Source: an uncultured Chromatiaceae bacterium (GTDB taxonomy: Bacteria; Pseudomonadota; Gammaproteobacteria; DRLM01). Taken from it: a DNA stretch of 64,000 nucleotides. Position numbers and translations under genes: made by a program. The notes below the pieces were generated by a model. That model saw only the letters and a program-made list of their open reading frames with translations. It was not told the DNA's origin and made no database searches. Numbering within the stretch: position 1 is the first letter of the stretch; the number at the start of each line of letters is the position of its first letter. The stretch covers positions 230 through 64,229 of the forward strand of contig CALZJG010000026.1 of the NCBI GenBank assembly GCA_945787555.1. Reading direction: 5' to 3'. Shown piece by piece: positions 1-64,000 of the stretch.

Positions 1-401
1 AAGTCGAGAATCAGTACCGGCGGGTGGTCACGTGGGAAGGAAATCGCAAGGCGCAGGCCTTGCTCGCGCGCGTATTCGAACGCCGTGAGTCATTCGAGTG
101 GCGGGGTCTGGGTGACTTACCCTACAGTGCGTGGCGCTTGTCGCGCACCTACGCCGCTTACGATGCCGAGCGGCGTTTTGAGTTGAGTGTTGCGCAACTC
201 GCCGACCACAAGGCCTGTGAATGCGGTGCGGTGTTGCGCGGCGCCATACGTCCCGAAGAGTGCAAAGTCTACGCGACCGCTTGCACGCCCGACCGGCCGC
301 TGGGCTCATGCATGGTCTCGCCCGAGGGCGCCTGCGCGGCGCGTTATCGCTATGCGCGCCGCGCGTTGGTCGGATCGACCTCGGCTTCGGCCTCCGTATG
401 A
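1..401 (+). CDS. hypD: Hydrogenase maturation protein HypD, 3' portion (5' end lies outside the window)
   Basis: Frame reads through from position 3 with no stop (...ENQYRRVVTWEGN...). The C-terminus carries Cys motifs (CECGAVLRG, CKVYATACTP, GSCMVSPEGACAA) that match the HypD C-terminus (E. coli ...NQYRRVV...ALMVSSEGACAAWYQY). Stop TGA at 399-401 overlaps the hypE ATG (ATGA). Confidence 0.8.
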   Translation, partial: VENQYRRVVTWEGNRKAQALLARVFERRESFEWRGLGDLPYSAWRLSRTYAAYDAERRFELSVAQLADHKACECGAVLRGAIRPEECKVYATACTPDRPLGSCMVSPEGACAARYRYARRALVGSTSASASV

Positions 402-1453
402 CGGCAAAGAGCCGGTTTGCCAATGCGCTGCCGCCGCTCGACTTGCGACACGGTCGCGTGGAGCTGAGTCACGGCAGCGGTGGTCGCGCCATGGCGCAAT
501 TGATCGAGCATTTGTTCGTGCCAGCCTTCGATAATCCCTGGCTCGCAGCGCTCAACGATCAGGCGGTGTGTGAGCCGCCCGCAGGTCGCCTGGTGTTCAC
601 CACTGACAGTTACGTAGTCTCGCCACTGTTTTTTCGCGGTGGTGATATCGGTTCTTTGGCGGTGCATGGCACTATCAATGATCTGGCCATGGCCGGCGCG
701 CGACCCTTATATCTCAGCGCGGGTTTTATCTTGGAGGAAGGCTTGGCGCTCGCCGAGTTGGCGCGCATCGTCGCGTCCATGGCGGCGGCGGCGCGTAAAG
801 CGAATGTGGCAATCGTTACCGGCGACACCAAGGTGGTGGAGCGTGGCAAGGGTGATGGCGTGTTCATCACCACTAGCGGCGTAGGCGTGGTGGCGCCGTC
901 GCTGAACATCGACGCCGGCCGCGCGCGCCCGGGCGATCTTATCCTGGTGAGCGGCACGCTGGGTGATCACGGCGTGGCCATACTTTCACAGCGCGAGCAC
1001 TTGCGCTTCGACACGGCGCTGCATTCCGACAGCGCCGCCTTGCATGACTTGGTGGCGCATATGCTGGTCGCGGTCTCGGACATACATTGCTTGCGTGATC
1101 CCACGCGCGGCGGCTTGGCGGCGACGCTCAATGAATTAGCGCAGCAATCGCAGGTGGGTATGTTGATCCGTGAGCCGGACATTCCCGTGCGTACCGAAGT
1201 GATGGCGGCGTGTGAAATTTTCGGCCTCGATCCGTTGTACATGGCCAACGAAGGGAAACTGGTAGCGCTGTGTGCCGCTGAGCATGGGCCGCGTTTGCTG
1301 GAGGCCATGCGCGCGCATCCCCTCGGTGTCGAGGCCGCCATTATTGGTGAGGTGCGCGCCGATCTGCTCTGCCTAGTGGAATGCGAGACCGGCTTCGGCG
1401 GGCGCCGCTTGGTCGATTGGCTGAGCGGCGATCCCTTGCCACGGATTTGTTGA
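398..1453 (+). CDS. hypE: Hydrogenase expression/formation protein HypE (carbamoyl dehydratase)
   Basis: PurM-like fold motifs (GDTKVVERGKGDGVFITTSGVG, SGTLGDHGVA) and the invariant C-terminal PRIC ending. ATG at 398 is in frame with the longer ORF 221..1453, and ATGA coupling to hypD supports it as the start. Confidence 0.85.
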   Translation: MTAKSRFANALPPLDLRHGRVELSHGSGGRAMAQLIEHLFVPAFDNPWLAALNDQAVCEPPAGRLVFTTDSYVVSPLFFRGGDIGSLAVHGTINDLAMAGARPLYLSAGFILEEGLALAELARIVASMAAAARKANVAIVTGDTKVVERGKGDGVFITTSGVGVVAPSLNIDAGRARPGDLILVSGTLGDHGVAILSQREHLRFDTALHSDSAALHDLVAHMLVAVSDIHCLRDPTRGGLAATLNELAQQSQVGMLIREPDIPVRTEVMAACEIFGLDPLYMANEGKLVALCAAEHGPRLLEAMRAHPLGVEAAIIGEVRADLLCLVECETGFGGRRLVDWLSGDPLPRIC

Positions 1454-1459
1454 TAATGC

Positions 1460-2113
1460 TTATCCTGCAGCGCGCAGCGGCGCGCCCAAGTGCAGCGTAT
1501 AGATCAACAGGGCGGGAATTTGTAATATCAAGATGAGTAATTCATAAGCGGCTTTCTCCACGTCGGCTTGCTCCCAGCGAGAATGAGTCCACTCGGCCAG
1601 CGCGTGTGCGCAACCCCAAGCGAGTTTGTGGCCGACATAGGCCCAGATTACGATTAAGGTCGCGACCAGTCCGCTAGGCGCGAGCCGAGTGTCGATACCC
1701 AGCGCCGTGCTCAGCCAATGAAACAACAGGGCCGCTGCGGCAATGCCCTGCACGGGTAGTACCAGTCCCGGTATTGCGCCGAGTCCCGGCAGCAGGGGCA
1801 ACAATATACTGACGATGACGGCGATGTTCAGCAGATGATTGATACGATGCGGTCCGCCGGCCAAGACCTCCGCCAAGGGTGGCGCGCCTTCCACCCCGTA
1901 CAAGATGGGGTAAGTCATGGTGATAAACACCAATAACAACAAGGCTCGGGCGGCCGGTGCGAGGGCGTGGGCACTGATCCAGGCTGTGAGTGGATTGTGA
2001 TGCAGGATAGTTTCATAGCGATACTCCAACCACACTAAGGCCAGAGCGGCGACGCCATAGATGATTAGCGCCAGTAGCAGCGTGGGATGGAGTATGACGT
2101 CGGCGATGTTCAT
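1460..2113 (-). CDS. Hypothetical polytopic membrane protein
   Basis: 217-aa ORF with about 6 hydrophobic helices and no recognisable catalytic motif. No HupE/UreJ HxxxxDH motif despite lying next to the hyp genes. Confidence 0.45.
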   Translation of the reverse strand: MNIADVILHPTLLLALIIYGVAALALVWLEYRYETILHHNPLTAWISAHALAPAARALLLLVFITMTYPILYGVEGAPPLAEVLAGGPHRINHLLNIAVIVSILLPLLPGLGAIPGLVLPVQGIAAAALLFHWLSTALGIDTRLAPSGLVATLIVIWAYVGHKLAWGCAHALAEWTHSRWEQADVEKAAYELLILILQIPALLIYTLHLGAPLRAAG

Positions 2114-2218
2114 TAGGTGGCGAGAGGTGTCCCTGGTGCGATGGTATCCAAAATATAGCGGCCGACGCTATTACCTGAGTGAGGCTGGCGTCAGGTCAGC
2201 GCGTGGTATAGTGCCGTC

Positions 2219-3679
2219 ATGAGTCGAGTCGAGGTCATCAAGCGCGTCGCATTGGTCGCGGGCCCGCTATTGGGTGTGCTGCTGCCGCTGGTCTTGAAGA
2301 TTCCCGAACATCCGCAAGCGTCGGCGATGTTGGGCATCGCCGTATGGATGGCGTTATGGTGGTTGACCGAGTGCGTGCCCTTGGCGGTGACAGCCTTGTT
2401 GCCCTTGCTGGGCTTGCCGCTCGCCGGCATCGCCAGCGCGCAAGAGACCGCGCCGCGTTACATGACCAGCGTCATGTTTCTGTTCGTGGGCGGTTTCCTC
2501 ATCGCCCAGGCCATGGAGTCTACCGGCCTGCATAAACGCATCGCCTTGGTCATACTCTCGCATATGCACGCCAGTCCGTGGCGTATCATGTTGGGTTTTG
2601 CGTTGACCACGGCGTTCTTGTCGATGTGGATTTCCAATACCGCCACCACCATGTTGATGGTGACCATCGCTGTGGCGGTGCTAGCGCGGCTGGACGCGCA
2701 ATTGGAGGCCACGGATGTGGCGATGTTAGCCGCGCCCTTGTTGTTGACCATCGCCTATGCAGCCAATATCGGCGGCATGGGAACGCCAGTGGGCACCGTG
2801 CCTAATCTCGTGTTTCTGGAAAACATCCAAGCGCATGCCCCCGAGCTGCGGCCCACTTTCATGCAATGGATGTTGGTGGGCGTGCCGTTGGTGGTTCTTG
2901 GCTTATTAGTTGTGCTGTTCTTTCTTGGTCGCAAAGTGCGTGGCATGGCCTGGTCCGGCGCCTTGGCGGAAGAGAGTTTGCATAACGAATTGCGCGGGCT
3001 CGGGGCGATGCGTCGCGAGGAGCGTTGGGTGGCCTGGGTGTTGGGTATAACGGCCTTGGCGTGGATGACGCGCGAGGGTATCCAGGGTGATGATTTCTCT
3101 TTGCCGGGCTGGTCGGCGTTGTTGCCCTATAAAGGCATCGATGACGGCACTGTGGCCATGGCCGCCGCGCTGGCGTTGTTTTTGGTGCCCGCGCAAGAGG
3201 GCCGGCCGGTATTGGGACATGGCGCCTTCACTCGTTTGCCGTGGGAAATACTAATATTACTAGGGGGAGGATTCGCATTGGCGATGGGTATGCAGCAATC
3301 CGGACTTTCCAAATGGATGGGCGATGGCTTGGCGGTCTTGGCGGCGGTGCCATGGCCCCTAATGTTGCTAGGCATTGCATTCGCGATTACCTTCTTGACT
3401 GAGATCACCAGCAATACCGCGACCACGCAAGTGATGTTGCCCATCCTCGCCGCCGTGGCTTTGGGTATGGAGCAAGACATGACAGCTTTGCTGTTGGTGG
3501 CGACGCTGGCCGCCTCGTGCGCTTTCATGCTGCCGGTGGCCACGCCGCCCAACGCGATAATCTTTGGTACCAATCGCATCACCATGCGCGACATGATGCG
3601 CGCCGGGATAAGGCTGAATCTGACGATGCCCTTAGTGATCGTGGCGATGGTGATATTAATTCGACCCCTGTGGCCGTAA
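2219..3679 (+). CDS. SLC13/DASS-family anion:Na+ symporter (sulfate/di- or tricarboxylate type)
   Basis: 486-aa polytopic protein with the two characteristic SNTATT repeats (WISNTATTMLMV and ITSNTATTQVMLPI) of the divalent anion:sodium symporter family. Confidence 0.8.
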   Translation: MSRVEVIKRVALVAGPLLGVLLPLVLKIPEHPQASAMLGIAVWMALWWLTECVPLAVTALLPLLGLPLAGIASAQETAPRYMTSVMFLFVGGFLIAQAMESTGLHKRIALVILSHMHASPWRIMLGFALTTAFLSMWISNTATTMLMVTIAVAVLARLDAQLEATDVAMLAAPLLLTIAYAANIGGMGTPVGTVPNLVFLENIQAHAPELRPTFMQWMLVGVPLVVLGLLVVLFFLGRKVRGMAWSGALAEESLHNELRGLGAMRREERWVAWVLGITALAWMTREGIQGDDFSLPGWSALLPYKGIDDGTVAMAAALALFLVPAQEGRPVLGHGAFTRLPWEILILLGGGFALAMGMQQSGLSKWMGDGLAVLAAVPWPLMLLGIAFAITFLTEITSNTATTQVMLPILAAVALGMEQDMTALLLVATLAASCAFMLPVATPPNAIIFGTNRITMRDMMRAGIRLNLTMPLVIVAMVILIRPLWP

Positions 3680-3713
3680 ACGCTGGATAAATACGCATGA
3701 AATCAGGTGAATC

Positions 3714-4250
3714 ATGAGCATTAGGAACTTTGTTTGCGTAGGTGTGCTGTGGATCCTTTTGGCAGCTTGTTCTGCGACGAGTTTGCTGAGTGAATATGAT
3801 GAAGAGGCACCCTTCCTCACCTACAAGACCTTTGATTGGGCGCCGCGCGACGCCCAGTCGTCGGGTATCGATGATCTGGGCGCGTTTCGTCTCGATACCT
3901 TGGTCCGCGGCGCTTTGTTCAAGGAGCTGACTTCGCGGGCGTATCGGCATCAAGTGTTCGGAGCCCCAGATTTTTGGGTGAATTATCGTGGCGGCGAGGT
4001 CATTCGGGTTAAGGAGGGCGGCAAAGCGACCAAACGGGTCATCGCTGACGTCGATGATTTAACCGTTCAGCCCAGCATGCCATCCGGCGCTTTGCTGGTT
4101 GAGATCATTGCGCCCAAGAGCGGCCGTGTGCTGTGGCGGGGTTGGCGTGAGGGCGTGCTAGTGGAAGAGATGCAAGCGCCTTCTGCCGAATTCGATGAGC
4201 GGGTGCATCGGCTGGTGCGTGAAATACTCCACGATTTTCCACCGCGCTGA
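3714..4250 (+). CDS. Putative lipoprotein (DUF4136-like)
   Basis: Signal peptide with lipobox (ILLAAC-SATS). 178 aa, no enzymatic motifs. Confidence 0.5.
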   Translation: MSIRNFVCVGVLWILLAACSATSLLSEYDEEAPFLTYKTFDWAPRDAQSSGIDDLGAFRLDTLVRGALFKELTSRAYRHQVFGAPDFWVNYRGGEVIRVKEGGKATKRVIADVDDLTVQPSMPSGALLVEIIAPKSGRVLWRGWREGVLVEEMQAPSAEFDERVHRLVREILHDFPPR

Positions 4251-4306
4251 GGCGCGTTGCGCGTAAGGATGATGCGCCTGCTCCGACCAAGCCGTATTGT
4301 GCACTC

Positions 4307-5164
4307 ATGAGGGGGATCGCTATGCGCTGGATGGTGGCGATAGGAGGGTTAGCGGCCGTGATGGGCGCAGTATGGGCCTTGAGTCCCGCGCCTTCGGCCA
4401 CCGGCGGGACGGGGCGAGACCAGAGCCGCCTGGTGGTCACCGGCTCCAGTACCGTGGCGCCTCTGCTGGGCGAGATTGCCAAACATTATGAGGTGCATAT
4501 GTCCGCCGCGCGCGTGGACGTGCAGACGGGCGGTTCGGCGCGCGGTATCACCGATGTGCGGCAAGGTTTGGCGGACATAGGGATGGTGTCGCGGACTTTG
4601 AAGGACAATGAGTCCGATTTGCACGCCTATCCCATCGCCCGCGACGGCATCGGTCTGATCGTGCATGCCGACAACCCGCTCAGCGATATTCGCACAGCAC
4701 AAGTGCAGGCCATCTACACCGGCGCCGTGACTCATTGGCGCGAGTTGGGCGGCCTTGATCAGCCGACCACCGTTGTGCACAAGGCAGAGGGTCGCTCGAC
4801 CTTGGAGTTGTTCCTCGCCCATTTTGGATTGCATAACACCGATGTGCGCCCGCATATGGTAATTGGTGACAACGCGCAAGGCATCAAGGCGGTGGCGGGC
4901 AATCGTGCCGCCATCGGCTACGTGTCCATCGGCGCGGCCGAATACGCTATCGAGCAAGGAACTCCTATCAAGTTGCTGTCGCTGGACGGCAAGCCCGCCA
5001 ATAGTGGACGGGTGCGCGCAGGCGACTATCCCTTGACGCGCACGCTTACTTTGGTGACCAGTGCGCCAGCGGCGGGAGTGGCGCGCCGCTTCATCGACTA
5101 TCTCCTATCGGAGCAGGCCCGTGACGTCGTGGTTGGCCAGTATTTCGCCCCCCTCGCGCCGTGA
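4307..5164 (+). CDS. pstS: Phosphate ABC transporter substrate-binding protein PstS-family
   Basis: Signal peptide. TGSSTVAPL...SRTLKDNE...YPIARDGIGLIVHADNPL pattern of the PstS/PBP family. Followed by pstC-pstA-pstB. Confidence 0.8.
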   Translation: MRGIAMRWMVAIGGLAAVMGAVWALSPAPSATGGTGRDQSRLVVTGSSTVAPLLGEIAKHYEVHMSAARVDVQTGGSARGITDVRQGLADIGMVSRTLKDNESDLHAYPIARDGIGLIVHADNPLSDIRTAQVQAIYTGAVTHWRELGGLDQPTTVVHKAEGRSTLELFLAHFGLHNTDVRPHMVIGDNAQGIKAVAGNRAAIGYVSIGAAEYAIEQGTPIKLLSLDGKPANSGRVRAGDYPLTRTLTLVTSAPAAGVARRFIDYLLSEQARDVVVGQYFAPLAP

Positions 5165-6023
5165 TCGTTGGCTGCAGTGGTGCTTGCGCGCCACGGCCTG
5201 GGTGGTGGGCGGCATACTGCTGTTCCTGTTGCTATTTCTGCTGCGCGAGGCGTGGCCCGTATTGCGTGATGTCGGCTTGATGCCTTTGTTCGACGACCCG
5301 TCCTGGCATCCCACCGAAGGCCGCTATAATCTCTTACCCATGTTGGCCGGTACGCTGTATGCCGCAGTGGGCGCGCTGCTGATCGCCGCGCCACTAGGAT
5401 GGGCGTGCGCCGCCTATGCCGTGTATTTTGCGCCGCGTCGCTTGGCGGCGTGGTTGCAAAAATTAATCGCCCTGGCCGCCGGCATTCCTTCCGTGGTCTA
5501 CGGCTTATGGGGCTTAGTAGTATTGGTGCCGCTGATCGCCGCCTATCAACCGCCTGGTGCCAGCCTGATCGCCGCCGTATTGGTGTTGGCCGTGATGATT
5601 CTGCCCACGATCATATTACTCACCGAGTCGGCGTTGCGGAGCGTGCCGCGCGAGTTGTTGCACGGTGCAGCGGCCTTGGGACTGGGGCAGTGGGGCAGCT
5701 TGCGTCGGGTGGTGGTGCCCGCCGCGCGGTCAGGACTCCTCGCGGCGATGGTGTTGGCGGCAGCGCGCGCGCTGGGCGAGACCATGGCAGTGTTGATGGT
5801 GGCGGGCAACGTCGTGCAGTTTCCCGCCACCGTGTGGGACCCCATACGCACTCTGTCGGCCAACATCGCTTTGGAAATGGCCTATGCCATGGATCATCAT
5901 CGTGCGGCATTGTTCGCCAGTGGCTTGGTGTTAGCGTTATTGGTGATCGCTTTGATGCTCATGGCGGCGTGTCTGCACTCGCCTTGTCCCGCCCGGGAGA
6001 GTCGGCGGGGGAGGTGGGCATAG
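5061..6023 (+). CDS. pstC: Phosphate ABC transporter permease PstC
   Basis: 6-TM ABC permease with an EAA-like loop (ARALGETMAVLMVAGN). The start is uncertain: ATG 5061 overlaps pstS by about 100 nt, and an in-frame GTG at 5202 is an alternative. Confidence 0.7.
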   Translation: MRQRREWRAASSTISYRSRPVTSWLASISPPSRRDRWLQWCLRATAWVVGGILLFLLLFLLREAWPVLRDVGLMPLFDDPSWHPTEGRYNLLPMLAGTLYAAVGALLIAAPLGWACAAYAVYFAPRRLAAWLQKLIALAAGIPSVVYGLWGLVVLVPLIAAYQPPGASLIAAVLVLAVMILPTIILLTESALRSVPRELLHGAAALGLGQWGSLRRVVVPAARSGLLAAMVLAAARALGETMAVLMVAGNVVQFPATVWDPIRTLSANIALEMAYAMDHHRAALFASGLVLALLVIALMLMAACLHSPCPARESRRGRWA

Positions 6024-6026
6024 CGC

Positions 6027-6887
6027 ATGGTTAGGGCGGCACAGCGAAACCCGTCTGCCAATTCCGTCAGCGACCGCATTGCCGGTAAGTCGCTGACACT
6101 GGCCGCCTTGCTCGTAGCCGCGCTGATCTTATGGGTAGTGGTCGACGTGTTGTGGCAGGGCGCGGGACGGTTGTCGTGGGAGTTCGTCACCACGGCGCCC
6201 AGCGACGTGGGCCGCGCCGGCGGTATCGCGCCGATGTTAGTGGCGACGATGCTGATCCTGGCAGTGTGTCTCGCCGCCGCCACACCCATGGCCATCGCCA
6301 CGGCGATTTGGTTGGCCGAATTCGCTGCGGCCGGCCGCGCCTTGCGTTTGAGCCTTGATGTGTTGGCCGGCATGCCGTCTATCGTGTTCGGTTTGTTCGG
6401 TTATGTGTTCTTTGTACACATGCTGGGGCTGGGGTTTTCCATCCTGGCCGGCGGCTTGACCCTGGCTTGTATGGTGCTACCGGTGGTGACCCGCGCTTGC
6501 GAGGAAAGTTTGCGCGCCTTGCCCGATGGCTACCGTCTCGGTTGCGCGGCCTTGGGTGTGAGCCGCGCCGCGACCTTGTGGCGCCTGCAGTTGCCCGCGG
6601 CCATGCCGGGTCTGGCTGTGGGCATAGTGCTAGGCATCGGCCGCGCTTTGGCGGAAACGGCGGCCTTGCTCTATACCAGCGGCTATGTCGATCGCATGCC
6701 CACCTCGTTCAGCGATTCGGGCCGCGCGCTGTCCATACATATTTTCGATATGTCCATGAACGTACCTGGAGGCGACCGTGGCGCCTATGGCACGGCGTTG
6801 GTGTTGCTTGTTATGTTGATCGGCATTAATGCTGTCGTGTTCGCCATCTCAACATGGTGGTCAGAAACGAGGCTGGAGCAAGCATGA
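6027..6887 (+). CDS. pstA: Phosphate ABC transporter permease PstA
   Basis: ABC permease with the conserved PstA signature (GRALAETAALLYTSG). Directly follows pstC. Confidence 0.8.
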   Translation: MVRAAQRNPSANSVSDRIAGKSLTLAALLVAALILWVVVDVLWQGAGRLSWEFVTTAPSDVGRAGGIAPMLVATMLILAVCLAAATPMAIATAIWLAEFAAAGRALRLSLDVLAGMPSIVFGLFGYVFFVHMLGLGFSILAGGLTLACMVLPVVTRACEESLRALPDGYRLGCAALGVSRAATLWRLQLPAAMPGLAVGIVLGIGRALAETAALLYTSGYVDRMPTSFSDSGRALSIHIFDMSMNVPGGDRGAYGTALVLLVMLIGINAVVFAISTWWSETRLEQA

Positions 6888-7723
6888 ATCATTACGAGCA
6901 GCTAGTGCCGCTACACGCGCAATCGCGGCCGGTGGTGATGGACGCCGACTCAGGGCGGCGTGACTACATCGTAACCCGGGCGCTGAGTATGCACTACGGT
7001 GAGCGACAAGTGTTGCGCGATATTTCGCTGCAGGTCGCCGCAGGTCGCATCACTGCCTTGATCGGGCCATCGGGAGTGGGTAAGAGCAGCTTGCTGGCAT
7101 GCGTCAACCGGCTTACCGACATGCTTCCGGGTGCGCACGTAAATGGAGAGCTGCGAGTGGGGGGCGTAGATGCGTCGCATGCGGCGACGGACGTGATCGC
7201 ATTGCGGCGCCGTGTCGGCATGATCTTTCAAAAACCCAACCCTTTCCCGCTGTCGATTTGGAATAATTTGGCCTTTCCCCTACGTGAGCATGGTGTGCGA
7301 GCTAAGTCACAGCTCACCGAAGCCATTACCACGGCCTTGCAAGAAGTGGGTTTATGGGGCGAGGTCAAGGACCGCTTGCACGCTGCCGCGCTGTCGTTGT
7401 CTGGCGGTCAACAACAGCGCTTGTGCATGGCCCGTGCGCTGGCGCTGCAGCCCGAGGCCTTATTGATGGACGAGCCGTGCAGTGCCCTCGACCCCATCGC
7501 CGTCGGGGTGGTGGAAGAACTTATCGCGCGCTTGCGAGGCCGTTACACCATGTTGATCGTCACGCACAATCTCGCCCAAGCGCGCCGTCTCGCCGATGAT
7601 GTCGCCCTGTTGTGGCCGCGTGATGGCGCCGGCGAGTTGGTGGAGCAAGGTCCCGCCGCGCACCTATTTGACTCGCCACGTGCCGCGGTCACGGCGGCGT
7701 ATCTGCGTAGCGAACGTATCTGA
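6884..7723 (+). CDS. pstB: Phosphate ABC transporter ATP-binding protein PstB
   Basis: Walker A GPSGVGKSS, signature LSGGQQQRLCMARAL, Walker B LLMDEP. ATGA overlap with the pstA stop. No phoU follows. Confidence 0.85.
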   Translation: MNHYEQLVPLHAQSRPVVMDADSGRRDYIVTRALSMHYGERQVLRDISLQVAAGRITALIGPSGVGKSSLLACVNRLTDMLPGAHVNGELRVGGVDASHAATDVIALRRRVGMIFQKPNPFPLSIWNNLAFPLREHGVRAKSQLTEAITTALQEVGLWGEVKDRLHAAALSLSGGQQQRLCMARALALQPEALLMDEPCSALDPIAVGVVEELIARLRGRYTMLIVTHNLAQARRLADDVALLWPRDGAGELVEQGPAAHLFDSPRAAVTAAYLRSERI

Positions 7724-7816
7724 GTGTGTGGTGGCGAGGGCAACAGCCGCTTTGGATGAGCAAACGCTAGATGACTAGCTGACCTAGCCGCCGCCCGGCT
7801 GCTAAACTGCGCCGCC

Positions 7817-9712
7817 ATGCTGAACTTTCACCAACTTTCACTCTACCGCGGTCCGCGCCTATTATTTCAGGGCGCGACCCTGGCTGTTCATCCCGGTCAC
7901 AAGGTGGGGTTGACCGGCGCCAATGGCACGGGCAAGTCCAGCCTGTTCGCCTTGGTGCGCGGTGAACTCAAACAGGATGCCGGTGATTTCAGCTTGCCGC
8001 CCCATTGGGTCATCGCCCATGTGGCGCAGGAGATGGCGGAGATCGACACGCCCGCCATCGATTTTGTGCTGGGCGGCGATGAAGAGCTGGCGCAGCTCAA
8101 CCTCGAATTGCAGCGCGCAGAGGCTAAATGCGATGGTGCGCATCTCGCCGCCCTGCATGCGCGACTCGATACCATAGAGGGCTACACCGCGCGCAGTCGT
8201 GCGGCGCGGCTCATGCACGGCCTGGGCTTCAGCGCCGCTCAGGAAACGGCGCTGGTGAATACCTTCTCCGGCGGTTGGCGCATGCGGCTCAATCTGGCGC
8301 GGGCATTGATGTGTCGCTCCGACTTGCTGTTGCTCGACGAGCCCACCAATCATCTCGATCTCGATGCTGTGTTATGGCTGGAGGATTGGTTGCGTGCCTA
8401 TCCCGGTACGTTATTGTTGATCTCGCACGATCGCGATTTTCTCGACAACGTAGTCAATTACATTCTACACATCGAGAATCAGGCGCTGCGTTTGTACGGT
8501 GGTAACTATTCGACCTTCGAACGTCGTCGCGCCGAGCAGTTGGCCGGCCAGCAAGCGGCGTATGAAAAACAACAGCATGTAGTGGGCCATATGCAGCGAT
8601 ATGTCGCTCGATTTCGCGCCCAGGCCACCAAGGCGCGTCAAGCGCAGAGCCGCTTGAAGGCGCTGGAGCGCATGACGCAGATCGCGCCTGCGCATGTCGA
8701 CACACCTTTCCATTTCGAATTCTTCTCCCCGCGACAATTGCCGCATCCGCTGCTCAGTCTGGTCAAAGTCGCGGCCGGTTATGGCGATCACACAGTGGTG
8801 AGTGAGGTTACGCTGGAGTTAGCTCCAGGCGACCGGCTCGGTTTGTTGGGCCCCAACGGTGCCGGCAAATCCACCTTGATAAAATTGCTCGCCGGTGAGG
8901 TGGCGCCATCGGCTGGGCGCTTCACACCCAGCGCGGGCTTGCGCGTCGGCTATTTTGCCCAACATCAGCTGGAACAACTGCAGCTTCAAGACAGTCCCTT
9001 GCAACATCTATTGCGTCTCGATCCGCAAGCCTCGGACCAGTCAATGCGTGATTTTCTCGGCAGTTTCGGTTTTGTCGGCGATGACGCCTTGGCACCAGTC
9101 GCACCGTTTTCCGGCGGCGAAAAGGCGCGGTTGGTGTTGGCCTTGTTGGTGTATCAGCGCCCCAATGTATTGCTGCTGGACGAGCCCACCAATCACCTCG
9201 ATCTAGAAATGCGCCATGCCTTGGATATGGCGCTACAGGAATTTGCCGGCGCGCTGGTCTTGGTGTCGCATGATAGGCATTTATTGCGCACGGTGTGTGA
9301 TGCATTCGTGCTGGTCGCCGATGGGAGCGCGCAATTCTATGCGGGCGACTTGGACGATTACCGGCGTTGGTTGTCGCAGCGCGGCGACGCCGCTGCAAGT
9401 GCGACGAGCAAGACTGAACACGGTGCCGAAGCGCGCAAGTCTAAACGTCGTAACGAAGCCGGCCGACGCAATCGCCTGCGCCCTCTCAAGCGCGACGTGG
9501 AGCGCTGGGAAAGTGTCCTGGAAGGTTTGAACGCGGACAAAAGTGCTTTGGAGCAGCAATTGGCCGACCCGGTTGTCTACGAGAGGCAACACAAGGAGCG
9601 GCTGCGTGCGGTGCTGGCAGATCAGGCGCGTTTGCATCAGCAGCTCGCGCACGCCGAGGAGCAATGGTTATTGGTCAGTGAAGCATTGGAGGAAGCCGCG
9701 CGCGAGGATTGA
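7817..9712 (+). CDS. ABC-F family ATPase (two tandem ABC domains, no TMD; YheS/Uup-like translation factor class)
   Basis: Two Walker A motifs (GANGTGKSS and GPNGAGKST), two LSGG signatures, two LLLDEPTNHLD Walker B motifs, an inter-domain linker and a C-terminal charged coiled coil. 631 aa. Confidence 0.85.
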   Translation: MLNFHQLSLYRGPRLLFQGATLAVHPGHKVGLTGANGTGKSSLFALVRGELKQDAGDFSLPPHWVIAHVAQEMAEIDTPAIDFVLGGDEELAQLNLELQRAEAKCDGAHLAALHARLDTIEGYTARSRAARLMHGLGFSAAQETALVNTFSGGWRMRLNLARALMCRSDLLLLDEPTNHLDLDAVLWLEDWLRAYPGTLLLISHDRDFLDNVVNYILHIENQALRLYGGNYSTFERRRAEQLAGQQAAYEKQQHVVGHMQRYVARFRAQATKARQAQSRLKALERMTQIAPAHVDTPFHFEFFSPRQLPHPLLSLVKVAAGYGDHTVVSEVTLELAPGDRLGLLGPNGAGKSTLIKLLAGEVAPSAGRFTPSAGLRVGYFAQHQLEQLQLQDSPLQHLLRLDPQASDQSMRDFLGSFGFVGDDALAPVAPFSGGEKARLVLALLVYQRPNVLLLDEPTNHLDLEMRHALDMALQEFAGALVLVSHDRHLLRTVCDAFVLVADGSAQFYAGDLDDYRRWLSQRGDAAASATSKTEHGAEARKSKRRNEAGRRNRLRPLKRDVERWESVLEGLNADKSALEQQLADPVVYERQHKERLRAVLADQARLHQQLAHAEEQWLLVSEALEEAARED

Positions 9713-9935
9713 TGGCGGCTACAGCCGACCACACTCCCATGGTCCAAACTCACGACGTAGTCTGCGGCATGGAGCGCTGCGCCCTATATCGGCTGGCAAT
9801 TTTACAGTTGTTTTCCTCTCGTCTGTCGCTTGCGCAAAAGAAAACATCTACCCTATGCCGCATTGAATTGAGTGCCAACCGTGCATTGCGTGACTTGTTG
9901 CGGTCGCGTAATGAATGTGCACGAGAGAGAAAGCC

Positions 9936-10175
9936 ATGAGTGATAACAATACCGCTAATGCATGGGGATTCTTCCGTGCCGGTGGCTTCGATCAAGTGCG
10001 TTTGGACAGTGGCGAGGACATCGATCGCTTGCGGCTGGACGTCAGCAACGCTGCCAGCGACGAGGCCGATGCACAAGTCATCAAGGACACCATCGATAGT
10101 CTAGGTGCTGCAACAGAGCGCCCCGAGCAACCGCGATCAATCCAGCCAGCGCGACTCAGTTCTACGGCGAATTGA
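9936..10175 (+). CDS. Hypothetical small acidic protein
   Basis: 79-aa ORF from an ATG preceded by GAGAGAGAAAG. No recognisable domain. Confidence 0.3.
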   Translation: MSDNNTANAWGFFRAGGFDQVRLDSGEDIDRLRLDVSNAASDEADAQVIKDTIDSLGAATERPEQPRSIQPARLSSTAN

Positions 10176-10344
10176 CAGTCTGTGGAGGCGCGTGGTGTAG
10201 AGGCGAGGTGCAAGCCGCGACGGTGTTGCCGCGGGGCGATAATCTGGCCGCTGCTTACGCCGCGTTGGATGCGCCGCACTCGACGATTATTAAGACGTTA
10301 TGCGTAATAATTAATTCATCAGGCGGCAAAAAGGAGGTAATCAC

Positions 10345-10392
10345 TTGTTAAAAATAGCAGACGATGAATTCAGTCAATACTTAATAAACTGA
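10345..10392 (+). other. 15-codon upstream ORF (TTG start) 6 nt downstream of a perfect AAGGAGGT Shine-Dalgarno sequence, in the AT-rich mscL leader
   Basis: AAAAAGGAGGTAATCAC-TTG tta aaa ata gca gac gat gaa ttc agt caa tac tta ata aac TGA. Ends 20 nt before the mscL ATG. Confidence 0.25.
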
Positions 10393-10412
10393 TTTTGATG
10401 GAGAAAAATATC

Positions 10413-10817
10413 ATGAGCATGATGAAAGAGTTTAAAGAATTTGCGGTTAAGGGCAACGTCATCGATATGGCCGTCGGCATCATTATTGGCGCCGCATTTG
10501 GCAAGATCGTTTCATCCTTTGTTGGCGACGTCATCATGCCGCCAATTGGCGTGCTGTTGGGAGGAGTCGATTTTTCCAGTTTGGCATTCATAGTTAAAGA
10601 GGCCGCAGAGGGCGCGCCAGCCGTTGTGATTAGTTACGGTAAGTTTGTCCAAACGTTGGTCGATTTTACGATTATTGCGTTTGCTATATTCATGGCCGTG
10701 AAGGCTATAAACTCGTTCAAGAAAAAGGAGGAGGCGGCGCCAAAAGCACCGCCAGAGCCTTCCAAGGAAGAAGTGCTGCTTACGGAAATAAGAGACTTGC
10801 TGAAAGATCGCAAGTAA
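10413..10817 (+). CDS. mscL: Large-conductance mechanosensitive channel MscL
   Basis: [46 protein letters not shown]... is nearly identical in pattern to E. coli MscL. C-terminal [13 protein letters not shown] helix. RBS GGAGAAAA. Confidence 0.9.
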
Positions 10818-11238
10818 GTCGCCAGGGCGAGCGCGCCGAACAACAATCGCGTCCGTTATCGCTGCCATGAGGGCCGCCCTGAGATGCAAGGAAGAAGATA
10901 CTTCGCATTGGCCGTCAAAACCTAGTTCGCCGCTGTGGAAAGTCGAAGCGGGTAAGCAGGCTCACGCGGAGGTGGAATAGCACGGTCGTGTATCCGGGCG
11001 CGAAATATTGAGCGTTGGTGCCCGGCGCGCAACGCTCCATCGGCGCCCCTCGGCGGAACAGGGTCAAGCCAGGTGGGAAAGGTTGTTGATGCGGCGGTCG
11101 CCTTGGATGCAGGCGTCTATCGCTTCAACATGCCGCAGATCATGGCCGGCTTGGGCGCGCCGACGGTGGATGAAGCGCCAGCTGCCGAGGTGTGCGTTGC
11201 CGAACCGACTCAAGAATAGGACGACTCCTTCCGCTTTG

Positions 11239-11272
11239 CCGGCCCCGGTTCTTACCGGGGCCGTTTTTTTGC
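11239..11272 (+). terminator. Rho-independent terminator
   Basis: GGCCCCGGT-tctt-ACCGGGGCC followed by GTTTTTTT. Lies 20 nt after a TAG at 11217-11219 that closes a short coding-like frame. Confidence 0.6.
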
Positions 11273-11925
11273 TGCGACTAGAATCGATAGATCAGAGACA
11301 AGAGCATCTCTAAGGATCCACTGACGCCGCGCTGGTGGCGTTGGAAACGAGCTCAAAATATTTATGTAATTGATGTAAACTGTGCTTATTAGCTCGTTGC
11401 CGCCTTGCCATCATCTGTTTGATTGAATTGTTAGAGGCGCCCACAAGGCGATCATTCCGCCGCGGTTCAATTCGCCGTCGATCCGGTCGGTGAAATCGCC
11501 GATCTCTCCGGAGCGCCACTAGCTCACGTCGAGGGAAATACGGCGGAAGGGGTAGCCCAGGCTGAGGCCCCATAGAGATCCACGCGCTCGTGCTCGCAGA
11601 GAAGAGCGATGTTCTGCGCGGCCGGCAGGCTGCCGTGGGACTAGGGCGCCCGCGCTTTGAACGCCGAGCCGGTGAGGAGTTGCGCAGACGGGTCATCCGC
11701 CTGGCGGTGGTATATAACTCAGTACCAGCGACAGTCTGACCGCCTGCCCGGATAGCGCGCCGGTAGGGAGCATGAAGTCGGTCTCCCATGGAATGTGGGG
11801 GGTCGGTACCGGGGGCGGCCCGCACCAGTCTGGCGTGCGCTCCATGTGGGCGGCCATGGATGTGCGCGTTGATTATTGGGCCGTGTTGGGGGTATACAGC
11901 GCGGTTTTTCATCGGAAGTGCAGTC

Positions 11926-12546
11926 ATGATTAAGTTGCGAACCTATATCTTCATCGATTCGCTGCAACCGCAGCTGGCCGAATATCTGGGCACGGTCTCC
12001 CAGGGTTTTCTGCCTATCCCCGGAGATGCCTGTTTATGGCTGGAAGTAGCGCCGGGCATGGCGGTGCATCGGTTGACCGATGCGGCCCTCAAAGCCACTC
12101 GGGTGCGTCTGGTACAACAAGTCGTCGAGCGTGCCTTCGGTTCGATGTTGATCCATCATCGCGATCAGAGTGATGTCCTCGAAGCCGGCCATATCGTCCT
12201 CAATCATCTCAAAACCAGCGAGGATGCGCGGCAGAAGTGCCGTATTGCTTGGGCTGAAATCATCCGTTCCATCACTCCCGACCATGCCGTCGTGATCAAC
12301 CGCCAAGACCGCCGCGGTTCCATGATTCTGCCTGGGCAAAGCATGTTCATCCTCGAAAGCGAGCCCGCCGGTTACATCGTCTACGCGGCCAACGAGGCGG
12401 AAAAAGCCGCCAACATCACCCTCGTCGACGTCAAGGCCGTCGGTGCTTTCGGCCGTCTCACCCTGGCCGGGAAGGAAGCCGACATCGATGCCGCCGCGCA
12501 TGCCGCCATCGACGCACTGCATGGTCTGTCGGGTATAGAGAGCTGA
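11926..12546 (+). CDS. Tandem BMC-domain (bacterial microcompartment shell-like) protein, orphan
   Basis: 206 aa from ATG 11926. Both halves match the BMC/PF00936 pattern. Second half: [57 protein letters not shown] versus PduA-type [48 protein letters not shown]. First half: [36 protein letters not shown]. No other microcompartment gene in the window. Confidence 0.5.
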
Positions 12547-12775
12547 TTCTTGGATCGGCGTCCTGCCCGTGCTCGATACGTAATCCAGCGCAAACATGCC
12601 GGTGGCATTGCGGTTAGGAGGCGGCGAATGAAATGCGCCGCAGCGTCGTTCGCAATTGATGCGGTCGTGTCTCACCGTATTCTACGAAGTGCTGAAGAAC
12701 TCCGCTCGGTATTCCGATCTTTACGCCAATAGGCCGCCGGCCTGGCTGCATGACCTGAATTCAAGGAGCGCCGAT

Positions 12776-14011
12776 TTAGCTTTGCCGTATTGATCTTGCC
12801 AAACGCTCGATGGTCAGGCCTTGTACTAGGATTGAAAACACCACCACGATGTAGGTCAGCGTGAGCAGCAGACTGCGCTCCGGTCCGGCAGGCAGGGAGA
12901 GCACCAACGCGACCGAGATGCCGCCCCGTAACCCACCCCAGGTGAGGATCTTGACGACGCCGGGGCTGAACGTTCGGAGCGGGCGCATGGCGCCTACTAG
13001 CGTGCCGACGCTGATGAAGCGCGCCAGCAAGGCGGCCGGGATCATCAATGCCGCCGCGATCAAAAACTCAGCGCTGACTTTGAGCGCCAGCAGCTCCAGG
13101 CCGATGAGCAGGAACAATACGGTGTTGAGCACTTCGTCGATCAGATGCCAGAACTGGTCGATGTGTTCGCGACTCTTGTCGCTCATCCCCAGCCGCCGGC
13201 CGTGGTTGCCGACCAGGAGTCCAGCCACCACCATGGCCAACGGCCCCGAGATATGGAGGGCATCGGCCAGCGCGTAGCCGCCCATCACCAGCGCCAGCGT
13301 GATCAAGACTTCCACTTGATATTGGTCGATACTGCGCAGCATCAAATAGCCAAGATAGCCCAGCAGGAGGCCAAACAGCGCTCCACCCACCGCCTCTTGC
13401 AGAAACAGCAGCCCGATTTCAGCGGCGCTCACTTCATGTCCGCCCACGGCGATGCCGAGCAGCACCAGGAATACCACCACTGCTACGCCGTCATTGAACA
13501 GCGATTCCCCGGCGATCTTGATCTCCAGCGACTTGGACACGCCGGCGGTTTTGAGAATGCCCATCACGGCGATCGGGTCGGTGGGCGAGATCAGGGCGCC
13601 AAAAAGCAGGCAATAGACAAAGGGCAGCGAGATCCCCAGCCAAGCGAAGATGTACCAAGCCGCGATAGCTAGCAGCAGCGAGGAAATCAGTACGCCGCCG
13701 GTGGCGAGCGTGAGTATCAGCCACTTCTGCTTGGCCAGGTCGTTAATATTGACATGCAGCGCCCCGGCGAAGAGCAGAAAACTCAGCATGCCCTGCATCA
13801 GCGCCTCGGTGAAATCGATGCTCTGCACCAAGTCCTTGGCATAATGCACCGATTGCACGCCCAGCGCGCCGGCAATGATGACAAGAAGTGATGCCGCCAT
13901 CGCGATGACCATGACACCGATGGTGGTCGGCAGGCCGATGTAGCGGTAGTTGAGATAGCTGAACACCGCGGCGAGCGTGATCAGGATGGCGATGATGTTG
14001 AGCAGTTCCAT
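12776..14011 (-). CDS. CPA1-family Na+(K+)/H+ antiporter (NhaP-type)
   Basis: 411-aa, about 12-TM protein with the LISPTDP motif and overall NhaP2 architecture. Confidence 0.8.
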   Translation of the reverse strand: MELLNIIAILITLAAVFSYLNYRYIGLPTTIGVMVIAMAASLLVIIAGALGVQSVHYAKDLVQSIDFTEALMQGMLSFLLFAGALHVNINDLAKQKWLILTLATGGVLISSLLLAIAAWYIFAWLGISLPFVYCLLFGALISPTDPIAVMGILKTAGVSKSLEIKIAGESLFNDGVAVVVFLVLLGIAVGGHEVSAAEIGLLFLQEAVGGALFGLLLGYLGYLMLRSIDQYQVEVLITLALVMGGYALADALHISGPLAMVVAGLLVGNHGRRLGMSDKSREHIDQFWHLIDEVLNTVLFLLIGLELLALKVSAEFLIAAALMIPAALLARFISVGTLVGAMRPLRTFSPGVVKILTWGGLRGGISVALVLSLPAGPERSLLLTLTYIVVVFSILVQGLTIERLARSIRQS

Positions 14012-14401
14012 GATATGTCACGTCAGGTGAGGGGGGGGAAGCGTCGGTCTCAGAATCTAGCAGATGCAGCTAAGGCTACACCCGCTGTGTCGCTGCGCTG
14101 TGGGTCGCGGTTCCGGGAGATGATCTGACAGGGAGCAGATTCTCATCTTAATCCCGGTCGGTTGCCTCCTATTGGGGGATACTTAGCTCGGCGTTAACGA
14201 TGCCTCATGCTTGAAGCTGAGTAGGCAATGGCTTCTTCACTCCCTCTTCCGGGGATAGGAGAGGGCCGAGATGAGGGCCTAGAGAAAATCGCCAACCTTC
14301 GGGGAGTACTTCTTTTTCTAGTCCTCTCCCTTGACCCTGCGGGCCGTGGTCCCTTCTTATCCGCTATAATCTCCCCCCAGACCCATCGCACAACCGCTTC
14401 C

Positions 14402-15913
14402 ATGTCTGACATACTCCTCACCACCCTCAACGCTCGTTATTTCCACGCCTCATTGGGGCTGCGGTACTTACTCGCCAATCTGGGCGAGTTGGCGGAGCGG
14501 GCGCGGCTAATGGAATACATTGTCGACTCGCGGTCAGCGGATATTGTCGAGGGCTTATTGCGTCACGAGCCGCGCATCGTCGGCTTAGGGGTGTATATCT
14601 GGAACGTCGAGCTGGCCACGCAGGTGGTGGCGATGCTCAAACAGGTGCGGCCCGAGTTAGTGGTGGTACTCGGCGGGCCGGAGGTGAGTTACGAGCAAGA
14701 GGCGCAGGAGATCTGCGCGCTGGCCGATTACGTGATCGCCGGGCCGGGCGAATTGGCCTTCGCCGATCTATGTCGGCGGGTGCTGGCCGGTGAGCGGCCC
14801 GCGCAGCGTTTGATCGCCGCGCCGACGCCGCGCCTGGCCGACTTGGTCATGCCCTACCAACATTACACCGACGAGGACATCGCGCAGCGTTTCTTGTACG
14901 TGGAGGCGTCGCGCGGCTGTCCCTACAAATGCGAGTTTTGCTTGTCGGCGCTGGACAAAACCGCCTGGCCGTTCGAGTTGGAGCGCTTTCTCGAGGAAAT
15001 GGCCGCGCTGTATCGACGCGGCGCCCGCCATTTTAAGTTCGTCGATCGCACTTTCAATCTCAAGATCGACACCAGTGTGCGTATCCTCGAATTTTTTTTG
15101 GAGCGCCTGGACGAGAAGCTATTCCTGCATTTCGAGTTGATCCCCGACCATTTGCCCGAGCGCTTGAAGGCGGTGATCACGCGTTTTCCGCCCGGTAGTC
15201 TGCAGTTCGAAGTCGGTATTCAAACCTTCAATCCCGAGGTGCAGGCACGCATCAGCCGCCGTCAGGACGACGCCAAGGCAGAGAGCAATCTGCGCTGGTT
15301 GCGCAACGAAACCCATGCCCATCTGCATACCGACCTCATCGCCGGTTTGCCGGGCGAGAATTTGGCCAGCTTCGGCGCGGGCTTTGATCGGCTCATTGCG
15401 CTTGATCCGCACGAAATCCAAGTGGGCATATTGAAGCGTTTGCGCGGCGCGCCCGTTATTCGCCACACCGAAGCGCACCTCATGCGCTACAACCCGTATC
15501 CGCCTTACAACGTGTTGGCCAGCGATAGGCTCGACTTCATCACCTTGCAACGCATCAACCGCTTCGCGCGCTATTGGGACATGATTGGCAACTCCGGGCG
15601 TTTTCGTGTCAGCCGATCCTTGATACTGGGTGAGGCTCCTTACCTGCGCTTCATGGCCTTGAGTGATTGGCTCTACGCCGAGACCGGTAAGACCCATCGC
15701 ATCGCCTTGGATCGATTGTTCGAGCTGGTGTTTCGCGGTATGGCCACGCAGTTGGATGTGACGCATGAGGCCGCGGTGGCGGCGCTGGGCGAGGATTACG
15801 CCGCCTGCGGCGGTCGTGCCGAGCTTAGTTTTCTGCCCTCTACTGGACGGTCACGCCAGGTTGTGGCGACGCGCGCGGTCGGGCTGCAACGCCAGCGTCG
15901 CCACCTGGGTTGA
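14402..15913 (+). CDS. B12-binding-domain radical SAM protein (DUF4080 class)
   Basis: N-terminal cobalamin-binding-like domain, then the radical SAM CxxxCxxC cluster (GCPYKCEFC). ATG 14402 is in frame with the longer ORF. Confidence 0.75.
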   Translation: MSDILLTTLNARYFHASLGLRYLLANLGELAERARLMEYIVDSRSADIVEGLLRHEPRIVGLGVYIWNVELATQVVAMLKQVRPELVVVLGGPEVSYEQEAQEICALADYVIAGPGELAFADLCRRVLAGERPAQRLIAAPTPRLADLVMPYQHYTDEDIAQRFLYVEASRGCPYKCEFCLSALDKTAWPFELERFLEEMAALYRRGARHFKFVDRTFNLKIDTSVRILEFFLERLDEKLFLHFELIPDHLPERLKAVITRFPPGSLQFEVGIQTFNPEVQARISRRQDDAKAESNLRWLRNETHAHLHTDLIAGLPGENLASFGAGFDRLIALDPHEIQVGILKRLRGAPVIRHTEAHLMRYNPYPPYNVLASDRLDFITLQRINRFARYWDMIGNSGRFRVSRSLILGEAPYLRFMALSDWLYAETGKTHRIALDRLFELVFRGMATQLDVTHEAAVAALGEDYAACGGRAELSFLPSTGRSRQVVATRAVGLQRQRRHLG

Positions 15914-16275
15914 CGTTGCAAGCTGTTAGATCGCTCGCAGCCAGGGAATGTTTGTCCCCGAACCCCGCTCCTCTCATAGAAGGGGGGAGAGAGCCAGAGA
16001 TCTGCCGGATATGCGGCATGGCTCCTTGCCATACATAACTTGAAGACCGATCTGAGCGTCGAATTACTTTGCACTCGTGTGCTGAGCCGCCACTCTGAGC
16101 ACGATTTCGTATCCTTCGTGATGCGTGGCGCAAGAAAGGAATAGCCAACAAAATAGATCGGTTATGATTGATGCGGGGGGTTCTGTGGGGTCGTGGCCCC
16201 AATACTGCATTAACTCTTCGATTGGCTTGTCGCGTACAGGGAGGTGCCTAGGTCGTAGTTGTAGAGAGGTATCCA

Positions 16276-17460
16276 ATGGCACCTTGCAGTATTTCCGTTT
16301 CTCTTTCTTCTCTTCATCGTGCACTGATCCTACTGTTCCCCTTGTTACTCCTAGTTCCCGCCGTCCAGGCCGTGCCGCTGTCGTTGGCTCACGGCACGGG
16401 GGATATGCTGCTGCTCGAAGGCGCGAGTCAAAGCGTGTTGCGCATCAGCCCCGCCGGCGCGGTGTCGGTGGAGGTGGCCCGCCATGACATCCTCGCGCTG
16501 ACCGGCGGTTCGAGAGCCTATTTCAATGATCGCGGCATCGCCGTGGATGCGCGCGGCGATTTCTATTTCACTGATTACATGACCTGCATCCTGCTCAAGA
16601 AGTCCGGCGATCAATTGAGTGTGTTGGTGCGTCCATCCCGGAGCTATGACTTGTTGGGTGGTGTGGTCGATCCCAATGGGCTGGTCGTGGGCGGCGACGG
16701 CGGATTGTATGCCAGCGACGAGTTGTCGGATTCGGTGCTGCGCATCGACGCTGAAAGCGGTGAGCTGCGCATCTTCACGGCTCATGAGGCCATGGCCGGG
16801 CTGCCGGGGATAGCCGGTGTCAATCTGGTAGGCGGCATGGCCATTGGTCATGACGAGACGATTTATGTGCAAACCGATCGTGATGTGGATGCGATCTTCG
16901 CCATCGACGAGAGCGGCGTTCCACGGGTGCTGGTGACCGAAGACGATTTGCGCGCGCTAGGCGTAGAGCATCCTTCCTTTTCCGGCTTTATGACCATCGC
17001 CCCCAACGGCGATCTCATCGTCGCCTCCACGGACATGCCACGGAGTATTTACCGCATCACGCCCGCTGGGCAGATCAGTCTGTTCTTGTCGGAGGAAACA
17101 CTGACTGCCGTGGTGGGCACCCTCGGCACCTTGAGCATCGGTGCCGGCATGGCTTTCGACTCGCTAGGCAATTTCTATCTGGCCGAGGAAGGGAGCGACA
17201 GTATCTTCAAATGGCTGGTGGCCGACATGGCGACGGGTACCATCGATGCGGCGTCGGGATTCAGTTTCGTATCGGCGCAGACGCTGTATGACGCTACCGG
17301 GTATCACCCGGATTTGAAGGGGGGCATCGCCTTCCTGCCCGTGCCAGTACCGTCGAGCTTGGCGCGGGTGCAGGCCGTGACGACACCGGCGTCATTGCCG
17401 CTGCTGGGTATTGGTCTGCTGACCTTAGTGGTAATGCGTCGGCGTGGTCGAGTACGGTGA
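16276..17460 (+). CDS. Secreted NHL-repeat beta-propeller protein with degenerate PEP-CTERM-like C-terminal anchor
   Basis: Signal peptide (LLFPLLLLVPAVQA). Repeated GDFYFTDY, GGLYASDELSDSVLRID and GNFYLAEEGSDSIFKW blades. C-terminus VPVPSSLA...TPASLPLLGIGLLTLVVMRRRGRVR matches a PEP-CTERM-type signature (Pro-rich motif, TM helix, Arg cluster). Confidence 0.65.
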   Translation: MAPCSISVSLSSLHRALILLFPLLLLVPAVQAVPLSLAHGTGDMLLLEGASQSVLRISPAGAVSVEVARHDILALTGGSRAYFNDRGIAVDARGDFYFTDYMTCILLKKSGDQLSVLVRPSRSYDLLGGVVDPNGLVVGGDGGLYASDELSDSVLRIDAESGELRIFTAHEAMAGLPGIAGVNLVGGMAIGHDETIYVQTDRDVDAIFAIDESGVPRVLVTEDDLRALGVEHPSFSGFMTIAPNGDLIVASTDMPRSIYRITPAGQISLFLSEETLTAVVGTLGTLSIGAGMAFDSLGNFYLAEEGSDSIFKWLVADMATGTIDAASGFSFVSAQTLYDATGYHPDLKGGIAFLPVPVPSSLARVQAVTTPASLPLLGIGLLTLVVMRRRGRVR

Positions 17461-17510
17461 CCTATTACTATTAGCAAGCCCACGCCCAGAGGAGGCGGAC
17501 TGTGTGAAGC

Positions 17511-18278
17511 TCAATCCTCGGAGTCCGATTGTTTGCTGATGGGCTTGTGCAGCTTCACCGCTGCGGCGGCGCGCTTGGTGCGCATGCGGATGTTGAGCAT
17601 CTCCACCGCCACGGAGAAGGCCATGGCGAAATAAATGTAGGCCTTAGGGATGTGGAAATCGAGACTCTCACCGATCAAGGCCATGCCCACCAAGATCAAG
17701 AAGCTCAAGGCCAGCATTTTGACGGTGGGGTGACGATCGACGAAGTCCCCGATCGGCTTGGCGGAGACCATCATGATAGCGACGGCGATGACGATGGCAA
17801 TCACCATGATCGAAAGTTGCTCCACCATGCCCACCGCTGTGATGACGGAATCGAGCGAGAAGACGATGTCGATGATGGCGATCTGCACCAAGATGGCGCC
17901 GAACGAGGACGCCATCGCGCCCTTCATGGTCTGCGCTTCTTCCGGACCTTCCAGACTGTTGTGGATCTCGTGGACGCTCTTCCACAGCAGGAACAGGCCG
18001 CCGCCGAGCAGGATTAAATCGCGTCCGGAGATCTCGTAACCGGCCACGCTGAACAGCGGTTCTATCAGACCCATCATCCAAACTAGAGCGAACAAAAGCA
18101 GAATGCGGGTGCCCATCGCCAGGGCCAAGCCCAGCCGGCGCGCCAATTCGCGTTGTTCAGGGGGCAGTCTGCCCACCAGGATGGATATGAAAATGATATT
18201 GTCGATACCCAGCACAATCTCCAGGGCCGTCAAGGTGACCAAGGCGATCCAGGCTTCGGGGCTGGCGAGCCATTCCAT
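17511..18278 (-). CDS. TerC-family integral membrane protein
   Basis: LEIVLGIDNIIFISILVGRLPPEQRELARRLGLALAMGTRILLL is the TerC/YoaE signature. 255 aa. Confidence 0.8.
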   Translation of the reverse strand: MEWLASPEAWIALVTLTALEIVLGIDNIIFISILVGRLPPEQRELARRLGLALAMGTRILLLFALVWMMGLIEPLFSVAGYEISGRDLILLGGGLFLLWKSVHEIHNSLEGPEEAQTMKGAMASSFGAILVQIAIIDIVFSLDSVITAVGMVEQLSIMVIAIVIAVAIMMVSAKPIGDFVDRHPTVKMLALSFLILVGMALIGESLDFHIPKAYIYFAMAFSVAVEMLNIRMRTKRAAAAVKLHKPISKQSDSED

Positions 18279-18358
18279 TTAACTGACTACCTCATGATGA
18301 TCTTTGACGAGCGGATGTTAGCGGCTGAGGGGCGAGGATGGAAGGTGGCAGCGGGATT

Positions 18359-18574
18359 TCATTTGCGGAACAACCAGAACAGCAGCGTCAGCAATAGACT
18401 GACGATGATGGACGTGGTCAGCGGAAAGTAGAAGCGGAATCCCTCTTTCTCTACCGCAATGTCGCCCGGCAGTCGCGCCAGCCCCAACTTTTGCAGCCAG
18501 GGCCACAGCAGGCCGAGGGCGACCAGTATCACTCCGATGATGATGAAGGTTTTGGCCACGGCGCCGCCTGTCAT
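18359..18574 (-). CDS. Small DUF2905-like membrane protein
   Basis: Internal Met gives MTGGAVAKTFIIIGVILVALGLLWPWLQKLGLARLPGDIAVEKEGFRFYFPLTTSIIVSLLLTLLFWLFRK (72 aa), the typical DUF2905 pattern. Confidence 0.5.
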   Translation of the reverse strand: MTGGAVAKTFIIIGVILVALGLLWPWLQKLGLARLPGDIAVEKEGFRFYFPLTTSIIVSLLLTLLFWLFRK

Positions 18575-18729
18575 GAGAGACACAGATAATCCCGGTGTTG
18601 CATACGACCATGGCTCCGCGCAGCTGTTCCCATCCTCTAAAACAGTGAAATCCACCCCGCTGTCCTGTCCTGGTGACGATGCCCTGTTTCCTCCCGCCTG
18701 GCTGGGGGATGACTTAGTACAAGAATGAT

Positions 18730-19386
18730 CTAAGTCAGTGTGCGCACTCCCTCTGGGGCCCCCAGGATCAGTACATCGGCGGGGCGCAGGGCGAAGATAC
18801 CGTTGGTGACCACGCCGGGAATGTTATTGAGCTCGGCTTCGAGTTTGGCCGGCTCCATGATTTGCAGGCCACGCACATCGAGGATCACGTTGCCATTGTC
18901 GGTAGTGAAACCTTGGCGTAGCACCGGTTGGCCGCCTAGCTTGACGATTTGGCGCGCCACATGGCTGCGCGCCATGGGGATGACTTCGATGGGCAAGGGA
19001 AAGGTGCCGAGGATGTCCACCAGCTTGGATTGATCGGCGATGCACACGAATTGCTTCGCCACCGCCGCCACGATTTTCTCGCGCGTCAAGGCACCGCCGC
19101 CGCCCTTAATCAGTTGCAAATGACGGTTGGTTTCATCGGCGCCATCCACATATACACCAATCTCGTCCACGGCATTGAGATCCAGCACTTCGATGCCATG
19201 CTTTTTCAGCCGTTCGGTAGAGGCCGCCGAACTGGATACGGTGCCGTCGATCTTGTGTTTGATGCCCGCCAGCGCATCGATAAAGAAATTGGTGGTAGAA
19301 CCGGTCCCCACGCCGACGATGGTGCCCGCCTGCACATGTTGCAGGGCGGCGGCGGCGGCGGCTTTCTTCATGGCGTCTTGTGACAT
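18730..19386 (-). CDS. rpiA: Ribose-5-phosphate isomerase A
   Basis: [15 protein letters not shown]...DGADE...[15 protein letters not shown] motifs. 218 aa. Confidence 0.9.
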
Positions 19387-19499
19387 GGCTAATCTCCACT
19401 TAACAGGATTCGGTCTTAGCTTTGATGATACTCAGCTCGCCGAATAAAGTCATGATACGGGCGCTGGCAGGGGCTGCGGCAAGCTGCTAATGTATCGCC

Positions 19500-21014
19500 A
19501 TGCCAAAGAAATACCTAGAAAAAATCCTCAAGGCGCGGGTTTATGACGTAGCGGTGGAGACACCGTTGGATGACATGCCGCGTTTATCCAAGCGCTATAA
19601 CAACAGCGTGCTGCTCAAGCGCGAAGACTTGCAACCCGTGTTCTCTTTCAAGCTGCGCGGCGCCTATAACAAGATTGCGCAATTGAGCGAACAGGAGCGT
19701 CTGCAGGGGGTAATCGCCGCCTCGGCGGGTAATCATGCGCAGGGCGTGGCCTTGGCCGCGCAGCGTTTGAGTATCCAGGCGTTGATCGTCATGCCGCGCA
19801 CCACGCCGGATATCAAGGTGGCTTCAGTGCGCAGCATGGGCGCTAAGACGGTATTGCACGGTGACACCTACGACGAGGCCTATCGTCGCGCTGCGCAATT
19901 GGCAGACGATAAGGGTATGACATTCGTACATCCCTACGACGATCCCGATGTCATCGCCGGACAAGGCACGGTGGCGATGGAAATATTGCGTCAGCATGAG
20001 ACGCCCATCCACGCCATTTTTGTGCCGGTGGGCGGCGGCGGCTTGATCGCCGGTGTGGCCGCTTATGTGAAGGCGCTGTATCCCGAAACCAAGGTGATTG
20101 GTGTGGAGCCTGACGATGCACCCTGTATGTATCAGGCGCTCAAGCGCAAGAAGCGGGTGATTCTTGATCAAGTGGGCATATTTGCGGACGGTGTGGCGGT
20201 ACGCCAGGCCGGCGCCGAGCCGTTCCGAGTGGCGCGCAAATGCGTCGATGAGGTGATTTTGGTCGGTACCGATGAGATTTGCGCGGCGATCAAGGATATT
20301 TTCGATGATACGCGCTCCATCGCCGAACCGGCCGGTGCCTTGGCAGTGGCGGGACTGAAGAAATACGTCGAGCGCGAGGGTGTTTCCGGCGAACAGCTCA
20401 TCGCCATCGATAGTGGTGCGAACATGAATTTTGACCGTTTGCGTCACGTTGCCGAGCGTGCTGAGGTGGGCGAACGCAACGAAGCCATACTCGCGGTCAC
20501 CATCCCCGAGCGACCAGGCAGCTTCCGAGCTTTCTGCGAGGCCATCGGGATGCGCTCGATCACTGAGTTCAATTATCGCTACTCGGATGCCGGACTGGCC
20601 CATGTCTTCGCCGGCATACAGCTGCGCGGCGGCGACGAGGAACGGCGTACCATCGTCGAAAAGCTGCGAGCAGAGGGTTACCCTGTGGTGGATCTGACCG
20701 AGAACGAAGTGGCTAAACTACATGTGCGCCACATGGTCGGTGGACATGCGGCTGGCGTGGTGGACGAGGCGGTCTACCGTTTCGAATTCCCGGAACGGCC
20801 GGGAGCCTTATTGCGCTTCCTCACCAGTATCGGTCAACGTTGGAACATCAGTCTGTTTCATTATCGCAATCACGGCGCCGCCTACGGACGCGTATTGGTC
20901 GGCGTGCAAGTGCCGAGCGGCGATAAAACCGGTTTTCAGTCTTTTCTCTCCGAGCTTGGATATCCCTACGTCGAAGAGACCGAAAATCCGGTTTATGAGC
21001 TTTTCCTGCGCTAG
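19500..21014 (+). CDS. ilvA: Biosynthetic threonine ammonia-lyase (threonine dehydratase) IlvA
   Basis: PLP-fold FSFKLRGAYNKI (Lys site), SAGNHAQGVA and two C-terminal ACT-like regulatory domains. 504 aa. Confidence 0.9.
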   Translation: MPKKYLEKILKARVYDVAVETPLDDMPRLSKRYNNSVLLKREDLQPVFSFKLRGAYNKIAQLSEQERLQGVIAASAGNHAQGVALAAQRLSIQALIVMPRTTPDIKVASVRSMGAKTVLHGDTYDEAYRRAAQLADDKGMTFVHPYDDPDVIAGQGTVAMEILRQHETPIHAIFVPVGGGGLIAGVAAYVKALYPETKVIGVEPDDAPCMYQALKRKKRVILDQVGIFADGVAVRQAGAEPFRVARKCVDEVILVGTDEICAAIKDIFDDTRSIAEPAGALAVAGLKKYVEREGVSGEQLIAIDSGANMNFDRLRHVAERAEVGERNEAILAVTIPERPGSFRAFCEAIGMRSITEFNYRYSDAGLAHVFAGIQLRGGDEERRTIVEKLRAEGYPVVDLTENEVAKLHVRHMVGGHAAGVVDEAVYRFEFPERPGALLRFLTSIGQRWNISLFHYRNHGAAYGRVLVGVQVPSGDKTGFQSFLSELGYPYVEETENPVYELFLR

Positions 21015-21067
21015 ATTTGAGTTCGCCCCCCTGAAACGGGAGGGTGCGGGGCCGGTAATGCATACAC

Positions 21068-21130
21068 GAAGGGCCTGCTGAGCAGGCCCTTCGTACAATA
21101 AAAGCGTCGGAACTGCTATTTTCCCGACGC
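21068..21130. terminator. Convergent terminator region (two hairpins) between ilvA and the H1-like gene
   Basis: Perfect palindrome GAAGGGCCTGC-tgag-GCAGGCCCTTC at 21068-21092. GCGTCGG-N13-CCGACGC at 21104-21130 is followed on the minus strand by TTTTATT. Confidence 0.55.
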
Positions 21131-21141
21131 CCGGTTACCAC

Positions 21142-21534
21142 CTACTTTCTGGCAGCCGTTTTCCTTTTGGCGGTTTTCTTTCTGGCCGTTTTCTTTTTCC
21201 CGGCCTTTTTCTTACCAGCCCGCTTCTTGCCGGCGACCTTCTTCTTGGCCGCTTTTTTCTTACCGGCTTTCTTCTTGGCCGCTTTTTTCTTGCCGGCCTT
21301 CTTCTTGGCTACCTTCTTCTTGGCAGCCTTTTTCTTGCCGACCTTCTTTTTGGCTACTTTCTTCTTAGCAGCCTTTTTCTTGCCGGCTTTTTTCTTGCCG
21401 GCCTTCTTGCGGCCTGCGGCCTTCTTGGTGGTCGCCTTTCTTTTAGCGGTTACTTTCTTCCTTGCTACCGCTTTCTTCGTCGTCGACTTCCGCTTGGCAG
21501 TCGACTTCTTTTTGGTGGATTTCTTCGTCGCCAT
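21142..21534 (-). CDS. Histone H1-like Lys/Ala-rich nucleoid protein (AlgP/Hc1-like)
   Basis: 130 aa, almost entirely AKKK/KKAA repeats. Perfect SD AAGGAGGA 6 nt upstream of the ATG. The opposite-strand frame translates to FFLAAFF nonsense. Confidence 0.75.
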   Translation of the reverse strand: MATKKSTKKKSTAKRKSTTKKAVARKKVTAKRKATTKKAAGRKKAGKKKAGKKKAAKKKVAKKKVGKKKAAKKKVAKKKAGKKKAAKKKAGKKKAAKKKVAGKKRAGKKKAGKKKTARKKTAKRKTAARK

Positions 21535-21846
21535 TGTAGTTCCTCCTTAATGTGAACGTGACGTTCGCTAGTAAGTATAAACAACTTCTTTAAAAATCAA
21601 AGAGTGTTTATTACAAAACAGTATCGAACGATGAAATGGATTCCTTTAGAGATTTCCACTGAAATGACCGTTTTGATGCGTGCGTAGTTGCTGATGAGTG
21701 CTCGTTCAGTGTTGCGATGAGTGTTCGCAGGAGAGTCATGGTGGACGTTGATGGAGGGTATTCGTTGGCGTCGGTGTGCGGTCTTGATGTTAAAAAAACG
21801 CTTTATTTGAGGCTTAATGCATTGGGCGGGTGTTTATTAGGCAGGT

Positions 21847-22305
21847 CTATTCTATGTGTAGGATGTGGTTCCATTGTGCCTTGGTGACGGGCATGATCGA
21901 GAGTCGATTGCCGCGGTTGAGTAATGGGAAATCGTTGAGTGCGGGGTGCGATTTTAGCTCCGCGAGGCTGATGTGGCGATTGAGTCGGCGCCGAAATTTT
22001 ACATCGACCATGTACCAGCGAGGTTGGTCGGAGGCGCTTTTTGGGTCGTAGTAAGGGCTATCGGGGTTCAGTGCGGTATGGTCAGGGTAGCCCGCGCGAA
22101 CGATTTCAACGATGCCGGCGATGCCCGGTTCTTTACAGTTGGAGTGATAGAAGAAGGCCAGATCGCCTTCCTTCATCTGGTCGCGGAGCATGTTGCGTGC
22201 TTGGTAATTGCGTACGCCGTCCCAGTGTTCGGTTTGCTTGGGCTTGAGCGCCAAATCGTCGATGCTGAACGTTTCGGGCTCTGATTTCATCAGCCAGTAG
22301 CGCAT
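21847..22305 (-). CDS. EVE (PUA-like) domain protein
   Basis: MRYWLMKSEPETFSIDDL...GDLAFFYHS...GIAGIVEIVR is the EVE-domain signature. The upstream extension of the 230-aa ORF looks non-coding. Confidence 0.75.
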   Translation of the reverse strand: MRYWLMKSEPETFSIDDLALKPKQTEHWDGVRNYQARNMLRDQMKEGDLAFFYHSNCKEPGIAGIVEIVRAGYPDHTALNPDSPYYDPKSASDQPRWYMVDVKFRRRLNRHISLAELKSHPALNDFPLLNRGNRLSIMPVTKAQWNHILHIE

Positions 22306-22333
22306 GGGGTGTTTCCTGTATGAGATACGCGGT

Positions 22334-23020
22334 TTAACGCGCGAAGAAGTGGAGTCTGGTCTCGGTGGCGATGCCGTCCAAGGGTATGTCCCAAGGTTGG
22401 GTGGTGAGCGTCGAAACGTGCTGGCACTCATGTGCATAGCCCAGCAAGCGCGGTTTGCGCCAATGGCGACGATGCCACAGAAACGCCAGCGTGCGATCAT
22501 AATAGCCGCCCCCCATGCCCAACCGATTGCCGTGATCATCGAAAGCCACCAGCGGCACTAGCATTAGATCCAAGCTTCGGGCGCTGATTGCACGCAGGCC
22601 GGCGTAGTCCGGCTCCGGTATGCCGTAGCGATTGGGGCTCAGGGCGTCGCCATGGTGATAGGGGACAAATCCCAAACGTCCATTTCGAGTGATGATGGGT
22701 AAATAGCAGCGTTTGCCCAGCGCCCAAGCGCGCGTGAGTAACGGCCAGGGATCCAGTTCGCCATCGTTGCTGAGATAGAAAGCGATGTGTTGGCTACGAC
22801 GGAACAGGGTATTGGCCGTCACTAAACGCGCGGCACAACGGGCGGCATCGACTTGTTGGTGCTGGTCGAGGCTGCGACGCCGGTCGCGCATCCAGCGGCG
22901 GATGTCGGCGCGTGAGGCGTCGGGCGGGGGATTAAAAGGGGTCGACGCAGACGAGGGCTGGTGTTGGCCGGGGGGCTGTGGCTTCATCCGTTCTGTGCTT
23001 CGCATAGATGGAAAGTGCAT
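22334..23020 (-). CDS. 5-formyltetrahydrofolate cyclo-ligase
   Basis: LVPLVAFDDHGNRLGMGGGYYDRTL and GYAHECQHV match E. coli YgfA. The start is uncertain (ATG at 23020, 23005 or 22987). Confidence 0.8.
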   Translation of the reverse strand: MHFPSMRSTERMKPQPPGQHQPSSASTPFNPPPDASRADIRRWMRDRRRSLDQHQQVDAARCAARLVTANTLFRRSQHIAFYLSNDGELDPWPLLTRAWALGKRCYLPIITRNGRLGFVPYHHGDALSPNRYGIPEPDYAGLRAISARSLDLMLVPLVAFDDHGNRLGMGGGYYDRTLAFLWHRRHWRKPRLLGYAHECQHVSTLTTQPWDIPLDGIATETRLHFFAR

Positions 23021-23024
23021 CCTC

Positions 23025-23212
23025 CACGAGAACCGTCGCCAACCTTCGCCCTTGAACCATCAGGTTCAGGTGGGGAAGCGTGCGGCGCCTCAGGCTTTCC
23101 GCTCGGTGGCGGACATGCACACCGGCGTCGTCGAAGCGTCCCCGTAGCGAAAGTATTAGGGTCAAGGAGAATGATGGTTCGCTGACGAGAGCCGCAGAGG
23201 ATGCGAGAAGAT
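23025..23212 (-). ncRNA. ssrS: 6S RNA (ssrS)
   Basis: About 190 nt between zapA and the cyclo-ligase, the conserved ssrS position. The minus-strand read contains ...UCGACGACGCCGGUGUGCAUG... and ...ACCUGAACCUGAUGGUUCAAGGG..., resembling E. coli 6S ...GCGACGACACAUUCACCUUGAACCAAGGGUUCAAGGG. Ends are approximate. Confidence 0.6.
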
Positions 23213-23248
23213 TGTAGCGCGATCAAAGGGCCAGCGACAGGGGGTGGA

Positions 23249-23566
23249 TCACAGTTCCATTTGCCGGGTTTCTTGCAGGGCGGCGTCGATTTTGTTCTGT
23301 AGGGCGCGGATGCGATTGCCCAGCGAGAGGTCCACCGGCTGTGCTTCCTGGCGGCTTTGCATGAGCAGTTCATGGGCCATGTTGAGAGCGGCCATGACGG
23401 CGATACGGTCGGCGCCCACCACTTTGCCGCTATCGCGGATTTCCTTCATCTTGCGGCTCAAATAGGCCGCCGATTCCACCAGCGCTTCACGCTCACCCGG
23501 CGGGCAGCCAATGCGATATTCCTTGTCTAAGATATGAATGGTGACTGGGGTGGAGTCGCCGTTCAT
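23249..23566 (-). CDS. zapA: Cell division protein ZapA
   Basis: 105 aa. VTIHILDKEYRIGCPPGEREALVESAAYLSRKMKEIRDSG is the typical ZapA N-terminus plus coiled coil. Confidence 0.8.
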   Translation of the reverse strand: MNGDSTPVTIHILDKEYRIGCPPGEREALVESAAYLSRKMKEIRDSGKVVGADRIAVMAALNMAHELLMQSRQEAQPVDLSLGNRIRALQNKIDAALQETRQMEL

Positions 23567-23799
23567 GATTCGGATTCCATGGCCTTGAGGCGCATTAACA
23601 TCATTTCCACCTGCGCACGCGCATGATCGTTCTTCTGCGCCAGTTTGGCGCGCTCAGTGGTCAGAGCCGTTTGTTGATGACGCAACAGGCGGTTCTCGTC
23701 CTTGAGACGCTGACAGGTGCGGATTAGCTCTTCGATGCGGCTTTCCAGCATGCGCACGTCGGCTTCGGTGATGCGTTGTTGGGTTTTGTCGGTGCTCAT
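23563..23799 (-). CDS. ZapB-like coiled-coil cell-division protein (DUF904/TIGR02449-like)
   Basis: 78-aa all-helical coiled coil (LESRIEELIRTCQRLKDENRLLRHQQ). 4-nt overlap with zapA. Confidence 0.55.
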   Translation of the reverse strand: MSTDKTQQRITEADVRMLESRIEELIRTCQRLKDENRLLRHQQTALTTERAKLAQKNDHARAQVEMMLMRLKAMESES

Positions 23800-23937
23800 G
23801 GGGTATCAATAGTAAGAGCGTCGTGGGGGTCGGGTCAATCTCCCCGTGGTTGGTTAGGGGGTGGAGAGGCGTGGTAGCATAGCGACGCAAATTGATCACA
23901 CTTTTATATATAAAGTGTCCGGATGAGGGGGTAGACG

Positions 23938-24537
23938 TTGGCGATGGACACAACGCAGCCGGATTTCCGGCGCATCGAGGATATATTACGGCGCATCGGG
24001 GTGGGCGCGTTGGCTGCCGAGGTCCACGGCAGCTTGTGCGGATTGCTGTGCGCCAGCGAGGGGGTGGACGCCGCTGCCTGGGCCGCCGGGGTGCTGCGTG
24101 GCACCATGGGCGCGCCGCAGGATCATTCCTCGCCTCTAGGCGAGGTGCGCGCCGCAGATCAGGCGTTGTTGGTTCAGTTGCATACCCAGACGGTGGCGCA
24201 AATCAACGACGCGAACTACGGTTTCGACTTGCTGCTGCCCGAGGACGATGAGCCCTTGGTCGAGCGCGCCGAGGCGCTATCGCAATGGTGTCAGGGATTT
24301 TTACTGGGGCTGGGCTTGGGCGGCATTCAAGACCATAACAAGTTGCCTGGTGATGCGGGTGAGATCATCCGCGATTTGGCGGATATCTCACGGCTAGGGC
24401 ACAGTGGTGAATCCGGCGAGGACGAGGAGACCGCTTACGCGGAGATCGTCGAATATGTGCGCATGGGCGTGTTACTGGTATTCGAAGAGTTGCGCCCTTC
24501 ACGCACCGCCAAGCCCGATGGCGGCGTGGTTCACTGA
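23938..24537 (+). CDS. UPF0149-family protein YgfB
   Basis: 199 aa. Sits divergent from zapA and upstream of pepP, as in E. coli. Acidic C-terminal half. Confidence 0.65.
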   Translation: MAMDTTQPDFRRIEDILRRIGVGALAAEVHGSLCGLLCASEGVDAAAWAAGVLRGTMGAPQDHSSPLGEVRAADQALLVQLHTQTVAQINDANYGFDLLLPEDDEPLVERAEALSQWCQGFLLGLGLGGIQDHNKLPGDAGEIIRDLADISRLGHSGESGEDEETAYAEIVEYVRMGVLLVFEELRPSRTAKPDGGVVH

Positions 24538-24548
24538 GGGAATGAGTC

Positions 24549-25910
24549 GTGAGTCTGATACTGGATCGCCGGGAATATCCCAGGCGCCGTAAACAGCTGA
24601 TGCGCATGATGGGCGCCGACAGTATCGCCATATTGCCTGCTGCGCCGGTGCGCTTGCGCAATCGCGACGCCGAGTATCCCTACCGCCAAGACAGCGATTT
24701 CTATTATCTGGCCGGCTTTCCCGAACCCGAAGCGGTGGCGGTGCTGGTGCCCGGGCGCGGTCACGGAGAATACTTGTTGTTTTGCCGTGAACGGGACGAG
24801 GAGAAAGAAGTTTGGCACGGTCGTCGTGCTGGTCCGGAAGGGGCGCAACAGCACTACGGCGCCGACGATGCTTTTCCCATCGACGACATCGACGATATCT
24901 TGCCGGGCCTGCTTGAAAACAAGGAGCGGGTCTTTTACACCATGGGTTATAGCCCGGATTTCGATCAGCGCATAATGGGCTGGGTGAACCGGGTGCGGGA
25001 GCGCGCGCGCGGCGGCAGCCGGCCGCCGGGTGAGTTCGTGTCCCTAGAGCATTTATTGCATGACATGCGTCTATATAAGAGTCGCGCCGAAATTGCGGTG
25101 ATGCGTGAGGCCGGACGTATCGCCGCCCACGCTCATCGTCGCGCCATGCAAGCCTGTAAGCCGGGCCTCATGGAGTACGAAGTCGAGGCTGAGTTGCTGC
25201 ACGAGTTTCGCGCCAAAGGGGCGTGGACGGCCTACAATCCCATCGTCGGCGGCGGTGCCAACGCCTGCATACTCCATTACGTGGAGAACAATGCTCCACT
25301 CAATGACGGTGACTTGTTGCTCATCGATGCCGGTGCGGAGCTCGATCATTACGCCTCGGACATCACCCGCACCTTCCCCGTCAATGGCCGGTTCTCGACC
25401 GCCCAGCGCGCGGTATACGAAATCGTCTTGGCGGCACAGGAAGCGGCGATAGCCAAATCACAGCCCGGGCGCCATTGGAACGAACCGCACGATGCAGCGG
25501 TGCGGGTGCTCACCGAGGGCTTGGTGAGCCTGGGGTTATTGAAAGGGAAGGTTAAGGATCTGATCCGCAGCGGCGCCTATCGGCGGTTTTACATGCATCG
25601 TACCGGCCACTGGATGGGCATGGATGTGCACGATGTTGGTGACTACAAAGTGGGCGACGAATGGCGCGTGCTGGAGCCGGGCATGGTGTACACCGTCGAG
25701 CCGGGCGTGTACATCCCGGCCGGTTCGAAAGGCGTGGCCAAGAAGTGGTGGAATATCGGCGTGCGGATCGAGGATGATGTGCTCATCACTCGCGACGGTT
25801 GTGTCGTACTCTCCGCTGGCGCGCCCAAGACGGTGGACGAAGTCGAGGCCCTGATGGCGGGGCAGGCTACGGTTGCCCCGCAGCGCAAACGAGCCCGCCG
25901 TGCAGGCTGA
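24549..25910 (+). CDS. pepP: Xaa-Pro aminopeptidase PepP
   Basis: YPYRQDSDFYYLAGF, HYVENNAPL, DAGAELDHYASDITRTFPVNGRF, HRTGHWMGMDVHDVG and GIRIEDD align well with E. coli PepP. GTG start. Confidence 0.9.
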   Translation: MSLILDRREYPRRRKQLMRMMGADSIAILPAAPVRLRNRDAEYPYRQDSDFYYLAGFPEPEAVAVLVPGRGHGEYLLFCRERDEEKEVWHGRRAGPEGAQQHYGADDAFPIDDIDDILPGLLENKERVFYTMGYSPDFDQRIMGWVNRVRERARGGSRPPGEFVSLEHLLHDMRLYKSRAEIAVMREAGRIAAHAHRRAMQACKPGLMEYEVEAELLHEFRAKGAWTAYNPIVGGGANACILHYVENNAPLNDGDLLLIDAGAELDHYASDITRTFPVNGRFSTAQRAVYEIVLAAQEAAIAKSQPGRHWNEPHDAAVRVLTEGLVSLGLLKGKVKDLIRSGAYRRFYMHRTGHWMGMDVHDVGDYKVGDEWRVLEPGMVYTVEPGVYIPAGSKGVAKKWWNIGVRIEDDVLITRDGCVVLSAGAPKTVDEVEALMAGQATVAPQRKRARRAG

Positions 25911-27159
25911 GTCCGAATATGATGTCTTGATCGTGGGCGGCGGCTTGGTCGGCGCCAGTCTCGCTATCGCCTTGGAACGTGCGCCTTTGCGTGTTGCACT
26001 TGTTGAGGCGGTGCCGTTTCGCTCCGAGCGCCAACCCAGTTACGACGATCGCGTCATCGCCCTGGCCTACGGTACGCGACGCGTGTTCGAGGGCATGGGC
26101 GTGTGGCCGGAGTTGGCGCCGCAGGTCACGCCGATCCGCGCTATTCACATTTCCGATCGCGGCCATTTCGGGTTCACCCATTTGCACGCCGAGGACGAGG
26201 GCGTCGAGGCCTTGGGCTACGTGGCGGAGAGCCGTGTGCTAGGGCGGGTGCTGAGTGAGCGCTTGGCTGCGCTGGACAACGTCGAGGTGGTGTGTCCCGC
26301 GCGTGTGGCCAGCGTTGCCATCGGCTCACGTCACGTCGAGGTGGCGGTGAGCATGGGCGTGGATGCAAATCAAAATTCGGCGACAGCCAACCGTGAGAAC
26401 CGGGTCTTCAACGGACGCTTGGTAATCGCCGCCGATGGCGCCAAATCGATGGTGCGTGATCTGGTCGGCATACACACTACGCAATGGGATTACGGACAGA
26501 CGGCGATCATCGCCAACGTGACGCCGGAGCGCGCCCACGCCAATCGCGCCTATGAGCGCTTTACCGACAGCGGCCCGCTGGCTTTGTTACCGATGAGCGA
26601 TAATCGTTGTTCCTTGGTGTGGACGGTGCGTCATCACAAGGTGGATGAGATCATGGCGCTGGATGACGCGACCTTTCTTGCCCTCTTGCAAGAGCGTTTC
26701 GGGCAGCGGCTCGGTGCTTTCCAGCGCGTGGGTGCGCGTCACGCCTATCCCTTGTCTCTGGTGCGGGCCCGCGAACATGTGCGTGAGCGTTTGGCGCTGA
26801 TCGGCAATGCTGCGCACACCTTGCATCCGGTGGCCGGTCAAGGTTTTAACCTCGGTTTGCGTGACGTGGCGGCGTTGGCGCAAGTGTTGGTGGACGGTGT
26901 GCGGGGTGGACGAGACGTGGGCGAGTTGCAGGTACTGCAGGAGTACGCGCGCTGGCGGCGGCGCGATCACCTGAAGGTCATCACTTTCACTGATGGCTTG
27001 GCGCGCGTGTTCGCTAACCCGCTGGCGCCGGTGCGCATGTTGCGCAACTTCGGCTTATTGGCGGTAGATACCCTTCCGCCCATTAAGCATGTGTTGACGC
27101 GCCACACTATGGGGCTGGCCGGCAAGTTGCCGCGCCTAGCACGAGGTTTGCCGCTATGA
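25900..27159 (+). CDS. ubiH: 2-octaprenyl-6-methoxyphenol hydroxylase UbiH (FAD-dependent)
   Basis: DVLIVGGGLVGASLA Rossmann motif. GNAAHTLHPVAGQGFNLGLRDV matches E. coli UbiH. GTG 25900 overlaps the pepP stop by 11 nt (alternative ATG at 25873). Confidence 0.8.
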   Translation: MQAESEYDVLIVGGGLVGASLAIALERAPLRVALVEAVPFRSERQPSYDDRVIALAYGTRRVFEGMGVWPELAPQVTPIRAIHISDRGHFGFTHLHAEDEGVEALGYVAESRVLGRVLSERLAALDNVEVVCPARVASVAIGSRHVEVAVSMGVDANQNSATANRENRVFNGRLVIAADGAKSMVRDLVGIHTTQWDYGQTAIIANVTPERAHANRAYERFTDSGPLALLPMSDNRCSLVWTVRHHKVDEIMALDDATFLALLQERFGQRLGAFQRVGARHAYPLSLVRAREHVRERLALIGNAAHTLHPVAGQGFNLGLRDVAALAQVLVDGVRGGRDVGELQVLQEYARWRRRDHLKVITFTDGLARVFANPLAPVRMLRNFGLLAVDTLPPIKHVLTRHTMGLAGKLPRLARGLPL

Positions 27160-28424
27160 CCCGTAGGGCGCCGTCTGGCAACCGTAGGCCGCCGTCCGGT
27201 AAGCGGGGCTCACCCTCAGATAATCAATATGATGTGCTCATCGTCGGCGGCGGTATGGTCGGTGCCACCTTGGCCTGCGCGCTGGGCGACAGTGCATTGC
27301 GCGTCGCGTTGTTGGAAGCGCGGCCGCCCGAGGATGTCCGCACGGATGCGCATGATTTGCGCGTATCGGCACTCACCCGCGCCTCACAAACGGTGCTGGA
27401 GCGGCTGGGTGCTTGGCAAGGTATGGTGGTGCGGCGCGTCAGTCCGTTTCGTGAAATGCATGTGTGGGATGCGGCGGGCGCTGGCGTGATTCATTTCGAC
27501 AGCGCCGAGTTGGGCGAGGATGCATTGGGTCACATCGTCGAAAACCGCGTGGTGCAGTATGCCTTGTGGGAGCGGGCGCGTGATTTTTCCAACGTGACGT
27601 TGCTGAGCCCGGCCGCGTGGCGCGACGTGGAGTCCGAGGCGGCGGGTTTTCGCGTGCCGATGCAGGACGGGTCGAGCGTGACGACGCGCCTTATCGTTGG
27701 TGCCGACGGTGCGCGTTCACGGGTGCGCGAATGGGCGCGTTTACCGGTGAACGGTTGGCAGTATGACCAGAGCGGGCTGGTCGCGACGATACGCACCGAG
27801 CAGTCACATCGCGAAACGGCTTGGCAACGCTTCTTGCCCACCGGGCCGCTGGCGTTATTGCCGCTCAGCGATGGCAGCTGTTCCATCGTGTGGTCCACCT
27901 CGCCGCACGAGGCCGAGCGCTTGCTGGCGTTGGATGAACTCGCCTTCTGCCAGGAATTGGAAGCCGCTTTCGATAGCACTTTGGGTCGCGTCCTTTCCGT
28001 CGGTGAGCGCGCGGCGTTTCCATTGCGAGTGCAATACGCCGCAAAATATGTGCGTGCCGGCGTGGCCTTGGTGGGCGATGCTGCGCACACTGTGCATCCC
28101 TTGGCGGGGCAGGGCGTCAACTTAGGGATCATGGATGCGGCCGCATTGGCGGAAGTGCTGCTCGAGGCGCACGCAGCCGGTAAGGATCTCGCCGCCTTCG
28201 GCGTGTTGCGTCGCTATGAGCGTTGGCGCAAGGGCAACAACCTGATGATGATGGCCGCCATGGATGGTTTCAAACGTTTGTTCGGCACCGGCGCTGCACC
28301 AGTCCGGTGGGCGCGCAATGCCGGGCTCAGCGCTACCAATGCGCTGGGCCCAGTCAAGCATCTCATCATGCGTCATGCCATGGGGCGGACCGGTGACCTA
28401 CCGCGCCTGGCGCGCGGCGCTTGA
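27156..28424 (+). CDS. ubiI: FAD-dependent ubiquinone-biosynthesis hydroxylase, UbiI/VisC (or UbiF) family
   Basis: DVLIVGGGMVGATLA. GDAAHTVHPLAGQGVNLGIMDAA. ATGA overlap with ubiH. Same order as E. coli ubiH-visC. Confidence 0.75.
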   Translation: MTRRAPSGNRRPPSGKRGSPSDNQYDVLIVGGGMVGATLACALGDSALRVALLEARPPEDVRTDAHDLRVSALTRASQTVLERLGAWQGMVVRRVSPFREMHVWDAAGAGVIHFDSAELGEDALGHIVENRVVQYALWERARDFSNVTLLSPAAWRDVESEAAGFRVPMQDGSSVTTRLIVGADGARSRVREWARLPVNGWQYDQSGLVATIRTEQSHRETAWQRFLPTGPLALLPLSDGSCSIVWSTSPHEAERLLALDELAFCQELEAAFDSTLGRVLSVGERAAFPLRVQYAAKYVRAGVALVGDAAHTVHPLAGQGVNLGIMDAAALAEVLLEAHAAGKDLAAFGVLRRYERWRKGNNLMMMAAMDGFKRLFGTGAAPVRWARNAGLSATNALGPVKHLIMRHAMGRTGDLPRLARGA

Positions 28425-28532
28425 ACCTGACGCCGCCGTTTCCTCGTTCTTCGTTCAGAGCCGATTCAGTCCTAGGCGCGCATATATATAGTGTGCGGCG
28501 GATTTCCCGACTTAAATTCCCAGTTGATTACA

Positions 28533-28557
28533 CTAATGATTATCATTATCATTATCT
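28533..28557 (+). promoter_or_regulatory. Fur box (iron box)
   Basis: TAATGATTATCATTATCATTATC closely matches the Fur consensus GATAATGATAATCATTATC. Lies 40 nt upstream of the Fe(III) ABC substrate-binding gene. Confidence 0.7.
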
Positions 28558-28596
28558 TTACTTGAGCGCTGGAAGCGCCTGAATTCGGAGAGCAAT

Positions 28597-29652
28597 ATGC
28601 GTTACATCAAGCAGATAGGGTTGGTTTTGGGCTTGCTGGCGGGGGCCGCAGGTGTCGCCCAGGCCGCCGGTGATTTGGTTGTTTACTCCGGTCGTAGCGA
28701 TAAGTTGGTGAAGCCGGTCGTTGAGGCGTTTACAGCCGAAACAGGCATTAAGGTCACTCTGCATAGTGCCAGTTCGACCGAATTGCTGAACAAGTTGCGA
28801 GTCGAGGGAGCGCGTACCCAGGCAGACCTCTATTTAAGTAACGATGCGGGTAATTTGGAGATTGGCGGTCAATTGGGACTGTTCGAGCCGTTGCCGAAGG
28901 CGACCGCCGAGTCCGTGGATGCGCGTTGGCGCGCGCCGGACGATACCTGGGTGGGTCTTTCGGCGCGCGCCCGTGTGCTGGTGGTGAACCGCCAGGCAGA
29001 GGATGTTGACTTCGTTAAGTCGATCTTTGATCTCGCTGATCCGCGTTTGCAGGGTCGCTTGGCCATTACCAACAGCGCCAATGAAAGCTTCGTGGCGGGT
29101 GTGACGGTCTACATGGAGGCGGCGGGCAAGGAAAAGACCCGCGCGTGGTTGCAGGGTATGAAGGACAATGTGGGCAAGAGCGTATTTGCTAAACATGGCC
29201 AGGTGGTGAACGCCGTCGCCGAAGGTAAGTACGCCGTGGGGCTGGTCAATCACTATTATATCTTCCGCTATCTCAATCAGCAGATCAAAGACACAGACAA
29301 AGACAAGGATGTAGATAAAGCTCACGAGGCCGGTTTAGTTAAGGATGCCATCCGCATACTCGTGCCGGACCAGGGCGCGGACGGCATGGGCGTGGCCTGG
29401 AACGTCGCCGGTGTGGCGGTGAGCAAGCACAGTAAGCACAAAGACTTGGCAAAGAAGTTTGTGAGCTTCCTGGTATCGGAAAAAGGGCAAAAGATTTTCG
29501 CTGAAGTGAATTTCGAATACCCCACCCGCGCCGACGTGCCCACCGCACCGGGTTTGGTAAAGGATATCAAAGTGGCGGATGTGCCTATGTCCAAGCTCGG
29601 TCCCGAGCGGGGGGCGACGATAGACTTGATCGAAGCGGTCGGAATGCCGTGA
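28597..29652 (+). CDS. Fe(3+) ABC transporter periplasmic substrate-binding protein (FbpA/AfuA family)
   Basis: Signal peptide. Family-1 extracellular solute-binding-protein fold pattern (VVYSGRSDKLV...LYLSNDAGN...GLVNHYY). Downstream of a Fur box. Confidence 0.75.
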   Translation: MRYIKQIGLVLGLLAGAAGVAQAAGDLVVYSGRSDKLVKPVVEAFTAETGIKVTLHSASSTELLNKLRVEGARTQADLYLSNDAGNLEIGGQLGLFEPLPKATAESVDARWRAPDDTWVGLSARARVLVVNRQAEDVDFVKSIFDLADPRLQGRLAITNSANESFVAGVTVYMEAAGKEKTRAWLQGMKDNVGKSVFAKHGQVVNAVAEGKYAVGLVNHYYIFRYLNQQIKDTDKDKDVDKAHEAGLVKDAIRILVPDQGADGMGVAWNVAGVAVSKHSKHKDLAKKFVSFLVSEKGQKIFAEVNFEYPTRADVPTAPGLVKDIKVADVPMSKLGPERGATIDLIEAVGMP

Positions 29653-29679
29653 GGATGATTCCGCGCTGTTGAGGAGGGG

Positions 29680-31251
29680 ATGATTAAAACCAAAATCGGC
29701 CCACTGGGGACGGTGGCGGGGATGGTCGTGTTGATCGCGGCCATCCCTTTATTGTTTGTGTTTTACAGCAGTGCCCAGCTAGACGCGGAGCGCTGGGGCC
29801 GCTTGTGGAGCACTCGTTTGCCGGAACTGTTCGGCAATACGTTATCGCTGGCCATCTTGGTTTGTCTCGGTGCTTTCGTACTTGGCATCTCCTCGGCCTG
29901 GCTAATCGCGCGGCGAGATTTCGTGGGGCGGCGTCTCGCGATCTGGTTGATGGTATTGCCACTGGCCATACCGACCTACGTGTTCGCGCATATTTACTCA
30001 GTCTTGCTCGATAGTCGTGGTTGGTTGGGGTCATTGTGGATAGCCACGTTCGGAGATGCGATTCCAGTACCCGACTTATACAATGTCTTCGGTGTGGCGC
30101 TGATCCTGGCCTTGGCCAGTTACTCCTACGTGTTTTTGATGGTGCACGCCGCCCTGAGTCGTTCCAATCGCTCCTTGGAGGAGGCCGCCCGTCTCCATGG
30201 CGCCACGCCGATGCAAGTATTTTGGCGGGTGACGCTGCCGCTGCTGCGGCCCGCCATCGCCGCTAGCCTGGCGGTGGTGGTGTTGCATGTGCTGTCCGAC
30301 TTCGGCGCAGTGAGCATGCTGCGCTTTCAGACTTTTACTCTCAGTATCTATTTGCAGATGAGCGGGCGTTTCGACTACCAAGCCGCCGCCGGTCTGAGTT
30401 TGGTGTTGGTCGGTTTGAGCCTCACCTTTTTGGTGATTGAGCGCTTCTTCCGTAGTCGCCAGCGTTTTTACTCGGGTGCGCAAGGCGCGCTCATCCGACC
30501 CAAGCCCGCGACGCGCGGCGAACTGGTGTGGATATGGTTGTGGCTGGGCCACATCATGTTGCTGGCGGTGATCCTGCCCTTGGCGTGGATGTTGGATTGG
30601 ACTTGGGCAGCCTATCGCGACCAACTCATCGGCGCCGAGTTTTGGGGATATGCCATCAATACCGTGACGGTGGCCTTTCTCGCCGCCAGCGCCGCCATGG
30701 TGGTGGCCTTGCCGGTGGGCTTGTTTCATGTGCGGCGGCGTTCGCTGGCCAGCGAGTCCTTCATACAGATGTCCAGCGTCGGCTTCGTTTTGCCCGGGCC
30801 GGTGATCGCATTGGGTCTCATCACTTTTCTGCTGGCGGTGTTCTCGCCTTTGTACGGCAGCTTGGCGGCCTTGGTGATGGCCTTGGTGATCCGCTTCTTG
30901 CCCTTGGCGGTGCAGTCCGAGGAGGCGTCGATGCAGCAGCTCACACCCAGTGTCGAGCAGGCCGGGCGTGTGCACGGCGCCGGACCGTTGGAAAATTTGT
31001 GGCGGGTGACCTTGCCCATGATTCGCGGTGGGATGGCGGTGGCTTGGGTGCTGGTGTTCATCGATGCGCTGAAGGAATTGCCGGCGACGCTGATTTTGCG
31101 CCCGGTGGGCTTCGATACCTTGCCGGTGCGGATTTGGATAGAAGCCAGTGAGGAAATGCTGGAGCTGGCCGCTCCTGCCGCGCTGATGCTGGTGGTGGCG
31201 TCGCTGCCTGCGCTGTGGATCATGATGCGCGGCCAAGCCGCCTCGCGCTGA
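29680..31251 (+). CDS. Fe(3+) ABC transporter permease, fused double-TMD (FbpB-like)
   Basis: 523 aa with two ABC-permease domains, each with an EAA loop (EEAARLHGATPMQVFWRVTLP and EQAGRVHGAGPLENLWRVTLP). No ATPase gene follows. Confidence 0.75.
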   Translation: MIKTKIGPLGTVAGMVVLIAAIPLLFVFYSSAQLDAERWGRLWSTRLPELFGNTLSLAILVCLGAFVLGISSAWLIARRDFVGRRLAIWLMVLPLAIPTYVFAHIYSVLLDSRGWLGSLWIATFGDAIPVPDLYNVFGVALILALASYSYVFLMVHAALSRSNRSLEEAARLHGATPMQVFWRVTLPLLRPAIAASLAVVVLHVLSDFGAVSMLRFQTFTLSIYLQMSGRFDYQAAAGLSLVLVGLSLTFLVIERFFRSRQRFYSGAQGALIRPKPATRGELVWIWLWLGHIMLLAVILPLAWMLDWTWAAYRDQLIGAEFWGYAINTVTVAFLAASAAMVVALPVGLFHVRRRSLASESFIQMSSVGFVLPGPVIALGLITFLLAVFSPLYGSLAALVMALVIRFLPLAVQSEEASMQQLTPSVEQAGRVHGAGPLENLWRVTLPMIRGGMAVAWVLVFIDALKELPATLILRPVGFDTLPVRIWIEASEEMLELAAPAALMLVVASLPALWIMMRGQAASR

Positions 31252-31324
31252 TGCTGTGATAGGGTTGCGCCGCGCTTGGTTTCCCCACTGCAGCCCGGTA
31301 TAGTGTGCCACTCAACCACTCCAC

Positions 31325-31510
31325 TGCGGGAGAGACCCCGTCCGTCTTGAATGATCCGACTGCGGATGCAAGATAGACGCGGGCGCCGAAGGCGCAACCA
31401 GCCCGGAATCGCTCAGGCAAAAGGACCGTAGTGGCAAGGTGACTCTGGAGAGAGGCCGTGACCCGGCCCACCGAAGGGGCACAAGCTCTCAGGTACCCGG
31501 ACAGAGGGGC
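31325..31510 (+). ncRNA. Glycine riboswitch (tandem aptamers) in the gcvT leader
   Basis: Aptamer 1 has GGGAGAG...GCGGGCGCCGAAGGCGCAA...CTCAGGCAAAAGGAC. Aptamer 2 has CTCTGGAGAG...CCCACCGAAGGGGCA...CTCTCAGG...ACAGAGG. Both match the glycine-riboswitch consensus. Confidence 0.8.
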
Positions 31511-31547
31511 GATGACTGCGATGCTGCGGTCGTCGCCCTTTTTTATT
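31507..31547 (+). terminator. Intrinsic terminator (riboswitch expression platform)
   Basis: GGGCGATGAC-tgcgatgctgcg-GTCGTCGCCC followed by TTTTTTATT, immediately after aptamer 2. Confidence 0.65.
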
Positions 31548-31657
31548 ATGCGCAGGGCGATTTCAAACAAAATGAAGGCGTCGGGTGCTGCACGTCCTTT
31601 CCCCGCGTGGGAGGGGAATGTGAGTTCGCTGTTGGGTACAACAAACACGGGGAAGGC

Positions 31658-32746
31658 ATGGGCAATAAAACACCTCTCTACGACATGCATGTGGCCGCCG
31701 GTGCCAAGCTAGTCGATTTCGGCGGCTGGGACATGCCGATAAATTACGGCTCGCAGCTCGAGGAGCATCATCAAGTGCGTCGCGACGCCGGCATGTTCGA
31801 TGTTTCCCATATGACTATCGTCGATTTGCGCGGCGGGCGAGTGCGGGAGTTTCTGCACCGCTTAGTGGCCAACAATATCGATAAATTGAAGTTGGCCGGT
31901 GGCGCCCTCTACACCTGCATGCTCAACGAGCGCGCGGGCGTGATCGACGATCTCATCGTTTATTACTGCGATCCACACTGGTATCGCCTGGTCGTCAATG
32001 CCGCCACCCGCGACAAGGACTTGGCGTGGATCACGCGCCATGCCGCTGAATTCGAGGTCGAAGTGCGCGAGCGCCACGACTTGGCTATGATCGCCGTGCA
32101 AGGCCCGCAGGCGCGCGATAAAACACATGCCGCGTTGGGGGATACGGTGCGCGCCGCCACCGCGCTGCAAAAGCCCTTTACTTTTGTGGTGGTGGGCGAC
32201 CTGTGCATTGCCCGCACCGGCTATACCGGCGAGGATGGTTACGAACTCATGTTGCCCGCCGCACGCGCGGTGGAGGTGTGGCGCAAGTTGCTCGACGCGG
32301 GGGTGCAGCCCGCCGGCCTGGGCGCCCGCGACACCTTGCGCTTGGAGGCGGGGATGAATTTGTACGGCACCGACATGGACGAAGACATGACGCCTTTGGA
32401 CGCGGGTTTGGCATGGACAGTGGGCTGGGAGCCGGCCGGGCGGGACTTTATCGGCCGGGCGGCGTTGGAAGCGCAGCGCGAACGTGGAGATGCAGCCCGC
32501 TTCGTCGGGCTGGTTTTGCTGGACAAGGGCGTATTGCGCAATCACTTGCCGGTGTTTGCCGGTGAGCGTCGCATCGGTGAAATCACCAGTGGCAGTTTTT
32601 CGCCTACCCTGGGGCGTGCCATTGCGTTGGCGCGAGTGCAGGGCGACGTTGGCGATGTGTGTCAAGTCGAAGTGCGTGGCAAGAAAATTGACGCGCGCGT
32701 GGTCAAGCCGCCCTTCGTGCGTAAAGGTCAGTCTTGTATTGATTAA
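31658..32746 (+). CDS. gcvT: Glycine cleavage system aminomethyltransferase GcvT
   Basis: [32 protein letters not shown]...FDVSHM. 362 aa from ATG 31658 with RBS GGGGAAGG. The longer ORF from 31439 would span the riboswitch. Confidence 0.9.
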
Positions 32747-32772
32747 TCCTTGAGAATTCAGAGGTCGTGAAC

Positions 32773-33168
32773 ATGAGCAACCTACCCGCCGAATTGAGAT
32801 ACACCAAGAGTCACGAATGGGTGCGGCAAGAAGCCGATGGTACCCTCACCGTGGGCATTACCGATCATGCGCAGGATTTGCTGGGCGACATGGTCTACGT
32901 CGAATTGCCCGAAGTCGGTCGCGAAGTGCAGGCAGGTCAGGAATGCGCGGTGGTGGAATCAGTGAAGGCCGCGTCCGATGTGTACAGCCCGGTAGGTGGT
33001 GAAGTCGTGGCGGTGAATGACGCGGTCAGCGACGGTCCCGAGACGGTGAATAAGGACCCCTATGGCGCGGGTTGGATGATGCGGATCAAGCCCGCTAACA
33101 CCGCCGAATGGGAGGCGCTGTTGGATGCCCAGGCTTACCAAGCGCTGGTGGACAGCGAAGCACATTGA
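32773..33168 (+). CDS. gcvH: Glycine cleavage system H protein (lipoyl carrier)
   Basis: [10 protein letters not shown]...[12 protein letters not shown] (lipoyl-Lys motif). 131 aa. Confidence 0.9.
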
Positions 33169-33203
33169 TTTCGGTTCCGGAAATAGCCTTGAGGTTTTGA
33201 TCG

Positions 33204-34562
33204 ATGCCGTTTATACCCCATACCGAACATGACGTCCGCGACATGCTCGCTGCCATCGAGACGGCCAGTATCGAGGACTTGTTCGACGAAATTCCCGCCG
33301 CCTTGCGCGCGCCGTTGAAGGAGGTGCCGCCCGGCTTGAGTGAAATGGATGTCGCCCGTCTGATGAGCGAGCGCGCCGCCCAGGATGGTCATCGCTTGTG
33401 CTTTTGCGGCGCTGGCGCCTATGAACATCACATTCCCGCCGCGGTATGGGAGCTGACCACGCGTGGTGAGTTCTATACCGCCTACACGCCCTACCAGGCC
33501 GAGGCCAGCCAAGGTACGTTGCAGCTGCTGTACGAATATCAATCCATGATGGTCGGCTTGACCGGCTTGGAGGTCTCCAATGCGTCGCTCTACGACGGCG
33601 CGTCGGCGTTGGCCGAAGCGGTGTTGATGGCGGTGCGCGCCAATCGGCAATCGAAGTCCAAGCGCATACTCATGCCGAGCACCGTGCATCCCCATTACCG
33701 CGATGTGGTGCAGGCCATCGTGGCCAACCAAGGTATCGAATTGGTGAGCGTGCCTTATTGCACCGAGGGGGGGCATACCATCCCCGAATCCTTGGCGCAC
33801 TACGCCGGTCAGGATTTCGCCGCGCTGGTGATCGCCCAACCGAATTTTTTCGGCGTCTTGGAAGAAGTGGACGCACTGACCGATTGGGCCCATGCTCAAG
33901 GCATGCTGGTCATCGGCACGGTCAATCCCACCGCGCTGGCGCTGCTCAAACCGCCCGGCGAGTGGGGCGCCCGCGGCGCCGATATTGCCTGTGGTGAAGG
34001 TCAGCCACTGGGCATCCCTTTGGCCTCCGGCGGCCCCTATTTCGGCTTCATCGCCTGCAAACAGGATTGGGTGCGGCAAATGCCGGGTCGCATCGTCGGT
34101 CGCACTGTGGATAAGGAGGGCAAGCCCGGCTTTACTCTCACCTTGCAAGCCCGTGAGCAACATATCCGCCGCTCCAAAGCCACCTCCAACATCTGCACCA
34201 ATCAAGGTCTGATGGTCACTGCGGCAACCATCTATATGTCCCTGGTGGGCGGCGAAGGCCTGGCGCGGGTCGCCGCCGCCAGCCATGCCAACACGCAGGG
34301 TTTGTTGCAGCGCCTGGCCAAGATTGAGGGTGTCGAAGTTGTGTTCAATCGCCCGGTCTTCCATGAGGCGCTGTTGCGCCTGTCGCGCCCGGTAGAGGAC
34401 GTGATTGATGCCTTGGCGGCCGAGGGCATCCTTGGTGGCTACAATGTAACCTCGCACTATCCTGAATTGGGCGAGACCCTACTGGTGTGCGCGACTGAAA
34501 CGCGTAGCGACCGTGATCTCGATGAATACGCCGCGCGTCTGGCGGCTATACTGCAACAATAG
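33204..34562 (+). CDS. gcvPA: Glycine dehydrogenase (decarboxylating) subunit 1, GcvPA
   Basis: 452 aa. Split-type P-protein N-terminal subunit ([20 protein letters not shown]). Confidence 0.9.
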
Positions 34563-34596
34563 GCAATCAACCACCCAGCGGCTAAGGAGACGGCAT

Positions 34597-35094
34597 ATGG
34601 CAACTATCACATTGAAATCCCAGCCCATCCAAACAAACGGTGAGCTGCCGGCGGTGGGCGGCACCGCTCCCGATTTTCACCTGGTGGACAAGGATCTCAA
34701 CGACGTGCGCCTCGATACCTATCATGGCAAGAAGAAACTACTCAATATCGTGCCTAGCCTGGATACGGCGGTATGCGCCACTTCCGCGCGCAAGTTCAAC
34801 GAATATGCCAAGGGCCGCGATGATTTGGTGGTCCTGACGGTGTCCGCCGACTTACCGTTCGCGCAAGGGCGGTTTTGCCAATCGGAGGGGATTACCAATG
34901 TCATCACCCTGTCGATGATGCGTTCGCGCAATTTTGCCAAAGATTACGGCGTGTTGATTCAAGACGGCCCGCTGGCCGGCATCACCGCGCGCGCCATCGT
35001 CGCCCTCGACGAGGACAATCGCGTGGTCTACAGCGAACTGGTGCCGGAGATCGCCCAGGAGCCCAACTACGACAAGGCCCTGGCGGCGTTGTGA
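34597..35094 (+). CDS. tpx: Thiol peroxidase Tpx (atypical 2-Cys peroxiredoxin)
   Basis: GTAPDF...IVPSLDTAVCATS...FCQSEGI are the Tpx family motifs. ATG 34597 with AAGGAGA RBS. Lies between gcvPA and gcvPB. Confidence 0.85.
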   Translation: MATITLKSQPIQTNGELPAVGGTAPDFHLVDKDLNDVRLDTYHGKKKLLNIVPSLDTAVCATSARKFNEYAKGRDDLVVLTVSADLPFAQGRFCQSEGITNVITLSMMRSRNFAKDYGVLIQDGPLAGITARAIVALDEDNRVVYSELVPEIAQEPNYDKALAAL

Positions 35095-35250
35095 GATAGG
35101 AATTGTCTGCAGGCTTGGCGTGCGTAACCCGCCACCCTAAGCCGTTAGGCGATCCTATGGGAAATTGATTAATGCGTCGCTGCGCGACAGCCTGGTGGGT
35201 TACGCTACGCTAACTCACCCTACATTGAATACTTAACACGAGTTGTTGAT

Positions 35251-36702
35251 ATGTTGATTTTCGAACATTCCCGTTCCGGGCGGCGTGCCTATGCGCAAGC
35301 GCCCAGTAGTGTCACCGAGGTGAACGTCATCCCCGCGCATCTGCGTCGCCAGCGCCGCGCCCCCTTGCCGGAAGTGTCGGAACTGGATGCGGTGCGCCAT
35401 TACACGCGTTTGTCGCAGAAGAACTTCTCCATCGATACCCATTTCTATCCGCTCGGCTCATGCACCATGAAGTACAACCCACGCGCCTGTAACAGCTACG
35501 CGCTGCTGCCGGGATTCCGCGGCCGTCATCCGCTCAGCCCGGAGCGCATGGGGCAAGGCTTCCTCGCCTGCATGTATGAATTGCAGGAAATGATGAAGGA
35601 TGTGACCGGCATGCGCGCAGTGTCGCTCACCCCCATGGCGGGTGCGCAGGGTGAGTTCGCCGGGGTGGCGATGATCCGCGCCTATCACGATGCGCGGGGA
35701 GACGATGCGCGTGCGGAAATCCTGGTGCCGGATGCCGCGCACGGCACCAATCCCGCCACGGCGGTGATGTGCGGATACAAGGTGCGCGAGATCCCCACCG
35801 ATCGCGAGGGTGATGTCGATTTCGACGCGCTGCGCGCGGCGGTCGGTCCGCATACGGCGGGGATCATGCTCACCAACCCCTCGACGCTGGGCGTGTTCGA
35901 GCGGCGCATTAAAGACATCGCCAAGATCGTGCACGATGCTGGCGGGCTGCTCTATTACGATGGCGCCAATCTCAATGCCATCCTCGGCAAGGTGAAGCCC
36001 GGCGACATGGGGTTCGACGTCGTGCATTTGAATCTGCACAAGACCTTTTCGACGCCGCATGGCGGCGGCGGACCCGGGGCGGGTCCGGTGGCGGTGAACG
36101 AGCGCCTGATGCCGTTTCTGCCGCTGCCGTGCGTGACCCGCGACGGCGATCACTATCGTTGGCTGACGCAACAAGAATGCCCGCAAAGTATCGGCCGCTT
36201 GTCTGCCTTCATGGGGAACGCCGGAGTCTTGCTGCGCGCCTATATCTACGCGCGCTTGCTGGGGTGCGAAGGCATGGAGCGGGTCGCGGAATACGCCACG
36301 CTCAATGCCAATTATCTGATGGTGCAATTGGCCCGGCGTGGTTTCAAGCTGGCCTATCCGACACGGCGCGCCACGCATGAATTCATCGTCACGCTCAAAG
36401 CCCAGGCCAAGGAGCTGGATGTGAGCGCGATGGACTTCGCCAAGCGCTTGCTCGATTACGGTTATCACGCGCCGACCACCTATTTCCCGCTGCTGGTGCC
36501 GGAGTGTTTTCTCATTGAGCCCACTGAGAGCGAAAGCAAGGAAACCTTGGACGGTTTCGCGGAAGCCATGAGCCAGATACTGCGCGAATCGCAATCCGAT
36601 TCTGACCAGGTGCGCGGCGCGCCCTATACCATGCCGGTTAAGCGTTTGGACGATGTGCGTGCCGCCCGTGAGTTGGATCTGGCGTGGCGGCCTGCACAAT
36701 GA
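35251..36702 (+). CDS. gcvPB: Glycine dehydrogenase (decarboxylating) subunit 2, GcvPB
   Basis: 483 aa. PLP-site region [18 protein letters not shown] is typical of the P-protein C-terminal subunit. Confidence 0.9.
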
Positions 36703-36706
36703 GGGC

Positions 36707-37066
36707 ATGAGCGCGCCCTGGTACTACATGCAGCGGTTGCTCCGCGCCACGGGCTATTCCTGGGCGGGACTACGCGCGGCCTGGCTGGGGGAGCCCGCCT
36801 TTCGCTTGGAAGTGATCTTGCTGACACCGCTGGTGCCGGTGGCGTTGTGGTTGGGCGGCAGTGGATTGGAGCGCGCTTTTTTGATCGGCAGTTTGGTGCT
36901 GGTGCTGATCGTCGAAATGCTCAATTCGGCCATCGAGGCGGTGGTCGATCGCGTCGGCAGCGAACGCCACGAGCTATCCGCGCGCGCCAAGGACATGGGG
37001 TCGGCGGCGGTGTTCATCGCGTTGGTGAACGTGCTGGCGGTGTGGCTGTTGATTTTAGTTGATTGA
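36707..37066 (+). CDS. dgkA: Diacylglycerol kinase DgkA
   Basis: 119 aa, 3 TM. EMLNSAIEAVVDRVG...AKDMGSAAV signature. Starts 5 nt after the gcvPB stop. Confidence 0.8.
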   Translation: MSAPWYYMQRLLRATGYSWAGLRAAWLGEPAFRLEVILLTPLVPVALWLGGSGLERAFLIGSLVLVLIVEMLNSAIEAVVDRVGSERHELSARAKDMGSAAVFIALVNVLAVWLLILVD

Positions 37067-37086
37067 ACGATAGAACGGAGTGCGAT

Positions 37087-38019
37087 ATGTCGGCGTTGAT
37101 TTGCGGTTCTTTCGCCTACGACACCATTATGGTGTTTCACGATAAATTCAATAATCATATCCTGCCCGACAAGGTGCACATCCTCAATGTGTCCTTCCTG
37201 GTGCCGGAGATGCGTCGCGAGTTCGGCGGTTGTGCCGGTAATATCGCCTATGGCTTGAAAATGTTGGGAGGCGATCCGCTGCCCATGGGGACGGTGGGTA
37301 AGGACTTCGCTCCTTACGCCGAGTGGCTGGATCAGTGCGGAATATCGCGTACTCATCTCAAGGTAATGGAAGAAAACTATACCGCGCAAGCCTATATCAC
37401 CACCGACATGGACGACAATCAGATTACCGCGTTTCACCCCGGCGCCATGAGTTATTCACATGAGAACGCTATCGACGCTGCGCATGATGTAGTCCTGGGT
37501 ATGGTCTCGCCCGATGGTCGCGACGGCATGTTGCAACACGCTGCTCAATTCGCCGAGGCGGGTATCCCCTTTATTTTCGATCCCGGCCAGGGTATGCCGA
37601 TGTTCGATGGCGAAGATTTGCTGCGCTTCATCGAACAAGCAACCTGGGTGACGGTAAACGACTACGAAGCCGAGCTACTGCAAAACCGTACCGGCTTGTC
37701 GCCGCACGAAATCGCCGAGCGCGTGCGCGCGCTCATTATCACGCTGGGCGCCAAGGGCGCGCACATCTATGTGGGCGATCAGCGTATCGATATACCGGCG
37801 GCCACGCCGAGCAAAGTCGTCGACCCCACCGGTTGCGGTGATGCTTTCCGCGCCGGCCTCTTGTACGGTTTGATGAATGACATGGATTGGGAGGCCACGG
37901 GGCGTATTGCTGCCCTCATGGGCGCCTTGAAGATTGAGCATCACGGCACGCAGACTTATCGTTTCAATCGCGGCGAATTCGACGCGCGTTTCAATGCGGC
38001 TTACGGATACAGTATTTAA
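37087..38019 (+). CDS. PfkB-family carbohydrate/nucleoside kinase (adenosine-kinase-like)
   Basis: GG dipeptide lid region and the anion-hole DPTGCGDAF motif. 310 aa. A TTG at 37063 is an alternative start. Confidence 0.75.
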   Translation: MSALICGSFAYDTIMVFHDKFNNHILPDKVHILNVSFLVPEMRREFGGCAGNIAYGLKMLGGDPLPMGTVGKDFAPYAEWLDQCGISRTHLKVMEENYTAQAYITTDMDDNQITAFHPGAMSYSHENAIDAAHDVVLGMVSPDGRDGMLQHAAQFAEAGIPFIFDPGQGMPMFDGEDLLRFIEQATWVTVNDYEAELLQNRTGLSPHEIAERVRALIITLGAKGAHIYVGDQRIDIPAATPSKVVDPTGCGDAFRAGLLYGLMNDMDWEATGRIAALMGALKIEHHGTQTYRFNRGEFDARFNAAYGYSI

Positions 38020-38031
38020 GCGAAGGTTAAA

Positions 38032-39690
38032 TCAGGTGGTGGAGGCAAGGTTATTCGCGCCACCCCCGCTGCGGGCCGCGCTGTAATACCAGGCGGGAAA
38101 GTTTTCGCCCTTCACCGGGTAGTTGATGTAATAGCCTTGCAGGGCGTCGCAGCCGCGTGACTTGAGTCGTTCAAAGGTCTCGGCGTTTTCTACTCCTTCG
38201 GCGACGACCCTCAGGCCCAAATTGTGGGCCAGGTCGATAGTGGCGTTGACGATCACCGCATCGTTCTCGTTGCTGAGCATGTCGAGCACGAAGCTCTTGT
38301 CGATTTTGAGCTGACAGACCGGCAGTTTCTTCAAGTACGATAAGGAGGAATAGCCGGTGCCGAAGTCATCGATGGCGATGCGTACGCCCATTTCCGCGAA
38401 GCGTGAGAGGATGTGAAGCGCCAACTCCTGATCAAACATGATGCTTGATTCGGTGATTTCCAAGATCAAACGTTCCGTGGGTACGTCGTAAGCGGCGAGC
38501 AGTCCGGTGACTTGATCGGGGAACTCGGGGTCGAGCAGCGTTTGCGCTGAGATATTCACCGCGACCCCCATGTCCAAACCGATCTTGCGCCATTCCATCT
38601 GTTGTTCCAGTGCGTGTTTGAGCACCCAGAGCGTGAGTGGGTAGATCAAGCCGGTGCGTTCGGCCATGGGGATGAATTCATCGGGTGTCATGACGCCGTG
38701 TTGTTTGTGTTCCCAGCGCACCAGCACTTCCAATTCCGGTACTTCATTACTACGGCTGTCGACCATGGGCTGAAAGCGCAGGCTGAGTTCGCCGTTCTTG
38801 ATGGCGTCACGCAGCTCACTCATCAACGTCAAGCGACGCGGGCTGTTGTGATCGAGCTGCGGTGTATAGAGCACGAAACCGCTCTTTTCCTGTTTGGCGG
38901 TATACATGGCGATGTCGGCACGCTGCAGTAACGTGTCCGGATCGGTGCCGTGATCGGGAAACAGTGCGCCGCCGATGCTGGCTTGGACATCAAGATTCAA
39001 TCCATCCAGCATATAAGAGGGCGCCAAGGCTTTGCGAATTTTGGTTACTACGGTGTGGATGTCATCCAACGTGGCGAGGTGGTGCAAGACTACGGCGAAT
39101 TCATCGCCACCGAGACGCGCCAAGGTGTCGGCTTCGCGCACGACATGTTTCAAACGACTAGAGACATGCTTGAGCAGTCTATCTCCTTGGTAATGACCCA
39201 ATGTATCGTTGATCTCCTTGAAGCGATCTAAGTCTAATAGTAAAACCGCTAATTTGCGTTTCTCGCGCTGCGCGCTGTGCAGCGCTTGCTCGAGCCGGTC
39301 GAGCAGCAGGATGCGATTAGGCAGATCGGTGAGGTGGTCGTGGGTGGCATCGTGCATGGCCTGGTATTCCAGCGCCGTGGTGCGGGTGCGCAATGCCTGA
39401 GTTTGATCCATCACCATGCTGCCCGCCTCGTAGGCCATCAAGGTGCTGACATATTGACCCCAGAGGGCGAAGGCGAAGGGGGTGAGGTCCAGCACCCATA
39501 GGGCGACATTGGACGATTGCGCCTTGATGATGTTTTCGGCGCTGATGCTGCCATAGCTTACGAAGGCCGCCAACACGGTGCCTATGATCACCGCCAGTGT
39601 TGCGATGAGTACGCCATAGACGGCGGGCCTGGTGGCTTTAGCGCGCAACAGGCGCACGTTATCGCTCAGTATTTGACCGACCGGCATCAT
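38032..39690 (-). CDS. Membrane-anchored GGDEF-EAL protein (diguanylate cyclase/c-di-GMP phosphodiesterase)
   Basis: Two N-terminal TM helices, GGDEF motif (RLGGDEFAVVL) and EAL domain (EITES...DDFGTGYSSL, QGYY). Confidence 0.85.
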   Translation of the reverse strand: MMPVGQILSDNVRLLRAKATRPAVYGVLIATLAVIIGTVLAAFVSYGSISAENIIKAQSSNVALWVLDLTPFAFALWGQYVSTLMAYEAGSMVMDQTQALRTRTTALEYQAMHDATHDHLTDLPNRILLLDRLEQALHSAQREKRKLAVLLLDLDRFKEINDTLGHYQGDRLLKHVSSRLKHVVREADTLARLGGDEFAVVLHHLATLDDIHTVVTKIRKALAPSYMLDGLNLDVQASIGGALFPDHGTDPDTLLQRADIAMYTAKQEKSGFVLYTPQLDHNSPRRLTLMSELRDAIKNGELSLRFQPMVDSRSNEVPELEVLVRWEHKQHGVMTPDEFIPMAERTGLIYPLTLWVLKHALEQQMEWRKIGLDMGVAVNISAQTLLDPEFPDQVTGLLAAYDVPTERLILEITESSIMFDQELALHILSRFAEMGVRIAIDDFGTGYSSLSYLKKLPVCQLKIDKSFVLDMLSNENDAVIVNATIDLAHNLGLRVVAEGVENAETFERLKSRGCDALQGYYINYPVKGENFPAWYYSAARSGGGANNLASTT

Positions 39691-39832
39691 GACGGGAGCG
39701 CCCCTCCTTGCAAATTGTTATTCGCACCCCGTCCCTGTATGGGTGCGCCTAGGGAAGTATAGCGCTGTGGCGTGTGAGCTGTGAGATTTTTGACGATTTT
39801 TTGCCAAGTTCGTCGCGCTGTCGATTTAATAT

Positions 39833-40669
39833 TCATGTTTTGTCGGATCTTGAGCACGATCCTGGGTGTCGTGGTGAGACAATATCGAAGATCAATCCCG
39901 CCAATGCATAGTCGCGCGTAACAGGGGATATCCAACCGCTCACCGATAGCGGTGGCACAGTACGCATTTCACGCAAGACGGGCATGCAGAGCATGAAGGT
40001 CGCGGCGAGTGTCCAGCGATTGCCCCAGGAGTCGCTGATGCATCCTCCAAAGTTTGAGGTCAGAAACTGCGTCAACACCGAGGCGGTGGTATTGAGCATA
40101 AACAGCAAATGGGAATATTCGAGATCGTAAAGCGTGTAAACCGTAAAGAACGGCGAGCCGATTGCGAATTTCATCATGGCAAAGAACAGCGAGAATCGCG
40201 CGAAGGGCGAATAATGGGCACGGATTAGGGCATGACGCCAGGCTATGGATTGCATTGCACAGGGGCGCGGTGGATCATGCTGCCTCATGGCGCAACGGCG
40301 AAGTTGCCCGTCGCGTGATAGAGCACTACGCAGACAATGAGCAAGAGCACGGCCTGGACGGGAAACAGCCGCGGCAAAACCGCGAGGGGCCGCCAGGCCA
40401 AGGTTTGCAGAGATATGCCGGCAATGATGTGACTTGTACAGTCCGGTGCGATTTCCCAGCTAGGCGGACATCAAGTACGCAAAGGAGCCGAGCAATGGTG
40501 TTAACGAGGCCGATACTGCTACTTGCGCGGGACTGGCCTTGAGCAACGCCGCGTAGACTGAACAATACGTTTCGCCGCCACCGGTCATCAGCGCATAGGC
40601 GGCCGCGTCGCGCACCGAGTGACACGGCGAGCGATCGACGTTGGGACCTGCGGAATTTGGGCGTTGCAT
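39833..40669 (-). pseudogene. Decayed MFS-type transporter gene (frameshifted/truncated fragments)
   Basis: Three minus-strand ORF fragments in different frames with membrane-transporter-like hydrophobic segments (FSLFFAMMKFAIGSPFFTVYTLY..., ...YALMTGGGETYCSVYAALL). No intact ORF across about 1.2 kb. Local GC is lower than the flanks. Confidence 0.35.
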
Positions 40670-40888
40670 GGCGACGATTTTACGGCTGCAATGAGTACGT
40701 GCACACCGTACGGCGGCGCGATGATACGCCTATGTGCATAGGAAATCACGCTGATCTTCGCGTAGCAGGGAGTATTTGCATGCACGGGCTGATCTGTCGC
40801 GAATGGCCGTGAGACTGTGGAATTGAAGGTGTGATTTGATGCGTGGGGCCGCGCCAGTTGAATGCAGCTTAGTCTTGCGCGGTTCAGG

Positions 40889-42190
40889 TCAAGGCGCGGA
40901 GGCGATGACTTCCAGTTTGCCGACGAAACGGACTAGCGCGAAGCGACGCCCCAGGGTTTTGCTGCGAAAGTCGCGCATCATGATGCCCTCGCTGTAGCGT
41001 ATGCGCGCGCCCACCGCCACGGCGCTGGCTGCGGCCAGCCATTCGCGTCCATCGCCACTGGCTACTTCGAGATAGGTGTAGGTGCCGGCAGGCAGGGCGC
41101 TGAGTACCGTGCCTTCGTGGGGCAATTGCACGGCGGCGGCGGGCGCGGCCGGCGCCGCCGTGATGCCGCTGGGGCCGGCCGGCATCGCGAACTCACCTTG
41201 GTCGGTGATACGGGTGTAGTACACGCTATCGTAGTATCCGTCCTCATTGGTTCCGCCCAAGACATAGAGGTAATCGCCGTGCATCACGGCGCCGAAGTTG
41301 GCCAAGGGCAGGGGCAGTGCGGTGACGGCTCGCCATTGCGTCGCATCGGCGTGCAAATCGAGCGCGTAAACGGCTTTTGCATAATGCGCGCCGCTCAGTC
41401 CGCCCAGAGAGAAGAGTTGGCCGTCGTGCGTCACGGCCGCCAAGCCGTACCGGCCGTCAGGCAGCTCGGGGCCGCGTTGCCAGGTAGATAAGCCACCGGC
41501 GCCGTCGTCACGCGCCCACTCCACCGCGTTGATGCCCGCGCCGCCGCTTTGTTGATGCCCGCCGAGGACGAATACCGTGTCTTGCGTGCGCGTAATGGCG
41601 CTGATGTAGCGCGGCAGGGTCAGGGTTGCAGGTACTAGCTCCCATTCGCCCAGCCGGCCGTCGTCGAGGATGGGCGCGCGTTCCACACTGTCCAGGAGCG
41701 CGCCGCCAAAACCGCCCAGCGCATAGAGATATTCGCCCACCACCACCACTTCGGCGCAGCGACGCGGCAGCTGCAATGGATGGGTCTCGGTTTTCCAGGC
41801 GCCCAGCCGGCCGTCATCGAGGATGGGCGCGCGCTCGACGCTGCGCAGCAGGTTGTGACCATTGGGGCCGTTGCCGCCGCCGACGGCGTAGACATGGTCG
41901 CGATGCGCCGCTACGCCAAAGAAACCGCGTGCTTCGTTGAGCCGGGGGCCGAGGGCCCAGGTCGACAAGCCGCCATCGGCAGACACTGAGGTGTGCTCGC
42001 TATCGAAAAGAAACCGCGTGCCGTCCACACCGCCGATGATGTGTAGCGTCGCGCCGATGACGAGCACGGCGGCGCCGGCGCGCGGGCTGTGCAGCGAGGT
42101 GGCGCTCTGCCAGGCGCTGGCATGGACAAGGCTGGTTGCCATCTGCAATAGGCACGCCGCTAGCCATAGGGCGAATGCGTGGCGCCTCAT
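40889..42190 (-). CDS. Secreted Kelch-repeat beta-propeller protein with C-terminal beta-rich domain
   Basis: Signal peptide MRRHAFALWLAACLL. Repeated GG / Y..GG blades, including a duplicated SVERAPILDDGRLG segment. About 100-aa C-terminal extension of unknown fold. Confidence 0.7.
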   Translation of the reverse strand: MRRHAFALWLAACLLQMATSLVHASAWQSATSLHSPRAGAAVLVIGATLHIIGGVDGTRFLFDSEHTSVSADGGLSTWALGPRLNEARGFFGVAAHRDHVYAVGGGNGPNGHNLLRSVERAPILDDGRLGAWKTETHPLQLPRRCAEVVVVGEYLYALGGFGGALLDSVERAPILDDGRLGEWELVPATLTLPRYISAITRTQDTVFVLGGHQQSGGAGINAVEWARDDGAGGLSTWQRGPELPDGRYGLAAVTHDGQLFSLGGLSGAHYAKAVYALDLHADATQWRAVTALPLPLANFGAVMHGDYLYVLGGTNEDGYYDSVYYTRITDQGEFAMPAGPSGITAAPAAPAAAVQLPHEGTVLSALPAGTYTYLEVASGDGREWLAAASAVAVGARIRYSEGIMMRDFRSKTLGRRFALVRFVGKLEVIASAP

Positions 42191-42330
42191 CGACGGAGGA
42201 CGTGCCAGCCCCGCGCGGCCTGCCTGCTCGCTAATTCTCCCAGGGAGCAAGCAGGGGGTAGATGTGCGGACGATGAGGCCGCGCTGATTGTTGGGCAACG
42301 CGTTGCCCAAGCTTGCTAAGGCAGCGCATG

Positions 42331-44436
42331 TCACAGCGTCACTTCCGTGGCCTGCAGAACGACTGCGAATTCGTCGTGATCGGTGATGGGCGCCGAGCAC
42401 GTGCCGGCGTTGCAGACATAAGCGGTTGCGCTGGCGAGTGGTGGACGTTCCGCCAGCGCAGCGGGTAAATCGTTGGCATCATTGGGGATGGCGCAACTCC
42501 AGCGGCGCGGTGCGTAATGCGCCGCGCAACGCGCTTGCCAGGGGGCGAGTTCGCTGGATTCACCGCGCATGATGATCACCTGCGGCGGATAGAGAATTTC
42601 CTCCAAAGCCACCAGCAAGGCGTCATGAGCATAGGGGAGTTCGGTGATGGAATGCCAAGCGGTGCGCACGGTGCGCTCGGCGGCATCGAGATAGCGGGTC
42701 TCGCCGAGGATGTGACCCAGCCGTCCCAGCACCGTGGCGGCCACCCCGTTGCCGGCGGGCAGTGACTCGTCGGCCAAAGGCTTGGGGCGGTGGATCAAGC
42801 GCTCGTGATCATCGGCGGTAAAGAAGAAACCGCCCTGCTCGCGGTCTTCGAAATGCGCCAGTACCGCATCGGCCAGAGCGATGGCGAAAAGCATGTCCTC
42901 GCTGCGCCAGCGTGCTTGCAGCAGCTCTAGGATGGCGTCGATGAGAAATACATAGTCGTCGAGATAAGCCGCGTAATGCGTCCGCCCGTCCTTGTAAACG
43001 GCTTGCAGACGGCCGTTATGCCACAGCCGGTCACGCACGAAATCCAGCGCCCGCGTTGCGGACATCAGGTAGGTTGCATCGTCCAAGTAGCGGCCGGCGA
43101 CGGCCATGCCTTTGATCATGAGGCCGTTCCAGGCCGGCAGGATTTTTTCGTCACGTCCCGGTGCCGGGCGTTGCAGGCGGGCGGCGTACAGTTTGGCGCG
43201 GGCGCCGTCGATGCGCGGTAATAGCTCGGCGATGTCGCGCGAAAAATCCTGCGACAAGCCGCGCAAACCACGGAACACATGCAAATGCCAGCGATGTTGG
43301 CTGGCGCCGACCTCCGGCTCAAAGTTGGGCGTGCTATCCAGGCCGTAACGACGGGCGAGCAGTGCGTATTCTTCGTCATCGAGCACGGCGCGTGCTTGAT
43401 CCGGTGTCCAAGCGTAATACTTGCCCTCCTCGCCTTCGGAGTCGGCATCCAGTGCGGTGTAATACCCGCCCTCGGGCGCTTGCAGATCGCGTTGTACCCA
43501 GGCGGCGGTCTCCTCGACGATGCGGCGGTAGAGGCCATCATCGGTCAAGCGCCATGCCTGAGCGTAGATGGCCAGTAACGGTCCGTTGTCATAAAGCATT
43601 TTTTCAAAATGCGGGATCATCCATTGCTCGTCGACCGCGTAGCGGAAAAAGCCGCCGCCAAGCTGGTCGTTGATGCCGCCGTCGCCCATTTTGGTGAGGG
43701 TTAGGCGCGCCATGTCCAAGGCAGCGTGGTCGGGCTGTCCGGCAAGTGCGGTGCCGGCGTAATGGCGTAGCAGGCGCTCCAAGTGAGTGGGATGGGGGAA
43801 CTTGGGTGCACCGCCGAAGCCACCGTGCGCGGCGTCGAACTGTTGCGCGAGTTGGCTGCGTGCCCCATCCAGGGGGGCGGCATCCAAAGTCGCGTTTTCG
43901 TTGGGACGGGTTTCATCGAGACGCTGAAACACCGCCAGCAGGCGATCGTTTTGCTGGTCGATGTCGTCGCGATGACGTTCGTAATAGGCCGCGACTTGCT
44001 TGAGTGCGGCGACGAAGGCCGGCAAACCATGGCGGGGGGTTTTGGGGAAATAGGTGCCGCCGAAATACGGAATGTGACTGTCGGGGGCGAGGAACATCGT
44101 CAGCGGCCAGCCGCCGCCGCGTTGCAGTAGTACGTGATGAGCGAGCTGGTAAATCTTATCCAGATCAGGACGTTCTTCGCGATCCACCTTGATGTTGATG
44201 AATAATTCGTTCATTACCGCCGCCGCGTCCTCATCCTCAAAGGACTCGTGGGCCATGACATGGCACCAGTGACATGCGGAATAGCCGATGGACAGCAGAA
44301 TAGGCTTGTCTTCCTCGCGCGCGCGCGTCAGCGCCTCAGGTCCCCACGGGTACCAGTCCACGGGATTGTGGGCGTGTTGGAGCAGGTAGGGGCTGGTTTC
44401 CTGCGCGAGGCGATTGCAGTGCTGCGAGAGGTCCAT
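42331..44436 (-). CDS. Thioredoxin-domain protein YyaL/DUF255 (thioredoxin fused to six-hairpin glycosidase-like domain)
   Basis: [38 protein letters not shown] is the DUF255 thioredoxin-like signature. 701 aa. Confidence 0.8.
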
Positions 44437-44537
44437 GGGGTACCGACGGCGGCGGGGTATCAGGGTGTACTGGCCAGTATAGATCAGCACACCCGGCGCT
44501 GTCTGCCGCGCGTCTTGTAAGTATGATGGCGCGCTGT

Positions 44538-45494
44538 TTACAGAGAGGGCAGAAAGTCGATGGGCCAGACGAAGACCACCTGATCGACGTCTTTGGCGCC
44601 GAAATCGAATAGCCGGATGCGTGCCACCAGTTTGCGCAGCAAACCTTCGTCAGCCAGCTCGGAAGAGAGTACCTTGCATTCGCTCACCGAGCCGCTGGGC
44701 GTGATGGTGATTTCCAAGGTTACTTTGCCTTGCAGGGTGGGGTTTTTGCGTACGGCGCGCTGGTAGAGGGCGTTGAGCGCGCCACGGTTGCGGTCCAGCA
44801 CCAGTTGAATTTGCTCATGACTGCGACCGGTCTTGCGTTCGACGCGTTTTTTCTGCTCCTGTTGGGTAAGTACGGCGCTTTCCACCACTGTAGTGTCGCG
44901 GCTGGCCATGACCGTGCGTTCGCCGGTATCGCGCGCCAGGTCGGAGGTATTGATGCCGCCGCTCCCCTGTGTGGCGGTGGAGGTGATGATGGAGCGTCTG
45001 GAGCTTTCCGCGCCGCCCTGGGTGAGCGGGGTGCCGCCCAGCAAGTCGCCGAGGTTATTTTGCCGCAGCGCGGCCAATTCATCCCGCATGGCCAGTAGGC
45101 CGGTCTTGGCCGCTTTGTCGCGCGCGGCTTGTACATCGGGCTTGAGCTCGACCTTGGGTGCCGGCTTGGGCTCGGGTTTGGGTTCCGGTTTAGGCTCCTC
45201 GGGCTGGGGTTCCGGCTCAGGCTCAGGTTCGGGCTCAGGTTCGGGTTTCTTTTCCTCTGCCGGCAGAGGCGGCGGGGGTTTGGGTTTTTCCTTTTCCAGC
45301 ACCAATTTGGCGAGGCGCGGTGGCACGCGTTCGGCCTCGCTGCGGTCGATCTCGGGGACTTTGAGCCACGGCAGCACGCCGCCGACGATAATGAAAACTA
45401 GCAACGCGACCAGCGTAATGCGACGAAAACGCCGCTCTTCGGCCAGGGTAGGGCTCCAGGGTAACTCCGATGAGTGATAGTAACGGCCTACCAC
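44538..45494 (-). CDS. tonB: TonB-family energy transducer
   Basis: N-terminal TM anchor, Pro/Glu/Lys-rich spacer ([27 protein letters not shown]) and C-terminal TonB domain. Confidence 0.75.
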
Positions 45495-45497
45495 ACC

Positions 45498-46001
45498 TCA
45501 GCCCTCCGTCTGATGCTTTTTCATGACCGCCAAGGACAGATTGGTGTAGTTCGCCTTGGTGGAGGTGATCATGATTTTCTTCAGCAGCAGATAGGGAATC
45601 TGCCGGTCGCCCATAATGGTCAGTTCGCCGGGAGGCGCGTCGGGCCCGCCCGTGAGGCGCCCGGCTTTCTCGGCTTGATAAGTCAGTTCCGCCAGTAATT
45701 CGGGAATGATGTCGGCTTCGTGCCCGACCGCGTCCGGCACCGAGATGACTTTGCGGCCCGCCACGAGAATGTCCTGATTGTTGACCAGCACTACCAAGGT
45801 TTCCTTGGGCGTTTTCTCTGCCGTGGATTCGGGCAGCTTGAGCGCCTTGGTGCTGGGGACTTGCTGCACGCTGGAGGAGTTGACCAGTAGAAAGAACACC
45901 AGGATGGTGAAGATGTCCATCAGTGAAACCAGGTTGATGGAGGCCATGCGCTTACGCTTGTGATGGCGCTGCATGCGCTTGGCGCGACGCGACATCTTCA
46001 T
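45498..46001 (-). CDS. exbD: ExbD/TolR-family protein (copy 2)
   Basis: Single N-terminal TM plus periplasmic ExbD fold (INLVSLMDIFTILVFFLL). Start overlaps the upstream exbD stop by 4 nt. Confidence 0.8.
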   Translation of the reverse strand: MKMSRRAKRMQRHHKRKRMASINLVSLMDIFTILVFFLLVNSSSVQQVPSTKALKLPESTAEKTPKETLVVLVNNQDILVAGRKVISVPDAVGHEADIIPELLAELTYQAEKAGRLTGGPDAPPGELTIMGDRQIPYLLLKKIMITSTKANYTNLSLAVMKKHQTEG

Positions 46002-46501
46002 GGCGGGCTCCCCGCCGCGGAGGGTGCATCGCCGATCGATAATTCCGGGAACAGTTCGGCCTGGACCATGTTGCCCGCTTGCACAACATTCACGGTGCGG
46101 GTGGCATCCATCACCGCGATGAGAATTTCATAAGGCGTGTCCTGCTCGGCCATGATGGTGGCGTCGAGTTTGTCGGGAAAACGCGTCTTGACTTGGGTGA
46201 GGGTCTCGGACAATGCCTTGTAGTCGTAACGATCACCGTCGTTGTTTACGCGTCGAATCAATCCGCCGCGTCGGTCCGCCACCTCCAGCGCATCTTTGCG
46301 GATGATGATTTCCAGCTGCAATTCTTCATCGGGGTTCTCGCTGTTTTCCACTGCCGGAGGAATATTGAGTTCGAGAACGCCGATGTGCGAGAACACCGCG
46401 GTGATGAGCAGGAATGGCACCAGTATCACCATCAAATTCATGAAGGCGGTAATGTCCAGCTCTGGCGGCGCGGGGCGGCGATGATGGAAGCGACCTCTCA
46501 T
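45998..46501 (-). CDS. exbD: ExbD/TolR-family protein (copy 1)
   Basis: ITAFMNLMVILVPFLLI TM helix. 167 aa. Confidence 0.8.
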   Translation of the reverse strand: MRGRFHHRRPAPPELDITAFMNLMVILVPFLLITAVFSHIGVLELNIPPAVENSENPDEELQLEIIIRKDALEVADRRGGLIRRVNNDGDRYDYKALSETLTQVKTRFPDKLDATIMAEQDTPYEILIAVMDATRTVNVVQAGNMVQAELFPELSIGDAPSAAGSPP

Positions 46502-46508
46502 CCTTAGA

Positions 46509-47153
46509 TTACCCGTTGTTCTTCTGTTCTTCTCCGATCATATTCAGAAACTTTACTGCCGCCATTTCCAGGCTATCCACCAATTCGGTGGTCTTGGTTT
46601 GCAGATAGGAGTAGAGCAAGAGTAACGGTATGGCGACCATCAGTCCCAATGCGGTGGTGTTCATGGCCACGGAAATACTTTGCGATAATAGCTCGGCTTT
46701 TTGAGCCGGATCAGCGGCGGCCACCGCGGTGAAGGCTTGGATCAGGCCGATGATGGTGCCCAGCAAGCCCAGCAGCGTGGCGATATTGGCGAAGGTGGCC
46801 AGGTAATGGGTGCGCTTTTCCAGGCGCGGCACCATTTCCATTAGGCCTTCTTCCATGGCCACTTCGATGTCATCGCGGCGTTTCATGGATTTCAGGCGGG
46901 ATAAGCCATAGGCGAGAATCTTGCCCACGGCGGCTCTTGAGTCGGCGGCCGTGGTCATCGCATCCTGATACTTGCCCGCTTGGATGAGCGGCATCAGCGT
47001 ATCCCACACTTTGACATTGGCGCTCTTGGTGCTGGATAGATACAGAAAGCGCTCCATGGCGATGGCCAGTCCCAGAGCCAATACGATCATGATGGGGTAG
47101 ATGAAAACCCCGCCTTCCTGAAGAAACCGCACGATGGTGTGATAGGTTTCCAT
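46509..47153 (-). CDS. exbB: MotA/TolQ/ExbB proton-channel protein
   Basis: 3-TM topology. Conserved TolQ/ExbB C-terminal helices (ATLLGLLGTIIGLIQAF, MNTTALGLMVAIP). Confidence 0.8.
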   Translation of the reverse strand: METYHTIVRFLQEGGVFIYPIMIVLALGLAIAMERFLYLSSTKSANVKVWDTLMPLIQAGKYQDAMTTAADSRAAVGKILAYGLSRLKSMKRRDDIEVAMEEGLMEMVPRLEKRTHYLATFANIATLLGLLGTIIGLIQAFTAVAAADPAQKAELLSQSISVAMNTTALGLMVAIPLLLLYSYLQTKTTELVDSLEMAAVKFLNMIGEEQKNNG

Positions 47154-47275
47154 CCTTCTCTCCTCGTTGACGTGCTAACGGTTGATGGTTGGTCGCGCCC
47201 GCCGTAGTGACGCCGGGCGCGGCGTGTGGATTGTCCTTGGTAACGGCTTCATCGACTGTTTTCTTGACTGTCAGC

Positions 47276-47548
47276 TCAGCGACTGTCACTTTCGGTGACG
47301 AGGCCTCGTAGCTCCAATTCGCGCTTCATTACGTCACGGTCGATGGGCGTCAAGGGGGGCTGCGCGCGTGGTGTGAGCACCCACTCGGGTAATTCCGCCG
47401 GCACATCACGCCACGGCACGATAAAGGTGACGCGCGGTTGCTCCGCATTGCCGACGATGGTGGTGACGTCCAATTGCACTTTGTCGTCCTCACTGTACGC
47501 CGCGGCGGCGACGAGCATGAATGTGAAACCCGCGAGAGTGTACTTCAT
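47276..47548 (-). CDS. Small secreted protein of the TonB-cluster (unknown function)
   Basis: 90 aa with signal peptide. 4-nt overlap with the upstream TPR lipoprotein gene. Confidence 0.45.
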   Translation of the reverse strand: MKYTLAGFTFMLVAAAAYSEDDKVQLDVTTIVGNAEQPRVTFIVPWRDVPAELPEWVLTPRAQPPLTPIDRDVMKRELELRGLVTESDSR

Positions 47549-48183
47549 TGTGCGGCCTCCTGTTGCAATAAACGATGTTTCACGTCGGCCAACCAGCCGG
47601 CCAGGCGGCCGTCGTCGTGGGTGGTGTACTGCTGGTAGCGCTCATAGTGCTGTAGCGCATTCTTTAAGTCGCCGAGATACAAGTCATACAGTATCGCCAA
47701 GTTGAGATGTGCGTAGGCGTGATCGGGCTTGGCATGGATGGATTGCTCATAAGCCTGTCGCGCTTCCTTGAAGCGGCCGTGATGGCGATGCACGATGCCC
47801 AGGTAATTGAGCGCGGCATAGTCCTGTTGGTTAAGCGCCACGGCCTGACGCAAGTAATTTTCCGCTTCATCAAGCTTGCCTTGACGGTAATAGATCATGC
47901 CCAGATTAGTACGGGGGCTGGCCAGCGACGGGTGCGCAGTACACAATTCCAAGAATAACTGTTCCGCGCGCTGGTCATCGCCGGCGTGCAAGGCGGCAAT
48001 GGCTAGTGCGAAATCGCGCTTGAGTATGGGGTCGATAGTCTCTAGCGCCGGGGTTTCGGCGGCGGGCGGCGGTTCCACCGGCGCGACCTGCGCGGGTTCG
48101 ATAGGCGGCTTGGGCGCGGGGGCGCCGCAGCCGCTCAGGGCGACGATCAAACTTAGGGTAAGCGTGCGGTCAATAAATCGCAT
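47545..48183 (-). CDS. TPR-repeat lipoprotein
   Basis: Lipobox LSGC, Pro-rich linker, then about 4 TPR units. 212 aa. Confidence 0.7.
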   Translation of the reverse strand: MRFIDRTLTLSLIVALSGCGAPAPKPPIEPAQVAPVEPPPAAETPALETIDPILKRDFALAIAALHAGDDQRAEQLFLELCTAHPSLASPRTNLGMIYYRQGKLDEAENYLRQAVALNQQDYAALNYLGIVHRHHGRFKEARQAYEQSIHAKPDHAYAHLNLAILYDLYLGDLKNALQHYERYQQYTTHDDGRLAGWLADVKHRLLQQEAAQ

Positions 48184-51100
48184 CGATGTACAACTCGCCT
48201 TGTTCCTGTTTGCCGTAGCGCGCTGGCATCAACTTGCTCAGCGCCGCGTAACTCTTCTGCACCCATTCGTCGTAGAGATTTTGCTTGGCGGTCCGTTGCG
48301 CATTCGATTCGTGCAGTGCGATGGCCTGCTCCTCGAAGGGGTAAGCTTGCTCCTCGAGCAGAATATCGTATTGCTCCAACTCTAACTCGTTGAGTCCCTT
48401 GGGGCGTTCGGAGTTCATTAGATCCGTGCTGAAGTCGCCATAAATTTGCGCGATGCGGTAGGTGGCGGCAGTGGTGATGTCGCCGATGCCGTACTCGGCC
48501 GCTCGTTTATAGGCCGCCAGCGAGGCTTCCATTTTAGTCTTTTTCACCTTCAGACTCTTGTTCAGCGGATGGGTTAGCGTGGCGTCCTTGAACTCCGCCA
48601 GCCCCGCCTCGGCCAGGGTAAAGGTGGCATGGGCGGCAAGATAGCGGGTGCGCTCGGTGCGTGCCGCGCCGCCGCGTTGATCGGCGTCGATAATGCGTTG
48701 CAGCCATGAATGTTGCTTAGTGGTGGCGGTTTGTTGTGCATAAAGTTCGGCTATGCGTTGCATACCTTCCACGGCTTCTTGCAGCGGCGCGGGGTAGCGC
48801 GACACATAGTCCGTGAATACCCGTATTGCGTCGTCGCGGCGTTCGGCGCGTACGTACATTTCAGCGGATTGCCAAATGGCGTCGCGGCGTAGCTCCTCGC
48901 TTTCGCCATGCTCGGCGAGGCGCTCCAATTCGGTGGCGGCCTTGCGCCAATCGCCGATCTCTTGATAAGCCAGCGCCAGCTTGGTGTCCACGTTTCTTTG
49001 CAGTTCGTGGTTGGGGTAATCTTTGCGGAAGCGCTCCAGTGCTTTGATGGCGGCGGGAGTGTCCTGCAAGGTTAGCAAGGCGGTGGCGGCGTCGAAATCG
49101 GCGCTGGGCCGCGCGCTCGATTCGGGCACGATCTTGCCGAGGCGCTGAAAATGCGCGACGGCGTTGCTCAGGTCGCCGGCGTCTCGTGCGGTCTCGGCTT
49201 GTTTGTAGATCGCCGCCGCCAGGCGTTCACGCATTGCGGGGCGTGCGGCGTCGCCCTTGGCCGTTAATTGCAGCGCTTCACTGTAAGCGCTTTCAGATTC
49301 TTCATAACGCGCCGTGTCGAAGCGGCCGTGGGCGAGTATGGTCCAGGCATTGCGGCGCAAAGCCGGCTCCGCCGGCGGGTCGATGGTGAGTACGCGCTGC
49401 GCCAGGCTCTCGGCCAGCGCCAAGTCTTTGGAGGCAAACCGTTCCTGTGCGGCATTGGTGAGCGTGGCCGCGATGCGTGGGTCCTGGGGGTAGGTGTGTG
49501 CAAAGCGTTCCGTCGCCGTCAAGGCGCGTTGCCGCCATTGCGCCGATTCAGCGTCGCTCAGTTGCGATTCCAATTTGCGATAAGTCAATAACGCAGCATA
49601 GCCGGCTTCCGCGCCTTTCTCGTGCGTGGCGTACTCATAGGCAGTGTGTTCATAGGCTTCGATGGCCTCAGGATAGCGGCCGGTCTCGTAGAGCAGTTCG
49701 GCGAGCAAGAAATGCGTCTCAGGCGCGCTGGCATCTTGTGGGAAGGCGTTGAGCAATAAGCGATACCAACGCTCGGTGGCGCGGTAATCGGCCGGTTGTT
49801 TGCTCTTTTGCGCCTTGGCGTGGGCATACTGCGCCAATTCATGCAATTGGCTGTTGACCTGAGCGAGCAGGGTTGCGCGATCCTGAGATGCGGGCGCCGT
49901 CTTCCAGTAGTCGCTGCCGGGTTCATATTGCGTGACGAAAGCTTGCTTGGCGTCGATCAGCAAATCGGCGAAGCCGCCTTGTTGGTAGGCGGTCATCACG
50001 CGTGTTTGGAACTCCGGCGCACGCGGGTGCGTGGGGCGACGCGCGACGAAGGCTTGATAGGTGGCGGCGGCATCTTGGATGCGCTCCTGGCTCATATACA
50101 ACTCGGCCAGCGCAGCATAGAGACGGTCTTCGTATTTGCGTGGCCCCACGCGTTCGATGTAACGCGCGATGGATTGTGCTCCGTTGATCTGTGACAGGCC
50201 CAGGCTGGAAACGCGCAGCACGTCGTTGAGCAACTCTTCATCACCGGCGGTGGGGACGGCATCGGTATGCTCCAGTTTACGGTCCAGCAGTTTCATGAAC
50301 GACTCCAGCGCCGTTGCGTAATTGCCGAGACGGTACATCGACCAGCCGTGTTTGTACTGGGCTTTTTCAAAATAGGGTGAGGACGGCCCCATCACCACCA
50401 CCGTGCCGTAGGCCGCGGCGGCTTGATCGGGCACTCCCAACGCGAATAGCAGTTCGCCGCGGCGGAATTGCACTTCGTCGCTGAGGACGCTGGTGGGAAA
50501 CTCGAGCGCCAGGCGTTCCAAGGTGTCGAGCAAGCCGACGGTATCACCGCTGTGATCATAGGCCTTGGCGAGTTGATACAGCACGCGGTCGTTGTCCGGC
50601 TGGTCCGAATAGGATGTCAAGAGCTCCTGATAGCGGGTGATGGCCGCTTCGTACAGCGATTCCGCTTCCTTGACGAGGGTGCGTCCTTCGCCTTCCAGCT
50701 TGCCCACGAGTTGACTGTACTGTGCGTCGGCCTGGGTCATTTCCAGATGCGCGAGGCGCAACAGCGCGGCGCGCCGATGTGGGCTCAGGGGGGCGAACTC
50801 GGCATAGTCGCGATAGGCGACGATAGTGTCCTTGTAGTCATCCTGGCCGGTATCGCTTGCGAGACGATCCAAGCTTTGGGCGAGCCCGAGTCGCGCATCG
50901 GCGAGGTAGGCCTTGAGGGCGCTGCGTTGCGTAGCGAGGGTCTGGCGTAATTGCGCCTCGAGGTAGCGGCGTTGTTCGCCCAGCAAAGTTTCGGTGCGTT
51001 GCGTTAGCTCACGTCGGCGTTGCGCCATCTGCTCGAGGTCTTGATCGTTAGTAACAATGCCGACGGCGGCCAACTCCGCACTCTTATGCAGCATGGCTTG

Positions 51101-52696
51101 GCTGCGACCGGCGCGTGCCAGGGTCTTGTCTAAGTCGATGAAGGCTTTCTTGGTGTCCCACAAGCGCTGTGGATAGACCTGCACCAAGTCCCAGATCATC
51201 AAGCCGCGCAGCAGGCGGTATTTGTCCTGCAATTCATCGACCGCGATCAGGCCTTGCAGACGATTGAGGCTGTCCTGCACGCGTTGTAAGCCGCTCAATA
51301 ATTTCTGTTCGTTGTCCTTGGCCAGCGGCGAGGGATCGCCGGTGATCTCCACCCGCCTCAGTTCGTCTCGAAGCTGCTGCGCGGCAGCTTCGGGCTTGCT
51401 GACGTCGAACTGCTTGCTTTGCTCTAAGGAGCTCGGCAGGCGCTGCCAATGGGCGTCGCGGCGCAAGTCCAGCAGATTCTGAAAGGCGTGCAGGTCATGC
51501 TTCCAGTTACTTAGTTGGTCGTGCAAATAGCGTAGATCGCGATAATGCTTCAGGCCTTCCTGAAAGGGGTGGCTGGCGAGCAAGGGAATGAGATAGGTGA
51601 TGGCGGGATGTTGGGGGGCAGTGGCGGGGCGCCAATACCAATTCACTTCCATTCCAGGCTCGTCGCGCAACAAACGATCCAGTAAACCGTGCTCGATGGC
51701 TTGCACCGCAGCCAAGTCTAAAGCACCTGCCTCATGGTCGTAAGCGGCAATGGCGCGTTGATAGAGTTCGGCGGCTTTGCCCGCTTCCCCTAACTCATAG
51801 TGCGCGCGCGCCAGGCCCAAATACGCCTCGTGTCCGGCCGGCTCATGGGCGGGCGCTTGCGCCAGTGGCGACCAGCTCTCCATAGCGGCGCGGTAATTCC
51901 GTTGTTTATAGGCCGTCCAGCCCAGCCCCAGGCGAGCTTGATCGCGTAGTGGGCCTGCACTGTCGATGCGTTTTAGCGCCTTACGTGCGTGGTCGTTGGC
52001 ATCGAGTTGTAGATAAATGTGGCCCAAGGCCAGATTGATGCGATCCTGCAGGGCTTGCACCGCGCTGTGGGTCGATGGGGTAGATGCCAGTTGTTCGAAC
52101 AGGGTGAGCGCCTCATTGCTGCGCTTGGTTTGCGCCAAGCCGATGGCCAGGTTGTAACGGCCATAGGCGCTCAGTTCGCTTTGACCCTGCAGCCCGCGCA
52201 ACGCGGCCACGGCTTCGCGATCACGGTCGCGCGCGAGCAGTACGAGCCCCAACAAATAGTCACGCTCAGTCTGACTGCGGCCGGGCGCTACGTCGGTAAG
52301 ACGTGAGAGGGTCTCCTCGGCTTGCGGCAGATGGCCACGTTGATAAAACATTTGTGCCAAATTGAGCCATGCTCGATCTGGCAAGGTCCGTTGCATGTGC
52401 AGTTGATTGAGCGCCAGGCCGGCTTGATCCGGTAGGCCGTAACCCAAGTACAAGCCGGCTTGGGTGAGAGCGAGGTCGGCCGCACGTTCCGCTGGCGCTG
52501 ACTCGCTCAACCGACCCAACAGGGTCAAGCCGGAAAAATATTTTTGTTGCAGCGCCTGGTAGGTCGCTTCCTTAAAGTGTAGATCCCACGCCGCCGCGCT
52601 CAACTCAGCGCTGTGCGCGGCCGTCCCCCAGCTCAAGGCGGCGGCCAGCACTAAGGCGCTCGTGCGGCGTATAGTGGTCACCATCGACGTGGTCAT
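48170..52696 (-). CDS. Giant periplasmic TPR-repeat protein (1508 aa)
   Basis: Signal peptide followed by dozens of TPR-like helical repeats along the whole length. 14-nt overlap with the downstream TPR lipoprotein gene. Confidence 0.75.
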   Translation of the reverse strand: MTTSMVTTIRRTSALVLAAALSWGTAAHSAELSAAAWDLHFKEATYQALQQKYFSGLTLLGRLSESAPAERAADLALTQAGLYLGYGLPDQAGLALNQLHMQRTLPDRAWLNLAQMFYQRGHLPQAEETLSRLTDVAPGRSQTERDYLLGLVLLARDRDREAVAALRGLQGQSELSAYGRYNLAIGLAQTKRSNEALTLFEQLASTPSTHSAVQALQDRINLALGHIYLQLDANDHARKALKRIDSAGPLRDQARLGLGWTAYKQRNYRAAMESWSPLAQAPAHEPAGHEAYLGLARAHYELGEAGKAAELYQRAIAAYDHEAGALDLAAVQAIEHGLLDRLLRDEPGMEVNWYWRPATAPQHPAITYLIPLLASHPFQEGLKHYRDLRYLHDQLSNWKHDLHAFQNLLDLRRDAHWQRLPSSLEQSKQFDVSKPEAAAQQLRDELRRVEITGDPSPLAKDNEQKLLSGLQRVQDSLNRLQGLIAVDELQDKYRLLRGLMIWDLVQVYPQRLWDTKKAFIDLDKTLARAGRSQAMLHKSAELAAVGIVTNDQDLEQMAQRRRELTQRTETLLGEQRRYLEAQLRQTLATQRSALKAYLADARLGLAQSLDRLASDTGQDDYKDTIVAYRDYAEFAPLSPHRRAALLRLAHLEMTQADAQYSQLVGKLEGEGRTLVKEAESLYEAAITRYQELLTSYSDQPDNDRVLYQLAKAYDHSGDTVGLLDTLERLALEFPTSVLSDEVQFRRGELLFALGVPDQAAAAYGTVVVMGPSSPYFEKAQYKHGWSMYRLGNYATALESFMKLLDRKLEHTDAVPTAGDEELLNDVLRVSSLGLSQINGAQSIARYIERVGPRKYEDRLYAALAELYMSQERIQDAAATYQAFVARRPTHPRAPEFQTRVMTAYQQGGFADLLIDAKQAFVTQYEPGSDYWKTAPASQDRATLLAQVNSQLHELAQYAHAKAQKSKQPADYRATERWYRLLLNAFPQDASAPETHFLLAELLYETGRYPEAIEAYEHTAYEYATHEKGAEAGYAALLTYRKLESQLSDAESAQWRQRALTATERFAHTYPQDPRIAATLTNAAQERFASKDLALAESLAQRVLTIDPPAEPALRRNAWTILAHGRFDTARYEESESAYSEALQLTAKGDAARPAMRERLAAAIYKQAETARDAGDLSNAVAHFQRLGKIVPESSARPSADFDAATALLTLQDTPAAIKALERFRKDYPNHELQRNVDTKLALAYQEIGDWRKAATELERLAEHGESEELRRDAIWQSAEMYVRAERRDDAIRVFTDYVSRYPAPLQEAVEGMQRIAELYAQQTATTKQHSWLQRIIDADQRGGAARTERTRYLAAHATFTLAEAGLAEFKDATLTHPLNKSLKVKKTKMEASLAAYKRAAEYGIGDITTAATYRIAQIYGDFSTDLMNSERPKGLNELELEQYDILLEEQAYPFEEQAIALHESNAQRTAKQNLYDEWVQKSYAALSKLMPARYGKQEQGELYIDAIY

Positions 52697-52708
52697 GACA
52701 TGCAGGGT

Positions 52709-53257
52709 CTACTCAACTTCTCGAATGGCGATGTTGGGCAGTTCTTGGTTCGAGCCGCTGAGTTTGAGCTCGATGAGTTTTGCAGTCAGGTCTTTTTCGA
52801 AGTCGCCGCTGGCGCTGACTTGGTGTTTCTTGCCTTTGCCATCCTTGCCTAAGAGGGTGGCGGTCACGCGGTGCGGTCCTACGGCGAGATTGCCCAGGTA
52901 TAGCCGCTGCACACCGCCGCGCCGCAGCGCCTCTTGTTCACGGGCGGTATAGAGGTAGTTGGTGACGACTCGCTCATCGAGTTTGAGCTGTATGCTGTCT
53001 AGACCTGCCTCGCCTTGTAGGGAGAGAAACACGACGATTTGAGTCGAGGAGGGCGTCAGCAGTTGCGCCTGCAAGCGTGACAAATCCTTGCTCAGATCCA
53101 GTACGTCTTGTTTGAGATTGATGACGCGGTCTTCCAGACTGCGGAAATTCGGGTCCGGTGTGAGCGAAAAGCGCTCGGGAATATTGCCTTGCAGATCGGC
53201 GCCGGCCGCACACAAGGGTGCTAGGCTCAGCAGGATAGCGAGGAGAGATATCTTCAC
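52709..53257 (-). CDS. Secreted protein of unknown function (cluster-associated)
   Basis: Probable GTG start giving VKISLLAILLSLAPLCAAGA, a signal peptide. Coiled-coil segment DVLDLSKDLSRLQAQLL. The ORF could extend to 53314. Confidence 0.45.
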   Translation of the reverse strand: MKISLLAILLSLAPLCAAGADLQGNIPERFSLTPDPNFRSLEDRVINLKQDVLDLSKDLSRLQAQLLTPSSTQIVVFLSLQGEAGLDSIQLKLDERVVTNYLYTAREQEALRRGGVQRLYLGNLAVGPHRVTATLLGKDGKGKKHQVSASGDFEKDLTAKLIELKLSGSNQELPNIAIREVE

Positions 53258-53382
53258 AAGTGCACCCCACAAATGTTCCTTGCCGTGGCCTCCTTGGGCA
53301 CGGCCAATGCTCAATAGCGATGCCCCTCAGGGCCGGGTCGGTATGTTGCTCAGCGGCGCAGGAAACTGGCAGTCTTGCTGGT

Positions 53383-53964
53383 TCACTGCCACTCCTTCAG
53401 CAACTCGCGTACTTCCGTGTCATACAAAATATCGTCCGTGTCACGATAACCCCGATGGATGTATCGCTGCTTGCCATCTTTATCGACCACCACACTGGTG
53501 GGCATGAGCGTTGCCAGGTAGAGCGGCGCCAAGCGGTTATGCGTGTCCAGGAGCAGCGGGAAGCTGACCTGCAATGCGAGTGCCGTCGAGGCCGCTTCAT
53601 CAGCGGCGACGTCCGAGGCAATCACCAGTACCCGCAGGCCTTGCTCGCGATAGTGCTGGTACAACGCCTCCCAGCGCTCCAGTTCGCGTAGGCATTCACG
53701 GCAGCGGGTTTTCCAGAACACCACCGCCACGACATGTCCGCGGTATTCGCTGAGGCGCAGGTTGTCGCCGGCATGGCTCTTGAGTGTGAAGTCCGCCGCC
53801 GGTTGATTCAGCATGGGATCCAGCGCTTCGGCCGTGGACGAGAGCGGGGGCCAGCTCAACGTGGCGTAGAGAACGGCGGTCACCACAAAACGCCAGCGCC
53901 GGGCCAAGTCCCGTGCTGCACGTGTAGGGGCGCTAGGCGCAGTAAGGCGTCCTGCCGGTGACAT
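53383..53964 (-). CDS. TlpA/ResA-like thiol:disulfide oxidoreductase (redoxin), membrane-anchored
   Basis: N-terminal TM anchor. Thioredoxin fold with VVFWKTRCRECLRE (CxxC). Confidence 0.65.
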   Translation of the reverse strand: MSPAGRLTAPSAPTRAARDLARRWRFVVTAVLYATLSWPPLSSTAEALDPMLNQPAADFTLKSHAGDNLRLSEYRGHVVAVVFWKTRCRECLRELERWEALYQHYREQGLRVLVIASDVAADEAASTALALQVSFPLLLDTHNRLAPLYLATLMPTSVVVDKDGKQRYIHRGYRDTDDILYDTEVRELLKEWQ

Positions 53965-54156
53965 CGTGTCTCGAATATAATTCCACCGCGCTACGCGCGC
54001 GGAAGGCTGCATTTCCTGAAATACGGTGGGTGCACAGCGTAACTGGCCGTAAACCGGGAAGTAGAATATCACAAAGGGCGGGGGCGGTAAGCCCGTGTGA
54101 AGCGTCGGTGTTGGGTAGGCTGGCCGACCGTTGCTAAGGGGTGCCTAGAAACGAGA

Positions 54157-54190
54157 GATGCCCCCGGGCCAGGCCTAGCCCGGGGGCATC
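54157..54190 (-). terminator. Terminator hairpin downstream of prk
   Basis: Perfect 12-bp stem GATGCCCCCGGG-ccaggcctag-CCCGGGGGCATC, 10 nt after the prk stop. Confidence 0.55.
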
Positions 54191-54199
54191 CTTGAGGGT

Positions 54200-55075
54200 C
54201 TAGGCGCCGGTGATCAGGCGCTTCTGCTCCATCATGTCGTGAATGATGGGGGTAAGCATGATCTCCATGGCAAAACCCATCTTGCCGCCCGGCACCACGA
54301 TGGTGTTGGGGCGCGACATCCATGAGCCCTCGATCATTTGCAAGTAATACGGGAAGTCATGCTTCTTCGGGTAGCGGAAGCGGATCACGATGAAGCTTTC
54401 ATCCGGCGTGGGTATGTCACGGGCGATAAAAGGGTTGGAGGTGTCGACACTGGACACACGCTGGAAGTTGATGTCGGTGCGCGAGAACTGCGGCGTAACG
54501 TATTTCACGTAATCGGGCATGCGGCGCAGGATGGTCTCCACGATGGCCTCGGCCGAGTAGCCCCGCTCCTTGTTGTCGCGATGAATTTTCTGTATCCACT
54601 CCAGATTGACGATGGGCACCACGCCGATCAGTAGGTCCACCCACTGGGCCACGTCCGCGCCCTCGGACACGACACCGCCGTGCAGGCCTTCGTAGAACAG
54701 CAGGTCCGAGGCCGGAATGGGCGCCCAGTCCGTGAACGTGCCGGGCTGTGAACCGTGCAGAACCGCTTCCTCGCTGTTGTGCACGTAGTAACGGCGTTGG
54801 CCGCCGCCGGTCTCGCCGTAGGCGCGGAACAATTCTTCCAATTTCTCGAACAGATTGGCCTCGGCGCCGAAGTGACTGATCGTTTTGCCATCATTCTTTG
54901 CGGCCTCGACCACTTTCTTCATCTCGGCGCGGTCGAATTTGTGAAAACTGTCGCCCTCTACAATGGCAGGTTTGATGCCTTCGCGCCGGAAAATATGCTC
55001 GAAAGCATTCTTCACCGTGGTGGTGCCTGCGCCCGATGAGCCGGTTACAGCGATTATGGGATGTTTGTTGGACAT
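54200..55075 (-). CDS. prk: Phosphoribulokinase (bacterial-type, Calvin cycle)
   Basis: IIAVTGSSGAGTTTV P-loop and overall strong similarity to bacterial CbbP/PrkB. 291 aa. Confidence 0.9.
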   Translation of the reverse strand: MSNKHPIIAVTGSSGAGTTTVKNAFEHIFRREGIKPAIVEGDSFHKFDRAEMKKVVEAAKNDGKTISHFGAEANLFEKLEELFRAYGETGGGQRRYYVHNSEEAVLHGSQPGTFTDWAPIPASDLLFYEGLHGGVVSEGADVAQWVDLLIGVVPIVNLEWIQKIHRDNKERGYSAEAIVETILRRMPDYVKYVTPQFSRTDINFQRVSSVDTSNPFIARDIPTPDESFIVIRFRYPKKHDFPYYLQMIEGSWMSRPNTIVVPGGKMGFAMEIMLTPIIHDMMEQKRLITGA

Positions 55076-55359
55076 GATTGAATCCTCTCCAGGTCTTGAA
55101 AAATCCGTTGTGTTGCCGCGTATATTGAGGTTGGCCGGAATACCCGGTGGTTGTGGCGCTGAGAATAACCGCGGCGCCCGCGCGCATTATGTTCCGCGGC
55201 GCGGGCTGAGCCGGCGGTTGGGCGAAAGCGGGAGATTATACGCGAGTCGCTAAGGTTGCAAGCAAGCCGCACGCCGCGCGAACTTGTGCCCGGCTGCTAA
55301 CAGTGCGAATATCATACTATTTTCACCGCCGCTGGGCGGTTACGCGGAGGAGGGGGCCC

Positions 55360-55962
55360 ATGCTGGCCAAAACGCCAATTCTGTGCAAAGCGATTGTTTT
55401 TATTGGGGTGTTAAGCCTGCTGGGCTGCTCCCTACCCGGCACGCGCGTGGATACCGACCATCATCTGGTCAGCCGCGCGGGGGAAGCTTCCTTTGCGGTG
55501 GTTTATTTTTTGCGCCCCGAGCCGGAGCGCACCATGGGCTTTTCCGATAATGTGCTGGCGGTGTCGTTGGACGACCGTCCCTTGCTCACCATAGATAAAG
55601 GTGATTACGCATTGGTGTATATGCGGCCTCGGGTACGCGCGACCTTGACGCTGGAAAACCTCACCGAGGTGGGGCCGACTCATGGTTTTCAGGCTCGAGT
55701 GGAGAACGAAACGGCGCTGTGGCCGCGCCGCGGCGACTGGCCCACCAAGACCATGAGCAAGCATTTCGAGTATGGCTTTACCGCGGGTGAGGTCTATTAC
55801 ATTGTGCTGGAGCCGGTCAATGGCGAGCATCGCGGCGTGTTCTTTAAGCCGCACTTGGTCGACGAGTTCGACGCCAAACAACTGGCCGCGCAATTGCGCC
55901 CGGTTGGTGAGGCGAAAAAAGCGCCTTTAGTGCCGCGTTCCGGTTTTTTGGGCTTGTTCTAG
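55360..55962 (+). CDS. Putative lipoprotein (unknown function)
   Basis: ATG 55360 with GGAGGAGGGGG RBS. Lipobox LLGC-S. 200 aa. Confidence 0.5.
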   Translation: MLAKTPILCKAIVFIGVLSLLGCSLPGTRVDTDHHLVSRAGEASFAVVYFLRPEPERTMGFSDNVLAVSLDDRPLLTIDKGDYALVYMRPRVRATLTLENLTEVGPTHGFQARVENETALWPRRGDWPTKTMSKHFEYGFTAGEVYYIVLEPVNGEHRGVFFKPHLVDEFDAKQLAAQLRPVGEAKKAPLVPRSGFLGLF

Positions 55963-56001
55963 TCGGACGGTCGGCCGCGCTCGTCACGGTTCGACAGGGC
56001 G

Positions 56002-56238
56002 TTAATCCGTGCGTTGGACTTTGAGGGTGGCGCCGTTACTCAGAGTCTCGATGGCGACCACTGAATAACCTTGGCGCCCGAGTCGGGTGGCCAGCCAGTG
56101 AGCGTCATCTTGACTGCGCAGGCGCAAGGCCAGCAGCGCCGCTCTTGGCAAGCGGCTCAAGGCCAACAGGGCCAGTACGTAACCGGCGATGTGGCGGGTT
56201 TCGGTAAGATCCAGCAGTGTTTGGGACGCGTCCAACAT
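56002..56238 (-). CDS. TusA-like fold protein lacking the catalytic cysteine
   Basis: 78 aa. LDLTETRHIAGYVLALLALSRL...SVVAIETLSNGATLKVQR resembles TusA but has no CPxP cysteine. Lies directly downstream of the sulfite reductase gene. Confidence 0.45.
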   Translation of the reverse strand: MLDASQTLLDLTETRHIAGYVLALLALSRLPRAALLALRLRSQDDAHWLATRLGRQGYSVVAIETLSNGATLKVQRTD

Positions 56239-56269
56239 GGCTCACCTCTTGAAATTTCCCCGTTGTTTG

Positions 56270-58579
56270 TCAGCCCGCCGAGGCCTCAGCGGCGGCCTTG
56301 CGCACTTTGATACGCGTGGCCGTGCCTTGTTCCTCGATGCTCAGCACTTGGTGTCCGTCACTTTGCAGGCTGGAAGTCACTTGCTGCGAGGGGTCGCCCG
56401 AGACGAACAGGAAATCCACCTCCGTGCCGGGTTGCAAGCTGCGCAGCGTATTGCGCGCCTTGATGTAATGCAGCGGACAGCCATAGCCGGTGAGATCGAT
56501 GATAGACGCGCTCGTCTGCGCCAGCGCCGGGCGTTTGATTTGCGGCAATGAGGCGGTCAGGTCGAGTTGCTTATCGATGCCCTGGCAGGTGGCAGCGGCG
56601 TCCAGCATCCACGCGTCCATGCGCTCGGACAACGCCTTGAGCTTTAGATCTTCGAAGTTGGCTTGCTGCTCGGCCAGCTCCGTAATGAACTGTTGCAGAC
56701 GTCCGCCCAAGTCGCTGCTGGGCAGGGTCTCGCTCAGGTCGCTGGCAATGTCCGCCAAGGTTTGGCCGGCCTGACGGCCGGCAAGGAATTGCACCGACTG
56801 GCCGATCGCACGCAGCATTTGTTCGGCGCACTCGATGGCGTTTTCCGGGTCACGTTGCAAGCGGAAGGCGTCGCGATAGTTGCGCTCGTGGGCGGCCTCG
56901 GCGAAGTTGGCAGACACCAGGCTCTGCGCCGCGCCGGCGCATTCGCCGCCGCCCAATTGCAGCACTTTGAATTGCTCGGCTTCGCCGTGGTCGCGCCCCA
57001 CTTCAGCGAGCTGCTCGGGCGTGATGCCCTTCAGATCGGCGACGACCGAGGCGATGTGCTCGATGCCCCGTCGGCGGGTCCAATGGAAGAAGCTTTCATC
57101 GTCCTGGTGGTCCTGGCCATACGCCTCGCTCACGCGGCTGACGGCTTGCTCGATGCGCGCCGCCGGGATGGAGGGGCCTTTGAGGGCGATGGCGCCGTCG
57201 CCACGACCGTCACCGCCGAAATACATCTGATAATGCGGCACCAGCTTGCCGTGTAAGCGTTTGCCTTCACCGTAGATGCCGATATCGCCGGTCTCGGGCT
57301 GGGCGCAGCCGTTCTGACACCCGCTGGCGCGGATGCGCAAATCCTGCGGGCCGCCGGAGAGTTTCAGGCCGACGATCTTGGATGAGGTGATGCCGAGGCG
57401 GCAGGTGGACGTGCCGGGGCAGGCCACCACGTTGTCGCCGACCTTGGGCTCGCCCAGATCGAGGGCGGCCAGGGCGGCGCGGATGCGCGGAAAGCTATCC
57501 TCGCGCACGCCCACCAACGCCAGTTTTTGATCCTGCGTGGCGCGCACGTCGTCCAGTCCTTCGCTCTGCATCAGTTGGGCGATGCCGCGTAGCTGCGGCG
57601 CGGTAATGTCGCCGATGGGCAGGCTGATGGGGAAGACGTGCAGTCCCGGCTGTTTTTGCTCGATCACGCGGCGCGGCGCGCCGGGGAAGGGAGTAGCGCC
57701 GTCGCGCTGGCCGGCTTGCCACTCGCCCTTGGGGTTATCGTAATCGGCGTAGGCCACCTTGGTGCGCGCCAGCTCCTCGCGATATTTAGCGATGAATTCC
57801 TCGGCGCCGAATTTGTCGACCAGCCATTTGATGCGGGCGCGGGCGCGCCGTTTGCGGTCGGAGTACTTGTTGTGCAAGGTCAGGATCGCTTCCATGGAGG
57901 CGAGCAAGTCTTGCTCCTCGATAAATTCCTCGACGGTGATGGCATGATGGGGCTTGTGGCCCAGGCCGCCGCCCGCCAGTACCTTGAAGCCGAAGCGGCC
58001 ATCCTTGTTGACGGCGACTACGCCCAGGTCATGCATCAATCCTTGGGCGCAATCGGTTTCGCAGCCGGAGAAGCTGATCTTGAACTTACGCGGCATTTGC
58101 TGGGTCAGGGGGTAGCGTAAGAAGCGCTTCACGGCGCCTTCCAAATGCGTGTTGATGTCGACATGCTCGCGCGGGCACACGCCGGCTAGCGGGCAGGCGC
58201 TGACGTTGCGCACGGTGTTGTTGCACGCTTCGCGGGTGGTGAGGCCGGCCTCGCCCAGTTTGCGCATCACCGTGGCGGTGTCCTTGATCGGGATATAGTG
58301 GATTTGGAAGTCCTGGCGCGTGGTGACATGAGCCACGTCGTGCTGGGCGTAAGTCTCTAAGCAATCGGCGATAACGGCGAGTTGCTCGGGATTCATGATG
58401 CCGCCCGGCAGTTTGATGCGTACCATATGCACGCCATCTTGGCGCTGGCCGTAGATGCCATGCTGGAGGCGGAACGACATGAAGCGCTCGCCGTCCATAT
58501 CACCGTTCAAGAAAGCGTGTACCGCTTCTTCGTAACGGTTGATCTCTTCCACGTCCACCAGATTCTTGATCACACTCAT
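56270..58579 (-). CDS. Siroheme-[4Fe-4S] sulfite/nitrite reductase (NirA/Sir type) fused to C-terminal TusA-like domain
   Basis: Two nitrite/sulfite-reductase ferredoxin-like halves with siroheme-cluster cysteines (ACPGTSTC...SGCQNGC). Then an about 140-aa linker domain and a C-terminal TusA motif (IDLTGYGCPLHYIKARNTLRSLQPGTEV). ATG 58579. Confidence 0.8.
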   Translation of the reverse strand: MSVIKNLVDVEEINRYEEAVHAFLNGDMDGERFMSFRLQHGIYGQRQDGVHMVRIKLPGGIMNPEQLAVIADCLETYAQHDVAHVTTRQDFQIHYIPIKDTATVMRKLGEAGLTTREACNNTVRNVSACPLAGVCPREHVDINTHLEGAVKRFLRYPLTQQMPRKFKISFSGCETDCAQGLMHDLGVVAVNKDGRFGFKVLAGGGLGHKPHHAITVEEFIEEQDLLASMEAILTLHNKYSDRKRRARARIKWLVDKFGAEEFIAKYREELARTKVAYADYDNPKGEWQAGQRDGATPFPGAPRRVIEQKQPGLHVFPISLPIGDITAPQLRGIAQLMQSEGLDDVRATQDQKLALVGVREDSFPRIRAALAALDLGEPKVGDNVVACPGTSTCRLGITSSKIVGLKLSGGPQDLRIRASGCQNGCAQPETGDIGIYGEGKRLHGKLVPHYQMYFGGDGRGDGAIALKGPSIPAARIEQAVSRVSEAYGQDHQDDESFFHWTRRRGIEHIASVVADLKGITPEQLAEVGRDHGEAEQFKVLQLGGGECAGAAQSLVSANFAEAAHERNYRDAFRLQRDPENAIECAEQMLRAIGQSVQFLAGRQAGQTLADIASDLSETLPSSDLGGRLQQFITELAEQQANFEDLKLKALSERMDAWMLDAAATCQGIDKQLDLTASLPQIKRPALAQTSASIIDLTGYGCPLHYIKARNTLRSLQPGTEVDFLFVSGDPSQQVTSSLQSDGHQVLSIEEQGTATRIKVRKAAAEASAG

Positions 58580-58823
58580 CCTCGCCTCTCTCGCGCCGGC
58601 GCTGCGCCGACGATCTATCAAAATTTAGATGCTCCGATAACCTGAGCGTCGTTACGTGCGCCGCAACTGCCTGGCGCCATGCCCCACCCGAAAAACCCAA
58701 GGCGCCATATTTTACATGACCGCGGGCATGACCGCGCAATACTCAGTCCGCCACCGAAATGTATCGATCACGGCCCCGGGGGACGCTGCAGCAGCGCTAC
58801 GAGGTCGCGAAGGACGGGCTGTT

Positions 58824-58862
58824 CGTTCGAGCGAACGGCCGGGAGAGTCTCACCGGCCGTTC
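58824..58862. promoter_or_regulatory. Overlapping palindromes in the sir/cysB divergent intergenic region
   Basis: CGTTCGAGCGAACG (14-bp palindrome) overlaps GAACGGCCGG-gagagtctca-CCGGCCGTTC (perfect 10-bp arms). The position fits an operator or attenuator-like structure. Confidence 0.4.
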
Positions 58863-58955
58863 CTTTGCTCATGACAGGCTGGCTAGCGTAGCAAGGCTGG
58901 CATATCATGAAAAATAATATAATCTTCTATTGGTATGGGCGGCAGAGTATAAGCG

Positions 58956-59876
58956 TTGAAATTACAGCAACTGCGTTACGTGCGCGAAGTGGTGCGCGCC
59001 GGTTTCAACGTCTCGGCAGCGGCCGAGGCGCTGCACACGGCCCAGCCGGGGGTCAGCAACCAGGTTCAGCTCCTGGAGCAGGAGCTCAAGGTGCAGATCT
59101 TCGAGCGTAAGGGTAAGCGATTGACTGGGTTGACGAAACCCGGCGAGGCCATCGTTGCCCTGGCGGAGCGGGTGCTGCGCGAGGTGGAGAATATCAAGCA
59201 GGTGGGAGCGGAGTTCTCCAACGAAACCACCGGCACCTTGTCCGTTGCCACTACCCATACCCAAGCCCGTTATGCCTTGCCGCCGGTGATCAAATCGTTC
59301 ACGGAGCGCTTTCCCGACGTGCGTCTGGAGTTGCACCAAGGCAATCCCACCCAGGTGTGCGAAATGGTTTTGGCGGGCGTGGCCGACATCGGTATCGCCA
59401 CTGAGGCCATCGAGTTGTTCGGCGAGTTGATAATGCTGGCCTGTTATCAGTGGAATCGCTGCCTGGTGGCGCCGCCCGACCATCCGATACTCAAAGAGGA
59501 TCCGCTCACCCTGGAGGCCATCGCCAACTATCCGGTGGTGACCTATGACTTCGCGTTTGCCGGGCGCTCCAAGATCAATAAGGCGTTCGAAGCGCGGGGC
59601 TTGAAGCCCAACGTGGTGTTGACCGCTATCGACTCGGACGTGATCAAGACTTATGTGGAATTGGGTCTAGGGATAGGGATTTTGGCCAGCATGGCCTTTG
59701 ATCCGGCGCGCGACACCCGTTTGCGCGTCATGGATGCCTCCCATTTGTTCGAGGCCAGCACCACCCGCATCGGCATCCGGCGCAGCGCCTATCTGCGCGG
59801 CTATGTCTTCGCCTTCATTGAGCTGTTCGCGCCGCATCTGACGCGCGAGGTGGTTATGGAGGCGCTGAGCCACTAG
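58956..59876 (+). CDS. cysB: LysR-family transcriptional regulator CysB
   Basis: LKLQQLRYVREVV...SVATTHTQARYALP...IDSDVIKTYVELGLGIGILASMA is collinear with E. coli CysB. TTG start. Confidence 0.85.
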   Translation: MKLQQLRYVREVVRAGFNVSAAAEALHTAQPGVSNQVQLLEQELKVQIFERKGKRLTGLTKPGEAIVALAERVLREVENIKQVGAEFSNETTGTLSVATTHTQARYALPPVIKSFTERFPDVRLELHQGNPTQVCEMVLAGVADIGIATEAIELFGELIMLACYQWNRCLVAPPDHPILKEDPLTLEAIANYPVVTYDFAFAGRSKINKAFEARGLKPNVVLTAIDSDVIKTYVELGLGIGILASMAFDPARDTRLRVMDASHLFEASTTRIGIRRSAYLRGYVFAFIELFAPHLTREVVMEALSH

Positions 59877-59902
59877 CTGTGCCGCTCTTCGCGAGCGCGT
59901 TG

Positions 59903-62208
59903 TCAGCCTGCGGTCGTATCCTCCGGCGCCAATTCCGGTGCCGGCTCGCTGTAATCGCATTCCTTTTGTGGGCAGACTTTTTCAGTGCCGCGTCGCTTGG
60001 TGGTCTTGAGCGTCAGGATTGGCCACTGGCAGGTAGGGCAGGGCTCGTTGAGCGGCTCGTTCCACACCGCGTATTTGCACTCGGGGTAGGTCGAGCAGGA
60101 ATAGAAAATCTTGCCATAGCGTGATTTGCGCTTGAGCAGCGTGCCTTTCTTGCACTCGGGACAGGCGACTTGCGTATCGGTCGGCTTCTCCAGCGGCTCG
60201 ATGTATTTGCACTTGGGGTAGTTACCGCAGCCGATGAATTTGCCGTAACGCCCCTGGCGGATGATGAGCGGGCCATCGCATTGCGGGCAAGTGCGACCTT
60301 CCACGACTTCCGGCGCGGCGGCTTCGCTATCATCGTTGAGGTTGCGCGTGTAATCGCACTCAGGATAGCCGCTACAACCGATGAAGCGGCCGCGCCGACC
60401 CAGGCGGATGCTGAGCGGCTTGCCGCATTTCGGGCAGTCTTCGTCCATGGCTTCCTGAGTGACGTCCTTGCGCTCGACGTTTTGTTCGGTGTCGTCGACG
60501 CGTTCCTTGAACGGCTTCCAGAAGGTGCGCATCAGCGGCACCCAATCTTCCTCGCCGCGCGAGACGGCATCGAGCTCATCTTCCAGTTTGGCGGTGAAGT
60601 CATAGTCCACATATTGCGGGAAGTAGTTGGTGAGGAACTTGTTGACGATGCGCCCGACATCGGTGGGGATGAAGCGGCGCTTGTCCATGCGGACATACTC
60701 GCGTTGCTGCAGTGTGGAGATGATGGCGGCATAGGTTGAGGGGCGGCCGATGCCGAACTCCTCCAGCGCTTTGACCAGGCTCGCTTCGCTGTAGCGCGGT
60801 GGCGGCTCGGTGAAATGTTGTTCGGGGCGAATCTTGTTTAGGTCGACCGTCTCGCCTTCCTTGAGCGGCGGCAGCAGGCGATTCTCATCATCGCCGCTCT
60901 TGGCGTCGTCCACCCCTTCCTGATACACGGCCATGAAGCCGGGGTCGGCGATGGTCGAGCCGCTGGCGCGGAAGAAGTGTTCCTGGCCGGCGGCCAGATC
61001 CGCGCTGACCGTATTGATGGTGGCGTGGATCATCTGGCAGGAGACGGCGCGTTTCCAGACTAAATCATAGAGCTTGTATTGGTCGGCACTGAGATGTGTC
61101 TTCATCTCTTCCGGCGTTTGCGTGACGCTGGTAGGGCGTATTGCTTCGTGCGCCTCCTGGGCATTCTTGGCCTTGGTCTTATAGACATTGGGCGTGGCCG
61201 GTACCTTGTCTTTGCCGTAACGTTCGGCAATGTAGCCGCGAATTTCCTCTATCGCTTCCTGAGCCAGATTTACCGAGTCGGTACGCATGTAGGTGATAAG
61301 GCCTACGGTGGTGCCGCCGATGTCGATGCCTTCATACAACTGTTGTGCGGTGCGCATGGTGCGGCTGGCGGAGAAGCCCAGCTTGCGGGAAGCTTCCTGT
61401 TGGATCGTGGACGTGATGAACGGCGGCGCGGGGTTGCGTTTGCGCTGTTTCTTCTCGACTTTGCTAATGCGCAGTTTACCGTTTGCCGCCGTGGTGAGGG
61501 CCGTCACCGCCTTAGTGGCGTCATCTTCATTGTTGATGCTGAATTGGCTGAGTTTCTTGCCGGCGTAATGATGCAGACGTGCGGCGAACTTGTCTTTGTC
61601 TTTGGCGACATCGGCCTCGATGGTCCAATATTCACGGGCTTTGAATTTTTCGATTTCCTCCTCGCGCTCCGCAATCAAGCGCAGCGCCGGGCTCTGTACG
61701 CGGCCCGCCGAGAGTCCGGGGCGGATCTTTTTCCACAGCAGGGGAGAGAGATTGAAACCGACTAAATAATCCAGCGCGCGGCGCGCTTGTTGCGCGTTGA
61801 CCAAGTCCATGGATACCCGCCGCGGTTGGGTCATGGCTTCCTGGACGGCGCGCTGGGTAATTTCGTTGAACACCACGCGATGTACTGGTTTGTCATCGAG
61901 TATCGCTTTTTCTCGCAGCAGCTCGCACAAATGCCAGGAGATGGCTTCGCCCTCGCGGTCCGGGTCAGTGGCCAGATAAAGCGTGTCGGCCTTGCTCATG
62001 GCCTTGGCGATGGCCTCGAAATGTTTTTCATTCTTTTCGATGGACTGGTATTTCATGACGAAGTCGTGCTCGGGGTCCACCGCGCCTTCCTTGGGCAGCA
62101 GGTCGCGCACATGGCCGTAGGAGGCCAGTACCTGGAAATCCTTGCCCAGGTACTTCTTGATGGTTTTCGCCTTGGCCGGCGATTCGACTATAACTAGATG
62201 CTTGCTCA
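59903..62208 (-). CDS. topA: DNA topoisomerase I
   Basis: MSKHLVIVESPAKAKTIKKYLG (TOPRIM). Active-site region and C-terminal Zn-ribbon repeats (CPxC...C). 768 aa. Confidence 0.9.
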
Positions 62209-62327
62209 TCAATAACTGTCCGTCTGTGTTGTTGCAGACCTCGCTGCCTATCATCCTGGTCTGGAATAAAGCATGCTCCCGGCACGGCAGAGCCGCCCCG
62301 CGTTGTCGTGGTGCGTGGTGAGTTAGT

Positions 62328-62804
62328 TTAGTGCAACCACCCTGGGGTCCCCTCGAACACCAAGTCTTCCATCCAGGCGAAGGCCGCCTCCTTGCCGGGT
62401 TGATTGAACAGTACCATCAGAATGATCCACTTGAGATCAGTCAGATCGACTTCATCGGTTTCCAGGGCCATGACGCGGTCCAGCACCAGTTCTCGGCTTT
62501 CAGCATCCAGGACGCCGCTTTGTTCTAAAAAGAGCAAGAAGCCGCGGGATTCCGTATCCAGGCGCTTGCTTTCCTCGGTGCTGTAGAGACGTACCGAGCG
62601 CGTCGTGTTGGTGGTTATGGCGGTACTGGCTCGAGCCTGGGCGAGATCCTCCAGCCAGTTAAACGCCTTGTCGATCTCGCGGTCCATGAAGCCGGCACGC
62701 ACCAATTCCGCTTTCAGGGACTCCTGATCGGCGCTGTCGTCCATGTCCCCGTACATGTAATTTTCCAACAGGTACATGAGGATATCGAGTACGTTTTCTT
62801 TCAT
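62328..62804 (-). CDS. smg: Smg protein (DUF494)
   Basis: MKENVLDILMYLLENYMYGD... is the conserved Smg N-terminus. Positioned between dprA and topA, as in E. coli. Confidence 0.8.
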   Translation of the reverse strand: MKENVLDILMYLLENYMYGDMDDSADQESLKAELVRAGFMDREIDKAFNWLEDLAQARASTAITTNTTRSVRLYSTEESKRLDTESRGFLLFLEQSGVLDAESRELVLDRVMALETDEVDLTDLKWIILMVLFNQPGKEAAFAWMEDLVFEGTPGWLH

Positions 62805-62819
62805 TAACTACCGTCGCTG

Positions 62820-63935
62820 TCAGGAGAGGCGAGTGTATAGACCCCCTGCTGTGGGTGCTACCTGTCCATGCAATTCAAGGACCAACAGCATGGAGGAAAC
62901 CTGTTCCGGCGTCAATCCGCTCCGCTCCACCAGGGTGTCGATGGCCGCCGGCTCATAACCCAAGGCTCCCAGCAATTGGGCATAGGCGGGATCATCGGCG
63001 TGGCGGTGCGGAGGGGTGCCCGAGAGCGGAGTGAGGGGGGTGTGAGTCGCTGTCCAGCCGCCTAATTCCTCGATGATGTCGGCGGCGGTTTCGACCAATT
63101 TCGCGCCCAGGCGGATGAGCGCGTGACAGCCGCGCGCCTGCGGATTATGGATGGAGCCGGGAATGGCGAAGACTTCGCGGCCTTGCTCCGTGGCCAGGCG
63201 AGCGGTGATTAGCGAGCCGCTATGGATGGCGGCCTCTACCACCAGCGTGCCGAGACTGAGGCCGCTGATGAGTCGGTTACGGCGGGGGAAATTTTCCGGA
63301 CGGGGCGCCGTGCCCGGCGGGAATTCCGTCACCAAGGCGCCGCGTCCGGCGATTTCATGAGCCAAGTTGCGGTGGCGCGCCGGATAGACGCGGTCCAGCC
63401 CGGTGCCCGTGACGGCGATGGTGTGGCCGTCCTGGGCGGCCAAGGCGCCTTGGTGGCTGGCGGCGTCTATCCCTAACGCCAGGCCGCTGGTGATGACTAA
63501 ACCGCTGGCCGCCAAATGGCGGGCGAAATCCGCGGCGGTATCCGCGCCGCCGCGGGTGGGGTTGCGGGTGCCGACGATGGCCAGCTGCGGTTGTCTGAGG
63601 AGTTCGGGGTCGCCGTGCACGAACAAGACTAGGGGGGGGTCGGGCAGTTCGTTGAGCAGGGGCGGGTAGCGTGGGTCATGCAGGCTGATGAGGTGGCGGT
63701 CGGGCTGTTGCGCCCAGGCAAGATCAAGATCGATGATCCCCCAATCGGGCTCGCGTAGCCAGTCGCGTGCGGCGTCGCCGAGTTTCACCCTCTCAGGGCA
63801 AGCGCGCGCGCCGGACTGGAATAATTCCAGGGGGGTGGGGAAATGTTCCAGTAGGCGTCGTGCGGTGACGACGCCTACCCCCGGCATGCGCACCAGGGCC
63901 AGCCAGTAGGCCAGTTCCCCCCGTTCCCCCGTCAT
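62820..63935 (-). CDS. dprA: DNA-processing protein DprA (Smf)
   Basis: Rossmann-like core (LAIVGTRNPT...GIDAASHQGAL) and C-terminal winged-helix-like domain. 371 aa. Confidence 0.85.
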   Translation of the reverse strand: MTGERGELAYWLALVRMPGVGVVTARRLLEHFPTPLELFQSGARACPERVKLGDAARDWLREPDWGIIDLDLAWAQQPDRHLISLHDPRYPPLLNELPDPPLVLFVHGDPELLRQPQLAIVGTRNPTRGGADTAADFARHLAASGLVITSGLALGIDAASHQGALAAQDGHTIAVTGTGLDRVYPARHRNLAHEIAGRGALVTEFPPGTAPRPENFPRRNRLISGLSLGTLVVEAAIHSGSLITARLATEQGREVFAIPGSIHNPQARGCHALIRLGAKLVETAADIIEELGGWTATHTPLTPLSGTPPHRHADDPAYAQLLGALGYEPAAIDTLVERSGLTPEQVSSMLLVLELHGQVAPTAGGLYTRLS

Positions 63936-63942
63936 GGCGCCG

Positions 63943-64000
63943 TCAGGGGTTACGCACCGCGTCGTAGAGGCGAATTTCGCGCGTGGCTTTCATCACCAAG
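63943..64000 (-). CDS. 3' end of an upstream gene (unknown) truncated by the window edge
   Basis: Open minus-strand frame running off the right edge and ending at a stop 7 nt before the dprA start. The frame is ambiguous. Confidence 0.25.
   Translation of the reverse strand, partial: LVMKATREIRLYDAVRNP

What the first reader, a model, noticed from the sequence alone, without database searches (positions are those of the whole stretch)
11926..12546. Orphan tandem-BMC-domain shell-like protein with no microcompartment locus around it
The 206-aa product has two consecutive domains with the BMC (PF00936) sequence pattern. No carboxysome or metabolosome genes are within 50 kb on either side. Its neighbours are mscL, a degenerate non-coding stretch and an NhaP antiporter. 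The organism encodes phosphoribulokinase, so a carboxysome is plausible. Tandem-BMC proteins such as CsoS1D are known to be encoded away from the main cso operon. This may be a satellite shell or pore protein, or a BMC fold used for something else.
Basis: partly seen in the sequence, partly recalled or inferred. Interest (0 to 1): 0.65.

Follow-up and report, generated by a model that had tools for sequence, protein, structure and literature searches.

The report
Stand-alone carboxysome pore gene csoS1D
This is an intact, ordinary copy of csoS1D, the gated-pore shell protein of the CO2-fixing alpha-carboxysome. In this bacterium it sits far from the main carboxysome operon, which is present elsewhere in the genome of the same species.

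Summary
The ORF at 11926-12546(+) is real and encodes a 206-aa CsoS1D orthologue. It matches the solved CsoS1D structures along its full length: Halothiobacillus 7DHQ at E=3e-88 and Prochlorococcus 3F56 at E=1e-87. It keeps the gating pore motif E68-R69-A70-F71 and both edge lysines. Against orthologues that sit next to a cso operon, dN/dS is about 0.025.

The N-terminal half does not reach significance against PF00936 (E=0.2). That is the known "cryptic" BMC domain of this family (precomputed Pfam PF27545, CsoS1D_N).

No other BMC, CsoS4, RuBisCO, CsoS2 or CsoSCA gene lies in the 64-kb window. Two MAGs of the same species carry a complete cbbR-cbbLS-csoS2-csoSCA-csoS4AB-csoS1 operon with bicarbonate-transporter genes, on another contig. 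In one of those MAGs, another contig carries this same gene.

In the closest relatives (95-96% aa) csoS1D lies tail-to-tail with cbbR. Here only the gene, about 60-80 nt of promoter-bearing leader and about 20 nt downstream have moved.

Among 81 other CsoS1D loci, 46 lie within 10 kb of cso genes. 18 with full flanks do not. Satellite csoS1D loci are common, and the literature already notes them.

This is a new member of a well-known kind, of low interest.

The parts
11926..12546 (+). csoS1D coding sequence (206 aa plus stop): the tandem-BMC (BMC-T, double-stacking/permuted class) alpha-carboxysome shell protein
11926..12234 (+). N-terminal 'cryptic' BMC-fold domain (residues 1-103). It contains the edge motif D52-x-x-x-K56 and the pore loop.
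   Evidence: Ungapped alignment to the N-domain of 3F56/7DHQ. PF00936 reaches only E=0.2. Precomputed PF27545 CsoS1D_N. D52 and K56 are invariant in 61 sequences.
12127..12138 (+). Codons for the pore motif E68-R69-A70-F71. E68/R69 are the gating Glu/Arg pair, equal to Glu145/Arg146 in 3F56 chain numbering and Glu120/Arg121 in Prochlorococcus native numbering.
   Evidence: Alignment register (query 2 = chain 79, ungapped). E68, R69 and F71 are invariant. The role of these residues comes from PMC3173617 and PMC13316943.
12235..12543 (+). C-terminal canonical BMC domain (residues 104-206) with edge lysine K160
   Evidence: PF00936 E=1.2e-5, above the cutoff. K160 is invariant.
11869..11898 (+). 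Promoter-like element TTGATT-N18-TATACA. Its counterpart TTGACT-N17-TATACA sits at the same distance from the ATG in the relatives L002, L005 and L083. Inferred, not demonstrated.
   Evidence: Sequence and alignment A1. The consensus scanner did not report it because the -10 hexamer ends in A.
11914..11918 (+). Shine-Dalgarno-like GGAAG, 7 nt before the ATG; conserved in relatives

Best explanation
The gene encodes the alpha-carboxysomal shell protein CsoS1D.

How the protein most likely works (by homology to the solved orthologues):
- Each chain folds into two permuted BMC domains.
- Three chains form a pseudohexamer that tiles into the shell facet through the edge lysines K56 and K160.
- Two trimers stack face to face.
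- The central pore of each trimer is opened and closed by the E68/R69 latch. This gives an 'air-lock' route for large metabolites (RuBP, 3-PGA) across the shell.

How the gene is arranged. In this species it is a monocistronic satellite locus with its own promoter-like element, between mscL and a convergent nhaP. The main cso operon (cbbR, cbbLS, csoS2, csoSCA, csoS4AB, two csoS1, bfr-like, PCD-like, parA-like, SulP, SbtA, PII) lies on another contig. In MAG GCA_947259935.1 it is at least about 45 kb away.

The satellite position most likely arose by fission from the ancestral mazG-csoS1D-cbbR arrangement still seen in the nearest relatives.

Shown here: identity of the protein, conservation of the functional residues, purifying selection, presence of the cso operon in conspecific genomes, and the relocation relative to close relatives.

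Inferred: oligomeric state, gating, incorporation into the shell, promoter activity, and the mechanism of relocation.
For: Protein identity.
- phmmer against PDB gives 7DHQ (H. neapolitanus CsoS1D) at E=3e-88 and 3F56 (P. marinus CsoS1D) at E=1.2e-87, over residues 2-196 and 2-202.
- Scores then fall in the order HO BMC-T (241 bits), CcmP (197 bits), RMM BMC-T. EutL- and PduB-type proteins are insignificant.
- More than 7,800 database homologues were found. All 120 listed carry PF00936 plus PF27545 CsoS1D_N.
- Foldseek with an MSA-based AF2 model returns CsoS1D chains first (E=2e-22, prob 1.00).

Functional residues. The pore motif ERAF and the edge residues D52/K56 and K160 are invariant in 61 sequences. 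They match the residues named in PMC3173617 and PMC13316943.

Selection. dN/dS is 0.024-0.028 against the cso-adjacent orthologues L002, L005 and L083, with dS of about 1.1.

The operon exists in the same species.
- Contig 66 of GCA_947259935.1 carries this gene with 100% nucleotide identity over 10.8-15 kb of the window.
- Contig 84 of the same MAG carries the full cso operon.
- A second conspecific MAG, GCA_947259805.1, has the same operon at 99.3% nucleotide identity.
- GC content (0.60) and tetranucleotide correlation (r=0.97) of those contigs match the window.
- The CsoSCA of that operon belongs to the same small clade as those of L002, L005 and L083: 79-98% identity, with the next hits at 61%. 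CsoS1D groups the same way, which argues for vertical descent.

Relocation. In L002, L005 and L083 csoS1D is 1.4-1.6 kb from cbbL. Homology to the window is limited to the gene, about 35 nt (clear) to about 80 nt (weaker) upstream, and about 20 nt downstream.

Satellite loci are common. 18 of 64 assessable CsoS1D loci have no cso gene within 8-10 kb or more. [quoted passage not shown]
Against: - The window's own assembly could not be identified. The operon is shown for conspecific MAGs, not for the exact genome the window comes from. MAG binning could in principle be wrong.
- The AF2 model is only moderate (pLDDT 67.6, pTM 0.55). It superposes poorly as a whole on the crystal structures (TM about 0.40, rmsd about 15 A). 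Structural support therefore rests on sequence homology to solved structures, not on the model.
- No expression, oligomerisation or localisation data exist.
- The promoter is a consensus-like match only.
Confidence: 0.9

Rival explanations
1. Extra copy. The genome still has (or had) a canonical csoS1D next to cbbR, hidden in the assembly gap. The gene in the window would then be a duplicated or horizontally acquired second copy, possibly redundant.
For: Both conspecific cso contigs begin within 43-170 nt of the 3' end of cbbR. That is exactly where csoS1D sits in relatives, so what lies there is unseen.
Against: - The exact protein is recorded on only three contigs. Those read have the same mscL/nhaP context.
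- Contig 66 runs through the gene without a break. An identical second copy would make that unlikely.
- The first 56 nt of L087 encode what looks like the N-terminus of a transposase rather than csoS1D.
- The gene's GC and GC3 are typical of the window.
- It groups with the same clade as the species' own CsoSCA.
Confidence: 0.06
2. Exaptation. The tandem-BMC protein has been recruited to a function unrelated to carboxysomes, perhaps linked to its membrane-transport neighbours (MscL, NhaP).
For: The only support is the physical separation from the cso operon and the adjacency to ion-channel and antiporter genes.
Against: - The protein is 95-96% identical to orthologues adjacent to cso operons, with dN/dS of about 0.025.
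- Pore and edge residues are all retained.
- None of the other 81 CsoS1D loci has MscL or NhaP homologues nearby, so the adjacency is not conserved.
- nhaP is convergent, and mscL is separated by 1.1 kb and a strong terminator.
Confidence: 0.02
3. Decaying relic. The gene was stranded by a rearrangement and is no longer expressed or needed.
For: CsoS1D is a low-copy shell component whose loss may be partly compensated by other shell proteins (PMC13316943).
Against: - The reading frame is intact, with the RBS and the promoter-like element conserved.
- There are only 12-14 non-synonymous against 85-89 synonymous differences to relatives, at dS of about 1.1. This shows long-term purifying selection on the lineage.
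Confidence: 0.02

Closest known systems
CsoS1D of Halothiobacillus neapolitanus (PDB 7DHQ) and Prochlorococcus marinus MED4 (PDB 3F56/3FCH)
   Same: Full-length homology (298 and 296 bits; Foldseek reports 60-68% identity). Same tandem permuted BMC domains, ERAF pore loop with the gating Glu/Arg, edge lysines and length class. Like the proteobacterial form, it lacks the roughly 50-aa cyanobacterial N-terminal extension.
   Different: Gene position. In Prochlorococcus the gene is about 1 kb upstream of csoS1-cbbL, across ham1. In most proteobacterial loci here it is 1.2-6.4 kb downstream of the operon. In the window it is on its own, with the operon on another contig.
csoS1D of the nearest uncultured gammaproteobacterial relatives (L002 Hainich-H32-bin066-1, L005 Biocath_Gamma_008, L083 GCA_023266095.1)
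   Same: 95-96% amino-acid identity. Same leader with the TTGAYT/TATACA promoter-like element and the RBS.
   Different: There the order is mazG-csoS1D then cbbR (tail to tail) then cbbL and the rest of the cso operon. None of these neighbours is in the window.
CcmP (beta-carboxysome BMC-T; PDB 4HT5, 5LSR)
   Same: Same protein class and the same Glu69/Arg70 gating pair at the equivalent position. It is typically encoded away from the main ccm locus.
   Different: Only about 39-40% identity. The NCBIfam CcmP equivalog model scores 238 bits, below its cutoff of 340. The associated operon here is the alpha (cso) type, not ccm.
Satellite shell-protein loci of BMCs (for example ccmK3/K4; Sutter et al. 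catalogue)
   Same: A shell-protein-only locus distal from the main locus. The catalogue describes some such loci as arising by fission from the main locus and as possibly allowing separate regulation of shell permeability.
   Different: Nothing here shows separate regulation. In the close relatives csoS1D is already its own transcription unit.

Membership tests
CsoS1D (alpha-carboxysomal BMC-T, double-stacking/permuted class) | Full-length sequence homology to experimentally characterised CsoS1D, better than to any other BMC-T class | tested here: met
   7DHQ scores 298 bits and 3F56 296 bits. HO BMC-T scores 241, CcmP 197 and RMM BMC-T 158/126.
CsoS1D (alpha-carboxysomal BMC-T, double-stacking/permuted class) | Two tandem BMC-fold domains, the N-terminal one cryptic at sequence level | tested here: met
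   C-terminal half: PF00936 E=1.2e-5. N-terminal half: E=0.2. Precomputed PF27545 CsoS1D_N. In the AF2 model the secondary-structure order repeats in both halves. The global superposition of the model is poor (TM 0.40).
CsoS1D (alpha-carboxysomal BMC-T, double-stacking/permuted class) | Conserved gating pore loop Glu-Arg-Ala-Phe | tested here: met
   E68, R69, A70 and F71 align to Glu145/Arg146 of the 3F56 chain. E68, R69 and F71 are invariant in 61 sequences. The motif is defined in PMC3173617 and PMC13316943.
CsoS1D (alpha-carboxysomal BMC-T, double-stacking/permuted class) | Edge lysines (D/N-x-x-x-K) in both domains for tiling into the facet | tested here: met
   D52...K56 and N156...K160 are invariant. 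The motif is described in PMC3173617.
CsoS1D (alpha-carboxysomal BMC-T, double-stacking/permuted class) | Co-occurrence with a cso (alpha-carboxysome) operon in the same genome | tested here: met
   GCA_947259935.1 has the gene on contig 66 and the operon on contig 84. A second conspecific MAG has the operon. This is not shown for the window's own assembly, which could not be identified.
CsoS1D (alpha-carboxysomal BMC-T, double-stacking/permuted class) | Trimeric pseudohexamer that stacks as a dimer of trimers, with open and closed pore states | not testable with these tools
   Only monomer prediction is available. The feature is inferred from homology to 3F56/3FCH/7DHQ.
CsoS1D (alpha-carboxysomal BMC-T, double-stacking/permuted class) | Physical presence in the carboxysome shell | not testable with these tools
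   Requires proteomics of purified carboxysomes.
CcmP (beta-carboxysome) | Score at or above the NCBIfam NF053796 equivalog cutoff (340 bits) | tested here: not met
   238.1 bits. It is a homologue, not a member.
EutL/PduB-type BMC-T (single-layer trimers of metabolosomes) | Significant match to EutL/PduB models or structures | tested here: not met
   TIGR04502 EutL gives E=0.077 at 12.5 bits against a cutoff of 300. Foldseek E-values are about 1e-6 with 15-19% identity.

The most novel reading that the evidence does not exclude
In this lineage csoS1D was split from the cso locus, possibly by an insertion-sequence-mediated rearrangement next to cbbR. It may now be regulated independently of the operon, letting the cell tune carboxysome shell permeability to cues other than those sensed by CbbR. 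Its new neighbours, mscL and nhaP, would suggest osmotic or ionic/pH cues.
Probability: 0.08. Interest if true: 0.35.

Novelty: new member of a known kind. Interest (0 to 1): 0.1.

Why it matters
It matters little beyond annotation. The gene should be named csoS1D, not "BMC domain-containing protein" or "hypothetical".

Together with the cso operon, the SbtA/PII/SulP transporter genes and prk, it shows that this uncultured gammaproteobacterium has a complete alpha-carboxysome CO2-concentrating mechanism.

The locus is a clean natural example of a main-locus-to-satellite fission. The moved unit is the gene plus about 60-80 nt of leader. It could serve comparative studies of how satellite shell-protein loci arise.

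Tried and rejected
- Single-sequence AF2 gave an unusable model (pLDDT 35). The 61-sequence MSA model was only moderate, and its global superposition was poor. I therefore rely on sequence homology to the solved structures.
- I tried to identify the window's own assembly through a protein that differs from the L001 version. No exact record was found, and the exact look-up of three other window proteins also failed.
- I searched the 1.1-kb spacer (10818-11925) and the 229-nt downstream spacer for pseudogene remnants of mazG, cbbR or cso genes, and for repeats. tblastx and blastn against all held loci gave only noise, and there is no second copy in the window. Rfam gave only sub-threshold hits on the terminator hairpin. 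There are no flanking direct or inverted repeats of note.
- I tried to join the start of the cso contigs (L086, L087) to the window by sequence. There is no match.
- I tested for conserved adjacency of CsoS1D with MscL, NhaP or radical-SAM homologues in 81 other loci. None was found, so a functional link with the neighbours was rejected.
- dN/dS against L001 is uninformative because the genes are 100% identical at the nucleotide level. More distant relatives were used instead.

Full report
**1. The observation**

The window holds an ORF at 11926-12546(+) of 206 codons. A longer in-frame ORF begins at 11788, but three things support the ATG at 11926:
- A GGAAG ribosome-binding site lies 7 nt upstream.
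- Orthologues align from residue 1.
- The 46-residue upstream extension is not conserved in the nearest relative.

- mscL at 10395-10817(+);
- about 1.1 kb without a convincing gene;
- a convergent NhaP-type Na+/H+ exchanger at 12776-14011(-);
- a B12-binding radical-SAM gene at 14228-15913(+).

Phosphoribulokinase is at 54200-55075(-).

**2. What the protein is**

Pfam places the whole protein in PF00936 (34.2 bits against a 24.5 cutoff, two stretches). Scanned as halves, the C-terminal half is significant (E=1.2e-5). The N-terminal half is not (E=0.2).

The decisive result is the comparison with solved structures.
- The protein aligns over essentially its full length to CsoS1D of Halothiobacillus neapolitanus (7DHQ, E=3e-88). 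The first 103 residues align without gaps.
- It aligns equally well to CsoS1D of Prochlorococcus marinus MED4 (3F56, E=1.2e-87).
- Weaker matches follow: the CsoS1D-like BMC-T of Haliangium (241 bits), CcmP (197 bits) and the RMM BMC-T proteins.
- The EutL and PduB types are not significant.

The NCBIfam CcmP equivalog model scores 238 bits, below its 340 cutoff. The protein is therefore the alpha-type orthologue and not CcmP.

Precomputed annotations give PF27545 (CsoS1D_N) plus PF00936 for this exact protein and for all 120 listed homologues. More than 7,800 homologues have E<=1e-10.

The insignificant PF00936 score of the N-terminal half is the family's known peculiarity. [quoted passage not shown]

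**3. Functional residues**

In the ungapped alignment, query residue 2 equals chain residue 79 of 3F56. E68 and R69 therefore correspond to Glu145/Arg146 of that chain. These are Glu120/Arg121 in native numbering and Glu69/Arg70 in CcmP. This is the electrostatic latch that opens and closes the trimer pore (PMC13316943; PMC3173617).

- The pore motif listed for CsoS1D is ERAF. Here it is E68-R69-A70-F71.
- E68, R69, F71, the edge residues D52/K56 and K160 are invariant in an alignment of 61 family members.

An AF2 model built from that alignment is of moderate quality (pLDDT 67.6, pTM 0.55). Both halves show the same order of strands and helices, with the ERAF loop between strands 61-67 and 72-78.

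Foldseek against the PDB returns the CsoS1D chains first (E=2e-22, probability 1.00). The global TM-score is only about 0.40 and the rmsd about 15 A. The model adds little beyond the sequence match. A single-sequence model was useless.

**4. Is it really an orphan?**

Within the window, yes.
- tblastn with the Prochlorococcus cso proteins taken from locus L059 finds nothing in the window.
- tblastn with all 15 proteins of the cso region of the same species finds nothing below E=0.1.
- HMMs built from 64-71 CsoS1, CsoS4A and CsoS4B sequences hit only the csoS1D ORF itself, weakly.

The rest of the window is housekeeping: phosphate ABC transporter, ABC-F, rpiA, ilvA, ubiquinone hydroxylases, the glycine cleavage system, TolQR/TonB-like genes, sulfite reductase, prk and topA.

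Within the genome, no.
- The exact protein is encoded on contig 66 (151,784 bp) of MAG GCA_947259935.1. That contig is 100% identical to the window over roughly 10.8-15 kb and 95% identical over 19 kb.
- I searched with the CsoSCA of the nearest relative and looked up the hits.
- Contig 84 of the same MAG carries cbbR, cbbL, cbbS, csoS2, csoSCA, csoS4A, csoS4B, two csoS1, a bacterioferritin-like gene, a pterin-dehydratase-like gene, a parA-like gene, SulP, SbtA, a PII (SbtB-like) gene and fructose-bisphosphate aldolase.
- A second conspecific MAG, GCA_947259805.1, has the same operon at 99.3% nucleotide identity.
- GC content and tetranucleotide usage of these contigs match the window.

In GCA_947259935.1 the gene lies 45 kb and 106 kb from the ends of its contig. 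The operon is therefore at least about 45 kb away. I could not identify the window's own assembly, so for that genome the operon is inferred from conspecifics.

**5. Comparative context**

A scan of one genome per species returned 500 or more CsoS1D loci, of which 80 were kept. With L083 added there are 81 loci apart from this species' own loci:

| Class | Loci |
|---|---|
| cso genes within the held flanks | 46 (36 with the operon upstream of csoS1D, 10 downstream) |
| no cso genes, with at least 8 kb on both sides | 18 |
| contig too short to decide | 17 |

The 18 loci without nearby cso genes are mainly Thiocapsa, Thiohalocapsa and Halochromatium, plus Synechococcus and Cyanobium. Stand-alone csoS1D loci are therefore common. 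[quoted passage not shown]

The three closest relatives (95-96% amino-acid identity: L002, L005, L083) all have the order mazG, csoS1D, then cbbR tail to tail, then cbbL and the rest of the operon 1.4-1.6 kb away.

Homology between these loci and the window is confined to three parts:
- the gene;
- about 35 nt of clearly alignable leader, and up to about 80 nt of weaker similarity;
- about 20 nt downstream.

The leader carries a promoter-like element, TTGATT-N18-TATACA (11869-11898). The relatives have TTGACT-N17-TATACA in the same position. In the relatives, too, csoS1D is its own transcription unit, pointing away from the cbbR-cbbL control region. The relocation has therefore not obviously changed how it is expressed.

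The CsoSCA of this species' operon and its CsoS1D both group with the same small clade. This favours an intragenomic relocation of a vertically inherited gene over foreign acquisition.

dN/dS against the three cso-adjacent orthologues is 0.024-0.028, at dS of about 1.1. The gene has stayed under strong purifying selection.

**6. Mechanism**

By homology, and not tested here:
- three chains form a pseudohexamer that tiles into the CsoS1 facet through K56 and K160;
- two trimers stack across their concave faces;
- the E68/R69 latch switches each pore between closed and about 14 A open;
- this gives an air-lock passage for RuBP and 3-PGA.

I put 0.9 on the statement that this is a functional satellite csoS1D serving the carboxysome encoded elsewhere.

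**7. Rivals**

- A hidden second copy beside cbbR cannot be excluded. Both conspecific cso contigs begin 43-170 nt beyond the cbbR stop. However, the sequence at the contig start looks like the beginning of a transposase gene rather than csoS1D (the transposase identification rests on memory only). The gene's own contig runs through it unbroken.
- Exaptation to a role with MscL or NhaP is unsupported, because the adjacency is not conserved in any other locus.
- Decay is contradicted by the intact frame and the low dN/dS.

**8. Verdict**

This is a new member of a well-characterised family in an arrangement already recognised in the literature, so interest is low (0.1).

The only mildly novel reading left open is that the fission allows independent regulation of shell permeability (probability about 0.08).

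Noticed in passing
window 10818-11925, especially 11073-11263(+): The 1.1-kb 'degenerate' spacer contains a strong intrinsic terminator (10-bp stem with 9 GC pairs, then T7) at 11240-11263(+). A 48-codon ORF precedes it at 11073-11219 (MGKVVDAAVALDAGVYRFNMPQIMAGLGAPTVDEAPAAEVCVAEPTQE). The conspecific MAG annotation instead calls two Arg/Pro-rich hypothetical ORFs on the minus strand (200 and 99 aa, no Pfam), which look spurious. There is no homology in any held locus and only sub-threshold Rfam hits (suhB/mmgR, E=0.02). It may be a small protein or sRNA gene.
   Followed up: partly
L086 1-43 and L087 1-170 (cso-operon contigs of GCA_947259935.1 and GCA_947259805.1): In two independent conspecific MAGs the cso contig starts just beyond the 3' end of cbbR, where csoS1D sits in relatives. 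The reverse complement of the first 56 nt of L087 encodes MRDKDLYAQILGIEKPWQ, which resembles the N-terminus of an IS transposase (from memory, not tested). A repeat at this point would explain the assembly breaks. It hints at an IS-mediated rearrangement that separated csoS1D from the operon.
   Followed up: partly
L086 43-1022(-): cbbR of GCA_947259935.1 is split by a frameshift near codon 60 into ORFs of 77 and 260 aa. It is intact (325 aa) in GCA_947259805.1. This is either an assembly error or a strain-specific pseudogene of the carboxysome regulator.
   Followed up: partly
window 21142-21534(-): A 130-aa Lys/Ala-rich, histone-H1-like repeat protein (AKKKAAKKK...) is encoded by 15/30/45-nt tandem repeats at 21155-21415. 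The repeat number differs from the conspecific contig L001, which is about 200 nt shorter. Local GC drops to 0.49.
   Followed up: partly
window 23017-23203(-): 6S RNA (RF00013, 94.7 bits), next to the 5-formyltetrahydrofolate cyclo-ligase gene. This is the usual ssrS-ygfA arrangement.
   Followed up: no
window 31317-31506(+): Tandem glycine riboswitch aptamers (RF00504, 63.8 and 48.3 bits) upstream of gcvT, followed by the glycine cleavage genes gcvP1/gcvP2.
   Followed up: no
window 16276-17460(+): A 394-aa secreted protein without Pfam hits. It ends in a PEP-CTERM-like sorting tail (VPVPSSL...LLGIGLLTLVVMRRRGRVR).
   Followed up: no
window 1943-22769 versus L001: Nucleotide identity to the conspecific MAG contig is mosaic: 100% around csoS1D/nhaP/rSAM but only 79-83% in the ABC-F gene around 9000-9600. 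This suggests recombination between strains or chimeric MAG consensus.
   Followed up: no
L086/L087 about 10176-13895: Directly downstream of the cso operon of this species lie SulP-family, SbtA-family and PII (SbtB-like) genes. This is a probable bicarbonate-uptake module that completes the CO2-concentrating mechanism.
   Followed up: no

Follow-up and report, generated by a model that had tools for sequence, protein, structure and literature searches.

A gene cluster of an uncultured Chromatiaceae bacterium probably encodes a stand-alone Agl-Glt core complex with fused GltC and GltD

Results

The gene cluster at positions 44538-54072 of the window, by which we mean the entire 64,000-nucleotide stretch of DNA analysed, probably belongs to the Agl-Glt core complex family as a stand-alone version; the core complex is the ancestral module out of which Myxococcus made its gliding (Agl-Glt) and spore-coat (Agl-Nfs) machines. 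The link to Myxococcus draws on synteny, a model of the GltG domain and tables that have been published for related genomes. Luciano et al. (2011) described the core complex as gltC-gltD-gltE-small gene-aglR-aglQ-aglS-gltG and considered it ancestral to both Myxococcus machineries. They reported stand-alone versions in Gammaproteobacteria including Thioalkalivibrio, Marinobacter and Shewanella. Wartel et al. (2013) discussed the complex as a possible "basal transport machinery". Hence, the module is not the unrecognised oddity that the original prediction took it to be. The broader proposal made there, that the motor energises another envelope process, is the one that we judge most likely, and the cluster is neither a siderophore-type Ton system nor Tol-Pal, as was also said there.

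Gene organisation and conservation

Nine consecutive genes had been predicted on the minus strand. All nine ORFs were confirmed, and the family descriptions proposed for them match our domain searches. Every junction had been described as an overlap of 4-14 nt. This is correct for three junctions, named here by protein length or family: 1508/212 (14 nt), 212/90 (4 nt) and ExbD/ExbD (4 nt). However, three others are short gaps of 12 nt (183/1508), 7 nt (ExbB/ExbD) and 3 nt (ExbD/TonB-like), and two gaps are larger. The redoxin and 183-aa genes are at least 68 nt, and probably ~122 nt, apart. The other large gap, which separates the 90-aa gene from exbB, measures 122 nt and also occurs in relatives (median 84 nt). 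A strong terminator-like hairpin lies at 54156-54191 on the minus strand, with a T-rich tail and a 16-bp stem in which 11 pairs are GC. Since this hairpin comes after the upstream phosphoribulokinase gene, the unit starts downstream of it.

Conservation of the neighbourhood had been suggested as a check. Among related loci with enough flanking sequence (n = 61), the order 183-aa protein-GltC-GltD-GltE-90-aa protein-motor-GltG was found in 55. The carriers span several orders of Gamma- and Betaproteobacteria. Such an arrangement is far beyond chance.

The 1508-aa protein and its envelope partners

The largest gene (48170-52696, minus strand) encodes a TPR protein of 1508 aa that bears a signal peptide. 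Homologues of 949-953 aa match just the C-terminal 55-57% of this protein, and relatives encode ~620 aa and ~940 aa in separate genes. The GltC-like N-terminal half (approximately residues 1-630; 50801-52696, minus strand) aligns with the products, 549-685 aa in length, of separate genes preceding gltD-like genes in relatives. It carries the sole signal peptide of the fusion, which is of type I (AHS/AE). The GltD-like C-terminal half (approximately residues 640-1508; 48170-50800, minus strand) is a TPR_6/YbgF-BamD-type solenoid. It has 34-52% identity to proteins of 922-1016 aa and ends in the invariant motif LELEQYxxLLEEQAYPFEE. At E ≤ 1e-30 the GltD family has 3,229 representative clusters, most of which are of 925-990 aa. 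Split GltD homologues have lipoprotein-type N-termini, and this signal is lost in the fusion. Fused GltC-GltD forms occur only among the closest relatives, in one small clade.

Judged from these alignments, the 1508-aa protein joins two ordinary components, GltC and GltD, in a fusion specific to this clade. The scaffold had been thought unusual; what is peculiar to the clade is the joining. In effect, the giant protein belongs to a named family, which comes close to an outcome that the original prediction had given as counting against it. The family is GltC/GltD rather than BcsC, PgaA or PrsT. Rosetta-stone fusions were found of the 183-aa protein with GltC, of GltC with GltD and, in one related locus (L080), of GltD with GltE. 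These independent events argue for a single physical complex as the likely product of the cluster. The GltC-GltD fusion also fits a modelled contact between the C-terminal helix of GltC and the N-terminal helix of GltD.

The next gene (47545-48183, minus strand) encodes a GltE-like TPR lipoprotein of 212 aa. It matches TPR families and, weakly, models of GltE, Tgl and PilW; the GltE equivalog score of 34 bits falls short of the cut-off of 225. The protein is probably anchored in the outer membrane because its lipobox (LSGC) is followed by Gly at position +2. Of 80 loci, 74 have the gene, and at least 59 of these 74 genes encode a lipobox.

The small secreted 90-aa protein (47276-47548, minus strand) has a signal peptide and is present in 69 of 80 loci. 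Searches of Pfam and equivalog models gave no family. The consensus of its homologues contains the motif T-x-I-x-G-N-x-E-L-P-K-V-L-Y-I-V-P-W, and single-sequence AF2 modelling was uninformative (pLDDT 55). In the core complex, the counterpart of this gene is the "additional gene", and its position is that of gltF in Myxococcus. Table S3 of Luciano et al. has a locus-tag gap where it would sit.

The conserved secreted 183-aa protein (p201; 52709-53260, minus strand) is encoded by the first gene of the cluster, which is almost universal (63 of 64 loci). The maximal ORF (52709-53314) is 201 aa, and translation from a GTG at 53260 gives ~183 aa with a signal peptide. No Pfam family was found. The fold consists of one long helix and a transthyretin/Ig-like beta-sandwich, resembling TssJ and transthyretin.

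The motor and the GltG-like transducer

The 214-aa AglR-like protein (46509-47153, minus strand) is a proton-channel subunit of the MotA/TolQ/ExbB family (PF01618, 105 bits). A GAGGAG ribosome-binding site and the 122-nt spacer precede its gene. Identity in relatives is 57-76%, and close homologues number more than 8000. The best equivalog match was TolQ. Since this match scored 70.5 bits against a cut-off of 221, the protein is neither TolQ nor ExbB proper. Two TolR/ExbD-family paralogues of 167 aa follow on the same strand, one in the AglQ position (paralogue 1; 45998-46501; PF02472, 65.8 bits) and one in the AglS position (paralogue 2; 45498-46001; PF02472, 55.6 bits). Paralogue 2 has the canonical membrane Asp (Asp29), as do all 62 members of its family. 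Conversely, paralogue 1 has Asn22 at the site of the essential membrane Asp of TolR and ExbD, and 63 of 64 family members have Asn in this column, which holds Asp in paralogue 2.

The last gene (44538-45494, minus strand) encodes a GltG-like, TonB/TolA-like transducer of 318 aa. A short cytoplasmic N-terminus and one transmembrane helix are followed by a Pro/Glu/Lys-rich linker and an AgmX/PglI-type C-terminal domain. The window protein passed the curated NCBI model of that domain (NF033768; 62.5-65.9 bits, cut-off 40), as did 60 of 60 relatives. The next best match was to the C-terminus of the GltG model (E = 1.6e-9), and the 60 related domains behaved alike. The full-length GltG equivalog gave 37-40 bits against a cut-off of 650. 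This is as expected because the protein lacks the cytoplasmic FHA domains, none of which was found in it.

Equivalog cut-offs were missed widely for ExbB (44 versus 206 bits), TolQ (70 versus 221), TolR (25 versus 127) and full-length TonB (33 versus 265), and the cluster proteins likewise did not reach the ExbD cut-off. Hence, the names TonB, ExbB and ExbD in the original prediction are right for the superfamilies but wrong for the families.

TolQ and TolR are nonetheless the best equivalog matches of the motor proteins, and TolA_full matches the linker of the transducer. The cluster could thus be a second Tol-Pal-like system outside the Tol-Pal family, with a TolQRA-like motor and CpoB/YbgF-like TPR proteins serving outer-membrane tethering, lipid homeostasis or constriction. 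The YbgF/BamD-type TPR_6 repeats of the GltD part fit this idea, as do the probable outer-membrane location of the TPR lipoprotein and the 183-aa sandwich, which is of a type typical of periplasmic envelope adaptors. We regard it as unlikely. The summed TIGR02795 score of the GltD part (118.7 bits) comes from five repeated partial stretches and not from a CpoB architecture. All scores are far under the Tol cut-offs, and TolB, Pal and YbgC were not found in the cluster or near it, in line with the earlier view that this is not Tol-Pal. Furthermore, Luciano et al. placed these genes in a clade with AglRQS/Glt, apart from Tol/Exb.

The redoxin and flavinylation genes

The ninth gene (53383-53964, minus strand) encodes a TlpA/ResA-like periplasmic thiol:disulfide oxidoreductase (Pfam AhpC-TSA, 72 bits; Redoxin, 50 bits). 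The maximal ORF reaches 54072, and the likely start is an ATG at 53964. The protein has a signal or anchor segment and a C-R-E-C active-site motif. Of 56 related loci, 28 have a redoxin gene no more than 7 kb upstream, and in 16 it directly adjoins the cluster. None was found in the nearest relatives, which have a PAP2 gene or nothing at that position. The redoxin is a facultative neighbour and not a core component.

On these counts the case for periplasmic redox coupling at this locus, suggested earlier from this gene, is weak, but the redoxin is a recurrent neighbour and a member of a known module. Thioredoxin-like, DUF4266, DUF3570 and ApbE proteins form a recognised flavinylation module. 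Of 80 related loci, 45 have ApbE next to the cluster, in at least three arrangements: in some it lies upstream, in some it accompanies DUF3570, and in some it directly follows the GltG-like gene. In addition, the cluster in the window is closely followed by a gene for a DUF255 thioredoxin-domain protein. Conceivably, the motor and scaffold would position, assemble or gate an envelope redox module of thioredoxin-like and flavinylated proteins (DUF3570, ApbE), the local redoxin being a remnant. This seems quite improbable. The window has neither ApbE nor DUF3570, the redoxin is missing from the nearest relatives, and no core protein has a conserved [ST]GA[ST] flavinylation motif or cysteine pairs. 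The adjacency could also be partly synteny inherited within lineages.

Receptors, iron and the Ton system

Ton energisers frequently lie apart from the genes of their receptors, and Xanthomonas has two copies of exbD. Were this a genuine Ton system (ExbB-ExbD-ExbD-TonB), it would serve receptors encoded elsewhere in the genome, with the TPR genes as mere passengers. The superfamilies are right for this: MotA_ExbB, two ExbD proteins and a Pro-rich protein whose C-terminal domain matches tonB_Cterm weakly (28.5-30.7 bits, cut-off 27.1). However, that domain fits AgmX/PglI far better than TonB models and, with Pfam TonB_C, stays at 20.6 bits, under the cut-off of 24.6. The ExbB, ExbD and TonB equivalog cut-offs were missed 4-8 fold, one ExbD paralogue lacks the essential Asp, and the TPR genes keep their order with the motor too consistently to be passengers. 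No Plug or TonB_dep_Rec domain was detected in the scanned ORFs of at least 200 aa on either side of the cluster in the 64-kb window. The only flanking ORFs above 600 aa encode an ABC-F ATPase, a DUF255 protein, a sulfite-reductase-like protein and topoisomerase I. No Fur box was found at the cluster; matches within the window are confined to 28532-28556, and the Fur-regulated FbpAB first proposed is upheld. A Ton system is therefore very unlikely, and the initial statements that the locus lacks a TonB-dependent receptor and is not a siderophore Ton arrangement hold.

Discussion

As a stand-alone core complex, the cluster would work as follows. An inner-membrane motor of 5:2 type would combine the AglR-like channel with a heterodimer of the two TolR-like paralogues, only one of which retains the protonatable Asp. 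It would convert proton-motive force into movement of the GltG-like protein, whose Pro-rich linker would span the periplasm and whose AgmX/PglI-type domain would dock on a periplasmic scaffold. The scaffold would consist of the GltC-GltD fusion, the outer-membrane-tethered GltE-like lipoprotein, the 183-aa beta-sandwich protein and the 90-aa protein. A TonB-box-like strand of the latter may be the ligand of the GltG-like domain, analogous to GltF. Force would be carried from the inner membrane to the periplasmic side of the outer membrane and not to a TonB-dependent receptor. The window encodes no integral outer-membrane component. The output may be a "basal transport" or tethering activity.

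Work on Myxococcus has described an AglR-GltG interaction, dependence on proton-motive force and an AglR5-AglQ-AglS model. There, GltD is a pillar that binds the C-terminal domain of GltG, GltE and GltC. We infer that these contacts may also hold in the present organism. We found no function experiments in non-myxobacterial species in the open-access literature. A gliding or surface-translocation apparatus like Agl-Glt is scarcely credible despite homology to the core of that machine, since the outer-membrane proteins GltA/B/H/K, GltI, GltJ, the adhesins and the FHA domains of GltG have no counterpart in the cluster or scanned neighbours and, according to Luciano et al., the core is insufficient for motility and most carriers do not glide.

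The details new here are the fusion, the conserved unannotated 183-aa partner, the Asn/Asp-asymmetric TolR pair and the frequent ApbE/DUF3570 neighbours in relatives. Otherwise, the cluster agrees in gene order and sizes with the core complex of Luciano et al. (2011), except that GltC and GltD are fused. Their Table S3 covers Thioalkalivibrio, Marinobacter, Hahella, Saccharophagus, Teredinibacter, Cellvibrio and Shewanella. It gives GltG as 321-535 aa, AglS as 162-185, AglQ as 168-188 and AglR as 205-272, followed by an unnamed small gene, GltE (162-263), GltD (922-1016) and GltC (550-692). The window proteins, in the same order, are 318, 167, 167, 214, 90, 212 and 1508 aa. The motor differs in one respect. 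Reviews describe a membrane Asp in both AglQ and AglS of Myxococcus, whereas paralogue 1 lacks this residue. Hence, the motor encoded here may work differently from that of Myxococcus.

Organisation of the nine-gene cluster

Nine open reading frames occupy positions 44538-54072 on the minus strand, and Pfam and NCBIfam searches bear out the names originally given to the parts. The first gene encodes a redoxin (AhpC-TSA/Redoxin fold, C-R-E-C motif). The second product belongs to no family; its maximal reading frame is 201 aa, and initiation at a GTG at 53260 gives about 183 aa. Genes for the giant 1508-aa TPR protein, a 212-aa TPR protein with an L-S-G-C lipobox (GltE-like) and a 90-aa secreted protein, again of no family, follow. 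The last four genes encode an AglR-like channel protein (46509-47153; PF01618, MotA_ExbB), two TolR-like paralogues (paralogue 1, 45998-46501; paralogue 2, 45498-46001; both PF02472, ExbD family) and a proline-rich TonB-like protein, here termed GltG-like, with a weak TonB-type C-terminus.

The genes had been described as linked throughout by overlaps of 4-14 nt. Overlaps of 14, 4 and 4 nt do occur; the other junctions are gaps of 12, 7 and 3 nt and two larger spacers. The spacer between the redoxin and 183-aa genes is at least 68 nt and probably about 122 nt long. That between the 90-aa and AglR-like genes (47154-47275, minus strand) is 122 nt, and relatives also have a spacer here (median 84 nt). 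Within it are a GC-rich hairpin (about 47223-47192) and GAGGAG, a strong ribosome-binding site. The fold of this spacer was indistinguishable from those of shuffled sequences (z = -1.57), and no Rfam family matched at the locus. The spacer may separate expression of the scaffold from that of the motor.

Directly after the upstream phosphoribulokinase gene is a 16-bp terminator-like hairpin, which thus marks the upstream boundary of the cluster. A σ70 scan identified no promoter ahead of the cluster. Directly downstream, a minus-strand gene encodes a DUF255/YyaL thioredoxin-domain protein (42331-44490), with a promoter-like site at 44505-44476, and is followed by a gene for a Kelch-repeat protein (40889-42400, minus strand). 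A 783-aa protein encoded at 56270-58621 (minus strand) has nitrite/sulfite-reductase ferredoxin-like and 4Fe-4S domains and a C-terminal TusA sulfurtransferase domain. Its gene adjoins that of a LysR regulator, with phosphoribulokinase close by. The 783-aa protein and the proximity of phosphoribulokinase suggest that the host is a sulfur-oxidising autotroph.

Assignment of the cluster to the Agl-Glt core complex

In the analysis of Luciano et al. (2011; PMC3169522), the gliding genes of Myxococcus comprise recent additions and an ancient group (gltC, gltD, gltE, gltG, aglR, aglQ and aglS). The ancient group, together with one extra small gene, occurs as a single cluster in Gammaproteobacteria, one Betaproteobacterium and Geobacter. 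It was named the 'core complex', its function unknown, and the authors concluded that the core does not drive motility by itself. Wartel et al. (2013) put it forward as a possible 'basal transport machinery'. Table S3 of that study covers Thioalkalivibrio, Marinobacter, Hahella, Saccharophagus, Teredinibacter, Cellvibrio and Shewanella. The sizes listed are 321-535 aa for GltG, 162-185 for AglS, 168-188 for AglQ and 205-272 for AglR, then a skipped locus tag, followed by 162-263 for GltE, 922-1016 for GltD and 550-692 for GltC. In the same order the window has 318, 167, 167, 214, 90 and 212 aa, then 1508 aa. The grouping of such clusters with Agl/Glt over Tol/Exb is taken from the trees published by Luciano et al. 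for homologous clusters (PMC3169522). The cluster, originally read as unrecognised, is a new member of a system known since 2011 and functionally uncharacterised, and it has a clade-specific GltC-GltD fusion. Our search of the open-access literature turned up no functional study of the core complex beyond Myxococcales and Bdellovibrio.

The cluster is genuine, and its conservation is strong. We scanned one genome per species for invariant GltD motifs (LELEQY.. and LLEEQAYP) and confirmed at least 572 loci. Among those listed are Chromatiales, Woeseiaceae, Thiodiazotropha/Sedimenticolaceae, Acidiferrobacterales, Ectothiorhodospiraceae and Lentisalinibacter, as well as the Burkholderiales Aquabacterium, Methylibium and Caldimonas. 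The closest loci among the matches listed come from uncultured Gammaproteobacteria and Chromatiaceae metagenome-assembled genomes. Across the best 80 of the at least 572 loci the order is 183-aa gene, GltC, GltD, GltE-like, 90-aa gene, AglR-like, two TolR-like and GltG-like. Motor and GltG-like genes are present in 55 of the 61 loci in this set with room downstream. Scaffold-only clusters, with neither motor nor GltG-like gene, occur at L001, L016, L019, L077 and L081. That of Sinimarinibacterium flocculans (L001:8355-15774) comprises GltC, GltD, GltE, a 93-aa gene and a gene for a 546-aa protein; the latter has no Pfam family and weakly matches the 183-aa protein. Another 2 kb along comes a redoxin-DUF4266-DUF3570-ApbE module.

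The giant TPR protein as a GltC-GltD fusion

The 1508-aa protein has two kinds of homologue. Those of about 1540-1580 aa align over its full length, and those of about 950 aa cover the C-terminal 55-57% only. Residues from about 640 to 1508 are 34-52% identical to proteins of 922-1016 aa at the same genomic position in relatives; correspondence to GltD was judged through these proteins rather than by direct alignment to MXAN_4870. Where a gltC gene of about 550-690 aa would lie upstream of gltD, the window has the N-terminal 630 residues of the giant protein, which are 25-34% identical (up to 281 bits) to the separate upstream genes of relatives. In Sinimarinibacterium, for example, a 549-aa gene precedes a 949-aa gene, and the 549-aa product aligns with the N-terminal third of the 1508-aa protein. 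The length of 1508 aa is about the sum of one GltD and one GltC.

Of the 80 related loci, all but the four closest relatives and one metagenome contig encode the two parts separately, in genes that mostly overlap by 4 nt. The fused loci also share the phosphoribulokinase neighbour. With an exhaustive GltD profile search, 3,229 representative clusters reached E<=1e-30. Almost every one of the best 150 falls within 925-990 aa; fused forms of about 1500 aa number only about nine. Separate GltD homologues begin with lipoprotein-type signals, whereas the fused form does not. Taken together, sequence comparisons identify the giant TPR protein as a clade-specific GltC-GltD fusion. The original prediction had named its membership of a characterised family, such as BcsC, PgaA or PEP-CTERM PrsT, as evidence that would count against it; the protein scored 43.9 against 312 for PrsT and did not match BcsC or PgaA.

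Other fusions have arisen independently, joining the 183-aa protein to GltC (L010:306-2453 and L019:7680-9821) and GltD to GltE (L080:9683-13021). Among the best 150 GltD relatives, a group of about 13 has a C-terminal extension and lengths of 1056-1294 aa; judged on their lengths only, they are consistent with further GltD-GltE fusions. In an AlphaFold model of the Myxococcus complex, the GltC C-terminal helix lies against the GltD N-terminal helix. The N-terminus of GltD also carries the GltG C-terminal domain, and the C-terminus of GltD carries GltE. These modelled contacts fit the geometry of a GltC-GltD fusion.

Small components, motor and transducer

The 212-aa protein (lipobox LSGC) takes the place of the small TPR lipoprotein of the core complex, and the gene for the 90-aa secreted protein that of the extra small gene after it. 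The GltE assignment rests on position and family, because the GltE equivalog model gave just 33.6 bits against a cut-off of 225. Among the best 80 loci, 64 have room upstream, and 63 of these carry the 183-aa gene. The 183-aa protein is an additional, almost universal component, absent from the tables of Luciano et al. Shortly after its signal peptide, the 90-aa protein carries a conserved T-x-I-x-G-N-x-E-L-P-K-V-L-Y-I-V-P-W segment. Its gene sits at the place of gltF in Myxococcus, whose product reportedly resembles a TonB box and has been modelled as a strand added to the GltG-domain sheet. By eye, the 90-aa segment appears TonB-box-like, and by analogy the protein may be a counterpart of GltF. 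AF2 run without an alignment gave a low-confidence model of it.

One TolQ-like gene is followed by two different TolR-like genes, whose products form distinct ExbD families. At the position of the essential membrane Asp, 63 of 64 family members of paralogue 1, whose gene adjoins that of the channel, have Asn, and all 62 of paralogue 2 have Asp. In Myxococcus the membrane Asp is reported in both AglQ and AglS. On residue conservation, the asymmetry implies a motor that would have a single protonatable site. A more remote possibility is that the pair defines a mechanistically distinct, single-proton-site 5:2 motor. A PDB sequence search with both ExbD paralogues and the TonB-like protein returned nothing useful other than a marginal TonB match (E 0.0035). 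Searching with the ExbB-like protein gave at least 8000 generic 'MotA/TolQ/ExbB' matches, none of which led to the genomes named by Luciano et al.

The C-terminal domain of the GltG-like protein matches NF033768 (AgmX/PglI C-terminal domain) at 62.5-65.9 bits, against a cut-off of 40. This model ranks best, the C-terminus of the GltG model second, and TonB models are weaker. All 60 GltG-like C-terminal domains of relatives pass the AgmX/PglI model. The GltJ model matches the GltG-like protein solely through the shared C-terminal domain. No FHA domain was detected on the GltG-like protein.

Redoxin and flavinylation neighbours

The redoxin is facultative. It lies within 7 kb of the cluster in 28 of 56 loci, directly adjacent in 16, and is absent from the nearest relatives. 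Where relatives have it, it belongs to a thioredoxin-like/DUF4266/DUF3570/ApbE flavinylation module (Meheust et al., 2021; PMC8238504). An ApbE gene adjoins the cluster in 45 of 80 related loci, in several arrangements. In these loci ApbE lies upstream of the redoxin and 183-aa genes, accompanies DUF3570, or is placed 4 nt beyond the GltG-like gene; examples are L021:16283-17278, L027:5392-6489, L052:4701-6917 and L008:6221-7336. The 64-kb window contains no ApbE, DUF3570 or DUF4266, and the redoxin is the sole module member there. A motif search of every core protein did not find the conserved [ST]GA[ST] flavinylation motif.

A pair of small outer-membrane beta-barrel proteins (OMP_b-brl, one with an SH3 domain) is repeatedly encoded upstream of the redoxin-DUF3570 genes beside the cluster (L007:3914-5362, L074:3704-4906 and their counterparts in about 13 Burkholderiales-type loci). 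In that lineage the two may act as outer-membrane partners; the window does not encode them.

Proposed mechanism and significance

In the proposed mechanism, a pentamer of the AglR-like protein, driven by the proton motive force (PMF), would accommodate a heterodimer formed by the two TolR-like proteins, as in the AglR5-AglQ-AglS model of Cambillau and Mignot. This motor would set the GltG-like transducer in motion; a two-hybrid assay showed AglR and GltG to interact (Luciano et al., 2011; PMC3169522). The C-terminal domain of the transducer would dock on the GltC-GltD scaffold, which the GltE-like lipoprotein would hold to the outer membrane. Transfer of these steps from Myxococcus to the window organism is by analogy.

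Many bacteria that carry the ancestor of the Myxococcus gliding and spore-coat machinery show neither gliding nor sporulation, and its role in them has been a question since 2011. The system is abundant, with 3,229 GltD representative clusters and at least 572 loci in species-representative genomes, notably of sediment and symbiotic sulfur-oxidisers. The constraints gained are three independent gene fusions that map contacts within the periplasmic scaffold, the 183-aa component, a motor that would have one protonatable TolR-type subunit, and a recurrent link to ApbE, DUF3570 and thioredoxin-like genes. In practice, such clusters can be annotated better than as TonB/ExbB/ExbD, and hypotheses for genetics in tractable carriers are sharper. 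The question of the ancestral core is genuine and long-standing; this locus alone does not render it newly testable.

Comparison with known systems

Envelope tethering, as in a Tol-like device, may be the function of the cluster. Tol-Pal with CpoB (YbgF) shares with it a TolQ/TolR-like motor, a TolA-like extended linker and a partner with YbgF-type TPR_6 repeats. Conversely, the window cluster lacks TolB, Pal and YbgC, and its TPR partners are 10-fold larger and lipoprotein-tethered. Neither TolB nor Pal was found in the cluster or its neighbours, and scores fell below the equivalog cut-offs for TolQ (70.5 against 221), TolR (24.9 against 127) and TolA (29 against 59). This bears out the original proposal that the cluster is not Tol-Pal.

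The function may alternatively be redox-linked. The cluster resembles the flavinylation module (Meheust et al., 2021; PMC8238504) in having a TlpA-like CxxC protein beside it, and relatives have the full module or ApbE alone adjacent. A far bolder version, which we consider improbable, is that the ancestral core was a PMF-driven, envelope-spanning device coupled to extracytoplasmic redox and flavoprotein biogenesis. On that reading, sulfur-oxidising and related Proteobacteria would use the core to position or energise the thioredoxin-like/DUF3570/ApbE module at their outer membrane, and the CxxC redoxin heading the operon would be its minimal form.

A role as a Ton system is unlikely. Likenesses to Ton are a MotA/ExbB-family channel, ExbD-family partners, a membrane-anchored proline-rich protein with a TonB-like C-terminal fold, and a presumed PMF drive; the generic tonB_Cterm model is passed (28.5 against 27.1). 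However, this is the sole pass: ExbB (44.3 against 206), ExbD_2 (24.4 against 123), TonB (32.8 against 265) and Pfam TonB_C (20.6 against 24.6) all fall short. The window cluster differs from Ton in its two non-equivalent ExbD paralogues, AgmX/PglI C-terminal domain, obligatory linkage to a TPR scaffold, and lack of a receptor and of Fur control. No Plug or TonB_dep_Rec domain occurs among the scanned reading frames of the 64-kb window, in line with the earlier claim that no TonB-dependent receptor is present; this result covers the window only, and the genome may carry receptors elsewhere. The iron link had been confined to a Fur-regulated FbpAB importer, and the window's only Fur-box matches are indeed at 28532-28556. 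These are two overlapping near-consensus boxes (2-3 mismatches; chance would yield none), located 40 nt ahead of the gene for the FbpA-like solute-binding protein (28597-29652) and that for its permease (29680-31251). Missed cut-offs, no receptor and no Fur box at the cluster uphold the view that this is not a siderophore-type Ton system.

A Myxococcus-type gliding machine is also unlikely and was rejected, since the Myxococcus-specific additions (outer-membrane barrels, GltI/J, adhesins and GltG FHA domains) are absent. The Agl-Glt machinery of Myxococcus xanthus and its paralogue Agl-Nfs, for spore-coat assembly, do have, like the window, a TolQ-like channel, two TolR-like proteins and an AgmX/PglI transducer. 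They also share the periplasmic TPR scaffold of GltC, GltD and GltE, and downstream of gltE comes a gene for a small secreted protein, which is GltF in Myxococcus and the 90-aa protein in the window. Conversely, the window has no GltA/B/H/K barrels, GltI, GltJ or CglB/CglD adhesins; domains of the Group A genes (gltA, B, H, K, I, J and F) were found neither in the nine proteins nor in scanned neighbours. Its GltG-like protein has about 25 cytoplasmic residues, against two FHA domains in Myxococcus, one TolR paralogue has Asn for the membrane Asp, and the genes form one cluster rather than three.

The stand-alone Agl-Glt core complex is the identification we retain. The window differs from it in that GltC and GltD are fused, GltD is without its own lipoprotein signal, the 183-aa gene precedes gltC and a redoxin heads the cluster. 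With core complexes such as Thioalkalivibrio Tgr7_0536-0543 and Marinobacter Maqu_1595-1602, it has in common the same genes in the same order at near-equal sizes, the extra small gene between gltE and aglR, a single cluster and the same kind of host.

Follow-up and report, generated by a model that had tools for sequence, protein, structure and literature searches.

Why would a sulfite reductase carry a sulfur-carrier domain at its C-terminus? The window analysed here, a stretch of 64,000 nt from an uncultured Chromatiaceae bacterium (GCA_945787555.1 CALZJG010000026.1:230-64229), raises this question at positions 56,002-58,862, where a reductase gene runs into a TusA domain and is followed by a small TusA-like gene. 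The fusion announced by the original prediction is real: within one protein, Pfam NIR_SIR (160 bits, in two stretches; GA 27), NIR_SIR_ferr (105.1 bits, also in two stretches; GA 24) and TusA all score over threshold. The gene, sir-TusA, is divided as follows, with coordinates counted along the window.

56270..58579, minus strand: sir-TusA coding sequence, 769 aa plus stop, with its ATG at 58579
57068..58579, minus strand: siroheme-[4Fe-4S] reductase core, aa 1-504 (Pfam, Foldseek, PDB sequence matches and invariant columns)
56504..57067, minus strand: subfamily-specific C-terminal extension, aa 505-692 (invariant residues and structure model)
56924..56992, minus strand: best-conserved stretch of the extension, aa 530-552 (DHGEAEQFKVLQLGGGECAGAAQ), with the invariant Cys547 (alignment)
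56270..56503, minus strand: TusA domain, aa 693-769 (Pfam, invariant residues and Foldseek)

The ORF listing gives the gene as 56270..58621 on the minus strand, reaching upstream to a TTG at 58621. Translation probably starts at the ATG at 58579, in agreement with the NCBI gene call (769 aa) and with the N-termini of homologs (MSxIKNLV). The core is about 505 aa, shorter than the 560 aa or so first proposed. Its cluster cysteines, CX5C...CX3C (C387, C393, C421 and C425), are invariant among 94 sequences, and the N-terminal half of the core holds a second complete cysteine motif (C129, C135, C173 and C177). For the model of the enzyme, the top Foldseek match was Mycobacterium tuberculosis NirA (1zj8; E 1e-32, target TM 0.76), with nitrite and sulfite reductases of plants next (E 1e-25 to 1e-28). 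In searches by sequence, tobacco nitrite reductases were the best PDB matches to the core (E 1e-46), and ferredoxin-nitrite reductase was the best NCBIfam match to the whole protein (225.6 bits against a cut-off of 594). The other equivalogs scored 211.2 against 523 (NirA family protein) and 172.8 against 457 (CysI), with ferredoxin-dependent Sir at 110.6 against 731.5. The sir-TusA protein thus reached none of the curated NCBIfam equivalog cut-offs, which sets it apart as a distinct subfamily.

Because the best PDB and NCBIfam sequence matches are nitrite reductases, sulfite was assigned as the substrate from gene context. The same two matches are what speaks for a ferredoxin-nitrite reductase to which TusA would be an unrelated add-on. 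We regard this as very unlikely: the NCBIfam scores fall far under the curated cut-offs, the top structural match is the M. tuberculosis enzyme, which reportedly reduces sulfite, and the genes conserved around sir are cysB, cysH and tauE rather than any for nitrate or nitrite.

The C-terminal domain scored 41.9 bits against Pfam TusA (PF01206) within the whole protein and 46.9 bits (E 2.5e-12) on its own, above the gathering score of 28.6, and its Foldseek matches were E. coli TusA (3lvj_C; target TM 0.82) and YhhP. The TusA cysteine, said at the outset to be kept in a 'CP-x-H' motif, is indeed there: Cys701 (codon 56477-56479) lies in GYGCPLHYIKAR, and the cysteine of GCPLHY is invariant among 11 diverse domains, in a variant CPLH motif rather than CPxP. 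The invariant residues of the domain are D, C, P, H, Y, K, A and R, and include a KAR patch. In YeeD, a member of the TusA family, the cysteine can hold both persulfide and -S-SO3 adducts (PMC11073785).

Between core and TusA lies a segment that had been taken for an uncharacterised linker of about 140 aa. It is about 185 aa long and forms a strongly conserved cysteine-bearing domain, which also occurs without TusA in members from Nitrosomonadales. The extension consists of a helical bundle and a loop, DHG..FKVLQLGGGEC547AG, with further cysteines at C584 and C665. It matched no Pfam family at E<=10, and its profile, searched against PDB sequences, returned only designed helical bundles and TusA proteins and no solved relative. 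In a phmmer search of 1.84 billion proteins, 60 representatives matched, mostly fragments and all within the Sir subfamily; every near-full-length match placed the extension at residues ~505-680, behind a Sir-sized N-terminus, and none of the proteins searched carried it alone or with another fusion partner.

In our model, residues 547-668 are helical (pLDDT 81-92), and the conserved loop (residues 532-550, pLDDT below 50) is the sole long low-confidence stretch of the enzyme. A loop that is invariant yet modelled with low confidence is what one would expect of a mobile arm. An Fe-S site built from C547, C584 and C665 was disfavoured, since the helix order in the model suggests that C584 lies far from the other two. 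With the loop itself at low confidence, the model weakly favours a mobile thiol arm over an Fe-S site as the role of these cysteines.

Of the 80 best related species genomes, about 70 have the Sir-extension-TusA architecture, under generic names only, and full-text searches of the literature found no paper on a Sir-TusA fusion. Together with the NCBIfam scores, this bears out the expectation that the fusion is not a well-annotated standard family; Sir-TusA is a real, unstudied variant of assimilatory sulfite reductase, which makes sulfide from sulfite for the synthesis of cysteine. TusA-bearing forms come from lineages named Chromatiales, Thiotrichaceae and Thiobacillus, and ammonia oxidisers have members of the subfamily as well. 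Outside the ammonia oxidisers, the family is limited to Gamma- and Betaproteobacteria that are uncultured and autotrophic. In a sister clade, a conserved A9-A10 run shifts TusA out of frame, suggesting programmed slippage. In the relatives whose TusA part lies in another frame, it still sits directly behind sir, which supports a functional linkage between the two.

Among relatives, the usual operon reads cysB / tauE-sir-TusA-(small ORF)-cysH, where cysH encodes an APS reductase and tauE an anion permease. cysB adjoins sir in 63 of the 81 loci; cysH lies immediately downstream of sir in 59, and tauE immediately upstream in 47. In the closest relatives (80% identity) the order is TauE-Sir-TusA-PAPS_reduct without the small ORF, and the flanking DUF2846, PRK and AhpC genes are shared with the window. 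In Nitrosospira the subfamily gene lies beside cysH-cysD-cysN-sized genes. The cysH of one related locus (L004) has CC and CxxC pairs and an ECGLH tail, features that we take to mark APS reductases. The operon of the relatives thus places the enzyme in a pathway of sulfate or thiosulfate assimilation. As TusA is missing from the Nitrosomonadales members and the small ORF from the closest relatives, neither is essential to the enzyme.

In the window, this operon is reduced to sir-TusA and the small gene. Both tauE and cysH have gone from the site, and tblastn at E<=10 found no remnant of either in the window. The loss of cysH beside sir, shared with a second locus (L009), removes the proposed APS-reductase partner from the window locus. 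Pseudogenisation of the reduced operon was rejected on dN/dS values far under 1 in all parts (0.13-0.42 in the window lineage for each of core, extension and TusA), and core, extension, TusA and the small gene are all taken to be functional.

The original prediction saw the host as a likely sulfur oxidiser, in which the reductase could operate in reverse. TusA-bound sulfane sulfur would then be oxidised to sulfite, much as by rDsrAB with DsrC. Chromatiales and Thiobacillus are the annotations of many hosts, and sulfur oxidisers use TusA to supply sulfur to rDsr (Stockdreher et al., summarised in PMC11094781). The gene content points the other way. No dsr, sox or soe gene lies within the 64-kb window, which leaves the label of sulfur oxidiser without a gene behind it there. 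Under CysB, the gene shares its operon with cysH and a permease, and the cysH-cysD-cysN-sized genes in Nitrosospira add to an assimilatory context. Finally, the core belongs to the NirA type, which is assimilatory, with Dsr structures matching it weakly (Foldseek E 1e-5 to 1e-7), and the subfamily is present in ammonia oxidisers too. A reverse or dissimilatory role is therefore highly improbable.

Control of the locus had been tentatively ascribed to two overlapping perfect palindromes in the region shared with cysB. That region and the regulator gene comprise the following features.

58956..59876, plus strand: cysB, a divergent LysR-type sulfur-assimilation regulator with a TTG start (NCBIfam)
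58877..58955, no strand: A+T-rich block beside the cysB start, the only intergenic part conserved in relatives (8-locus alignment)
58580..58876, no strand: window-specific sequence from the conserved block to the sir start, where relatives have tauE
58833..58862, no strand: perfect 10-bp inverted repeat with a 10-nt spacer (GAACGGCCGG..CCGGCCGTTC; arms 58833-42 / 58853-62)

The divergent neighbour is cysB, as had been proposed, with 516 bits for the NCBIfam CysB family (cut-off 402) and 459.5 for the CysB equivalog (cut-off 436). One of the two palindromes stands: the 10-nt repeat exceeds chance (P about 0.013 in 2000 Markov simulations). The second, a 6-nt repeat that overlaps it (58824-29 / 58832-37), is what chance gives. 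Both are absent from every related locus by alignment and blastn, and by the same methods 58580-58876 as a whole has no similarity to any related locus. This sequence is probably the 5' leader of sir, about 300 nt long and with one stable hairpin; as RNA, the 10-nt repeat folds at −28.3 kcal/mol (z −3.7). The palindrome is present in a single copy within the window, and a repeated REP-like element was rejected. Searched against Rfam, the intergenic region plus operon (E<=1) and the full window yielded no riboswitch or RNA family in the vicinity of sir, and a scan for promoters and terminators returned nothing useful.

CysB operators for both sir and cysB in the palindromes (58824-58862) would suit a repeat that lies between the two genes and is longer than chance predicts. 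We nevertheless consider them highly unlikely. The repeat lies in window-specific DNA, at a position that tauE occupies in relatives, and a stable RNA hairpin in the presumed sir leader offers an alternative role. CysB sites are typically A+T-rich half-site arrays and not G+C-rich perfect palindromes. The conservation is found elsewhere, at 58877-58955, where blastn of 58877-58931 matched the related loci L003-L007, L009 and L011 at 81-93% identity. As the only conserved intergenic part, this block is the candidate site for CysB binding and for the divergent promoters.

Downstream of sir-TusA lies the small gene of the reduced operon.

56002..56238, minus strand: 78-aa TusA-like paralog without cysteine (NCBI gene call, hhalign, model and dN/dS)

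The gene is called in the NCBI record, is preceded by a Shine-Dalgarno sequence (AGAGGTG) and has a dN/dS of 0.13-0.37; by these sequence criteria, the ORF is real and under purifying selection. When its family was aligned with the fused TusA domains, hhalign gave 96.1% (E 3.2e-9) over 71 columns, end to end, and local HMM and jackhmmer runs concur, although the Pfam TusA model did not match the protein even at E<=10. Modelling with database homologs gave a beta-alpha-beta-alpha-beta-beta fold (pLDDT 89), and the top Foldseek matches were YeeD, TusA (3lvj_C; TM 0.78/0.79, rmsd 1.9) and a SirA-like protein, at E values of only 3e-3 to 6e-2. The protein has no cysteines, and His16 aligns to the TusA cysteine position. 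The description of the downstream gene as a cysteine-less TusA-like paralog thus holds, on the hhalign match, the TusA-like model and the missing cysteine. Its family comprises 53 clusters, all unnamed, and a few divergent members (P0226, P0230 and L008) retain a cysteine at that position. The gene may have arisen as a duplicate of the TusA domain that then lost its cysteine. Because a protein without cysteine cannot carry sulfur, a structural or regulatory partner is most likely; it might, for example, fill the TusA docking surface.

Judging from domain content and gene order, we think it fairly probable that Sir-TusA is an assimilatory, monomeric ferredoxin-type NirA/Sir enzyme in which the extension cysteines and the TusA cysteine would form an intramolecular sulfur relay tied to the reductase. 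Such a relay could run in either of two ways. Cysteine-bound oxidised sulfur (S-sulfonate or thiosulfonate, from APS reductase or thiosulfate) might be delivered to the siroheme site, or reduced sulfur might be taken up as a protein persulfide and passed to acceptors. Both would keep free sulfite and sulfide low. Weighing against a relay are the members that manage without TusA or the small ORF, and the missing cysH beside sir in the window. Direct channelling of sulfur by the fusion may reasonably be supposed.

The same cysteines could serve a regulatory switch instead. TusA and the extension cysteines would then act as sensors of intracellular sulfane sulfur or of the redox state. When reduced sulfur is plentiful, sulfite reduction would be damped by persulfidation or by the formation of disulfides, and the paralog would modulate this through competition for the same surface. 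TusA is dispensable in Nitrosomonadales, its dosage looks tunable via the A9-A10 run in the sister clade, and the cysteine-less paralog is unable to transfer sulfur, all of which would suit a switch. So would the lineages of the TusA-bearing forms, since Chromatiales, Thiotrichaceae and Thiobacillus oxidise sulfur and have high levels of sulfane sulfur in the cytoplasm. However, no sensor output is evident, and the invariant cysteine and KAR patch suit a carrier equally well. We view a switch as possible but unlikely.

A more elaborate version of the relay makes Sir-TusA the assimilatory counterpart of DsrAB-DsrC. Here a mobile Cys547 arm (the LQLGGGEC loop) and the TusA cysteine would intercept siroheme sulfur, so that the enzyme would release persulfide, or else accept S-sulfonate, in protein-bound form and not deal in free sulfide or sulfite; an internal electron path would come from the second cluster motif of the N-terminal half; and in the sister clade, programmed transcriptional slippage or −1 frameshifting at the A9-A10 run, which lies at the domain junction, would set the share of enzyme bearing TusA. 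Taken as a whole, this scheme is speculative and quite unlikely to be right in full.

How does Sir-TusA compare with known systems? M. tuberculosis NirA/SirA (1ZJ8) and the plant ferredoxin-dependent reductases (5H8V, 3B0G) have the same two-fold NIR_SIR_ferr/NIR_SIR monomer, the same CX5C...CX3C motif in the second half and an assimilatory role. Identity with Sir-TusA is only about 23-25%, however, and the solved enzymes lack its second N-terminal cysteine motif, its 185-aa helical extension and its TusA domain. TusA, YeeD (TsuB) and YedF (PF01206; 3LVJ, 8K1R) share with the fused domain their fold and a reactive cysteine at the N-terminus of helix 1, but they are free proteins with a CPxP motif, whereas in Sir-TusA the domain is the C-terminal part of a reductase and reads CPLH(Y)xKAR.

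For the proposed relay, DsrAB-DsrC would offer a functional analogy rather than family membership. The flexible cysteine arm of DsrC, the partner of this siroheme sulfite reductase, reportedly enters the DsrAB active site and exits carrying sulfur. We found no homology of DsrC to the extension or the TusA domain, and DsrAB is dissimilatory, whereas Sir-TusA has a NirA-type core in an assimilatory context. Plant-type APS reductase, an APS reductase with a fused glutaredoxin-like domain, likewise joins a thiol carrier or redox domain to a catalytic domain in sulfate assimilation. Both the enzyme and the fused domain differ, and relatives of Sir-TusA have APS reductase as a separate adjoining gene. 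In Corynebacterium glutamicum, the assimilatory cluster fpr2-cysIXHDNYZ is said to combine a ferredoxin-type CysI, cysH and a TauE/DUF81-type permease, reportedly without a TusA fusion or C-terminal extension; its regulator differs from the CysB setting seen here.

In the textbook form of assimilatory sulfite reduction, substrate and product, sulfite and sulfide, are both toxic and both handled as free ions. Sir-TusA, a family that current pipelines annotate only generically, is a natural fusion of reductase and sulfur carrier that also contains a conserved cysteine-bearing domain of unknown fold family. It would give an experimental handle on whether sulfur is passed between assimilation steps on protein cysteines, as in dissimilatory Dsr and sHdr, and the cysteine-less paralog and the poly-A junction of the sister clade may add two more testable layers of regulation.

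The 769-aa Sir-TusA protein and the 78-aa product of the next gene (56002-56238, minus strand) are both among the NCBI record's own gene calls at this site. Homolog N-termini (MSxIKNLV) and the NCBI call place the Sir-TusA start at the ATG at 58579. The features of the locus are:

56270..58621, minus strand: long open reading frame of sir-TusA, from the ORF list
58049-58225, within sir-TusA: codons of C119 and of C129, C135, C173 and C177, the last four forming a second CX5C...CX3C motif
58956..59876, plus strand: divergent cysB (NCBIfam CysB equivalog, 459.5 against a cut-off of 436)

The coding part of the original prediction held, with some sizes corrected (core, residues 1-504; extension, residues 505-692). 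Pfam matches both parts of the predicted fusion: a Sir/NirA reductase in which NIR_SIR_ferr (105 bits) and NIR_SIR (160 bits) form two pairs, and a C-terminal TusA domain whose score (41.9 bits in the whole protein, 46.9 bits for the domain by itself) exceeds the gathering score of 28.6. In Foldseek searches, residues 1-504 were structurally closest to Mycobacterium tuberculosis NirA (E = 1e-32), then to nitrite and sulfite reductases of plants and to E. coli SiRHP; among PDB sequences, tobacco nitrite reductases matched the core best. All 94 homologs share the cluster cysteines, C387-x5-C393 and C421-x3-C425. Because the protein falls far below the cut-off of every NCBIfam equivalog (NirA, CysI, Sir and nitrite reductase), we regard Sir-TusA as a separate subfamily. 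Unexpectedly, the full cysteine motif recurs in its N-terminal half, at the pseudo-symmetric site (C129-x5-C135 ... C173-x3-C177). This copy is conserved across the subfamily, whereas tobacco nitrite reductase lacks it at the aligned positions. It may mark a second [4Fe-4S] or siroheme site.

The extension had been described as an uncharacterised linker, but is better regarded as a domain with conserved cysteines. Residues 505-692 matched no Pfam family at E≤10 and had no solved relative by sequence. Even so, their conservation ranks with the highest in the protein: DHG..FKVLQLGGGEC547AG is all but invariant, C584 is invariant, and C665 is conserved to at least 90%. A phmmer search of 1.84 billion representative proteins returned only 60 matches, mostly short fragments; in the near-full-length ones (680-780 aa) the extension always lies at about residues 505-680, after a Sir-sized N-terminus, and no clear stand-alone extension or other fusion was found. 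In the AlphaFold model of Sir-TusA (overall pLDDT 82.8), residues 547-668 form a helical bundle (pLDDT 81-92), and the invariant loop 532-550 is the sole long stretch with pLDDT below 50, which we read as a possible mobile arm. With dN/dS values of 0.13-0.42 in core, extension and TusA, the sir-TusA gene of the window is not decaying.

The fused TusA domain superposes on E. coli TusA and, as predicted, keeps the CP-x-H cysteine, Cys701 in GCPLHYxKAR; the domain's invariant residues are D, C, P, H, Y, K, A and R. The neighbouring 78-aa ORF had been called a cysteine-less TusA-like paralog. It has no Pfam match, but hhalign aligned the profile of its orthologs end-to-end with that of the fused TusA domain (96.1%, E = 3e-9), and local HMM and jackhmmer runs also gave TusA-like homology. 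Modelled at pLDDT 89, it shows the beta-alpha-beta-alpha-beta-beta order of TusA, the best structural matches being YeeD, TusA and a SirA-like protein (TM about 0.78), and His16 occupies the position of the TusA cysteine. A few divergent members still have a cysteine there, which fits descent from a TusA domain. Its dN/dS values of 0.13-0.37 and a good Shine-Dalgarno sequence mark the ORF as a real gene. Thus, judged by profile and model, the 78-aa ORF is a real TusA-like protein, in line with the prediction. Its family is small, with 53 clusters among 5.8 billion proteins, every one called hypothetical. It is limited to the window's closest clade, and the nearest relatives (80% identity) lack it.

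Scanning one genome for each species gave 293 loci that encode a protein related to the extension, whether or not TusA is present, and neighbourhoods were counted in 81 of them. There, cysB adjoins sir in 63, cysH lies directly downstream of sir in 59, and a gene for a TauE-family permease lies directly upstream in 47. CysH of one related locus, L004, has cysteine pairs and an ECGLH tail, both typical of APS reductases. Precomputed Pfam matches place TauE and PAPS_reduct in the closest relatives, and flanking DUF2846-like, phosphoribulokinase and AhpC genes are common to these and the window. In Nitrosospira and other Nitrosomonadales, the enzyme lacks TusA (~700 aa), and cysH and two cysD/cysN-sized genes lie downstream of its gene. 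The divergent cysB of the prediction is borne out by its equivalog score, and the operon context (cysB, with cysH and tauE in relatives) argues for an assimilatory pathway. On gene content, then, the sir locus is an assimilatory sulfate-reduction operon, presumptively under CysB, and neither dissimilatory nor reverse. Reverse operation of the reductase, suggested in the original prediction, is disfavoured by this context, as is nitrite rather than sulfite as the substrate. The reverse proposal had assumed a likely sulfur oxidiser; we found no sulfur-oxidation genes in the 64-kb window, and nothing within it marks such an organism. A phosphoribulokinase (54200-55075, minus strand; NCBIfam, 500.7 bits) and a BMC-domain microcompartment shell protein (11788-12546, plus strand) suggest a CO2-fixing autotroph.

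The window's own locus is reduced. Neither tauE nor cysH was found anywhere in its 64 kb, and comparison of 55963-56001 and 58580-58876 with related loci L082-L086 and L004 indicates that tauE (upstream) and cysH (downstream) were lost from an otherwise syntenic arrangement (cysB ... sir ... DUF2846-like, PRK, AhpC). Related locus L009 also lacks cysH at this site. In the window, the small ORF lies directly against the DUF2846-like gene, which is convergent, encodes a putative lipoprotein (55303-55962, plus strand; weak Pfam match, 17 bits) and keeps its convergent place beside the sir operon in 14 related loci. The sole other possibly sulfur-related transporter in the window, a DASS-family Na+/sulfate-type symporter (2219-3679, plus strand; Na_sulph_symp, 210 bits), might substitute for the missing TauE.

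Two overlapping palindromes between cysB and sir had been proposed as operators. One inverted repeat, GAACGGCCGG-N10-CCGGCCGTTC at 58833-58862, exceeds chance (P about 0.013), but the overlapping CGTTCG/CGAACG pair is as ordinary as chance gives. Both lie within about 300 nt of window-specific DNA that stands in place of tauE and has no match in any related locus, which argues against an operator role. The 58833-58862 repeat occurs once in the window and matches no Rfam family. Its RNA form has a folding energy of −28.3 kcal/mol (z = −3.7), and it might equally well serve as a leader hairpin. A likelier place for CysB sites and for the divergent promoters is the A+T-rich block abutting cysB (58877-58955), which is conserved across relatives.

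Two RNA features lie elsewhere in the window. A tandem glycine riboswitch (31317-31506, plus strand; aptamers of 63.8 and 48.3 bits) precedes gcvT and gcvP, which are glycine-cleavage genes. Because the ORF start assigned mechanically at 31439 overlaps the second aptamer, gcvT must truly begin further downstream. A 6S RNA gene (23017-23203, minus strand; Rfam, 94.7 bits) adjoins a 5-formyltetrahydrofolate cyclo-ligase gene, the usual arrangement.

TusA is carried by about 70 of the best 80 species-level loci, and all three Pfam domains occur in about 100 of the best 120 database matches. True TusA-less members with the extension (695-704 aa) are found among L063-L081 (Nitrosospira, Nitrosovibrio and Nitrosomonadales) and in L078 (Acidiferrobacterales). 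In a neighbour-joining tree, whose rooting is weak, TusA-less members nest beside TusA-bearing Thiobacillus and Hydrogenophilales, which suggests that they lost TusA secondarily.

At 7 species-level loci, the sir frame ends 5-8 codons past an A9-A10 run lying exactly at the extension/TusA junction (locus:position, L058:6543, L059:6543, L062:6545, L065:6545, L066:2183, L068:6545 and L071:6551). The TusA part follows in the −1 frame and has no start codon; one added A restores the fusion in 7/7. Of 16 retrieved database clusters, 15 (691-699 aa, from four sources) show this kind of ending, and the other, P0063, is an in-frame fusion. In-frame A9 or A11 runs occupy the same junction at L019:3764, L022:6562, L026:6562, L056:6531 and L057:6531, and L025:6553 has such a run as well, presumably in frame. 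The loci, 870 kb in all, contain 17 homopolymer runs of at least 9, of which 13 fall at this junction; run-bearing sequences mostly cluster in the neighbour-joining tree, with L056 and L057 elsewhere. Such a pattern is suggestive of programmed slippage during transcription, or of −1 frameshifting, which would yield both Sir and Sir-TusA isoforms, the alternative being recurrent homopolymer assembly error. The window's own gene has no A9-A10 run.

Every part of the protein is under purifying selection, and a TusA domain with a reactive cysteine is covalently joined to a NirA-type siroheme reductase with assimilatory partners. Most likely, sulfur would pass to the siroheme site, or away from it, by way of Cys701 and the conserved extension cysteines. 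Such a relay could deliver an S-sulfonate or thiosulfonate bound to cysteine and derived from APS reductase or thiosulfate; the TusA-family cysteine of YeeD can carry adducts of this kind (PMC11073785). Or it could take up the product in persulfide form and pass it on to downstream acceptors. One rival to such a relay is a purely regulatory or sensing role for the TusA domain. The 78-aa paralog, being cysteine-less, cannot carry sulfur and is probably a partner or competitor at a TusA docking surface. The fusion is not a well-annotated standard family: source labels go no further than 'nitrite/sulfite reductase', 'sulfurtransferase TusA family protein' or a JGI double label, no curated NCBIfam model covers the subfamily, and full-text literature searches turned up no paper on the fusion. 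The Sir-TusA architecture is common in metagenomes, though named generically.
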